From: Nemertoderma westbladi | Lineage: Eukaryota > Animalia > Xenacoelomorpha | NCBI GenBank assembly: GCA_032718475.1 | Contig: JAUCBJ010008010.1 | Coordinates: 1 to 45,939 of the forward strand | DNA: 45,939 bases | Direction: 5' to 3' | In this document: one piece after another, positions 1 through 45,939 of the stretch | Layout: each line of letters opens with the position of its first letter | Position numbering within the stretch: the first letter of the stretch is position 1 | Notes under the pieces: generated by a model | Seen by the model: only the letters and a program-made list of their open reading frames with translations | The model's database searches: none | Told to the model about the DNA's origin: nothing | Made by a program: the position numbers and the translations under genes

Positions 1-292
1 TCTCAAGAGTAATAACGCCATTGGAACCAGCTACACTAGCTTCGCTGTTGCTGTTCCAATGGCAAAAACACGCATTACCACCCACCCTGCCCTCTCACTA
101 TTTTTACATAAATTTTATTATAAAAGTTAATGGTGCGGTTGCGGTGTATTTCTCTATTTCTTTCTTTCTATATATATATATACGAGTAAATATACGAGTT
201 TGAATTTATAATAGAGATATATAGCTTAACATACCTTAAATTACTGCCACTTGTATTTTATTTATTTATTAATATTTATTGAAGATTTGATA

Positions 293-1375
293 ATGGATCA
301 ACATATTAATTTATTGAAAGAGAAATCGTCTGGCGCCGGTATAGTTATAAAGAACGAACATACAGACTGTATAATTATAAAGAGAGAACCAACAGACTCC
401 ACCCCCTATTATCTTGATGTCAAACAAGAGAAGTGCGTTTACGGACCATCTCCCATCGAAGATCACAACAATTTGTTCGGTAGAGTAAATGTTGTCCCTG
501 TACTAGATGACGAAGATATTTCCTATGAACCATCTGGAGATTCTTTTATTGTTGAAAAACGGGAAAACGACGGCCCAGACTGTTCTTATGGTAGGCCTAT
601 TGGAACTGAAGGTACAGAACCGACAATCAGTTGTGCAACAACAGCCTCCGGTAGTTCTAATGAAACGGTTGGGGAGTTGGTATCTTCTTCAGATACCAGT
701 TCCTGTTTGCATTGCAATGAATTATTTAATGACGAAGGGAATTTAGAGAGACGTATAGAATCCGTTCATAAAGATGTAAAGAATAAGTATAAATGCGATT
801 ATTGTGAGAAACTGTTTAAATGGAAGAGTGATGCAAAGAAGCATGTTGACGCTACCCATAAAGGTATCAAACATAAGTGCGGTTATTGTAATAAAGAATT
901 CAGACAGCAAAGGAATCTAAACACCCACATTAACTTTACCCACAAAGTTATCATCAAGTATAGCTGCTCCGAATGTGGAAAATCATTTATTACAAAAGAC
1001 GCACTAAAACAACATGTCGACTCTATACATAAAGATATCAAACATAAGTGCGGTTATTGTAATAAAGAATTCAGCCAGCAAGGTAGTCTAAACACCCATG
1101 TGAACTACTTTCATAAAGATATCAAGTACAACTGTTTTCATTGTGGAAAATCATTTTCTAAAAAAGCCGTACTAAAACTACATGTCGACTCTATACATAA
1201 AGATATCAAGTACAACTGTTCTGATTGTGGAAAATCATTTGCTACAAAAGCCCACCTAAAACGACATGTCGATTCTATACATAAAGGTATCAAACATAAG
1301 TGCGTTTATTGTAATAAAGAATTCAGTCAGAAAGCCTACCTAAACACCCATGTCAATTCTGTTCATAAATCTTAA
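293..1375 (+). CDS. C2H2 zinc-finger protein (7 intact fingers plus 1 degenerate finger)
   Basis: Tandem C-x2-C-x12-H-x4-H units (CDYC, CGYC, CSEC, CGYC, CFHC, CSDC, CVYC) with KGIKHK/KDIKYN linkers and an acidic N-terminus. First in-frame ATG is at 293; the track start at 251 is a TTG. An upstream exon cannot be excluded. Confidence 0.9.
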   Translation: MDQHINLLKEKSSGAGIVIKNEHTDCIIIKREPTDSTPYYLDVKQEKCVYGPSPIEDHNNLFGRVNVVPVLDDEDISYEPSGDSFIVEKRENDGPDCSYGRPIGTEGTEPTISCATTASGSSNETVGELVSSSDTSSCLHCNELFNDEGNLERRIESVHKDVKNKYKCDYCEKLFKWKSDAKKHVDATHKGIKHKCGYCNKEFRQQRNLNTHINFTHKVIIKYSCSECGKSFITKDALKQHVDSIHKDIKHKCGYCNKEFSQQGSLNTHVNYFHKDIKYNCFHCGKSFSKKAVLKLHVDSIHKDIKYNCSDCGKSFATKAHLKRHVDSIHKGIKHKCVYCNKEFSQKAYLNTHVNSVHKS

Positions 1376-1982
1376 AGTTACCCGTAACCAAATTGTTGTA
1401 TTTGTACTGAATTATATTTGTTTTTGATCATTATTGGAAAGATGTTTCCTTTGAAGTGAATTAAATATAAAATAAATAGGTGATTGTTAATTTTTAGTTG
1501 ACTACAGTCATGCATGAGGTTTATTTCTCCGACACAATCGAATTAGCACACCCCCATCTCCCCTAGATAAGACCGATCACTTTGCAAAAGATTTAAAAGT
1601 GGTTCAAATACATTGATTTTCAATCTGGTACAGGACCGGTACGGTTATTCAGTACAGTACAGCAGTAGTTAAGTATGAAGTAGTCCTACCGGTACCGGTA
1701 CTGGCTGACTTGTAAAGCTGGGTTGACGTTACATGTTAATCAGTTTCAGTTAATTGACTAATTGACACTGTCAGACTAGAACACTCTGACACGGTTAAAC
1801 GACCTTAGATCCTGCAGGGCCTGACTTTGATGAACTTAGATATTTGCGAACTTAGTTCCTATATAAGCGAACATAGATCCACGCTACCCTGAACTGGGTG
1901 AACTTAGATCCTAAATATGTGAACTTAGATCCTAACTAGGTGAACTTAACTCCTAACGAGGTGAACTTAGATCCTAACTAGG

Positions 1983-4900
1983 CAGGCCCGTATCCTGCGG
2001 GGGGGGGGCTTTGGGGGCACTGCCCCCCCCCCCCCCCCCCAGACAAGACCCACTGCCCCCCCAGACATGTATTGTTCACTCGTCTTATTCACAATTAATT
2101 AATAATAATATTGTTGGTAATCAATAAAATTGGATTCACATACTGTACTCCTGCCCACTGACCTGACCTGACTCCCCACCATTCCATTTGGTCCAATTAT
2201 ATAATACTACATGACATTACAGTAATATACCTACCTGCCTGTAATTACTAAAAATACTCGAAAGCTCTAGGTTCTCTCATTGGCTACCAGAGTGGAGGGG
2301 TTGTTTGATGTTGACCCATTGTCTATTTGCTTGTAGTTTGGGAGCCAGCTTGCAGCTAAAAGGCTAGGCGCTGAGGGTTGCTTGCGCTGGTATCTATAGC
2401 TATAATTTGTTGTAACTTAACCTTAACCATATTAGACCTGAAGTACAGCACGCCAGCGTCGCGCAGCACGTAATATAAACTTATGTAAGTGTAATCTTGA
2501 AAGAAAAATAAGCAAAATCTAAGCAGATGCCCTTGATCACTTTACACCAGCCTAGAGGCAGGGTTTAAAACTGCAGTCGATTTAACCCTTGTGCTCTCTT
2601 TGAGGTCATTTTTGACCCATCGAAGATTTAAACTTACACAATTTTATCACACATTATATTTTATCTCGAAATTTTGTGACATTTATTATTTTATAGTAGC
2701 CTACTTCTCAATTAGAAAAACAAAAATGTAAAAATTTGCAAGGGGGTCTATTTAATTTTACAATTTATAGGGGCCTACACATATTGACTTTGAGGTCAAA
2801 TTTCACCTCATCGTGTTTTGTACTTGTACCATTCAATATCAACGAAAAACTTTAATGAATTTCAACTCAGTTCGCAAATCAGATGTCATCAAATGAGCCC
2901 AAACTTCGATAGATACCAAAATTTTGATTTGGGGATGACAAGAAATATTCCCACAGGCACATGGCAAGTTCCCGCCCTTGGTGCAAGTGAGTCATATTCC
3001 CCATTTTTGTGATGATCAACGTCTAGTATTCCTACTGCATTGATATTATGTTCATTTAGAACCGCAATGACCGATTTAGTTGTTGTAGACACCTTCAAAA
3101 CAAGCATAGAGCGAATTGTTTTTGAGATATTTGTCAGGTATTTGTCAATATCGCATCAAGGCGCTAATTTTGACTTGTGCCAGACTTCACATTATCTGCA
3201 ATATCTCAAAAACTATTCGCTCTATGCATGTTTTGAAGGTGTCTACACCAACTAAATCGGTCATTGCGGTTCTATTGAGCATAAATATCAATGCAGTAGA
3301 AATAATAGAAGTTGATCATCACAAAAATGGGGAATATGACTCACTTGCACCAATGGCGGGAACTGGCTATGTACCTGTGGGAATATTTCCTGTCATCCCC
3401 AAATCAAAATTTTGGTATCTATCGAAGTTTAGGCTCATTTTATGACATCTGATGTGCAAACTGAGTCGAAATTCGACAACAAGTTTTTTGGATCACCCAT
3501 ACCCTCCCATTAACCTGAGGTCAAAATTGACCTCAAAGGAATCATCTGTTTGAGAAACGAAAGGGTACACAAGGGTTAAGACCACAGAAATTGTTTAAAT
3601 GACACAGCTAATGGTCGAGTACAATTCTGCCAAGTTTCAGTGTAAAAGCTTTTGCGGACATAACAAGTCATTTTTACGCAATGCGCAGAATACTCTAAAA
3701 TAGCCCTAAATTTATCCAACTACGCGACGGGAAGGAATTAGAACCCAGATGAAGAAATCTGTCAGCTGATTCTTTGTAGACGTGGAAGTTCTTTGTTCTG
3801 TCTTATTAGCCAATCAGAGCAATTTTCACTTTACAGCTCACAGAAACCTATGGAAACTCGCGCAATGCATTTCGGTCTTTGTTTACTATTTTTCTAAGCA
3901 TCAGAACCAACTCAGAATTTCTGTGCTTCTGTGCGGAAGTTTCAGACTTTGGCCTAGGAACATCAGATGGTCTTGATTATAAGAACGTAAATCTATTAAC
4001 TGATGAACATTACCTCATTTACTCCTTTCTCATTACTGGACCACTGCATAAGTAACACATACTGACTGATCACCGCATTATTTTACTTCTGTTTTGTATA
4101 TTATTAATTGTTGTTATATTAATGGATATTGATGTTATATTTGGAGAATACCGATAAATAATCATAAACCCCTCAATCTTATTGATTACTGAGGTAAGAG
4201 GAATAGAGTTTACCGGTAGCAACTGCGACTTAAATTATAATGGTTTTGTGTGAATTAAATGCTATTTCATAATCCCTACGAGTGTCAGTTGCGATCCTCC
4301 TTATATATGATCAAATTCAGTGACGGTCGGCAGATTAGTGCGAACTAGAGTGAAGTAGTGTGAAGGTTAATAAAGCATCTCCTAAAGAATGCGCTATTTA
4401 CGAAACTCTGTGGCCATCCAGTTGTGATTAGTATAAGTCATAACTCTGTTTTTATATCTAAAGCGCCACGTCCTAAAGGATCTGTTAATATTTCCCCGAA
4501 AATAAATATAGTTGTCAGAGATTATATAGTAGCGATCAATCAAATAATACAGTAGGTCTACACTGCAATAACTCTCAAGGAATCCGAATCCAGTCTCCCA
4601 CACCGTGGGTCATACGCCGCGCACGGACTGGCTTCGGCTGAGGTAACTTCAGTACACTACGTAATTGATAAAAGGCTAAAGTCTATTTATAAACAAGAGG
4701 ACAACTAAAATTGGCAGGTTAAACTGCTAAAGGTCAAAAAGCGCGAACATTCAGCTTAAACGGATTAAAAGCAAAGAAATGGGAGGACATTTAATGTTTA
4801 GACATGTAGCCATCTAGCGGGCGACTGTTGAACTGTTGGGGTCAAAAGTCGCTAAATAATGTCAAGTTTTGGACATATTTATGCCTACAAATTTTCAATT

Positions 4901-6359
4901 CGACAGCTTTAAATCTGACAAAGATTTAATGTCATAATAGTTACGTCAACAACTATTTGCCATTATTGACACGTTCGTGGGGCCTTCGCTCAGCACGAGG
5001 CCCAGTTATGAGATACAAATTAAAATCGAGCGACTGTATCACAAAATCAGTATTTAACTGTATAAATTAGTAAAATTTAGAAATTTAACCACACCGCCAG
5101 TCAATCAAAGAAAGAGCGGACAGTACGTGTTCAGCCCTTTTAATCTACACCCCCCCACCCTTCCCACCCACCAATATATAACCGCGACATCTACCACCCA
5201 CGGAAGGGTAGCACGAACTTATTTCCAATCGCAAGTTCAATATGCGAAGCCAGGTGGTTTATATGAATATAATCAACGCAGTACTAAATACAGTCGATGC
5301 CGTAATGAATGATATTCAAATAATTTATTTAATATACTGTGAATGCCTCTGAAAACTTAGACAATTAAAATACAGAGAAATCCCATCAGAAAATAATAAG
5401 CCTAATATTTTAAGAAATAAGCAATTTTGGATATAAGCCTTCTGCTGTGGTAATCTTATTGACTGACAAACATTAAATGAGATCTGTCTATTACCTGAGA
5501 AAAGAACACAGACTCTATAGTGTAATAGGAGGTAGGGAATGCAGGTTTCAATCTCGTTAGGTCTAGCTGGCCAATCTCTCTACCAGCCGTGTGGTTAGTT
5601 AATACAACCCCCCTCCACTCGCATTCCCAGCAACTGGCTGCCTTACTAACACACATCCTTCCCATCTATGTACCAGCCAACTTGCATGTTGGCCAATAAA
5701 TGAGCAGTATTTAATGATAATCAATTTTTTATGCCGTTTTAATTACTTTAGCTAAATTAAAGACACAATTATTAAAGCAAATCACTTGAACTAATTAAAA
5801 ACTATAATAGAATGGCGTATGTGGATTACATCTGTATAATTTTTAAGTATAATTATTGAAGTCTTATACTGTAAAATAATTAATTTCCTTTAACGGGCAT
5901 GTTTAAAGTGCTGTTTTTACCGTAATCAATTTAATTAACTAATTAACTGCTATTATCTTAGCTTCTTGAAGGCCACACGAAATTTCAACTTGAAAATTTC
6001 CAAACTTTTGCCAAACAACATGAGTGTACCAAGTTTGGATAGATTTCATCGAAGATTGGCCGAGTTATTAACGTTTAAAATTGAACACGACAGAACGACA
6101 GGTTGATTAATGGTACCACTACGCTAAGGCTCACTCACCTCGTGGCTCGCCCCACATTCTCCTTAACAGTGTCAATTCGCCAAGACTCCGCCAACTTCGT
6201 AGCTTGCCCCACACACCTTTCAACAATATTTATTATAGGCCTACGTACTTTATGTACTAAATTAACTCTCAGTTTGTTGTATGCTCCCCAAATCCCAGGG
6301 GTTTGCCCCCCAGATTTGGCCTCTGCCGCCCCAGATATTATGATCACCATACGGACCTG
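1983..6359. mobile_element. hAT-like non-autonomous DNA transposon
   Basis: TIRs CAGGCCCGTA / TACGGACCTG (1 mismatch); perfect 8-bp TSD TAACTAGG at 1975-1982 and 6360-6367; GC-rich subterminal TGCCCCCC motifs at both ends. Confidence 0.85.
2586..3575. mobile_element. piggyBac-like (TTAA-specific) MITE with long internal palindrome
   Basis: TTAA at 2582-2585 and 3576-3579; TIR CCCTTGTG/CACAAGGG; subterminal TTTGAGGTCA/TGACCTCAAA; internal inverted arms ~2845-3140 and ~3195-3489. Confidence 0.85.
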
Positions 6360-6976
6360 TAACTAGGTGAACTTAGATACTAACTAGGTGAACTTAGATC
6401 CCAATTTATGCTATTAAAGTTTTTGGTAATCATCATGCTAGTCGCAGCGAACTTAGATCCCACGTTGAAAGTAAAGCGAAGTTAGATCTTAGGTAGACTT
6501 AGATCCCAATTTATACAAATTCCTTAGCATACGCTAGAGGAGAAGCAAACTTAGATCGCACGTGTACTGTGCGTTGGCCGCGCGTTTGATCGATATTATC
6601 ATATATTATACTGTGTTACATTAAGCATATAAAAGTACTTATATGATCTAATGGAAATAAAGTCGTACATTCAGTTTGCGATCAGTGACTCACCAACAAA
6701 CTATAATTTGCCAATTAATAGCTAATTCATTGCAATGTATTGGTGGTAGGATCTAAGTTCGCTTTCCCTTCAAGCGTGATAATATTTTCAGTAAGGCCTG
6801 CTGGCCTATGGGAATGACATTTCACATTAACACAGCTACGGTACAGTAATATATACAAGGTGGGATCTAAGTTCGTATTTTGAGGATCTAAGTTCGTATG
6901 GGAAGGATCTAAGTTCGTATGGAAAGTTTCTATGTTCACCCAAGATCTAAGTTTGTTCAGGATATGAGGATCTAGG

Positions 6977-9630
6977 GAGAGAGGGCTGTTGCGCTGTCAG
7001 TCAGAGAGGTAACAGCCTGTGGGGTAAGGATTTACCTCTGGGACCTGTATTAGGCAAAATAGCAGTAGCTGTGTAGGCCCACCAGTACTGTGCACGGTAC
7101 ATACCCGAAATTTAGCCTACATCTGTAAATAATACTGTAATACACGGTTTCGCGGTACAAGACCATATAAATTAGACCACCATCCATCTGTAAAATGCTC
7201 GCGTGAGTTCAGGAGTTGCACAGACAGACAGATGTCAGGATGTGCTGATTCTATATCATGCACTAGGCCTTACGGATTCTGGTAGCCTGGAACTAGACCA
7301 CTACAAAAACTGATGCGACAGAGCGAGGTGCCGTTAGCCTAACATTTCTTGGCGGCTGATCCGATAACACAACGCATTGTATGGTTGGACATTGACATTA
7401 CCGGTACCGGTATTGCATTATAGTGTACAATATTACATACTGATTAGTATGGATTGAGAAATTGGACATATTACTGTATTATTGGACGTCAATGGATGGA
7501 TAGGTTTGGTTTGAGAAACTAATATCACGTAGGCCTACGTAATCATATCTCTGCGTTAATTATTACTATATCCACTGGCTCCCAGCCACCTTCAACAAAC
7601 CATCATTCAGTCATTGCTGGGGGGCACTCAGCTGAGGGGGCGGAGCGTATTAAAAACTCTTAAGTATCGCGACCTAATGGACAGAATGGACCGGGCCATT
7701 TCTTTCACCCCGTGACCTTTGGCCGCCCTGGTCCAAAGACATCCACCTTCCTCCGGGAGATCGGAGCTCGCCTCCACAGTGCCACCCACGAACCGCGGTC
7801 ACACCAGTTTCTGCTCCAGCGCCTGGAGATGGCAATTTTGGTTGGTATTGCAGCCTCAGTCCAACAGTCATGGGGACAGCAACCACGCCGACCATCGGTC
7901 TATTCGGGCACCGAAGAGCCGAAACCAATCGAAACTGTCGAAATGGTTGCCAATGGAGTCACCAACGGGATGACGGCCGAAGATATTCAATACTCTCTTA
8001 TACAATCTCAAATATTCAATGTTCGATCCCTAGATGAGGCAGTACTGTTTGGGCACAGTGCTTTAAATGCTGCAGCCTAGCCCAACCCCGGCTTTCATCC
8101 TTCAGTGGTCGATTGGGAACCAAGGCAACTTGGGAAACAGAGTGGAAGGGTTTACTGTGGAAGATCACCCATGGTGGTGAACAGGCATTCCTTGGCTTAA
8201 CGAGCCTAAAAGATTCTCCCATTCAAATACTCAATTCGGTACTGTACCTTCAATTCAATATTCAATCTTAGTATTATTTCTGTGCTTCGTTATTTAATAA
8301 TGTGATTAGATAAAAAAATAAATTAATGAAATATAATTCATCTGTCAATTATTACAAAAAAAAATCCAACATTATATTAACATTTATATAGTTTTGAATT
8401 AAATGTTTCGAAATCAACAGTCATTCAATGAACTTATAAAGCAGTGTCATATATCGCGTATCCCTTGGTTTAATCACTATTCTTTATTCAAGTATAACTG
8501 AATCCTGGCCCACCGCCTTCACCCTCCACTGATAATTTAAAATCGTAACTCATTCAATCTATACCAAACTTGGTAAACATGTAATATTTTAGTAGTAAAC
8601 AAGCTGTTATTTGCGTCGATTTTCACCTGGAGAGGGAAGAATATTGATTGCCCCCCCCCCCCCCCCCCCCCCCCTACCTGCAGTTAAGTGAAAATATTTC
8701 GGCACCATTTAATTTTATTATCACGGTCGCGCATCAAGTAGTCTGTCAAAAGATACAATTCATTATTAACATAACAAAATTAATTATAATAATTCTAAAA
8801 ATATAAGGCAGATTATCCTAAAGTTAGCTCTTTAGTCTTTAGCAATCTTATACATTGACAAGACTTATAAAATAATTGATGTTGAATAATTATTATTAAG
8901 ATTAAAATATATTATTAGGAATTCGAAGAAAGCAAATTGTATTGAGTTAGTATTGGCAGGTTAATCTCACAAACCAGTCTAGTCTAACTTTACAGTAGTC
9001 TTGTTCGCATTGTTCCAGGTTTAGGCCTATAGATGCCACCATCTTCGTTCCAGGTTTAATACTGTAATACACTCCGTTATCCGTCTCGATCGCTTCGCTA
9101 TGCATCATCTTACTGGGTTTAATAAACTCCATCGCCTTCCTGTCGTCCTCTGTTTTGTAGATTACTTCGCCATCGTCTGATCGCTTTGGTTGCGTGTTTA
9201 ATACTGTAATAGACTTCGTTGCCATCGTATCGTTCTGGATACATTGAATAGACTCCATTGTCCATCGCTATCGTTTCATTGTTTACGCGTAATTGACTCC
9301 GTCGCCTCCTCGGATTAGGAATCCAGAATCCGGCCGGGTTTCGTAGATTCCGCCATCATCGTTCAGCAGTTCAGTGTTTTTAATCAAAGCCAGAATTCCG
9401 GCACCGGCACCACGATCAACGATTTCGGAAGTAACAGATTCCGTCAACAACACTCGGGGTTTAAAAAATACAATACTATCGGGCAACTTGTAATTGGGCG
9501 ATCATCTATCTGATAGTTGAAAAAGACTGTCTGACAGTTGGTATCAGACTATCTGATAGTTAGCGCCCCATGGGTAAATCCTTACCCCATGGGCTGTTAC
9601 CTCTCTGACTGACAGCGCAACAGCCCCTAT
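6977..9630. mobile_element. TIR element (possibly Mutator-like) with ~60-bp TIRs carrying captured fragments
   Basis: GGGCTGTTGCGCTGTCAGTCAGAGAGGTAACAGCC (6983-) is inverted at 9566-9626. Flanked by AGGATCTAGG at 6967-6976 and 9631-9640, a candidate TSD that also resembles the host repeat motif. Confidence 0.65.
7620..7875 (+). pseudogene. 3' fragment of a CRE/NeSL-type non-LTR retrotransposon (restriction-like endonuclease C-terminus)
   Basis: TFGRPGPKTSTFLREIGARLHSATHEPRSHQFLLQRLEMAILVGIAASV matches the remembered CRE-clade C-terminal pattern G..G..A..FL..LG.RL......R...FL.QR.S.AIQRGNA.SV. Confidence 0.6.
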
Positions 9631-10659
9631 AGGATCTAGGTGCTCTAGGATCCAAAGCCGGGAACCGATATTGAACAATATACAGCAATAGCATGCATCA
9701 ATAGTCAATTCTTATAAATATCTTGGAGTCACTTTTCAACCCACAATGAGTTTCTTTCACTTTCAGCTTATCATTCAATTCGATCCCCTCATATACTTTC
9801 AGTTTCAACAGCACTTAAATTATTCACAATCAAAATTCACCCAATTATTACTTATTGTTTTCGGGAAACGTGGCCATTTCTAACAGCTGCAAATTTGCAC
9901 CAATTGGACAAAATAAAATCGAGTTTTATCAAATATTTTATCATTATTATTTTATCATTATTATTATTTTATTTTATATCAAAGTTTTATCAAATATGTG
10001 CATAAATCTACACAGAACCGACTAGTCTTAGCAATTTGTGGAGAGGAAAATCTTATAATCGAACTAGTTGAACGTCTCAATCTGCCGCATACAACTGAAT
10101 TCAAAAAGTATAAAGAAGTAATTTCAGCTAAAACAAACGAAATCAACCCGGACTTTTGGACTAGTTCGGTATTTATTGATTTAAATTGTACTGGTCCAAA
10201 CCGCCCAAATAGACACGTTACTACGCGATACGCGATACACGGGTTCCACCACCGAGTATGTCAGAACCGGGACTTTCACATGGTGACCACCGATTCTTGC
10301 GTCTGTGTGCTTGTGCAATGGACCAGCAACGCTGTACCATCTCGATTCATGTACCCATAACAGCTGGACATTGCGGAAATGGGCCACAAATTCTTAATTA
10401 CCCCCCCCCCCCCAATCATTCATCTCATAAATTAATTTTATTTATTTTTGTGCATTAATTATTAAAATATTTGTCTATATATTTTACTTGCCTTTGGTGT
10501 CTCTCGCGGGCTTAATTAATTATTATAATTATATAGCATGCATGCGCCGAAAAACGGGCACTCCAAACCAAGTAATTCACACGAAGTAATGTCAAGTACT
10601 GGAACCTGTACAGTATGCAGTAGTTTGACTGTTTAATGGTGCCTTCTTTTGGGTCCCCG

Positions 10660-10842
10660 CCGGCTTTTAGATCCTAGAACACCTTAGATGCTGAATCCTC
10701 AACATACGAACTTAGATCCCACCTTGCATACTGTATATTGCTGTACTGTATAGTTGTGTTAATGTGAAATGTCATTCCCATAGGCCTGCAGACCCTACGG
10801 TAAATATTATCATGCTTGACTTAGGCGAACTTAGATCCTAAG
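10660..10842. repeat. Inverted partial second copy of the GAACTTAGATCC element end
   Basis: Reverse complement aligns by eye to 6750-6976 plus 9631-9662 (e.g. TGTGTTAATGTGAAATGTCATTCCCATAGGCC vs GGCCTATGGGAATGACATTTCACATTAACACA). Confidence 0.75.
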
Positions 10843-11859
10843 TGGGAAGTTCACCCAGATAGGATCTTGCATGATCGATGTTCTTTTGACCACCTCTTTT
10901 ATATCCTATACATACTGTAGATAGATGATAGACATAGATCTGTAGGTGATGGGGGCCTACTTTACCTGTTTACTAAACATCTAACAATCCTGCAACAATA
11001 TGCAGTTTACCGGTACCCTAAATAACCGGAACTACCGGTCTAGCAGATAATTTCCACCCCCCCTAAAAATTCAACAGCCCGGATAAAATTCCGTAGTGTA
11101 TTTTCACCCCCCGCACGGTTAAAATTCACTAGTGTATTTTAACCGTGGGTGAAACTACTCTGGGTGATTTTTTAGTGAAATTTTACCCCTCTCAGTGTAT
11201 TATTATCCCCCATGATATTTTAAATTTCATTATTAATTGAATTACGATATAAGCCGTCAGTGACTTTCTAGGGTGATATCGATATCTAATACTGTACTGT
11301 ACAATGCTACAGAGATTCGACAATAAATAAATTGAATATTCAGTGCTGTTATCGATGATAGTGAGCTCGATTGGTGTTTGTGTGTTGAATTTTGAAACAT
11401 TATGATCAATTCGGCGAGAAAAACACACAGACATCCAAGTCTAAATGACATGCTGCGCGAAGGGCCTAATTTCATGTAACTCACGTGCTGCGCATGGGTC
11501 GCGAAATGCCAAACTGTGTCATTCATTGGAATATGTTTACCTCAAGTCTCGTCGGGGCATTGAAAATCGAATAATGAGAGAAAATAACACAAAAATTTTT
11601 GGAGGTACACTACACACTACACTACAGTAAGGACAATCTCTTACGACGTTCAGAGTTCAGACATTCTGAAATCCCTGCAATGAAAGACTTATACGGAAAG
11701 GTTTATACTAGTGACTAGTGATGTTGATCGAGCAAACTTACTGTAATCTAATGACACTTTCAAGTCAGTGTTTCCTACTATGATGGAAATGACCCATTTC
11801 CATCACCCCCCCCCCCCCCCCCCCCCCCCCCCGGCATTACACTATCATCAATAAAATTT

Positions 11860-13150
11860 GACAGGGTGGAGATAAACAACATCTTAAACAATCTAAAGCC
11901 TGGTAAAGCTTCAGGTCCTGACGATATACAGTACCCCCTTTCTTGCTTCAATATCTGTATGTTTGGATATGTGGGCCTTTAGAGACGCCTTTCCAACAGT
12001 TCCATGATTGCAGCTTCGTACCTACAGTAGTTTATGGCTTCTTGCTCATATTACACCTTTGTTCAAAAATAAGGGTTCTCGTTCAGATTCGGCAAATTTC
12101 AGACCCATTTCGTTAACTTCGATACTTGTCAAAGTAATGGAAAACTCGTCAGAAATGAAATTATGTCATATCTAGTACGAATAAAGGCTATCAGTTCTAA
12201 GCAACATGGATTTCAACAGAAAAAAATCAACCCTCACTCAGTTACTTGAATCATCTTATAAGTGGGTCAGGTTCCGAAATAGTGGTTGCCCAGTAGATAT
12301 TATTTACACCGATTTCCATAGAGCTTTCGACAAGGTTTCACATGAGAAGCTTATCATCAAATAACGGTCATACGGAATTCAGGGTCGATTACTTGCATGG
12401 ATTGAGGCCTTTTTATCTAACCGTAACCAAATGTACAGTTATAAATGGCGCTTTCTCAGCACCGGCTTTGGTATCCAGTGGTGTCCCTCAAGGCAGCGTC
12501 ATTGCGCCGATTTTATTTGTAATATTTACTGTATTAATAATATTATATTCAACATATCCACAAATGGGAAGCTCTATGCGGATGACACCAAACTCTAACA
12601 ATCGATATCCTCCACAAACGACTCGATGCTTCTCCAGGATGATGGGATTCATGGGTGAAACATGCCTCCAACATCTAAGAGAAGCGAAAGATTTAGGAAT
12701 AATAATTTCATCAGATATGAGGTTCAGTGAACATGTGGCGTATGTGACAACCAAAGCACGTAAAACATGTCAGATTTGGCGAAATTTCCGGCATCGTAGT
12801 GGTCAGTCTCAATTTGAGCTGATTAAAATTTACGCACGACCCGTTTTAGAACATAATTATCCTATTTGGTGTCCATACTTAGATAGGGATATAAATATTA
12901 TAGAACAGGTCCAACGAGACTTTATACAAGATACCTGCCTGGTCTATAAGGTTTAAGCTATGCAGATCGCTTAAACCGTCTCAACACCCGATCCTTAGAG
13001 GAACGTCGTATTTTCATTGATCTGATGGAGATGTATAAAATAATTCGTGGTTTCAGTCCTCTAAGTAATCTACCGATATTTCATCGTCTTCCTTCTAGAA
13101 CTCGATCAAACGGATATAAAGTAAACATTCCACATTCCGGATGATTCTAA
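11860..13150 (+). pseudogene. Decayed CR1/L2-like LINE reverse transcriptase
   Basis: Frameshifted motifs LNNLKPGKASGPDDI, NFRPISLTSILVKVME, QHGF, DIIYTDF..AFDKVSH, SGVPQGSVIAPILF, KDLGIIISSDMRFSEHV, YARPVLE, IEQVQR, SLEERR. Confidence 0.9.
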
Positions 13151-13500
13151 ACGCAATAATTTTTATTGTCCGTTTTTATCCTTTTTTTGTCATTTTTTTT
13201 TTATTTTTTATGTCATCCAAAAGTCTAATATTATTCTGTATTTTAGTACCGGTACCGGCACTGGTACTGCTATAGGCCTACTGTGTAGCCTACCATTTAA
13301 ATACGGTAATGGTAGGCCTACTGGCCTACCGGTTGTGCTAATAAATTTTAAATAATTGATAGGAGAATAATATCTTTCACATAATTTAGGCCTGTAATAT
13401 TTTTATAATCAATAATGGATCATGACTACTGTCTGAATAGTGTTACGGATAGCGGCACCACTACTTCCAACAGCACAGATCAGTTCATAAACTCATCCGT

Positions 13501-14039
13501 TGTGACGGGATCCAGGAGGGATCCCGATTTATCCGATGTGGTATTTAGTCCACGCGTCCCCGCCGTGTATGAGAGTGAAATAAAGATAACTGAGTTCTGA
13601 AGTTCGGTGTATAATAATAGGTTATAGGATATAGATATATTGTGAATTATACGGTAGGCGGGATACGGTAACTAAAGTCCCGTGATCCCCTAACTAAACT
13701 AACTGGCTGTACCCTACGCTAGCACTGCTGCACTGAGATAACTGAATCACTGATTAATAGGTTATTGGTTATATTGCACGGTGGCCTTACTGCTACTCAA
13801 TCGATGCCATTCCCCCCTCTGATTGGTTAATACCCTTGTTGGCGCCCCGTGGAGTATTCCCGTTCACTCCACCTGTTCTCTCTGGGATTAGGGGTTTGGC
13901 CCCTGACCCTCTATTGTGTGCTTCCTTCCCACTCTTATTGGGATGGCACGAGTTGGTTAATTGCCCAATCTCGTGGCTCCCAATATTGCTTATCGGCTAA
14001 TAACTTTATGGGGTGTTGGCGGGATTGAATAAGCTAACA
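13501..14039 (-). repeat. 3' LTR (539 bp)
   Basis: TGTGACGGGA...AAGCTAACA on +. By eye identical to 29100-29637 except for one small cluster (TCTGGGATTAGG vs CTTGGGTTAGG near 13881/29480). Confidence 0.97.
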
Positions 14040-14048
14040 CTCCCCCCC
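14040..14048 (-). other. Polypurine tract
   Basis: Minus strand reads GGGGGGGAG immediately before the TGTTAG start of the 3' LTR. Confidence 0.85.
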
Positions 14049-14747
14049 ATGCTATCTTCCCGGTAAGAAGATAGCATCAACCAAAAAAGTGCGCTACAAT
14101 CCCGCTGGATCCCGATCTAGTATCGGGTGTGGGGTGGAATTCTTTTCTCTTGGAGCCGGCTTTCCAGGCCGCCCCCTATGGGTATGATAACGCTACCCTG
14201 TGTGCCTGGCGTCTCATGTCGGGCCGATCGCGCTCACCTCTTCACGCGATTTTTGTTTCCCCAACACTTTCGCCCTACCTCCCCTCTACTCTCACCCTAA
14301 CTCTCTCATACCCCCGGACCTCCTCGTCCCTCACTCAGCCTCTTATTCTCCCCCCCCCACACTAGAATTGCGCTCGCACTCTCTCCGCACTTCACACTCT
14401 TATTCCGATTCTCAACTCCACTTTGACTGTTTTATCTCTCCTGACGAACCTCCCCCCCCTCTCGTGCCGCCGCACTCAAGAAGCGTGAAATTGTCAGTTG
14501 TCTCGTCCATAGTGCCATAGTCAATTGTCCCCCAGTCCCAGTAGCTAATTGAGAAAGGTTGTATGACTATAGTACTTACTCCAAACGTATGTATTTTACT
14601 GCTAATCACTACGTACGTACATACGAATTGCACTTATATGGTTATTTGCATTAATTAAATTTATACTTAATAGTTCGTACGTTACATGCGGCGCCTTCCA
14701 GGCGCACCACTTCCCAGTCTCAGTCTCATTCCCTCGTCTCCGGGAAC

Positions 14748-17282
14748 TTATCTGTTCCTCCTCACATCCTCTTCCCTGGCCCGTTTCTTGGTTATCACCG
14801 CTCCTCTGGCATCATCCGCTTTCTGCTTCCGGACCTTCGCTGCCACTTCCTTGCTGATCCCGGTCGTCGGCTCCTTGGGCGCTGGTGTTATTAAAGCCCG
14901 ATACCGCTTCGCCGGTGGCCCCTCAGAATGGCCTGGTTGTCTCCCTCGTGTGGCATCCCATAGGATCATTTTCATTGCCTTTGGTACGTGTTCCGCCAAG
15001 AAATCCCTAAACTCCCTCCGGTTCTCTGGTGTCCACCTGTCCAGGTACCGTTGCGTGTTCATAACTCCGGCGAACGATGCCGCCGTAGCTACCTCTTGAT
15101 AGGTAAACGGTAACCTTCGCTTTATGATTTCCATGTGGGTCTCCTGGTTTATGAGGAAGAAACCCCACTTGAACTCTTGGGCCTTCATGCGCTGGCGCGT
15201 CATGGCCCCGACGTCGGCCCACTCCTCGAACCTCGTGAACTTCTCCTCGTCGCTCATCCAGTCGCACTCGCGTCCGTAGTGTCCCCGAAAGTGGCACTTT
15301 GGACATCGGTTATGCAACCGTGGACACGCCCCCATCCTGTGACTTGGTTCTCTGCAGTAGAGACAAAAGGTTCCCCGTTGGAACCGGTATAGGCAGCTGC
15401 TTTCCCGATGGGTCTGTCTCCCACAGTAGTCGCAGCCGAGTACCAATGTCTCGCGTCCCACCTCGTCCTTCGTCCCAAGCGATCTCCGCGGTCTATGGAG
15501 TCGCTGGTAGGCAAACTTCTCCACGTTGCTCTCCCTGTTTACGTCTATCTCTCCGCCCCTTTCGGGCATCGTCTCCCCGAATACTATCCGTGGTGCCGTT
15601 CCCGGTTGCTCGCCCAACCTGATGGTGCTCCCCGCGAAATCCATCGCCGGCCCCTCGTGCACCCAGGTCCGCTTGCCGGATCTGTTCCAGAAGGCCCTCG
15701 CCCCACTGGCCGTCACCACCCTTCCGCCAACCCAGTCTGTGTCCGAGTGGCCTATCCTTTCGATGGGCGGCATCTCTCCGAACTCGTCGTCGTCGTCCTC
15801 CTCTTCCGGTAGTGTCTCCAATCCCGGTATCCCGATGGATCCACTATGTCCCTTCCCGCCTTGGCTCTCGCCCGTAGCTCTCCATCCCTCTAGCTCCCTT
15901 AACTTCCTTGGCGGTTGGTCGCCCTCGGCGCCCGCTGGCATGGGCATCGTTTGCAACCCCGACGTCGACTGTTTCGGCGATCCCACCGTCCATCCCAATT
16001 CTCGCCCTAGAGACTCCCCCGAACTCCCTGACGAAGTCCAATGAAGCTCGTCTAGGCCCGCCTGTTCCTCGAAGCCGTAGCTCTGTGCCCTGGCCTCCTC
16101 TTCCCTTTCCTCTGCTTCTATCCTCTCCCGTCTAGCGACTTCTTCCAGTCGCTTTGCTTCTCGTCTGTCCATCTCTAGCTGCTCCCATCTCTGATACGGT
16201 GTATCTGTCTCCCCATCTACCAGATGTCGGCTGTTGTAGTACACCGACTCGCCCTTCAGCCCCGGGTGGTCTACCAGACCGTCAAAGGCCGTCTTAAAGG
16301 CTCTCCTGTAGCTTAGGGGTGATCCCGATAACAGAAATGCCCCTGGTTCCCTTTCGATAACTACGGTCATGAATAAGTTAAGCAGACTTATCATCATCCA
16401 GTCCTCCTGCAGGATATATCGCTTCTGATATACCTTTATCGCTCCTCTGCGAAACTGATATACCTCCTGCTTTCCCGGTCTCGCTCCCCACTTCAGCGAG
16501 TTCGCTAGTTCTGCTCCGTATTCTTCCCTAAACTTCCCCCAATCCATTGGTTTGTGGCATACGAGCCCCAATAATTGGCCCATCGCCACCGCCCCGCATT
16601 GGCCTGAGTTCTCGACCACCCCCAATCCATCCGGTGCCGTCATAGCCATAAAGACTTTCTGCATATCCAGGAGGTTGGTGGCGTCCGGACCGATGATCCT
16701 CTCCGCGTCCTCGCGAATCGCCGATCCCACTTTCGTCGTCGACTTCTCTCTTACTAAGACTTGTACCGCTTTCGGCAGTCGGTCTAATTTCGGCCCGTCC
16801 TTCTTCCCATACGTCCCTAGGTCGAATAAGAAGATGTCCCCATTCGGCGCGGCCAAATGTAGGAGTATGGTCCTGGCCGACCCTGCCGTTCCTCGTCTTG
16901 AACCCGCTTCGTCCTCCACGGTTCCCTCGTCATCTAGGATCATGTATCCTCCTCTGTTGACGGACTCTATGAATCTTTTCCAGTCCTTCCTCGGCGATTC
17001 CCTCGGATACTTCGGAATCCCGAACTTCGCTTCGTCTCCTTTCACCACGTAGTGGAAGTGTTGGAAGATCGCGTTGTCCAGCGACGGCGTCCCGTAGGTC
17101 CCGACCAACCGCTGTTCGTGCGCCTCCCGGAAGTGATCCTGCAGCGCTCGTGCCGCGTGACCCCTTTCCAACCTCTCGTAGTATCCTCTCGTCTTCTCCT
17201 CCGGGTGTCTTTCGGTGAAATCCACCAATATTTCTTTTCCTCCTGACTCCGCCTTTCTCTTCCTGATCAGCTTACTCGCCAT
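14748..17282 (-). CDS. Retrotransposon extra ORF: DEDDy (RNase D/WRN/EXD/MUT-7-like) 3'-5' exonuclease plus three CCHC zinc knuckles, 844 aa from first ATG
   Basis: ExoI YMILDDEG; LLHLAAPNGDIFLFDL; LPKAVQVLV...KVGSAIREDA (ExoII); LLDMQ; GAVAMGQLLG; Q.RYILQED (ExoIII-like), all within ~16390-16960. CDYCGRQTHRESSC, CLYCREPSHRMGAC and CPKCHFRGHYGREC at 15264-15434. ORF is uninterrupted; ATG context GGAATGG. Confidence 0.85.
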   Translation of the reverse strand: MASKLIRKRKAESGGKEILVDFTERHPEEKTRGYYERLERGHAARALQDHFREAHEQRLVGTYGTPSLDNAIFQHFHYVVKGDEAKFGIPKYPRESPRKDWKRFIESVNRGGYMILDDEGTVEDEAGSRRGTAGSARTILLHLAAPNGDIFLFDLGTYGKKDGPKLDRLPKAVQVLVREKSTTKVGSAIREDAERIIGPDATNLLDMQKVFMAMTAPDGLGVVENSGQCGAVAMGQLLGLVCHKPMDWGKFREEYGAELANSLKWGARPGKQEVYQFRRGAIKVYQKRYILQEDWMMISLLNLFMTVVIEREPGAFLLSGSPLSYRRAFKTAFDGLVDHPGLKGESVYYNSRHLVDGETDTPYQRWEQLEMDRREAKRLEEVARRERIEAEEREEEARAQSYGFEEQAGLDELHWTSSGSSGESLGRELGWTVGSPKQSTSGLQTMPMPAGAEGDQPPRKLRELEGWRATGESQGGKGHSGSIGIPGLETLPEEEDDDDEFGEMPPIERIGHSDTDWVGGRVVTASGARAFWNRSGKRTWVHEGPAMDFAGSTIRLGEQPGTAPRIVFGETMPERGGEIDVNRESNVEKFAYQRLHRPRRSLGTKDEVGRETLVLGCDYCGRQTHRESSCLYRFQRGTFCLYCREPSHRMGACPRLHNRCPKCHFRGHYGRECDWMSDEEKFTRFEEWADVGAMTRQRMKAQEFKWGFFLINQETHMEIIKRRLPFTYQEVATAASFAGVMNTQRYLDRWTPENRREFRDFLAEHVPKAMKMILWDATRGRQPGHSEGPPAKRYRALITPAPKEPTTGISKEVAAKVRKQKADDARGAVITKKRAREEDVRRNR

Positions 17283-17784
17283 TCCGAACACTACACTCGC
17301 TCACCTGTAGGGTGGTGCCTTACCAAGGCGCAATACAGATGAGTGATGTATTAAGATGTTTCGTACAGTTCGATAATGGCCTACTTTTCTACTTAACTGC
17401 GCCTTTCAAGCTTAATTTAATCTAATTAATTTCGGAGCTAGTAAATCAGCCTAATTTACAATTTCCGTCCGTTACTTTTATTATGTTCTAGAACGACTTT
17501 CTTTGTGTTACCACTATTTTCCGATTTTTAGCCCTATTCTATTTATTTATTTATTTGCTTTGATTCTACTGTCCTACTACTTACTACTGCCTATGGATTT
17601 ATTCTATTCTCTCTCTGATCCATATTCTGGCCTACTCAGTGGGCCTATGCAGTACAGCAGTATGCGTCGTGTGGCCACACGATTTATCCAGCTGCACTCA
17701 TATGCCCCCCTCTCGCTACTAACTCTACTTACTGCTAACTAATATCTATATCCTATTTACCCCTTTTACCTCTTACTCTCTCTC

Positions 17785-18272
17785 TAACTAATGGTACTAC
17801 GTACCCTCTAACTCTAACTCTAACTAGGTACTACGTACCTACTAACTCTAACTCTATCGGTACTACCTACCCTCTAACTCTAACTCTAACTAGGTATTAC
17901 GTACCCTCTAACTCTAACTCTAACTAGGTACTACGTACCTACTAACTCTCTAACTATCGGTACTACCTACCCTCTAACTCTAACTCTAACTAGGTATTAC
18001 GTACCCTCTAACTCTAACTATCGGTACTACGTACCCTCTAACTCTCTAACTCTAGGTACTACGTACCTACTAACTCTAACTATCGGTACTACGTACCCTC
18101 TAACTCTCTAACTCTAGGTACTACGTACCTACTAACTCTCTAACTATCGGTACTACGTACCCTCTAACTCTCTAACTCTAGGTACTACGTACCTACTAAC
18201 TAACTAACTCTAGGTACTACGTACCTACTGACTAACTAACTCTAGGTACTACGTACCTACTAATTAACTAAC
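17785..18272. repeat. Hairpin minisatellite array, copy 1 (15 GGTACTACGTACC-type cores, 30-34 bp period)
   Basis: Cores start at 17793, 17827, 17859, 17893, 17927, 17959, 17993, 18023, 18055, 18085, 18117, 18149, 18181, 18213 and 18245, separated by (CTAACT)n-like spacers. Confidence 0.95.
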
Positions 18273-18371
18273 TTTTATTTTTATTTTTATTTTATTTTAT
18301 TTGTGTGGGAAGGGCGTCTCGCCCTCAATCCCACCCCCCTCAGTCCAAAACTTGGACGACTAAACCTCACA

Positions 18372-19320
18372 CTAACTCTGCTTTAAGGTGCTCCTTCTAG
18401 AAGACAGCATTTGCCTACCGCTCTCCTGTAGGTTTTTCTGTCCTTCGCACCTATCTTTCCACCTATCCGCACTTCTACCGATCGGACTCTTCCGTCCTCG
18501 TCGGAGTAGGTGCCTACAACTCTCGCCAACCGCCACTGGTTGTTGATGATAGTATATGATCCCCTCGCACTTCGCAAGTACTGTCCGTAAGACGTCTTCA
18601 GTGACCATGTGGGTGTTCATCAGCTTCGTCATTAGACGTTTTGAACTGCCCACGAGTCTCTCGACGCATCCTAATGTATGTGGTGCATACGGCGTCCTTC
18701 TCTCCCACTTCACTTGTCGTCTTCTCATGGCCGCCCTGACTTCTTCTCCCTCCAAGATGTCTAAGGCCTCTGCCATCTCACTCTCTGCGCCCACAAAGTT
18801 GGTGCCGTTGTCGCTATATATCACTGCGATCGTCCCACCCTTGCGGTCCCTAAACCTCTCTAAGGCGTTAATGAACGCTGATGCGGTTGCATCTTGGGCG
18901 AGTTCTATCCCCACCGCCCGCGTATTGTTGCATACGAAGATAATGCCGTAACGTTTCTCCGTGTGTCGCATCACTTTGATCTTTATCGGCCCGAACATGT
19001 CCACACCGCAATGCGTAAATGGCGGGTCGTGCTGTCTTACCCTACTCGCCGGTAGTGGCGCCATCTCCTGTACGGCTCGCTCCTTCTTCGCTCGTCGGCA
19101 GGTCTGGCACTGCCCCACTACCGCTTTCACCTTTTTCCTTAATTGTTTGACCCAATAGGTCCTTCTCATCTCTGTGAGGGTTCGGTTGGTGCCCCCATGC
19201 AGTATCGATTTGTGGGAGTCCCATATGATCTGGTGGACTATAGGCGATCCTGTGGGAATGATGATGGGTTTCGGTGGCACGACTATACTGTTGTTATATC
19301 CCACCCTAGAATTCATTACT
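18372..19320 (-). pseudogene. Duplicated integrase segment (HHCC plus DDE core)
   Basis: Identical to the last 314 aa of the 20671-23652 ORF; created by the tandem duplication. Confidence 0.9.
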
Positions 19321-19581
19321 TCGCTTCGCTTCGTCTCCTTTCACCACGTAGTGGAAGTGTTGGAAGATCGCGTTGTCCAGCGACGGCGTCCCGTAGGTCC
19401 CGACCAACCGCTGTTCGTGCGCCTCCCGGAAGTGATCCTGCAGCGCTCGTGCCGCGTGACCCCTTTCCAACCTCTCGTAGTATCCTCTCGTCTTCTCCTC
19501 CGGGTGTCTTTCGGTGAAATCCACCAATATTTCTTTTCCTCCTGACTCCGCCTTTCTCTTCCTGATCAGCTTACTCGCCAT
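19306..19581 (-). pseudogene. Truncated duplicate of the exonuclease ORF N-terminus
   Basis: MASKLIRKRK...GDEAK is identical to the start of the 14748-17282 ORF, then crosses the duplication junction and stops before the nuclease domain. Confidence 0.9.
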
Positions 19582-20083
19582 TCCGAACACTACACTCGCT
19601 CACCTGTAGGGTGGTGCCTTACCAAGGCGCAATACAGATGAGTGATGTATTAAGATGTTTCGTACAGTTCGATAATGGCCTACTTTTCTACTTAACTGCG
19701 CCTTTCAAGCTTAATTTAATCTAATTAATTTCGGAGCTAGTAAATCAGCCTAATTTACAATTTCCGTCCGTTACTTTTATTATGTTCTAGAACGACTTTC
19801 TTTGTGTTACCACTATTTTCCGATTTTTAGCCCTATTCTATTTATTTATTTATTTGCTTTGATTCTACTGTCCTACTACTTACTACTGCCTATGGATTTA
19901 TTCTATTCTCTCTCTGATCCATATTCTGGCCTACTCAGTGGGCCTATGCAGTACAGCAGTATGCGTCGTGTGGCCACACGATTTATCCAGCTGCACTCAT
20001 ATGCCCCCCTCTCGCTACTAACTCTACTTACTGCTAACTAATATCTATATCCTATTTACCCCTTTTACCTCTTACTCTCTCTC

Positions 20084-20571
20084 TAACTAATGGTACTACG
20101 TACCCTCTAACTCTAACTCTAACTAGGTACTACGTACCTACTAACTCTAACTCTATCGGTACTACCTACCCTCTAACTCTAACTCTAACTAGGTATTACG
20201 TACCCTCTAACTCTAACTCTAACTAGGTACTACGTACCTACTAACTCTCTAACTATCGGTACTACCTACCCTCTAACTCTAACTCTAACTAGGTATTACG
20301 TACCCTCTAACTCTAACTATCGGTACTACGTACCCTCTAACTCTCTAACTCTAGGTACTACGTACCTACTAACTCTAACTATCGGTACTACGTACCCTCT
20401 AACTCTCTAACTCTAGGTACTACGTACCTACTAACTCTCTAACTATCGGTACTACGTACCCTCTAACTCTCTAACTCTAGGTACTACGTACCTACTAACT
20501 AACTAACTCTAGGTACTACGTACCTACTGACTAACTAACTCTAGGTACTACGTACCTACTAACTAACTAAC
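20084..20571. repeat. Hairpin minisatellite array, copy 2
   Basis: Duplicate of 17785-18272 at +2299. Confidence 0.95.
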
Positions 20572-20670
20572 TTTTATTTTTATTTTTATTTTATTTTATT
20601 TGTGTGGGAAGGGCGTCTCGCCCTCAATCCCACCCCCCTCAGTCCAAAACTTGGACGACTAAACCTCACA

Positions 20671-23652
20671 CTAACTCTGCTTTAAGGTGCTCCTTCTAGA
20701 AGACAGCATTTGCCTACCGCTCTCCTGTAGGTTTTTCTGTCCTTCGCACCTATCTTTCCACCTATCCGCACTTCTACCGATCGGACTCTTCCGTCCTCGT
20801 CGGAGTAGGTGCCTACAACTCTCGCCAACCGCCACTGGTTGTTGATGATAGTATATGATCCCCTCGCACTTCGCAAGTACTGTCCGTAAGACGTCTTCAG
20901 TGACCATGTGGGTGTTCATCAGCTTCGTCATTAGACGTTTTGAACTGCCCACGAGTCTCTCGACGCATCCTAATGTATGTGGTGCATACGGCGTCCTTCT
21001 CTCCCACTTCACTTGTCGTCTTCTCATGGCCGCCCTGACTTCTTCTCCCTCCAAGATGTCTAAGGCCTCTGCCATCTCACTCTCTGCGCCCACAAAGTTG
21101 GTGCCGTTGTCGCTATATATCACTGCGATCGTCCCACCCTTGCGGTCCCTAAACCTCTCTAAGGCGTTAATGAACGCTGATGCGGTTGCATCTTGGGCGA
21201 GTTCTATCCCCACCGCCCGCGTATTGTTGCATACGAAGATAATGCCGTAACGTTTCTCCGTGTGTCGCATCACTTTGATCTTTATCGGCCCGAACATGTC
21301 CACACCGCAATGCGTAAATGGCGGGTCGTGCTGTCTTACCCTACTCGCCGGTAGTGGCGCCATCTCCTGTACGGCTCGCTCCTTCTTCGCTCGTCGGCAG
21401 GTCTGGCACTGCCCCACTACCGCTTTCACCTTTTTCCTTAATTGTTTGACCCAATAGGTCCTTCTCATCTCTGTGAGGGTTCGGTTGGTGCCCCCATGCA
21501 GTATCGATTTGTGGGAGTCCCATATGATCTGGTGGACTATAGGCGATCCTGTGGGAATGATGATGGGTTTCGGTGGCACGACTATACTGTTGTTATATCC
21601 CACCCTAGAATTCATTACTAGGATCCCATCCTCGTTGAGTTGTGGCGACAGCGTGATCAACTCGCTATCCCGTCGGAGGTGCTGTTGGTTACCGACACGT
21701 TCCACCTCGTCGCCGTAGTTCTTGCGTTGTTCATAGCGGATCACTGCCATGGCCGCTCCTTCCAGATCTATGGTTGTCCTGGTCTTCTTGTCCTTGCCGA
21801 CTCCCGCAAGGAAATTCCCAAAGGCTCTCCAGTACGCCACTAGTTTCTTGGTCTTATACCAACTAGAACTGTAGCTGAGGAGTTTATCCGTCGGGTTATC
21901 GCACAGTTCCCTTCCTGGTTGCACGTCCCTAATCTCCCTCACCATCTGGGAGTATATCTCTTCTCCCTCTGAATCTCCCTCTCCTTCTGATACTGGTTCC
22001 GAGCCCGGGTCCACCTTCTTCATCGGCGGCCAGGCCTCTCTATCGCTCAGAAATTGTGGCCCATGTTGCCACAATACTTCCTTCTTCAGGAAAGTGTGGC
22101 GTTCCACGCCCCTCGACAGCAAGTCCGCTGGGTTCTCATCTGTTGGGCAGTAGTGCCACCTTTCCAGTTCTGTGCTCGCCCTTATTTCGTCCACTCTATT
22201 CGCGACGAATATCGGGTATCTCGTCTTTTCGTTGTGTAGCCAACCAAGCACTACCATGGAGTCCGTCCAGTAGTGTGTCTCCACTATGTTGGGAATTGTA
22301 TCCACTAGGTAGGCTGTGGCTCTAACTCCTAGTCTCGCAGCTGTCAATTCTAACTTGGGAACAGATGCTGAATCTGGCGGCGTTGACTTAGCTTTGCTAA
22401 AGGCTAGTCTGGGCTTGTGAGGCCCCTCTCGTTGTACTAAATAGAGTGCCGCTCCGTATGCCTCTAACGACGCATCGGAGAACATATGTAAGTCCAGATC
22501 CGTCATGTTCCCGTCCGGAAAATACACTCGCGGCATGTTGTATGTTCCCATCCTTTCCAAGTCTCCTGTCCATTTGCTCCACTGTTTCTTGATGTCCTCT
22601 GGTACTTCTACATCCCACTCATCCTTCAATTTATATACTCTCTTGAGTATCTGTTTCCCCGTGACTAGTAGTGGGGATGCTAGGCCTAGGGGATCGTATA
22701 TCCTTGCTATATACGATACATAACCCCTCTTCGTATGGGTGTCTGCGCCCTCCTGGCTCAGCTGATACTTCAGTTCGTCTGTTTTCCTATCCCACACGAT
22801 TCCCAATGCCTTCTGCTGGGATTCCGTTCTCTTAATCGCCATGTCCTGTCCTCTGGCTGTTGTAGGGTTGTCCATGGTCGATTCTGGTTTCTTGTCTTCT
22901 ATTTCCTTGATGAATTCTTCTGAACTGGATTGGAATTTGGTCAGGTTGAAGCCGGATCCTTTCAGGATGTCGCGAACCTCGCGCCCTGTTTCCAGTATCT
23001 CCTCAACCGTATTTCCAGACTCCATACCGTCGTCTACGTAGAAGCCGCGTCTGATCATATCGACGGCCCTACTGCTGTATCTATCTTCCTTCCCCTTTAC
23101 CGTGTCTCTCACTGCCATAGTCGTCGTAAATGAGGACGACTTGGCCCCCATATTTTGTACTACCATCTTATACACTGGTATTACCGGCGGTTCTTCTTCG
23201 CCGTTATACCATAAGAAGCGTTGACTATCGCTATCTTCCTCTGTTACTCGGACTTGGTTGAACATGCCTTCTATGTCACACGTGAAGGCGTGTTTCCCAT
23301 TCCTAAATCTAAGTAGTACTTCTATGCCCGAATTGTATATGTTTGGGCCCTCTAGTAGGTAATCGTTTAAGCACTTTCCGTCGGTCTTTGCCGATGCATC
23401 GACTACCATCCTAAGTTTACCTTTCTTCGGGTCTAAAGCTACGTGGAGTGGCAGGTAGTATGTCCTGTCCGTGTTCGGTTCGTCGACCGGTAACTCCACG
23501 GCCCATCCCTTCTCGACGTACTTCTTGATCGTTTTGTGAATGTACTCGTTCTTCTCGGGGCTCCGTTGTAGTGTTTGTTTCAGCTTGCGGAGTCTCGTGA
23601 GTACCGTCCCTCTATTATCGGGTAGCGGTATCTTCGGTAGTTTCCATACCAT
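20671..23652 (-). CDS. pol: BEL/Pao Pol segment: reverse transcriptase, RNase H (Pao A17 region), integrase with damaged C-terminus
   Basis: YYLPLHVA..KLRMVVDASAK, LNDYLLEGP, CDIEGMFNQV, FYVDDG (RT); FSDASLEAYG, VPKLEL, WTDS, NPADLLSRG (RNase H); H.SILHGG...CQTC, GVDMFGP, SDNGTNF, GCVERLV (IN). The real C-terminus WRLARVV...DGRVRSVEV is in another frame (20682-20850). Confidence 0.93.
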   Translation of the reverse strand: MVWKLPKIPLPDNRGTVLTRLRKLKQTLQRSPEKNEYIHKTIKKYVEKGWAVELPVDEPNTDRTYYLPLHVALDPKKGKLRMVVDASAKTDGKCLNDYLLEGPNIYNSGIEVLLRFRNGKHAFTCDIEGMFNQVRVTEEDSDSQRFLWYNGEEEPPVIPVYKMVVQNMGAKSSSFTTTMAVRDTVKGKEDRYSSRAVDMIRRGFYVDDGMESGNTVEEILETGREVRDILKGSGFNLTKFQSSSEEFIKEIEDKKPESTMDNPTTARGQDMAIKRTESQQKALGIVWDRKTDELKYQLSQEGADTHTKRGYVSYIARIYDPLGLASPLLVTGKQILKRVYKLKDEWDVEVPEDIKKQWSKWTGDLERMGTYNMPRVYFPDGNMTDLDLHMFSDASLEAYGAALYLVQREGPHKPRLAFSKAKSTPPDSASVPKLELTAARLGVRATAYLVDTIPNIVETHYWTDSMVVLGWLHNEKTRYPIFVANRVDEIRASTELERWHYCPTDENPADLLSRGVERHTFLKKEVLWQHGPQFLSDREAWPPMKKVDPGSEPVSEGEGDSEGEEIYSQMVREIRDVQPGRELCDNPTDKLLSYSSSWYKTKKLVAYWRAFGNFLAGVGKDKKTRTTIDLEGAAMAVIRYEQRKNYGDEVERVGNQQHLRRDSELITLSPQLNEDGILVMNSRVGYNNSIVVPPKPIIIPTGSPIVHQIIWDSHKSILHGGTNRTLTEMRRTYWVKQLRKKVKAVVGQCQTCRRAKKERAVQEMAPLPASRVRQHDPPFTHCGVDMFGPIKIKVMRHTEKRYGIIFVCNNTRAVGIELAQDATASAFINALERFRDRKGGTIAVIYSDNGTNFVGAESEMAEALDILEGEEVRAAMRRRQVKWERRTPYAPHTLGCVERLVGSSKRLMTKLMNTHMVTEDVLRTVLAKCEGIIYYHQQPVAVGESCRHLLRRGRKSPIGRSADRWKDRCEGQKNLQESGRQMLSSRRSTLKQS

Positions 23653-23654
23653 TC

Positions 23655-25704
23655 CTATTGTATTATTGTACTTTGTAGAGCCTGCTTGTCTTCTACCGAG
23701 GTCCCGACCCCGGTCTCTTTCAGTCCCTCGAAGTCTTGTCTGAGCAGTCTTTTAAGCTGCTCCTCTGCTCCCTCGTCACCCATTTCCTGCATTGTTCCCG
23801 CGAACATGCATCCTGATGTCTCCGACATCCTGAATGGTATCTTGCTCTTAATTGGACCACTCAGCGTCCACCCGAATGGCGTTAATATGGCCACCGGGTC
23901 GCTCTGCTTGTCTTCGCCGAAGACCGTTTGCATTCTCTCGTGGGCCGTTGGGCAGTCCATGCCTACTATGATGGATACCTTCCTAACGTCCACGTCTGGG
24001 ATTGAGAAGTCAATGTTGTCCAGGAATTTGTATTGCTCGACCTCGATGTTGGTTGGCCGCCTGGCATTGATGTTAATTGACTCTATTACTTGGATGGGGT
24101 CGATGGTTGCCCCATAATCGCATCCTGGTGCCACTGCTGCAATTGCGCACCGTCCTGTCCTCATCTCTAGGATCTCGTCTTTGCTAGAGATGGTTGTCAC
24201 CGCCATCCTGCTTGGCCTCGTTCTCAACCCTATTTCTTCGGCTACCCATTCCTCAACTAATGTGAAGGCAGCTCCACTATCAACCAGCATTAGTGTTGTT
24301 ACTGATCGATTGCCTTCCCCGATCACTCGTACTGGTACTACTCCAAGTAGCACTGTTCCTCTCTTCTTCGCCCCTACTGTGCTCGTCGCCATCGTTTGGC
24401 CTCTCCTTTGGCCAAACTTGACCGGCTTCTCTTGGCACTCCCTAGCCTTATGTCCACTCTTCACGCACCGCGAGCAGATTTTATTGCTCGACGCGTAATC
24501 TATCTGGTCTTGCCTCGGTAGCGCCTGCCAGTACCTGCAGTTCATGGTTTTATGAAGCGCATTTGCGTGTAGCTGGCATTTGCTCTTTGGGTCATAGCCC
24601 TCTTTATACAATGCATTGCGTATCGCAGTTATGTTCGTACCAAAGTCCCTACTATTCTTATTGACTGGGTTTGGCCTACTGGACGTACTGGGGTTATGTT
24701 TATTCATGTTGTTATTGTTTCCCTGTCCGTCCCTTGATGTTGTCTTATCTTCGTTTGTCTGTGGACTTGCAGTCCCCTGCGTCGCTGCATACGGCAACGA
24801 TTGCCTGAGTCTCGGTAATGCGTTCGATGTGTTGTGCTCTGGCTTTGGTCTATGGTAGTCTGTCTTTGGTCCCTTTCCCAGGCTGTCTTCGCTATAGACT
24901 GGGTCAGTTATTAGTTCAGCCTCGTAATTTAAGAAGTTTGACATTTCTTCTAAACCTGGTTCCGCACCCTTCTTGTCCCGGGTGGAGAAAGCGATCTTCC
25001 TCCATTTGTTGCGCAGCCAGCTCGGTAGTGCCTGCGCTATCGTGGTGATGTTATTGGACGCGTTGAGTTCGTATGGCGCGTCTAGCGTCTTCAGCACGAT
25101 CAGCGCCTTCTCGACTTTGTTAGCAAACGTCTTAATGCTAACGGGATTATCCTGTAGGCCACCCGATGTTATGCCTCTCAGCGTTTGCCTGATGATCTTG
25201 GCCGGGTGTCCGTATTCCCTATCCAGTGCCCGCCATGCTGTCGTGAAGCCGCCCTCTATTCCCTGATATTGCCTCACGATGTCGTATGCTGGGCCTCCCG
25301 TGTACACTTGTAGATACTTTAGGCACTCCGCCTGCGTCAAGTTTTTTGTTAGTATTTCGTTACTATACATTCGCCGAAACTGTAAGTATTCTTCCGGCCT
25401 GCTCCCATCGAATTTGAACGGTTCCACGGGTGGTAATTCGATCCTCGTTTTCAACGCATCGATCAACGTGGCCATCCCCATTGCCTGCGCTTCTAATGGA
25501 TTCGACGGGTGCTGTATAGTTTCCCCTGTCTGGTGCGGTTCGTCCGTCCTATTTCTTGATCTTCTCTGATTCGGATATGTAATCGGGGGTAGCGGCCCCC
25601 TCCATATGTCTGTATCACACGACCTGTTTTCATCTAGGGGTCTCGTCGTTCTTGTTCCTGTCGGGGTATATTGTTGATATTGTGATGGGGGAATGTCACC
25701 CTGT
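23655..25704 (-). CDS. gag: BEL/Pao Gag core plus aspartic protease
   Basis: FKFDGSRPEEYLQF...YLQVYTGGPA...AWRALDREYG (Pao Gag, DUF1759-like); CQLHANALHKTMNC and CSRCVKSGHKAREC knuckles; LVDSGAAFTLV protease; AILTPFGWTLSGP. I read the frame open upstream of 25481 as far as the C10 run at 25705-25714. Confidence 0.9.
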
Positions 25705-28700
25705 CCCCCCCCCCACCGGTATGTCTGGTACTGGGGTTGATGTTAATATGTTGGGGCCCATACACCTATCCGCAATAATTCCCCCTTCCCCTGGGTATAT
25801 GTTATGTCCCTGCATGCTGTAGTCATACTGCTGTGCTGGTACCGGTATAGGCCTATCAGCTTCTGGCCTACTCGCCGGTATGTATTCCGCGACTTCCGGG
25901 TTTAATCCCGTTGTCCGCGCTATCCTATCGCCTACATTGCCTCTCTCAGTATGGCCTACGGTATGTGCAGTAAGACCTACAGTATGCCCTACAGTCTGCA
26001 TGTGTTGCTCGGGATCGAAGTTTATTCTTCTCGAATAACCCTCCCCGCGGCTACCGTATTCTCGATCGGTAGGTATATTCCGTCGGAAAGTTTCTCTTCG
26101 ATCCCCCTCTCCACTGTTTTCATCTTCGTACCGGTACATCGCGTACCCCTCTCTCGGCGTGTAATGCGTCTCACCGGATCGCATCCCTCCGGGGCGACGG
26201 CAATCTCCCGGAGTCCGACCCCACTGACTCTCCGTTCTCATCTCGACTACCGACGGCTCGCTGTCCGTCCTCGCTCTTCTATCGTTTGCGGCGATACTTC
26301 TACTACTGTCTTCCTCTCTTCTCCTATCAGTGGAATATTCCCGCTCACGAGATCTCTCGTCGACCTCCCGGTTAAACCCCACTGTTCTTCTTTCCTCCTC
26401 TGATCGGGCTCGACGCTCCGTCTGCCCTCCCGCGACGTCAACCTGTCTTTCTCTGCTCGATCGCACGTCGCGGGGGATACTCGCAATCCCCCTATTACTT
26501 TCCGTCGCCGGTTGTTGCGGTTTACCTTGTTCGGCCCTCGCATTGTCCGCTGACGGTTGTGGGACACTCTCTGCCCCCCCCCCCCCCCCCCCCTCTCGCC
26601 GCTAACTCTCTGTTGTGGGGCCCTTGTAGCCCGCCCCCACCCGCTACATTCTACTTCGCTACCTCTCGCCCCGCCACTATATATCTCTCTAGTCGACACA
26701 TCAACCCTACCACAGTCGGGTCTGTTCACCCCCGCCTCTCCCTCTGCTATTGCGTGGCCTTCCAGGCCCTCTACTCCCTGCCTACCAACTACGCGGCCTA
26801 CCAGGCCCTCTGCTCCCTGTCTACCAACTACGTGGCCTACCAGGCCCTCTGCTCCCTGTCTACTAACTACGTGGCCTACCAGGCCCTCTGCTCCCTGTCT
26901 ACTAACTACGTGGCCCACCAGGCCCTCTGCTCCCTGGTTACGTAGGCCCGACGTGTTTACATTAATAGCACCCATATTGGAAACGGAATTAATTTGCTCA
27001 TTTGAAACAAAATCATTTGTATTATTCTGCGCGACTACGTTATCTGAATTATTTTGTAAATTCGGGCTAAGATCATTATTTGAATTATTCGAATTATTCT
27101 GTGTAATTGCGTTATTTAAGTTATTTTGTAGGTCCGAATTCGAGTTATTATTTTGATTGTTTGAATTATTTTGCGTAACTACATCAATATTAGGATTATT
27201 TTCTATATTAACACTGGGATTGTTCTGATTTAAATTTAAATTACTACCACCAGGCAAAGTATTTCCTGTAATAAAGGTTTGATTAGCGTTATCCCATACG
27301 GTACTATTAATATCAACAACGTCTACTGTACCATTATTATTACCCCCCCCGCCCGTACGGTCGCACCAGTTCTGGGTCTGTCGTGCGGTCCCTGTCAGTG
27401 GAGTATTAATAAATATATCTACGGCCCTCGGCTCCTCAAAAATACTCGAGCCGGCCCCGGTTTCAGACGGCGGTCCCACTCGCACGTATTCCAACTCGTG
27501 CTCCCCTCTAATTATATTTCCCGCAAACTCACTCTGCCGTTTCTCTAATTCCTTGCGCTCCTTTTCACTCTCTGCCACTTTCCCCTCACGCTCCTGGGTG
27601 TCCTTGATGGCCGAGTCTGCGGCACTCTTAATGCTCTCCCTTCGTCTCGCCTCACGCTCTTTGCGTTCCTTTTCCTTTCTCGTCTCATATTCCTTGCGTT
27701 CCTTTTCCCTTTTTGCCTCACGTTCCTTGCGTTCCTCTTCCCCTTTTGCCTCACGTTCCTTGCGTTCCTCTTCCCCTTTTGCCTCACGTTCCTTGCGTTC
27801 CTCTTCCCCTTTTGCCTCACGTTCCTTGCGTTCCTCTTCCCCTTTTACCTCACGTTCCTTGCGTTCCTCGTCCTCCCTTGCCTCACGCTCTCTGCGTTCC
27901 CTTTCCTCTCTCGCTTCACGCTCCCTACACTCCCTTTCCTCTATCTCATCATACTCCCTTAGGCTTTTCAAAGCCCTTTCGGCCCTTTCTCCGGTTTCTC
28001 TAAGCAATACCGTTTCCCTCTCTAACCGCACTCTTCCCTCCTCTAGCCGTTCCTTCATTTCTCTCTGACCTTGCTCTGCCATGCTGAGACGGTATGCGGC
28101 TCCTATTTTCCTCACCGCTCTTTCTTTCGCGGAGGATGTAGCAGACTTATCGGTTATGACGGACTTCCCCCGCCTTCCCGACCTACTAACTTTCTCCCAC
28201 TTCCCGGAGCTTTCTCCGACCGACGAGGCCGAATCCTCGGTGTTAACCTCGGATTCGCCCCCTTTGAGTCCCCTCCAACCCACCGGTTTTACTCCCCGGG
28301 CATCGATTAAGTATGGCCCTATGTACACTGACGCTATGCTAGGTCCCATACTCCCACACTCCCATAGTTCAAACAGTTCGCCTGCAATTCCCTTTGCTCT
28401 CTCCCCGGCTAGTTCTCTCTGCCCAAAACGTATCAGGTAATTTAAGTGTCTATCCGACTCACCTAGTCGCTTTCTCAGTCTCACCTCGTCCACCTTCGCC
28501 CCTTCCTTCTTGGCGTCGTTTATCAGCTTCCGGGTCGCGTTGTAGGCCCGTCGAAGTCGGTCAGAAACCCCGACGTCCTCGTCGCCGACCTCTCCTCCGT
28601 CCCTCCGGGTTCGACGTCGTACCGGCGGCTCCACCGTCGCCGTTCCGGTGGGCCGTCCGTCGCCCTCGGCCTGTAGCTGGCCGGCGACATCGGTACCGAT

Positions 28701-29021
28701 CTTTCCTCCGTCTCTTCGCGTCCGGCGTCGCACCGTCGGCCCCACCGGTTCGGTGGGCCGCTCGTCGCCCTCGGCCGGTAGCTGGCCGGCGACATCGGCG
28801 CGCCGTCCTCCGTCCCGTGTCGACTCATCTCCTTCTCCCTCCGTCTCGCTCTCTCTCTCTCTTGGCTCGACTTCGGGTTCCAGGCCCTCCTCGTCCTGTG
28901 CTTCCGGTTCGCCCGTTATCGATGGCTCCGGCGTCGTGGGCCTGTATCGTTTGGTCGCGGCCTCGCGGATCGTTAGGTCTTCGTCCGGGGTCCGCGTCGG
29001 TGTCTCGCCCGATTCACTCAT
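25696..29021 (-). CDS. Long low-complexity N-terminal Gag extension, split by homopolymer frameshifts
   Basis: ATG at 29021, 78 nt after the 5' LTR. The 924-aa frame switches at C20 (26574-26593) into the 256-aa frame, which I read as open up to that run, then at C10 (25705-25714) into the Gag frame. Confidence 0.75.
26755..26940 (-). repeat. 39-bp coding tandem repeat (RQGAEGLVGHVVS)x~5
   Basis: CCAGGCCCTCTGCTCCCTGTCTACTAACTACGTGGCCTA units. Confidence 0.9.
27650..27925 (-). repeat. 30-bp coding tandem repeat (EERKEREAKG)n, charged helix/coiled coil
   Basis: TTGCCTCACGTTCCTTGCGTTCCTCTTCCCCTT-type units. Confidence 0.9.
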
Positions 29022-29099
29022 CTCGTTTGTGGCTGATGATTCGGCTAGCTAGGTTGCAGTTCTTAGAGTTTAACTAGGGCGGCAGCTCGGTTTAGTTAC

Positions 29100-29637
29100 T
29101 GTGACGGGATCCAGGAGGGATCCCGATTTATCCGATGTGGTATTTAGTCCACGCGTCCCCGCCGTGTATGAGAGTGAAATAAAGATAACTGAGTTCTGAA
29201 GTTCGGTGTATAATAATAGGTTATAGGATATAGATATATTGTGAATTATACGGTAGGCGGGATACGGTAACTAAAGTCCCGTGATCCCCTAACTAAACTA
29301 ACTGGCTGTACCCTACGCTAGCACTGCTGCACTGAGATAACTGAATCACTGATTAATAGGTTATTGGTTATATTGCACGGTGGCCTTACTGCTACTCAAT
29401 CGATGCCATTCCCCCCTCTGATTGGTTAATACCCTTGTTGGCGCCCCGTGGAGTATTCCCGTTCACTCCACCTGTTCTCCTTGGGTTAGGGGTTTGGCCC
29501 CTGACCCTCTATTGTGTGCTTCCTTCCCACTCTTATTGGGATGGCACGAGTTGGTTAATTGCCCAATCTCGTGGCTCCCAATATTGCTTATCGGCTAATA
29601 ACTTTATGGGGTGTTGGCGGGATTGAATAAGCTAACA
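29100..29637 (-). repeat. 5' LTR (538 bp)
   Basis: Direct repeat of 13501-14039, followed by TSD TCCGT. Confidence 0.97.
29339..29372 (-). promoter_or_regulatory. Candidate LTR core promoter: TATAA plus Inr-like TCAGTT
   Basis: Minus-strand TATAA begins at 29372; the A of TCAGTT is at 29342, 30 nt downstream. Confidence 0.45.
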
Positions 29638-29805
29638 TCCGTACTCGAAAAAACTACTTATACATGTTATACCCCGTTACCGTTTGATACCGGTAGTCAC
29701 AATGATAGCGAAAACAACGACCCGTTTTTAGCACAAAGGATCGGACGGCCAAGAGGTTCGTCCAATAAAGGGTATATACGGATTCGTACATTCTCAGACG
29801 TTGAC

Positions 29806-30548
29806 AATTTGGTTAGAAAATCCCGCCTCTGTAATCTGCCCCTTTCCCTCAATTAGCTAAATGATCGTTTATTGTTTTGGTTAGATAATCCCGCCTCTGT
29901 AACCTGCTCCTTTCCCTCAATTGGTAATGTTATCGTTTATTGTTTTGGTTAGAAAATCCCGCCTCTGTAACCTGCTCCTTTCTCTCAATTGGTAATGTTA
30001 TCGTTTATTGTTTTGGTTAGAAAATCCCGTCTCTGTAACCTGCTCCTTTCTCTCAATTGGTAATGTTATCGTTTATTGTTTTGGTTAGAAAATCCCGTCT
30101 CTGTAACCTGCTCCTTTCCGTCAATTTGTTAAATGATCGTTTATTGTTTTGGTTAGAAAATCCCGCCTCTGTAACCTGCCCCTTTCCCTCAATTAGTTAA
30201 ATGATCGTTTATTGTTTTGGTTAGATAATCCCGCCTCTGTAACCTGCTCCTTTCCCTCAATTGGTAATGTTATCGTTTATTGTTTTGGTTAGGAAATCCC
30301 GCCTCTGTAACCTGATCCTTTCCCTCAATAAGTTAAGTGATCGTTTTTTGTTTTGGTTAGAAAATCCCGCCTCTGTAACCTGCTCCTTTCCCTCAATTAG
30401 TTAAGTGATCGTTTATTGTTTTGGTTAGAAAATCCCGTCTCTGTAACCTGCTCCTTTCCCTGATTTGGTAAAGTGACTGTTTATTGTTTTGGTTAGAAAA
30501 CTCGGCCTTAACCTGCTCCTTTCCATCAATTGGTAATTGTTTTTGGCT
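29806..30548. repeat. ~68-bp tandem repeat, ~11 copies
   Basis: TTTTGGTTAGAAAATCCCGCCTCTGTAACCTGCTCCTTTCCCTCAATT... recurs at ~29813, 29881, 29949 ... 30493. Confidence 0.95.
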
Positions 30549-31679
30549 TTAAAATGAGTGTTTTGCTACGTCATGTGGTAATCGATTATCGACAACAACC
30601 ACAAACTATTAAATATAGAGTCTTTTTACCACAGGCGCATATGGAATTCTATCTCATAGTCTATAAATCATGGAATCATGGAATGTTTTGGCACAGGCAT
30701 AGTGAAATCAACGATCTGACAGTCCAGAAATCACCAGTCTGACAGTTTGAAGAAATACATACATAAAAAGTCATTAAAATGACAATAAAAGTCATTAAAT
30801 GGACCACAAAAGTCATTATGCATAATTCGTAAAAAAAAAATGACAAAAAAAGTCAAATAAAATGACATAAAAAATCACTGCCGATTCTAAATTAGGAAAA
30901 CACTAGTAAAACAGTAAAACACTAGGAAAACATAGGAAAAGTACTGTAAAACACCCGGAAAACAGTGAAAATATTGATCAGCAGGGAATTTAACACATTT
31001 ACTCCTCTGAATTGACAATCCTAAATGTACTCCTCGCATAGCACCCCTTAAGTAATCACCGTAAAACATAGGAAAACACTATAAAAACTCTATAAACCTT
31101 CCGGAAAACAGTGAAAAAATTGATGGGCCTCCCTAAAACCCGGTCCCGGTCCCCAAGACCCCTAAAACCCCCCGGTCCAATGATATTCTACGGGGAATTT
31201 ATCCAAAACTAGGACCGGGTAAAACCCGGTCGGTCCTGACCCCTAAAAGTCGGTCCATAAAAGCCGGTCCATGCTTGGATTGGCCAATGAAAAAATATTC
31301 CAGCCAATAAAACAACGATAGTAATATTCCAGCCAATGAAACAAGGTTAAATAGTATTACTGCTGGCTGCTATACACAGATACAGCGGTGTTTACTTTAT
31401 TACAGGGATTATCTTTCTGTCTTTGTCTATATACAGTAGGCCTATAGGTAGGCCTGCATCATATTCATCCGTGGGAATTATCACACGGCCTTATTTCCCA
31501 CTTTATATATCTAGCATTGTAGTAAGGCCCTACACTGTATACTATACACAGTACAGTATAGTACCTACTGTACCAGGTCAGGTCAGGTATTCTAGGTCAT
31601 TGATCAAGAAAACTTGCCATCTCCATGCAGCATAAAGGAGGTGCCACCTGTAGCTGCATAGACCCTCTAACTAGGGCAA

Positions 31680-33075
31680 ATCTCTAACCGCATCATCCGT
31701 TGCGACTTCTCATGTTCTGGAAGACTGGCTAAGAAGTTTCCTAAGGTGGTTCTGATTGTGTGCTACTCTCCAACTAGTGTTGCCCCTGTAGAGGAGGTGG
31801 AAAATTTCTACCAGAATCTACAAGCAGCTACTGATGGAGTGGATCAGCATTTAGTTTAGTTTAATTACGCCAGTATCAATAAAAATATGACTCAAAAGTC
31901 AAACATACAAACACAAATGACAGAAATAAAGATAATCCATGATTAGGACAAAATTACAGTAAAATTAAATTTCCATATGAAGGTAATGTACCGTAATACG
32001 TACTGTAATGTAATATATACACGTTCTGTTATACAGTCTGCATTGCACCAAGATAAATACTTATACATATTCAGATATTATAAACAATTGGTTTTCGCAA
32101 TGGCTGGCAAGTTACGCAGTTGCGTTTTAAGGCGGGAATAAAATATAAATAAAAAATAGATTAATTAATTAAAGATACAATTCGATAAAATATTAATAAA
32201 AAAAATAGATTAATTAATTAAAGATAAAATTCGATAAAAAAAAATAAATATTAAGTCAAGACAAGAAATATATTCCTCGAACCAGCCACATATGTAATGT
32301 AATCATTAGATTTACAGTATATTTCTAAATTCATTGCAGTATTCGAAGATTCTGCCAAGTTATACAATTGCATTTTAAAGCCGGGAAAACAAAATTAAAA
32401 GAAAAACTTATGTAATAATGCTTTAATTATATTTATACAGTAAAAATCATAGATGTATAAAAATCGCAGGTGTGGAAATAAAATATATGAATAAAATTCG
32501 AGAAAAATTAAGATATACTATAGGTATGTATCAAGGGTTAAAAGTTTGATGGAAATAAAATGAAATAATTACTTAAAAGAAGTATCTGTCAACTGAAAAT
32601 AAAAGGCTGTTTTCTTGAGGTGCGGGAGAGTCGTCATAAATGTTCATAATAGTTGGCATGAAGCGATCGAGCCCTATTTTAAAAGCATTCACGGTGGTCG
32701 CGGTTACAACGTCGTTGGGTAACCGGTTCCAGACGTTTACCACTCGGTTTGCGAATGAGTTTTTGCAAACGAGCAAGTTCTTATTGAGGGCCTGTTTGTG
32801 TAGCTTTAGGGAGTTTCCTCTAGTATTGTGGTGGTGAGTGTCGACAACAAGCGACAATAGTTGTTTCCAATCAAAGGCAGCCTTGCCATGGGTTAGGTTC
32901 CACACTTGCATGCATTCTTAACATTCCTGGGAGACTTTAATGCAAGTCTGCATCAATCACCTACATCGCCCTGGGTCTATAGCAATAGTGTTAACCGAAA
33001 TTCCGTCCATCTTCAGGATTTTATCTCTGGAAATGGATTGTTTTCGGCTGGAACCCAGTTCAAGAAGCGAACTGG
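31680..33075 (+). pseudogene. Apurinic-like endonuclease (APE) fragment of an RTE-like LINE, split by a CR1 insertion
   Basis: SNRIIR...VLIVCYSPTSVAPVEEVENFYQNLQAATDGVDQH (to 31850) rejoins AFLTFLGDFNASL...NRNSVHLQDFISGNGLFSAGTQFKK (from 32912). Confidence 0.8.
31851..32907 (-). mobile_element. 5'-truncated CR1-like LINE (ORF2 C-terminus, long 3' UTR, microsatellite tail)
   Basis: TRGNSLKL...FANRVVNVWNRLPNDVVTATTVNAFKIGLD; (TAAAC)n tail on the minus strand at 31851-31863; GCAT duplicated at 31847-31850 and 32908-32911. Confidence 0.85.
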
Positions 33076-33816
33076 AACTGTACTCCCCTTACAGCAAACA
33101 GTGTTTGTATAGTATAGTAAGCAGAATGTCAATGTGTATAGGAAATGAAACTTTCCCGTGGATAACATACATTTATTTAGTCGCCCAGTTTTAGCCCCTG
33201 TCTAATTATTAATTAAACTAATAAATGAAAATAAACTAATATTTATTCTATTAATAATTACACAAACATTGTGTTTTACTTTTTATTACTCCAAATATGT
33301 TCAATATTAATAAATACAGTGTGTGATCCTACATTTATTTGTAAGTTCAATACGATTTTAAATTATTCCAGAGCCCACCAGCCCACGGACGTTAACTAAT
33401 GTGCGGATGTGTGTGGATTTCAGCTATTAGAGTTTATATTTTAAATATTATTTACGTCAGAGGCTGGCAATACAAGGTACAGTAGGAGGAGTGTAATTTT
33501 CCATCGATATCCATACCTCAATGTAATGAACTGAACACTACGCAAACTTTAGGCTGAGTCTAGTCCATTCTATACAACTTAATGATTGACAAGATAGAGA
33601 AGATGTAGACCAGCACAAGCATAGTCTGAGTCAGTCCACCTTCCAGACATCAAAGTAAGCGCCGATTTCCAAGTAAATACCTAATAAAATCCAAATCAAA
33701 TCCTAAGTGCCTCCAAGTCTGGAATTTGGGCTAAATTTCATTTCCAATTAAATCCTAACTCCAATAGTAGTGAATCAGTGACTTGGATCCTAATAGGATC
33801 CTATTAGGAACCAATA

Positions 33817-34041
33817 CTACGTTATTTGAAAGCGGTACTTGCGGGAGTCGATGTTTAAACTATTGTTATTTCTGTATAGAAACCTAAGCCTACTGTTGAC
33901 TTTCGAGAAAATATTTTTCGCTATGCTTTCTCCTGTTAAGCAGTTATCCAATGTGGCGCCTAAATATTTACCTTCCTTTTTATTTTCAATATTATGTCCA
34001 TTACTAGGGATAAAAGGTACTGGGGAAATGGTACCAAACAA
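33817..34041 (-). pseudogene. LINE reverse transcriptase C-terminal fragment
   Basis: KYLGATLDNCLTGESIAKNIFSKVNSRLRFLYR matches the LINE KYLG..LD..L motif. Confidence 0.7.
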
Positions 34042-34764
34042 AATAAAATACCCATTTTAATATAATTAAACAAAATTTAATGTAAAAAATTTAAAAACCG
34101 ATTCTTAAGGTAACGGTAATTACTTGCCATACTTACTTAAGCAATTATAACTTTTTGTTGGGCACTGCTTGCAAAGTTGACAATAATATTATAATAATAA
34201 TTATTATGAAGTTATAATACAGTAATATGAAAACCACTCATTCACCCAAATAACACCCATAATAAATTACTTAAGCAACCCCAGAAAAAAGAATAACAGT
34301 TACTGCAAATCAAATGTATTGCATCTAATGCCTCATTTTTAGTTTCCCCCATTTATATTTCTTTAGTTTTACAATATTGTCTTCTTCCTGTGTCGTTTCA
34401 TCAATATTCTCCAAGAATAGCTCAAGATCGGAATCGACAACACCAGTTAGAACAATACTATAAGCAGCAAGCTCACCCACCACCCAGTTTGTATATTCAG
34501 TTAGGGTGGTTAACATCAGTGGTGTTGGGAGCCCGTCCATAACGAGGCCTACTGTAGAGCAACCCATTTCCAATGCCACTTCTATTTGCCATCTTTAACA
34601 TCTTAAAATCTTTAACAGCCGCAGCACTCCAAGGATCTTCGGCTAAGGGTTTGTTTGATAACCATTATAGCCGAAAATGGAATATCACAGCAGCTATGGT
34701 CCTTCAGTACTTTGGGACAGACATACGCAGACATTAAATTAGAATAATTAAAGATTGTTCGCTA

Positions 34765-36614
34765 CCCAGTAAAAAATCCGCATGCGTAACGCATTCGTAC
34801 CACATGCAGCATTCGTAAAAGGTGCGTGCAATGTTATTTAAGATTCGTGTAGCCTTCGTCAATGGTTCGTCAGTCCGAATAATTTAACGAATGCGTATAG
34901 TATTCGTATCGCATGTGAGATTTCACTTGTAAATATATTCGTGGCTCATCATTCGTGGCACATGCGATACGAATGCTTCCACTCCACTCAAAAATAATTC
35001 GTGGTTCATTCGTTCGTGCCACATGCGATACAAATGCTTAGCCACGCCACGCTTAAAATTATTCGTGGTCCATTCGTGAGGCATGCGATACGCATGCAAA
35101 GCACTCTCAATTATAGTAGCGTACAGACTGTAATACTGGCCAATCACCATTCGGCAAATAATCGAACATAGTGTTATTAGTTAGTAGCTCCCCCGCGTTG
35201 TTACCAGTCAGCCAGTCCCATGTACTTTTACTATATATTTATTTAATGGGTTGCCCAGTAATTCTTAACTCCCGTTTATTATTTTTGGTTCCCCATTATT
35301 TTGGTATGTAAACCTGTTCCCTTTACCAGCATGCTTGATATACTGTAATAATGTAAAGGTTATGTACTGTAGGCTAGGTGAGATCAATAATGACAACATA
35401 AAACTACTGTATTAACTTAAGGAACTACAGTATGTAGGCATACTTATAGTATGTAGGCACTAGGCACCCCCCACCCGTAGTTTTAGCCCCTGTCATCCTG
35501 TACAGTAGTACTCATTTTCCAAAGTTATTACAGTAGTTTTATGTTGTCATTATTTATCTCACCTGGCCTACAGTACAGTACCAATACATATTATAAAGCA
35601 TGTGGAATTTTTATTAAATTGTACCTGTGTATGGTGATATTCTCACACAGTTTCTTAGGCCTCCAGGTCGAATTTGTTTAATTCGCTATAAAACGCCATT
35701 AAAAAGTCTACTGATATACTGTAGCAGTTAATTACCGGTAACTGCTACAGTAGGCCCTACACTTATTAATGGTAAAAAAATCTTACAGACAAAATACATC
35801 AAAGGCATACATTTTATGAGATGCATCAACATAATTTCAATGTTTTTTTTACTATATTCTAGAATTTTAATTCGCTTTTTTTCGATAATAAGTAATAAAA
35901 TATATATACTGTATAATAATAATACAAATATATATAATAATAAATAATAGAATATAATAATAAAATAATATAATATAATATAATAATAAAATAATATAAT
36001 AATAAAATATCATAAAAAATAATAAACCATCAATAATAATTAATAAGATTAATTAAAAGCTTGAAATTAATATTCTAGATAATAAAATCATCAGAACTAT
36101 AACGATTTACGTCTGAAATTGCGTGCTCTTGAATTATATCTGAACATTTTTTTGGGGAAATTGAAAATGGCTTTCATATTCGATTCGGAATATCAAGTAT
36201 ATTCAAAAAAATAAAATAAAATGGACACGTTTTAACAGTTGTAAACTGTTAAAACTATGTAAACTGTAGCGAAATAATAAAAAAAATAAAAATCCTGCGG
36301 TAAACATTCGTATAACACTCGTAAAACATTCGTAACGCATTCGTATAGCGTGGGAAACATTCGTATATAACATGCGGGACGCATTCGTATAGTGTGCGGG
36401 AAACATTCGTATAAGATTAGGGGCGCATTCGTAGAATGTGCGGGATTCGAATAAGGTCGGTCGTATTACATTCGATATGCGAATAAAGGATGCGTATTTG
36501 GTTCGGTTTTCGCATTCGTATCGCATGGTTCATCTATGTAACATTTCAGAATGCGTTACGAATGCGTGAAATATGCGCCATCCCATGCGTTACGAATGCG
36601 GATTTTTTACTGGG
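34765..36614. mobile_element. TIR element with CCC ends and TA TSD (CMC/EnSpm-like or Tc1/mariner-like)
   Basis: TA|CCCAGTAAAAAATCCGCATGCGTAACGCAT ... ATGCGTTACGAATGCGGATTTTTTACTGGG|TA; many subterminal CATTCGTA repeats. Confidence 0.85.
35363..35580. repeat. Small palindromic element
   Basis: TACTGTAGGCTAGGTGAGATCAATAATGACAACATAAAACTACTGTA is inverted at ~35529-35576. Confidence 0.7.
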
Positions 36615-37613
36615 TAATGGCATGCAGTTCTGCCTCTCCCCAGAAGTTAAAGCCTGACACATTCATTGCCTAAGTTGCTTCTGTATCTCATCAGAACCAA
36701 AGCTTTTCATTGGCTGTATATTACTATCCTTGTTTTATTGGCTGGAATATTTTTTCATTGGCCAATCCAAGCATGGACCGGCTTTTATGGACCGACTTTT
36801 AGGGGTCAGGACCGACCGGGTTTTACCCGGTCCTAGTTTTGGATAAATTCCCCGTAGACTATCATAGGGACCGGCGGACCGGGTTTTAGGGGTCTTGGGG
36901 ACCGGGGACCGGGACCGGACCGGGTTTTAGGGAGGCCCGAAATTGATCAGCATTAAATTTTACGTGTATGCATCCAATGCTGTAATGGCCCATGGCTATG
37001 GCACTATCCTTGTAACCAGGCTGTCTTAATACTGTAATGCTTACCGGTACTACTCAGCTACTAAATATAGAAATATTTACAGCTTTAACTAACCCTAACA
37101 ATACTGCAATATCTGAATACTGGAATACACTACTGCACTACAGCACTAATACTGTAATCTGTAATCAGGTAATAGGCCTACCAGAATACAGCAATACTGG
37201 TACTTTGCGCCTCTACCGACTGACCAGTAAAACAAGGATAGTACTGCTGTACTGATACTGCACCGTATGCTGATTGGTTACAGTTCTTTGGTTGCCTGGC
37301 AACAAGCTTTCTGGGCAGTATTAGACTCTTTCAATTTATTTTTTTGCAGCATATAGGTAAAATTTAATGCTGATCAATTTTTTCACTGTTTTCCGGAAGG
37401 TTTATAGTGTTTTTATAGTGTTTTCCCTATGTTTTACGGTGATTACTTAAGGGGTGCTATGCGAGGAGTACATTTAGGATTGTCAATTCAGAGAAGTACA
37501 TGTGTTAAATTCCCTGCTGATCAATATTTTCACTGTTTTCCGGGTGTTTTACAGTACTTTTCTTATGTTTTCCTAGTGTTTTACCGTTTTACTAGTGTTT
37601 TCCTAATTTAGAA

Positions 37614-37760
37614 CTATCCCCACATTCCCACAATTGTATACATCAAAATCACTTCTCAGTTCGTCGCATTGCAGTTTGGAACTCTCTTCCCTCTAATGTG
37701 GTTGGCGTTGATTCCTCATCCGCATTTCACACTAAACTCCGACCTATTCGACCTGTCCTC
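37614..37760 (+). pseudogene. Short CR1-like LINE 3' remnant
   Basis: HFSVRRIAVWNSLPSNVV...SSSAF resembles the CR1 ORF2 terminus. Confidence 0.5.
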
Positions 37761-38670
37761 TCATTGCCAGGGGTCATGGAAATGAACAATGAATAACGTC
37801 CACGTATTTTAGTTCTATAATATATTTTAAAATGTTAAATATGTTTTTATTGTGATGAATGATTTATTTATACAGTAATAATACACTTTGATCCATATTT
37901 TAATTAATGTTTCGATCTACAGTACTAAATATGAATAATGTGTACAGAACTATTAATTGTCTGAATTATGTAGGCCTACCGTACTAAATTTTATTACTAA
38001 ATTATTACAAATTTTGATACAAATTATTGCGTATTTTTATTTAAATAAATTTTCTGATTGAATTTACTAATTTTTAAATTTTATTTACTTATTATGCCAT
38101 ATCCTGTACACCAGTGTTTTAATGAATGTAATATCTATAAATTAATGTGGATTACGTAAATATGTACTTTTATTGTGTTCTGCATGAATATGCGGATGAT
38201 CTAGCAAATGTCATGGGTGATGGAGTTGTGGCGGCGCAATTTTGTCGATAAGCCGGCACAGCATTCTTAAAAATGCAGCTGCAATGCAGGATGCCGATCC
38301 TAGTAGTACTGCATTTCATTTTATTTTGTTTATTAATACATTACCTGTACTTATTTTTACTCTGTGGTGCTTTATCGCATGACTGAGTGTATAATTTTAA
38401 CATAGTGTATAAACCAACAAACAACTGTACTAACTATCCTACCGGTATCTACAGATCTATGAAAATGGGAATCTTGTTTGTTATGTTTCGTTATTGCTGT
38501 ATCGCTGTATTGTTATGACAGTATGATGAGGTTATTACAGTATTACACTCAAATTCAAATTCAGCTGTATACAGCATAGTACTGTAGTAAAATACTGAAA
38601 TACATTCTGTAGGTCTACCTGCCTGCCCATTGAATGATAGGCCTACTGCTGGAAATTCAATTATTTAAAC

Positions 38671-40137
38671 ATGGACTTGAACTCGACAAATGAAGAGAAC
38701 GGTGCTGAATATGTTGAGGTAGATATTGAACATTTAGACTCAGTTTCAGAAGCTTTGATAGATTATCACAGTTCTGAAGGTGACCACTTTGCTAAAGATT
38801 TCTACAGTCGAGGAGACCACGGGCACAGCGAATTGGATGCCGACAATTCATCGATAACTTTTAACGAGGATGAGCTAAAATCTTTGAATTTAAGCGGTTC
38901 CCGATGTAGTTCGTGTTCCTCGCTTGTTGGAACGGGTATGGAACCCAATCTTGACAATCTACCACCCGAGTTATTCTACTACATTTGCACATTCATCGAC
39001 TCGCGATTCCTCTCTGAGACTTTGGCGTACGTTTGTTCCTTGTTCTTCCGGTTGATTCGGGACGAGGAAACGTGGCGTATTCGCATGAAGTACAGATGGA
39101 GACAGCCATACATCCTCCCTCCTAGGTCCCGCTACCGGTACCACTGCTTCCAGTCCTACTTACAACGGGAGGAAACCCACAAGATGTGGGACAACCCCGA
39201 AAAAACAACGGATCATTTCCACGTCACCGATAACTACGCGGCAATCGATTGCGTCCATCTAATGGACACGGGCGACCGACTGCTGTGCGCAACAGGTTCC
39301 AGAGATAGAAGTTTGAAAGTTTACGATCTCTCGAAGTTTGATCCAACGAAGAAATCTGCGGAGGTCGCTAACGAGGCTAGGGTGCTGGACTGGAGCGCTC
39401 ACGACGGTTGGGTCTGGTGTCTGGCCTCCAAGGAGAACCTTCTCAGTTCCGGATCTTGGGATAAAAACATTCGTATTTTCGATTTGAATCGCGAGGGCGA
39501 GTGCATTCATTCGATTAAAACGAAAACCGCGGTTATTTCTTTAAAGTTTTCCGACTTTATTATATCCGCGGGTTTCGATAAGAAGGTGACTCTGTACGAC
39601 CCCAGGACTTACGAGTCGGTTATGACGTTAGGTCGGCATTCTATGCCGGTTTTAGCCGTGGAGTACGACGGTACTCACCTCGTCTCGGCCAGCGAAGACA
39701 AGAAAGTCTGCGTTTTCGACCTTCGCGGCAATAAACAACCGCTGGTTCAGTTGGATATGGAGAAATACGTGATGTGTTTGTCCATGGAGTTCGGCCAGTT
39801 GTGGATGGGAGACCGACAAGGTGCGGTGCACTTGGTGGATTGCAACCGGGGTTTATTCGCCAAGGTTTCCTCAGGTGCCGCCCACGATGGTAAGCTCACG
39901 GATATCGCTCACTCGCTCGGTTGCGTCGCCACTTGTTCCACCGACAACTCCATTAAGATCTGGGAGCCCAGCAGTTTCGGCGGTCGCCAATATTTAATTC
40001 GGCAGCTCAAGGTTTCCTCCTTGCCCGTGACGTCACTCGCTCTCAATGTCCGACATCAGGTTTTCATGGCTGGCGTTACTGACATGAGTTTCCATGTTTG
40101 GAGGCCGAAAAGTGAATACAACAGCTCAATAAACTAA
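38671..40137 (+). CDS. FBXW9: F-box/WD40-repeat protein, FBXW9/MEC-15-like
   Basis: F-box LDNLPPELFYYICTFID...LAYVCSLFFRLIRDEETWR; WD40 repeats ATGSRDRSLKVYD, AHDGWVWCL...SGSWDKNIRIFD, SAGFDKKVTLYD, SASEDKKVCVFD, TCSTDNSIKIWE. Single 488-aa ORF. Orthology assigned from remembered motifs. Confidence 0.82.
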   Translation: MDLNSTNEENGAEYVEVDIEHLDSVSEALIDYHSSEGDHFAKDFYSRGDHGHSELDADNSSITFNEDELKSLNLSGSRCSSCSSLVGTGMEPNLDNLPPELFYYICTFIDSRFLSETLAYVCSLFFRLIRDEETWRIRMKYRWRQPYILPPRSRYRYHCFQSYLQREETHKMWDNPEKTTDHFHVTDNYAAIDCVHLMDTGDRLLCATGSRDRSLKVYDLSKFDPTKKSAEVANEARVLDWSAHDGWVWCLASKENLLSSGSWDKNIRIFDLNREGECIHSIKTKTAVISLKFSDFIISAGFDKKVTLYDPRTYESVMTLGRHSMPVLAVEYDGTHLVSASEDKKVCVFDLRGNKQPLVQLDMEKYVMCLSMEFGQLWMGDRQGAVHLVDCNRGLFAKVSSGAAHDGKLTDIAHSLGCVATCSTDNSIKIWEPSSFGGRQYLIRQLKVSSLPVTSLALNVRHQVFMAGVTDMSFHVWRPKSEYNSSIN

Positions 40138-40848
40138 TATAACATATAATGTAGTTTACTCTTTTAGTTTACTGTTAACTGATAATTAGTTTGGAACTTA
40201 TATGATTTATTTCCTTCCTAAAACAATCTCCAACAAATAACGCAGTTAATCTCCTAGTCTTATCGCAGGTAATAATGTAATATTTTAATAATTTAAATAA
40301 CAACCTAACGGCTGTTGGGTCCGATGTAAATATGTAATAAATGTTAATTAATATATATTTTTCTAATTTTTTTCATTTTGTTTTGTGTTATTTATTTGTC
40401 GCTGTATTGTCTCATTATAATTATGCCCTATTGTTGCCTGCCCGTTCCCTTTATTGGTAATTAACTTTTCTCACACAGACAGAGTTTGTTTTAAAATACA
40501 CCCCAACCGCCACCGCCCACCTGTCTAGGGGGGCCAATAAATCAGATTAAAATAACTACTGCATTTCTTTTACCAATAGAGAGTCTCATTTTTTAATCCG
40601 CGTGGGAAAAAAAATGCGTACCATAAAATTATGGCACTTTAAGCCGAAAAAGTGGTCAAAAAAAGTTTTCGAAAGCCATGACATATTATATTATACATAT
40701 TTTGAAAGCTCAACATTTTCTCTTTTTTTAGTGCTATTCAGAGATAAAGCTAATTAAAACAGGACAAATTAAAAAATAAAATGTGGCAAAATTTTACAAA
40801 TCCGTCTCCCAGACTACAAATCGCAGACAAGTCTACGATTGACAAGAC

Positions 40849-40989
40849 AAGACTACATTTTGTAGTCTTTTACAACTTCCAAGACTACATTTTGTAGTCT
40901 TTTACAACTTCCAAGACTACATTTTGTAGTCTTTTACAACTTCCAAGACTACATTTTGTAGTCTTGTACAACTTCCAAGACTACATTGT
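40849..40989. repeat. 32-bp tandem repeat (~4.4 copies) with internal palindrome
   Basis: AAGACTACA-TTT-TGTAGTCTT-TTACAACTTCC units. Confidence 0.9.
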
Positions 40990-43069
40990 AACCTTTGAAT
41001 GGAAACTTGTTTAATTCCCACACTATGTTAGATCTTGGAATGTCACCCTGCCCATTAAAGACAACAGTTGAATGAAGTAGCATCAAGTATTTATTATTTA
41101 GTAGTATTTATTATAGTATTTATTTATTATTCGACCTTTCGTAGCATATAGATTTCTCAACAGATTGGTAAGGTTTTTTTTCTTTTAAATAAATTGGAGA
41201 TGAGCTGTTGCAACCTTTTTTCTTTTAGCTTTCAAGTGTGCGAGTCATTGCATTTTGATGTGGTTATACTTAGCTGGTTATTACAACCTCAGAATATTGG
41301 GCCTACGTTCCTAACTGTTCATTCATTACATTGATTTATAGCATAAATCAAACAATTACCGCTAACGGACCTCTACAGAGCTCTACATAAATTATATGAC
41401 ATAATGAAATTTGCTTTCAGTACGAGATCTTTCAATATCGATTAACATTCAAAGTACATTACAGAATTAAGTTTTCACTTTTACATCAAATCGGTTAACA
41501 ATCAAACTAAATTACATAATTTCAATAATAAGCCTAACCGTCAATAAGTGCAGATAGTGCAGTGCAAACAGCCTCTTTTTATTATGTCCCTAACTTCTAG
41601 AACGAGAATACTCTGTGATATCAGTAATCCACGGTCACAAAGTACTGTATGTAAATCATGCCTATACACTATTATACAGACCTGTAATTTAATTATCCGT
41701 GGCCAAGACTACCGGGGACTATTGTTGTTGATAAGTTACGCATTTAATATATAAGTTGTCCAACAATTTAGCAGTATTCACGAAGTCACTGAAATTACAA
41801 TATTACTATATTTAGGGACAAACCACTCAAAATTTGACAAGTCTACGTTGACAAGACTACTTTTTTTTATAATTGTCTTCGAAATTCTAGTTGCTGTAGC
41901 CAAACTACAGTTCATTAATATATAACACTCAATGCATATGAAACCTAACACTACTGTATGTGTAGTCTTGGAAGCATAACCGGGGATTTTTAAGGATAGT
42001 CTCTGAATTTTTTTATATCCTTGAATTTTGATTTCCAAGGAACAGCTTGTCTCTATATTTCGCGTAGTTGTAATAAACTTTATCCCAATTTCATACCGCT
42101 AATAGATATATGATATTTTGGATGGTTCCACCGAATAGAACAAAAAAATTTAGTTTAGAAAAAGTACATTATGAAGTATAATAATGAAATTTCAAGATAT
42201 ATTTTCTTATGCATCTGTTTTATTGACAAGTCTACGTTTTTATGTATTTTGGGATTTACTTTCTCGTGTTATGTATAATCAAGTATGTGCTACAATTTTA
42301 AAATTTATATGTTTAAGAGCAAAAAATTTCAAATTTTATAATTTTGACCAAAATCTTGGACATTTAATTCCTTAAAAGTGAAAAGTGCCATATACTATTT
42401 CGTGGAAATGCGGATATAGGAAAAGAGGACAATCTTCTAAGTTATACAAATGAACCATGTATGTATGTATGTATGTAATGCTCTATTATACATCTTACTA
42501 TACTATTCAAATATATAACATTTTTATTTGACAGTTGTCATCGGGATTTACGGACCTTTAAGCCCTACTATTGTGCCCTACATATTGCGTATATTCAAGT
42601 GTAGAGGGGCTCCGAATCCCTTATAAGGCAACTATGCGGATATCCTGTGTTCTCGCGTGATTGTGGGGGGGTTGCCAGGTGTGTGTCGTCACGAAAATAA
42701 GTAATTCGGTCCCAGATAAAGGTGTCATCGTTTGGAATTATGCTGACTCAATCTGGAGTGTTTGGCCTTATTAATGAATATATAATGAATAATGAATATA
42801 TTTAATAATTGATAAAGAATATACATTGAAACGCTTGCAAAATAACATTGTAATTGCAAATGAACAATATTATTATTGCCCATTCGGAATCGCCTCCAAA
42901 ATGGTGTTACTAAACTAAACATTTGTAATACGATTATTATGTATATTACAGTATTTTACGTAATATTATGTATTATATTGCTTCAATATACTTACTACCG
43001 GTAATATGATGTACTGACTGAGTACTGATGGAAAGCTGGCCATGCAAGGATTCCAAATGTAATATCTAT

Positions 43070-43794
43070 TTACATCATTGTGTGCAAAGTAGCACTTTGC
43101 AGCGTTATGACCCGAGTTTATTTATATACCGAGCGAGCGCAGCGAGGGAGGTTTACATAAATAAACAAGGGTCTTTAACGCTGAAAAGTGACCTTTGCAA
43201 GCAATGATGTATGTAATTTTGTTACATTATGTCAACTTATCAGCGTTCGGTATGTGAAGAAAGGATTTTATGGATGCTCATTTATACATTTTAATTACTT
43301 CGAATATAAGTTACAATTTTATTAACAGGTACACAGTATTAATTATACATTTAAATCTAATGAAAGTTTATTGGAAGTTATCTCCTGCATGATAAATCAT
43401 TAATTAATCTTGAATATAGTCGACCTAAACAAACTTAGTCACCGTCTGCGTCCGTTCAGTTTTACTGAACACTGTCGCCATTTTCTTTGGTCATTTTAGT
43501 GTCTTCTATTGGTCGTTTCGCCATAATGGATTACAGTAGGCCTACACGTTAAACAATTATTTACATACAGTAGCTACTGTAGTCCCGTCACTACAAACTG
43601 GATAATAAAGCAGCGCTCATTAATTTAAATGGAAATAATGTATTCTGGAATGCGGTAATATAAGTTGTTTCCATGTCATTGATTACTTTGCAGCGTTTCG
43701 TCCTATAGGCCGCAGCGCTGCAAAGTACAGTAGTACTTTGCAGCGTTACGAGTAATTCGCCAAAACGCTGTTAAGTTGACATAATGTAACAAAA
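43070..43794. mobile_element. Double inverted-repeat element (Crypton-like non-autonomous architecture)
   Basis: Palindrome 43071-43211 centred on CCGAGCGAGCGCAGCGAGG, then a second IR pair TTTTGTTACATTATGTCAACTTA (43217-) / TAAGTTGACATAATGTAACAAAA (-43794). Family assignment tentative. Confidence 0.55.
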
Positions 43795-44591
43795 ACATTT
43801 GAATTTGTTTGGGAAATAGATGAGATATGGGCGTTCGAATGTTGCATGGTTTTGCATCTGCGCTCTGCGCAAGGCTATTTTATCCTATTTAATAAATAGG
43901 CCTACACGAACATTTTATTTCATCTCATAAGTAGCTGGGCAAAATTGCAATAACTAACAATAACTAGTATTAGTATTTATTAAATATAATAAAAATAGCC
44001 TCAAACTGTCCAACATTCGAATGCCCATTATATATCAGCTGTTTTCCAACGAAATTCGTAAAAATGTAGAATTCGTAAAAGCTTGTACTTTAGCTAAATA
44101 TTGAAAGCGAAAATAAAATTATACTAAAACCCAGTATGGTGGAGGGAGGGGCAACTATCTCTGTTACAAATTTCATGCAATCAATCCCATTAAGATTTCT
44201 ATAAAACATAAGAACGGAACAATATTAATATTGTTCCATGGTAACAAACTAAAACAGTATATTCTGGATTACTGTTTGTACTAAAAATACAGTAATTTAA
44301 GTAATTACAGTTGTTGGCAAAATCTCAATACTACAGTTGTATAGAAACTATAATTGTAACTAAAGTTAGAAAAGAAACTGGAGGCCTACACCAATTATTT
44401 AGGATTCGCCTGATTTAATGAGGTAGGTCTAAAGTAAACGCGACACGCCATATGAACACAACTTTAGTGGTAGGTACCAAACAACCATCAATAATTTTGT
44501 TAATAATCTTTTTTATTGTATAACTTATTATTACATATATTTTCTTTAAAATGTATCTTTTATTCTCCTCAAAAATGCGGACAATAAAGTA

Positions 44592-44895
44592 GGTATTACC
44601 TCGTCATGTCGACACCCCTGACCAATTTTTTTACCTGTCACTTTGTGCTTTTTATTGATTTTTTGATAATTGGTGAATGTTCTAGAACATTAGTAGATCT
44701 ATTTTTTATGGTAGCTAAGCTAAACCTAACTTATTTTTTATTTTCAAAAAACACTAGCTACCTTAAATAAATATATCTACTGTACTATTGTTCTAGAACA
44801 TTCATCAATATCAAAAAAACACTAAAAACACACAAAAAGTGACATGTAAAAAAATAGCAGGGGGCGGTGTCGACATGACTAAGTAGTAAGTACCA
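44592..44895. mobile_element. Palindromic MITE
   Basis: GTCATGTCGACACC...TGTTCTAGAACA...GGTAGCTA mirrored by TAGCTACC...TGTTCTAGAACA...GGTGTCGACATGAC. Confidence 0.75.
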
Positions 44896-45010
44896 TGAAG
44901 TAATTATCCAATCAATCTTCCAAAAATGGGGATAATAAAATATTTATCCAATCAGTGATCTATAAGTTTACTTAGTCTCTAGATCAGTTGGTAATTATTG
45001 ATAAATTTAG

Positions 45011-45238
45011 CATTAACATGACTTAGTTACACCCTAGGCCTATAGGATCTTCATTAACATGACTTAGTACACCCTATAGGATCTTCATTAACATGACTTA
45101 GTTACACCCTAGGATCTTCATTAACATGACTTAGTTAGGATCTTCATTAACATGACTTAGTTACACCCTATAGGATCTTCATTAACATGACTTAGTTACA
45201 CCCTAGGATCTTCATTAACATGACTTAGTTAGGATCTT
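45011..45238. repeat. Variable-length (~26-44 bp) minisatellite
   Basis: AGGATCTTCATTAACATGACTTAGTT(ACACCCT) units, ~7 copies. Confidence 0.9.
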
Positions 45239-45939
45239 TTTGCTCTAATAGCTAGTTTAATCAAATTTTTGTTTGTTTATTTGATTAACTTTTTGAATAT
45301 CATCACTCACAACGTATAGTAGCTATACTTTGTGAGTGAGTAGGCCTATGATAGGATTGTACTGTAGTATTAATTAAATAGACATTGGTGCATAATTGAC
45401 CTCAAATTTGCGATAAGTTTGTTACGTTAAACTTCTAATCCGAAATTAAATACTTTAAAAAAAACAACATCGTTTACTACAGTACAAGTAATACTATACA
45501 GTAAATGTAGCCCACTAGAATATTTTCCACAAAATAACACTAAAAAACTAATAATGTATGTAAATTATACCGTTATTATATTATTTTTAAATCTAATCAG
45601 TATCGTTAACATCTCTTATTACATATTATACATAGTACGTAAATACATATGAGTGCTGGTTTTCCCTCGAACATCATGGAGGCTATCGAGACTAACCAAC
45701 TACCGCAGTCTGCCACAATCCGACGACGAATGTCAACCTCAGAGGAACGGACGGACGAAAGATCATGGTAATTAATTATCACTTTTCTAATGATATACTG
45801 TGCATACATAGTTTGGTATTAGCTTACTTTGTCTTATTCAAACATATTGTCTACAACACCGGTAATCGGTTTCAGGCCCCTCCAGTATGAAACTCGCTGG
45901 TTACAGTACTGTAGTGGCGCAGCCTCAGCCTCAACCCTA

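Follow-up and report, generated by a model that had tools for sequence, protein, structure and literature searches.

A predicted DEDDy-type exonuclease fold and three zinc knuckles in the third gene of a BEL/Pao-type retrotransposon from Nemertoderma westbladi

Introduction

What use does a retrotransposon have for an exonuclease? This question was left by Rodriguez, Kenefick and Arkhipova (2017; PMC5408684), who, in the accessible parts of their paper, describe DEDDy ORF3s in the bdelloid rotifer LTR elements Juno1/2 and Vesta2/5 and in Terminons and state that no exonuclease had been reported in retrotransposons earlier. The rotifer ORF3s are mentioned again in passages of several reviews (PMC5718144, PMC6338049, PMC6431247). 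We met the same question in a 45,939-nt stretch of N. westbladi DNA (the window), in which an initial annotation had placed a DEDDy-type exonuclease gene with three zinc knuckles, here called ORF3, at the env position of a BEL/Pao element. That annotation had named precedents from rotifers and nematodes. The former is the work cited above; for an exonuclease in nematode Cer elements, no supporting passage was found in the accessible text of the literature searched, which covered few subscription papers.

The host element

The window contains one LTR retrotransposon, which lies on the minus strand and spans positions 29637 to 13501 (Table 1). Alignment of the LTR pair gave 536 identities against 2 mismatches and a single gap; with an LTR identity of 536/538 this copy of the element is young. 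The empty insertion site is spanned by three contigs of run X1 (loose end at 13500). These may represent another allele or another copy of a repeat, because the flank is itself repetitive.

By its predicted proteins, with matches to DUF1759, aspartic protease, reverse transcriptase (RT), Pao Peptidase_A17 (E 3.7e-40, Pfam) and integrase, the element is a BEL/Pao-type retrotransposon. It has in common with BEL/Pao (Belpaoviridae; PMC8742986) the LTRs, which fall within the described range of 0.2–1.2 kb, the polypurine tract, a DUF1759 gag, the order PR-RT-RH-IN and Pao-type domains. BEL/Pao genomes are described as 4.2–10 kb long, with an 18-nt tRNA-Arg/Gly primer site and with env as the only gene that may accompany gag and pol (PMC8742986). 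In contrast, the element measures 16.1 kb (13.8 kb minus the duplication described below), and its third gene is not env, unlike that of the env-bearing members. No TGG-type tRNA primer site was found in the 40 nt past the 5' LTR of the one copy examined. Because size and primer site deviate in this single copy, we use the term BEL/Pao-type for the proteins and not for formal membership. The two long frames upstream of gag probably represent an extended gag N-terminus.

The gag-pol region of this copy is split into several frames and the copy is defective. It also carries a near-perfect tandem duplication (units 17025–19320 and 19324–21619, 1 mismatch), which either occurs in this copy alone or arose during assembly. 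Integrase is therefore present twice, with the second copy adjoining ORF3, and a shortened duplicate of ORF3 lies upstream of the intact one. ORF3 is open although gag-pol of the same copy is broken.

Table 1. Features of the retrotransposon and of ORF3 (positions refer to the window)
Feature	Position	Strand	Basis or remark
5' LTR	29100..29637	-	538 bp, TG...CA ends
3' LTR	13501..14039	-	539 bp, TG...CA ends
Target-site duplication ACGGA	13496..13500 and 29638..29642	-	Direct flanks of the LTRs
Polypurine tract	14040..14048	-	Adjoins 3' LTR
Two long upstream frames, 933 and 301 aa	25696..29048	-	Internal tandem repeats; without Pfam match
Frame with gag (DUF1759, knuckle) and aspartic protease	23655..25742	-	Pfam
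Frame with RT (YVDD), Pao Peptidase_A17 region and integrase	20671..23751	-	Pfam; integrase C-terminus short in this copy
Tandem duplication, 2296 bp	17025..21619	-	Covers integrase, a repeat-rich spacer and ~86 codons from the start of ORF3
ORF3, 844 aa, intact	14748..17282	-	Predicted DEDDy-fold domain, charged helix, disordered linker, three CCHC knuckles, conserved helical module, basic tail
Predicted DEDDy/DnaQ-like 3'-5' exonuclease fold, ~aa 59–345	16248..17108	-	Structure match and EXD2 profile match
ExoI, D117-x-E119	16926..16934	-	Alignment with relatives and EXD2
ExoII, D192 (KVGSAIRED)	16707..16709	-	Alignment with relatives and EXD2
ExoIII, Y289-x3-E293, Glu replacing canonical Asp	16404..16418	-	Alignment with relatives
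Long charged helix, aa 362–401	16080..16199	-	Predicted model; no HRDC-like bundle in it
Linker with acidic run, ~aa 409–612	15447..16058	-	pLDDT <50 across most of it; likely disordered
Three CX2CX4HX4C zinc knuckles, aa 617–673	15264..15434	-	Motif match
Post-knuckle module F..FE..A..G..T..R.....WGF, family signature	15063..15263	-	Conserved; pLDDT 76–92
Basic C-terminal tail, 17 of 54 residues K/R	14751..14912	-	Composition

Layout and predicted fold of the ORF3 protein

As initially annotated, the interval between integrase and the 3' LTR holds an uninterrupted run of 844 codons on the pol strand, and the gene sits where other LTR elements may carry env. The protein was also correctly described as lacking an Env-like anchor: the highest hydropathy over 19 residues is 1.3 and the N-terminus is basic. 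This most hydrophobic stretch corresponds to the ExoIII helix, and ORF3 therefore has no transmembrane segment; an identity as Env glycoprotein was not supported. All exonuclease motifs named beforehand were found (ILDDEG at residue 115, LLHLA at 140, DIFLFDL at 149, KVGSAIRED at 184, LLDMQ at 204 and YILQED at 289), and exact matches to CX2CX4HX4C start at residues 617, 640 and 660. The charged helix and the acidic linker between exonuclease and knuckles were likewise recovered in the predicted model. Both ends of the protein are basic, and the C-terminal tail is a possible nuclear signal or RNA-binding arm. We consider the gene identity of ORF3 to be nearly certain.

No Pfam family matched ORF3 alone (two knuckle families at E 0.11–0.13 at best), and a single-sequence structure prediction was uninformative (pLDDT 37). 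Using AlphaFold2 with a 29-sequence alignment, we obtained two confident regions that flank the disordered linker (mean pLDDT 63; core blocks mostly 76–93). The top Foldseek ranks for this model were TbRND, Nibbler, Egalitarian, Rrp6, EXD2 and Exd1, the rows being DEDD-type enzymes. With VIA-align, the best match was the Nibbler EXO domain (Z 14.1, rmsd 3.2, 203 aligned), followed by WRN (Z 12.9), RRP6 and Egalitarian (12.6 each), Exd1 and E. coli RNase D (12.4 each) and TbRND (12.2); viral structure matches were 3'-5' exonucleases of giant viruses and phages. The family profile matched EXD2 at E 3.7e-10, Egalitarian at 0.009 and WRN at 0.033, while its match to TbRND (E 5.9e-6) ran mostly through the TbRND knuckles. 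The expectation of a DEDDy fold thus held in modelling as well as in profile comparison, and the N-terminal domain is predicted to adopt a DEDDy-type exonuclease fold. Rrp6 and bacterial RNase D have an HRDC domain behind the exonuclease; after residue 345, the whole-protein model of ORF3 continues with a loop and one long helix.

Among the domains of EXD2, WRN, Nibbler (MUT-7), EXD1 and Egalitarian, the best profile match was EXD2 and the best structure match Nibbler, with ties and with identities of 11–21%. The top structure matches (Nibbler, NrnC-type, apPol, WRN and Rrp6) lay within ~1 Z of each other. Because these near-tied scores extend across RNA and DNA enzymes, the predicted fold is no pointer to small RNAs in particular, and we name no donor.

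At the knuckles, 9 of the 12 Cys/His positions are invariant in 29 aligned sequences. The best PDB match of the knuckle profile was TbRND, and it was weak (E 0.009). Resemblance of the ORF3 knuckles to nucleocapsid fingers was also weak. No specific likeness to Air1/2-ZCCHC7, as proposed in the initial annotation, was seen: these proteins are absent from 10 PDB matches at E≤10, and AIR2-like_ZnK4 rows of the Atlas reached scores of only 0.79–0.80.

A protein family around ORF3

Word-seeded protein searches with ORF3 returned nothing, unlike HMMER, which, run in full against 1.84 billion representatives, gave 73 matches at E≤1e-3, nearly all via residues ~600–750. P0042 (2805 aa) was dropped as a relative, since its 14 repeats of one 19-residue match are an artefact, leaving 72 usable sequences. 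NCBIfam, PDB sequences and phages yielded no match to ORF3 and plasmids a single chance match (E 3).

The N-terminal domain was present in 33 of the 36 relatives of at least 470 aa. Because nearly all of these long relatives had been found through their knuckles, the two modules appear to travel together. An N-terminal profile of the relatives, with the query left out, matched ORF3 residues 48–395 with 100–104 bits, compared with at most 4.6 bits in 1000 shuffles of ORF3; its 8 seeds were chosen by weak similarity to ORF3, so that this test is not fully blind, and the extension to 33 proteins is independent. Where aligned, the domain-bearing relatives (n=33) are 15–23% identical to ORF3, and the post-knuckle motif is common to all aligned relatives. 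PF01612 was touched at E≤1 by 4 of 28 aligned relatives (best 6e-5) and was the leading ESM Atlas result for ORF3 (25 of 30 matches, score 0.93, 34% of members); the knuckle part scored below 0.9. As judged by profile similarity, ORF3 belongs to a broad, unnamed protein family that Pfam mostly misses.

The 30 relatives that we looked up come from small clusters on contigs of 2.6–31 kb, and none has an informative name. We infer that they are transposon-borne genes. Locus scans queried with ORF3, pol and the relatives P0044, P0065 and P0036 found no loci, and the family alignment contains no stretch conserved enough for a scan query.

Variation at the active site

Alignment with relatives and EXD2 identified D117, E119, D192 and Y289 as canonical catalytic residues and E293 as non-canonical. 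The reading of ExoIII as Y-x3-E was confirmed (Y289-x3-E293), and the same residue occurs in four otherwise intact relatives, so that this Glu recurs in nature as a variant of ExoIII. Since ExoIII does not read Y-x3-D, we describe the domain as a DEDE-y variant of the fold and not as a canonical DEDDy member. Glu293 may lower the predicted nuclease activity.

The 28 aligned relatives comprised 9 with DEDYD, 4 with DEDYE, 2 that were nearly intact, 11 without one or both ExoI acids and 2 truncated sequences; this count omits 5 of the 33 domain carriers, which gave partial matches (P0001, P0011, P0054, P0063 and P0064). Among the 26 relatives that cover ExoI, ExoI acids were thus lost in 11, and a full or nearly full acidic set was present in 15, as it is in ORF3. 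In a tree of 27 domains, from which the N-terminally truncated P0017 and P0031 were left out and which is poorly resolved with many long branches, the label intact or degenerate needed 5 changes, at least 3 of them forced by well-supported branches. Judging from these sequences, the predicted catalytic residues were dropped several times while the predicted fold and the knuckles stayed. Because 11 of 26 relatives lost catalytic residues, predicted RNA binding is probably the conserved core of the family.

Sister copies and selection

The element family is abundant, with 9365 (run X1) and 5266 (run X3) contig pieces aligned to positions 13300–17700; summed depth is not equated with copy number. 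Run X5, which is only guessed to be RNA, gave 16 contig pieces in the same interval and carries no weight as expression evidence.

Differences between sister copies were scored in the best-supported rows and do not amount to a full dN/dS analysis. In the best 40 of 523 rows, 31 differences fell inside ORF3, of which 22 were at third positions and 22 were synonymous (p 2e-5). None of the best 12 of 55 rows had an indel in ORF3, which makes up 58% of the stretch compared. The purine share was 0.63 in ORF3, 0.61 in pol and 0.51 in the flanks. Some sister copies carry internal deletions (joints 14725–15270 and 14977–15471). No contig bridging integrase and ORF3 was present among the aligned pieces of sister copies, none of which was long enough. 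On the basis of the best-supported sister-copy rows, ORF3 is a real accessory gene under selection.

Comparison with known nucleases

The rotifer Juno/Vesta ORF3s share with ORF3 a DEDDy gene at the env position, the lack of a transmembrane segment, a D-to-E change and an unproven function (PMC5408684, accessible parts). They differ in that their elements belong to Juno/Vesta lineages (gypsy-like) and not to BEL/Pao, and in that the same parts of the paper describe no CCHC knuckle array, only a Cys-His-Cys motif in Vesta2/5. Compared by description, the rotifer motif is written DEED, whereas ORF3 reads DEDE with the Glu in ExoIII.

A nuclease with knuckles had seemed unfamiliar at first annotation. 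Within the literature searched, this stood for BEL/Pao elements but not for the architecture in itself, because Trypanosoma brucei RNase D (TbRND; Gao et al., PMC7797062, accessible parts; PDB 7c42–7c4c) consists of an exonuclease and four CCHC fingers. TbRND is a cellular guide-RNA trimmer; it binds RNA by means of its CCHC domain, which also boosts cleavage strongly (section 13 of that paper). It was the top Foldseek match (E 4.5e-6) and shares with ORF3 the order of exonuclease domain and CCHC fingers. However, TbRND has four fingers after a short, 28-residue linker, whereas ORF3 has three knuckles ~270 residues away and a post-knuckle module, and the two are 17–18% identical. TbRND is best taken as an analogue of ORF3.

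In the accessible text of the literature searched (including PMC554778, PMC3118150, PMC9094657, PMC11662393 and PMC12440569, with few subscription papers, and with Repbase, Dfam and GyDB outside it), we found neither an exonuclease ORF in a BEL/Pao element nor a transposon exonuclease with a knuckle array. Relative to the known nuclease ORF3s, and with the same three databases outside the comparison, the element class, the architecture and the breadth of the family are new. Besides those in gypsy-like elements of rotifers, nuclease-type ORF3s now include one from a BEL/Pao-type element, and the 33 members define a broad family with natural versions whose predicted active sites are intact or dead. 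With defined active-site residues, a putative RNA-binding module (by analogy) and TbRND as a solved analogue, the question of Rodriguez et al. becomes testable in vitro.

Possible roles of ORF3

We propose, with a probability of about 0.4, that ORF3 blunts host RNA silencing of the element. By analogy with TbRND, the knuckles would grip single-stranded RNA and feed its 3' end to the two-metal site. ORF3 could act on small RNAs of the host, on the precursors of these, or on RNA ends of the element that need shielding; such targets would be trimmed where the active site works and sequestered where it is dead. The loss of ExoI acids in 11 of 26 relatives has a parallel in the piRNA pathway, where the DEDD proteins EXD1 and Maelstrom lack catalytic activity (PMC5408684, Discussion, accessible parts). 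We favour counter-silencing because it would account for selection on a gene that is optional, for fast divergence and for dead versions like these two proteins. Against it, the predicted fold match is not specific to small-RNA enzymes, and the 2'-O-methyl group at the 3' end of mature piRNAs protects against many exonucleases. Moreover, the rotifer DEDDy ORF3s show no clear link to copy number, and small RNAs cover these ORFs too (PMC5408684, section 3.5, accessible parts). In its strong form, the proposal would have a widespread exonuclease-fold, triple-knuckle family suppress piRNA/siRNA silencing in animal retrotransposons, by trimmers in some lineages and dead-enzyme decoys in others, which we find doubtful. 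If counter-silencing is true, ORF3 would be a rare animal transposon-encoded counter-defence enzyme.

The repeated loss of catalytic residues with retention of the predicted fold and knuckles would also suit an adaptor for the element's own RNA, acting in export, localisation or packaging with catalysis incidental, as in the Egalitarian-like use of an exonuclease fold on RNA localisation signals. The fold matches include Egalitarian–RNA complexes (Z 12.6), one of which contains I-factor RNA, and the basic terminal stretches and the weak likeness of the knuckles to nucleocapsid fingers point the same way. The full or nearly full acidic set in 15 of 26 relatives and in ORF3, kept across very long branches, indicates that catalysis matters in many lineages, and we consider a pure adaptor rather unlikely. 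Repeated loss of the active site fits poorly with the essential catalysis of a replication enzyme, which would make a reverse-transcription primer by trimming a 3' end or would edit cDNA ends, an unlikely role also in view of the gag, pol and at most env described for BEL/Pao (PMC8742986). The missing TGG-type primer site agrees with such an enzyme, and 3'-end processing was proposed for the rotifer ORF3s by Rodriguez et al. (PMC5408684, accessible parts). In addition, two sites inside the LTR show complementarity to the 9–10 nt that directly follow the 5' LTR (9 nt or more in 36 of 5000 shuffles), which resembles self-priming elements (PMC6317226, accessible parts). However, this comparison was post hoc and on one copy, and the extended duplex was not significant, being matched by 48/500, 52/500 and 49/500 controls (~10%). 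Self-priming is therefore a weak lead only, the 9-nt complement being suggestive but the extended duplex not.

These two roles compete closely with counter-silencing. As a further alternative, ORF3 could be a useless passenger, either a host gene that was captured or a nested fragment, which would be consistent with the internal deletions in some copies and with the lack of an aligned contig joining integrase to ORF3 in sister copies. We consider this very unlikely: in the best-supported sister-copy rows, differences are biased towards synonymous ones (22/31) and indels are absent (0/12), and none of the 30 relatives looked up bears an informative name. ORF3 has also stayed open in a copy with broken gag-pol, and its strand skew is like that of pol (purine share 0.63 vs 0.61).

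A tandem duplication and interrupted gag-pol frames

The element contains a tandem duplication whose two units differ by one mismatch (table). Contigs from sister copies, the other copies of the same element compared as pieces from sequencing runs, continue normally on either side of the duplication junction, and none among the pieces listed bridges it. The duplication is therefore either unique to this copy or a product of misassembly.

Several frames make up gag-pol of this copy, with changes near 26247-26601, 25696-25742 and 23655-23751. The integrase C-terminus is cut short at 18555/18556 and at the equivalent position of the other repeat unit; at the place of this break, the sister contigs carry different sequence. 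The LTRs of this copy differ at only three places. The broken gag-pol reflects either a defective copy that moved recently or sequencing errors.

The gag core is preceded by open frames (table) that gave zero matches in Pfam. These frames include tandem repeats of 33 nt and 39 nt, an Asn-rich stretch and a charged stretch resembling a coiled coil. Downstream, CCCTACAG/G, ~22 nt upstream of the ATG of ORF3 (the 844-aa frame between integrase and the 3′ LTR), may serve as a splice acceptor. Among the ORF3 relatives from the protein-family search, P0001 carries two copies of the knuckle module, and P0048 has this module without the exonuclease domain, together with a weak homeodomain match.

Priming of reverse transcription

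No TGG-type tRNA primer site was found after the 5′ LTR (29060-29099, one copy). Two sites within the LTR (near 29266-29295) are complementary to the first 9-10 nt past the 5′ LTR (36 of 5000 shuffles), and TATAA and TCAGT initiator-like motifs lie upstream of them. An extended duplex between the post-LTR sequence and its LTR complement was not significant. Judged from sequence, self-priming of the element is possible.

Other features

The 68-nt array, the inverted repeats and the foldback are likely DNA transposons or MITEs. In the WD40-repeat protein frame, an F-box-like motif was recognized by eye.

Features of the element and its surroundings
Feature	Position	Strand	Remarks
C2H2 zinc-finger protein	230-1375	+	host-type intronless frame
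Foldback	2845-3488		640 bp
Predicted hairpin	14049-14077	-	13 bp; adjoins polypurine tract
Tandem duplication	17025-21619		2296 bp, 1 mismatch
Array of 32-nt units	17769-18263 and 20068-20572		~500 bp; integrase-ORF3 spacer
Open frames	25696-29048	-	~3.3 kb; upstream of gag core
68-nt tandem array	29808-30536		beside 5′ flank
Long inverted repeats	30885-31341 with 36705-37613		~5.4-6.3 kb apart
WD40-repeat protein	38641-40137	+	host-type intronless frame

What the first reader, a model, noticed from the sequence alone, without database searches (positions are those of the whole stretch)
29075..29315. No tRNA primer-binding site; PBS position is complementary to the element's own LTR (possible self-priming)
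Seen: after the 5' LTR (...CCCGTCACA) the sense strand reads GTAACTAAACCGAGCTGCCGCCCTA, with no TGG to pair with a tRNA CCA end. The LTR sense strand contains TTTAGTTAC (29275-29267), a perfect 9-nt complement whose 3' C would pair with the first base after the LTR, the geometry a minus-strand primer needs. An adjacent LTR segment (29277-29315) can pair in blocks (TCCCGT, TAACTAAAC, GCTG, CCCTA) with 29109-29075 as an alternative stem. Established: fission-yeast Tf1 self-primes from its own transcript. Inference: tRNA-independent priming in a BEL/Pao element. The motif lies ~70 nt downstream of the candidate TSS, so it may be in R and also sit near the RNA 3' end, where the element's own 3'-5' exonuclease could trim back to the duplex and create the primer. 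That would link the two oddities into one system. A 9-nt match alone is modest evidence.
Basis: partly seen in the sequence, partly recalled or inferred. Interest (0 to 1): 0.8.

Follow-up and report, generated by a model that had tools for sequence, protein, structure and literature searches.

The report
Self-priming site in BEL/Pao retrotransposon
A young animal jumping gene of the BEL/Pao group has no tRNA landing site; the spot instead matches a 9-letter piece of the element's own end repeat, and distant relatives show the same self-match with different letters, so it likely starts copying itself with its own RNA, which the standard description of this group does not allow for.

Summary
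Observation confirmed. A young BEL/Pao LTR retrotransposon (minus strand; LTRs 29637-29100 and 14039-13501; 5-bp TSD) has no TGG until base 218 after the 5' LTR. The first 9 bases pair perfectly with LTR 29275-29267 (shuffle P 0.0025). In family contigs the LTR motif shows no variant, and the one PBS variant keeps a G-U pair. No two-sided compensatory change was seen.

Of 8 distant relatives with a definable LTR end, 4 have a perfect 11-nt self-complement built across an LTR intron (null 0 of 400 each), and a ninth locus showed it in a de novo scan. As here, the primer ends 0-33 nt before the poly(A) hexamer. The scan found BEL/Pao self-priming before on other DNA; those notes gave me the splice lead.

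Best reading: Tf1-like self-priming, with the cut inferred. The exonuclease link is weak: the spliced relatives measured have no room for that ORF. Host tRNA fragments could not be tested. I found no paper reporting this for BEL/Pao.

The parts
29100..29637 (-). 5' LTR, 538 nt, TG...CA
   Evidence: Alignment with the 3' LTR shows 1 gap and 2 substitutions near 29480; TSD ACGGA
29368..29374 (-). TATA-like motif, 30 nt before the candidate start (inferred)
   Evidence: Motif scan; the label is recalled, no RNA data
29339..29344 (-). Candidate initiator TCAGTT, +1 at about 29342 (inferred)
   Evidence: Motif scan; consensus recalled; 3 other TCAGT sites exist in the LTR
29287..29299 (-). 5' arm of a 13-bp clamp helix (11 Watson-Crick, 2 G-U)
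   Evidence: Pair probability 0.83-0.96
29267..29275 (-). Candidate self-primer 3' end TTTAGTTAC; C29267 pairs with the first base after the LTR
   Evidence: no listed variant at 29253-29291
29256..29266 (-). Helix arm directly 3' of the primer end, pairing with 29163-29154
   Evidence: Pair probability 0.75-0.95; 0 variants in 20 paired positions
29235..29240 (-). Candidate poly(A) hexamer AATATA, 26 nt after the primer end (inferred)
   Evidence: No AATAAA or ATTAAA in the LTR; relatives have AATAAA 0-33 nt after their primer end
29154..29163 (-). Partner of the helix 3' of the primer
29105..29125 (-). 8-bp hairpin at the U5 end
   Evidence: Pair probability 0.93-0.98; variants only in the loop, 29117-29114
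29091..29099 (-). PBS position GTAACTAAA, no TGG
   Evidence: its only variant (29095) keeps a G-U pair; contigs keep this core and differ beyond it (joints 29004 to 29091; table 8)
29067..29079 (-). 3' arm of the 13-bp clamp helix in the leader
23655..29048 (-). gag-protease region in three overlapping frames (29048-26247, 26601-25696, 25742-23655)
   Evidence: ORF list; DUF1759 and aspartyl protease hits
20671..23751 (-). RT-RNase H-integrase frame of BEL/Pao type; no C-terminal DUF5641 domain detected
   Evidence: Pfam Peptidase_A17 E 3.7e-40, Integrase_H2C2; best homologs 33-35% identical
17025..21619 (-). Tandem duplication with period 2299 (integrase end, repeat array, start of ORF3)
14748..17300 (-). 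ORF3, 850 codons: candidate DEDDy-type 3'-5' exonuclease (motifs at 16940, 16718, 16418) and three CCHC zinc knuckles (15434-15264)
   Evidence: Atlas hit PF01612, score 0.94, 177 shared features, 34% of cluster members; motif positions; no HMM or sequence hit for the domain
14040..14048 (-). Polypurine tract
13501..14039 (-). 3' LTR

Best explanation
This BEL/Pao retrotransposon likely primes minus-strand DNA synthesis with its own RNA: the LTR segment 29275-29267 is complementary to the nine bases just after the 5' LTR, and the transcript is predicted to fold so that they pair. Shown: no TGG site, the perfect 9-base match in primer geometry, its conservation in family contigs, and the same self-match with other letters in relatives. 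Inferred steps: (1) transcription starts near 29342, so the 5' about 76 nt fold back on the PBS and leader, and a 13-bp helix makes up for the short 9-bp duplex; (2) an endonucleolytic cut 3' of C29267, probably by the element's RNase H as in Tf1, frees the 3'-OH at a junction with a flanking helix and a U5 hairpin; (3) RT copies U5 and the about 50 nt of R left between the cut and the poly(A) site, which allows the first strand transfer and would explain why the primer end lies just upstream of the poly(A) hexamer in all seven elements compared. Relatives build an 11-nt primer across an LTR intron; this family carries it contiguously. ORF3 is probably an accessory protein that is not required for priming.
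For: Specific 9-bp match (P 0.0025; 0 of 400; 0 in 422,768 nt). Fold z -2.43 and -2.77 with 0 of 100 shuffles as stable; register A probability 0.78-0.91 in the four folds. Clamp region duplex reached by 15 of 1000 shuffles. Family contigs: 31 variant positions listed, none in 29253-29291; the single PBS variant and the 29071 variant keep pairing as G-U; U5 hairpin variants only in the loop. In the LTR, 1 of 58 positions in the four junction stems vary against 28 of 142 elsewhere (Fisher p 0.0006). Contigs that keep only the 6-11-base core with a different leader exist. Relatives: of 8 with a definable 5' LTR end, L007, L010, L017 and L019 have an 11-nt complement across a GTRAG..YAG intron (0 of 400 each). 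L006 showed the same in a de novo scan of 12 loci, and L004 matches 10 of 11. Each spliced PBS scores 11 on its own LTR and at most 7 on others, except the near-kin pair L006/L017. Primer end to poly(A) hexamer is 26 nt here and 0, 7, 22, 23, 31, 33 nt in relatives. The one relative with TGG at +1 (L015) has no self-match and falls outside that clade in a quick tree.
Against: 9 bp is below the 10-bp cut-off used by Neumann et al. (PMC6317226) and below the 11 nt of Tf1 and of the relatives. No two-sided compensatory change within this family was seen, and contigs are too short to phase both arms. Variant 29292 breaks a clamp pair at 1-3% depth in X1 and X3, and 29302 differs in all laid depth of X1 and X3 and breaks an outer helix, so the outer clamp is not conserved. 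The clamp is significant in only 1 of 6 relatives (L017, 6 of 300). The Fisher test used four stems chosen after seeing the variants; with the two other stems added it is 4 of 80 against 25 of 120, and promoter or att motifs could also conserve these blocks. L026 shows no self-match, L022 only 8 nt (11 of 400), L004 fails the strict test, and L019 has TGG at +2. The splice-site criteria were set after seeing hits. The window's Pol is a long branch (2.34) and its placement has SH-aLRT 90 in an unfinished search. TSS, poly(A) site and cut site are unmeasured. The primer would lie about 67 nt inside the transcript, not at its 5' end as in Tf1.
Confidence: 0.55

Rival explanations
1. Self-priming, but the primer 3' end is made by 3'-5' trimming. 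A short LTR transcript ending at the LTR poly(A) site, or the 3' R copy, anneals to the PBS and leader and is trimmed back to C29267 by ORF3 or a host exonuclease.
For: The primer end lies 26 nt before the candidate poly(A) hexamer. ORF3 resembles PF01612 exonucleases and has three zinc knuckles. The 9+13 bp pairing would also work in trans.
Against: Spliced-primer relatives L007, L010 and L019 have no room for ORF3 and no hit to it (the search is insensitive because ORF3 has no known homolog). The invariant helix 29266-29256 would protect 11 more bases. DEDDy ORF3s also occur in bdelloid gypsy and Penelope-like elements (PMC5408684). The third motif reads Y-I-L-Q-E-D, so catalysis is uncertain.
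Confidence: 0.15
2. A host RNA (internal tRNA fragment, mitochondrial tRNA or other small RNA) is the primer, and the LTR motif only masks or regulates the PBS.
For: Half-tRNA primers exist in Ty1/copia lineages (PMC6317226). The host tRNA set was not available (no whole genome), so this was not tested.
Against: Only 6-11 bases are shared among subfamilies and the leader beyond differs. PBS letters differ among relatives yet match their own LTRs, which one host primer would not explain. No Rfam match inside the element.
Confidence: 0.12
3. The pairing is a real leader structure for another purpose (suppressing 5' LTR polyadenylation, packaging, dimerisation, translation control), or it is chance and the PBS has decayed.
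For: The duplex is short and AU-rich (-7.9 kcal/mol alone). The long-range LTR-leader duplex is matched or beaten by 7 of 75 control windows elsewhere in the element and 8 of 500 shuffles. This copy has broken frames.
Against: The LTRs are 99.4% identical and the family is abundant with the same core, so the site is not a decayed single copy. The helix ends exactly at the LTR boundary here and in 4 of the 5 loci with a perfect spliced match, and one base off in L010.
Confidence: 0.13
4. This family also builds its primer across a splice junction, like its relatives.
For: The motif contains AG|TTAC, like the relatives' acceptors, and one donor gives a 10-nt junction at offset 1 in the other register.
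Against: None of the 9 consensus GTRAG..YAG junctions gives a match. The GTAAG donor at 29389 is lost in 45% (X1) and 66% (X3) of depth.
Confidence: 0.05

Closest known systems
Tf1/Tf2 of Schizosaccharomyces pombe, Tj1 of S. japonicus and the Tf1/sushi and Tcn1 groups (Ty3/gypsy)
   Same: No tRNA PBS; the PBS pairs with the element's own R sequence; a U5 hairpin lies next to the PBS. In Tf1, RNase H cuts after base 11 (PMC7175516 passage; PMC4600332 passages).
   Different: This is BEL/Pao, not gypsy. The duplex is 9 bp, lies about 67 nt inside the inferred transcript and is clamped by a second 13-bp helix. Relatives make the primer across an intron. No biochemical proof here.
TAR/Houba/Osr-1 Ty1/copia lineage of plants
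   Same: Self-priming predicted from LTR-PBS complementarity (PMC6317226 passages).
   Different: Different superfamily and kingdom; that survey required at least 10 bp.
Belpaoviridae (BEL/Pao) as described by ICTV
   Same: LTRs, PPT, PR-RT-RH-IN order, Pao-type Pol domains.
   Different: ICTV gives an 18-nt PBS for host tRNA-Arg or tRNA-Gly and a 4.2-10 kb genome (PMC8742986, whole text). Here there is no such PBS, the element is 16.1 kb including a 2.3-kb duplication, and ORF3 is exonuclease-like.
Juno and Vesta LTR elements of bdelloid rotifers with DEDDy ORF3
   Same: An extra ORF3 resembling DEDDy 3'-5' exonucleases with no demonstrated role (PMC5408684).
   Different: Those are other lineages (gypsy-like, recalled). 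This ORF3 adds three CCHC knuckles and has no detectable sequence homolog.

Membership tests
BEL/Pao (Belpaoviridae) | LTRs with TG...CA ends, TSD and PPT | tested here: met
BEL/Pao (Belpaoviridae) | Pao-type Gag/Pol in the order PR-RT-RH-IN | tested here: met
   DUF1759, protease, Peptidase_A17 E 3.7e-40, integrase; 119 of 120 listed homologs carry PF05380
BEL/Pao (Belpaoviridae) | 18-nt PBS complementary to a host tRNA 3' end (ICTV profile) | tested here: not met
   First TGG at +218. This lowers fit to the ICTV description, not the protein-based placement.
Tf1/sushi group | Ty3/gypsy chromovirus Pol | tested here: not met
   Pol is BEL/Pao type
Tf1-like self-priming (works like) | PBS complementary to the element's own LTR, ending at the LTR boundary | tested here: met
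   9 bp at offset 0
Tf1-like self-priming (works like) | Primer is the first 11 nt of the transcript | tested here: inconclusive
   Motif-based TSS lies about 67 nt upstream; no RNA holder usable for start mapping
Tf1-like self-priming (works like) | Complementarity kept through compensatory change | tested here: inconclusive
   Within the family only one-sided changes. Across relatives four different PBS sequences each match their own LTR.
Tf1-like self-priming (works like) | RNase H cleavage creates the primer 3' end | not testable with these tools
   Needs biochemistry
Splice-junction primer type (earlier scan notes) | GT-AG intron in the LTR whose junction complements the PBS | tested here: not met
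   Window: none of 9 consensus junctions. Met in L006, L007, L010, L017, L019.
Half-tRNA or tRNA-fragment priming | PBS complementary to an internal host tRNA segment | not testable with these tools
   No host genome
DEDDy 3'-5' exonuclease (ORF3) | DnaQ-like fold with ExoI-III acidic residues | tested here: inconclusive
   Atlas 0.94 to PF01612; motifs by eye; no HMM hit; single-sequence model pLDDT 33

The most novel reading that the evidence does not exclude
A broad BEL/Pao clade has abandoned tRNA priming. Most members build an 11-nt primer by splicing an LTR intron, while this family lost the intron, carries the primer contiguously under a long RNA clamp, and captured an exonuclease-zinc-knuckle protein (ORF3) that trims a short LTR transcript back to the duplex: an element that encodes both its primer RNA and the enzyme that matures it.
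Probability: 0.12. Interest if true: 0.88.

Novelty: new variant of a known kind. Interest (0 to 1): 0.65.

Why it matters
The ICTV profile describes Belpaoviridae as primed by host tRNA, and self-priming is reported for Ty3/gypsy (shown for Tf1) and predicted for one Ty1/copia lineage. A BEL/Pao case would put self-priming in the third LTR superfamily. Such elements would escape control by tRNA-derived small RNAs, and annotation tools that require a tRNA PBS would miss or misjudge them. The contiguous primer here, next to intron-built primers in relatives, gives a direct test of how a self-primer is cut and how splicing became part of reverse transcription.

Tried and rejected
No whole genome is held, so host tRNAs and other full copies could not be searched. 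No RNA holder was listed; X6 is only guessed to be RNA, and its low-depth contigs stopping near 29299 were not used. A DNA-pattern scan of metagenome contigs gave 2 loci, both chance bacterial matches. Viral-contig scans found no Pol relative. ORF3 searches found nothing useful; the single hit is a 19-residue match in a repetitive protein. The ORF3 model had pLDDT 33, so no fold search was run. A splice-built primer in the window was tested and not found. A TGG inside the LTR (29113-29111) cannot be the PBS because both LTRs and the TSD extend to 29100. The L022 recalculation was mis-indexed and is discarded; the figure used is 11 of 400. In one search L004, L022 and L026 were labelled self-complementary before the strict test, which L004 and L026 then failed. 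The contiguous-9 hits in L011, L013 and L014 had no defined LTR end and were not counted. Summed contig depth was not used as copy number. ARAGORN and Rfam found nothing.

Full report
The element. The finding lies at the 5' end of a minus-strand LTR retrotransposon. The LTRs are 29637-29100 and 14039-13501, differ by one gap and two substitutions, have TG...CA ends and are flanked by the TSD ACGGA; a PPT precedes the 3' LTR. Pfam shows DUF1759 Gag, protease, RT, Pao-type RNase H (Peptidase_A17, E 3.7e-40) and integrase, so it is BEL/Pao. Its best Pol relatives are only 33-35% identical. This copy has frame breaks in gag-protease, no detected DUF5641 domain after the integrase, and a tandem duplication with period 2299. 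An 850-codon ORF3 (17300-14748) lies before the 3' LTR. The host is an animal by the element type and flanking genes; I did not determine it, and no genome is held.

The observation. After the 5' LTR the sense strand reads GTAACTAAACCGAG, and the first TGG is at +218. TTTAGTTAC at 29275-29267 pairs with +1 to +9. This arises in 0.25% of 20,000 LTR shuffles, or 0.7% allowing offsets 0-3, in 0 of 400 fake PBSs drawn from the element, and the 9-mer is absent from 422,768 nt of related loci. It won in 3 of 14 folds and, all with a short 3' boundary.

Predicted structure. From the candidate start the RNA folds with z -2.43, and 0 of 100 shuffles are as stable. The 9-bp helix has probability 0.78-0.91. 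The clamp region is reached by 15 of 1000 shuffles. The wider LTR-leader duplex is only moderately unusual: 8 of 500 shuffles and 7 of 75 control windows match it.

Variation in the family. Contigs of four runs from three samples were laid on 29040-29325 at 80% likeness or more. Substitutions at 3% or more were listed at 31 positions, none in 29253-29291. The only PBS variant (29095; 6% in X1, 8% in X3) turns G-C into G-U; 29071 turns U-A into U-G; 29292 breaks a G-U pair at 1-3% in X1 and X3, while one X5 contig, read by eye, has G-C there. U5 hairpin variants fall only in the loop. In the LTR, 1 of 58 positions in the four junction stems vary against 28 of 142 elsewhere (p 0.0006). Those stems were chosen after seeing the table; with the two other stems added it is 4 of 80 against 25 of 120. 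Joints from 29004 to 29091 in X1, X3 and X4 and pieces ending at 29089-29094 show subfamilies that keep the core and differ beyond it. The two displayed loose ends at the LTR boundary do not show CCA, but only 24 of 99 loose-end rows were shown. Against: 29302 differs in all laid depth of X1 and X3 and breaks an outer helix, contigs cannot phase the two arms, and no two-sided change was seen.

Relatives. A scan of GTDB contigs with a Pol alignment returned 25 BEL/Pao loci, which I infer to be host DNA inside bacterial bins. Eight had a definable 5' LTR end. L015 has TGG at +1 and no self-match. Following a lead from earlier scan notes, I tested splice junctions. L007, L010, L017 and L019 have a perfect 11-nt complement across a GTRAG..YAG intron in the LTR, each reached by 0 of 400 fake PBSs; L022 has only 8 nt (11 of 400); L004 and L026 fail the strict test. 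L004 matches 10 of 11, and L006, a close kin of L017, showed the same junction in a de novo scan of 12 further loci. The criteria were set after seeing hits, and L019 has TGG at +2. Four different PBS sequences each score 11 on their own LTR and at most 7 on unrelated ones. The primer end lies 0-33 nt before AATAAA in six relatives and 26 nt before AATATA here. In a quick, unfinished tree the window's Pol is a long branch beside the clade that holds these loci (SH-aLRT 90), with L015 outside. In the window no consensus junction matches, and the best donor is lost in 45-66% of depth, so this family's primer is contiguous.

The exonuclease. ORF3's N-terminal part resembles 3'-5' exonucleases by language-model features (PF01612, 0.94, 177 shared features, 34% of cluster members) and has acidic motifs and three CCHC knuckles. 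No HMM, sequence or usable structure confirms it. L007, L010 and L019 have 549-566 nt between the pol match and the 3' LTR, and ORF3 has no hit in the 27 loci, so the self-match does not need ORF3. Whether other copies of this family carry ORF3 was not tested.

Mechanism. I favour cis self-priming with an endonucleolytic cut 3' of C29267, probably by RNase H as in Tf1 (0.55). This leaves about 50 nt of R for the first strand transfer, which would explain the fixed place before the poly(A) hexamer, and it fits the invariant helix that would stall a trimming enzyme. In the relatives, a primer made from a spliced 3' LTR would tend to erase the intron from progeny, which also points to the 5' copy. 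Rivals are trimming of a short LTR RNA (0.15), another leader function or chance (0.13), a host RNA primer (0.12, untested) and a spliced primer (0.05). Self-priming in any form totals about 0.75. Every enzymatic step is inferred.

Literature. The ICTV profile states host-tRNA priming (PMC8742986, whole text). Self-priming is described for Tf1/sushi and Tcn1 and predicted for the copia TAR lineage (passages of PMC6317226, PMC7175516, PMC4600332, PMC5443660). DEDDy ORF3s are known from bdelloid LTR elements (PMC5408684, passages and Discussion). PMC3118150 has no occurrence of PBS, primer, tRNA or exonuclease. Passages of PMC3601003, PMC13524379, PMC3286476 and PMC8220671 added nothing on BEL priming. 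Ten searches listed no paper on self-priming in BEL/Pao. I saw only listings for most hits, two searches listed only part of their hits (25 of 78, 30 of 80), no supplements were read, and subscription journals and Repbase reports are not covered. The Levin papers were seen only as reference titles, so details of the Tf1 structure are recalled. Seven earlier scan notes report BEL/Pao self-priming in other genomes; they are not independent support, and I tested only the splice idea, on other DNA.

Verdict. A real feature and a new variant of a known kind: likely Tf1-like self-priming in BEL/Pao, with a contiguous 9-nt primer under an RNA clamp and intron-built primers in relatives. The exonuclease link is possible but unsupported. 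Interest 0.65.

Noticed in passing
L006, L007, L010, L017, L019 (L004 with one mismatch): BEL/Pao elements whose PBS position is complementary over 11 nt to an exon-exon junction of a GT-AG intron (76-1022 nt) inside the LTR.
   Followed up: yes
window 17300-14748: ORF3 combines a candidate DEDDy exonuclease with three CCHC knuckles and has no detectable homolog; an anti-silencing or RNA-processing role is open.
   Followed up: partly
window 17025-21619: Near-exact tandem duplication with period 2299 (one mismatch in the 2296-nt run compared) covering the integrase end, a 32-34-bp repeat array and the start of ORF3; could be real or an assembly artefact.
   Followed up: partly
window 29048-26247: Long low-complexity N-terminal extension of gag with 33-bp and 39-bp tandem repeats and no Pfam hit.
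   Followed up: no
L015:7472-13451: An LTR-flanked BEL/Pao element with a TGG PBS and a 5-bp TSD lies inside a record titled as a Wolbachia chromosome; host DNA in the assembly or a real insertion.
   Followed up: no
L003-L027: 25 distinct loci in bacterial genome records encode animal-type BEL/Pao Pol, probably host contamination of bins.
   Followed up: no
window 29740-30600: 68-bp tandem array just outside the 5' LTR.
   Followed up: no
window 30885-37613: Long inverted repeats (192 nt at 97%, 160 nt at 96%) about 6 kb apart, probably a DNA transposon or MITE nest.
   Followed up: no
window 38641-40137 (+) and 230-1375 (+): Uninterrupted host-type ORFs: a WD40 protein with an F-box-like segment (read by eye) and a C2H2 zinc-finger protein.
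   Followed up: no
window 29005-29090: Family contigs replace this leader segment while keeping the PBS core; whether their R region changes in step is unknown.
   Followed up: partly
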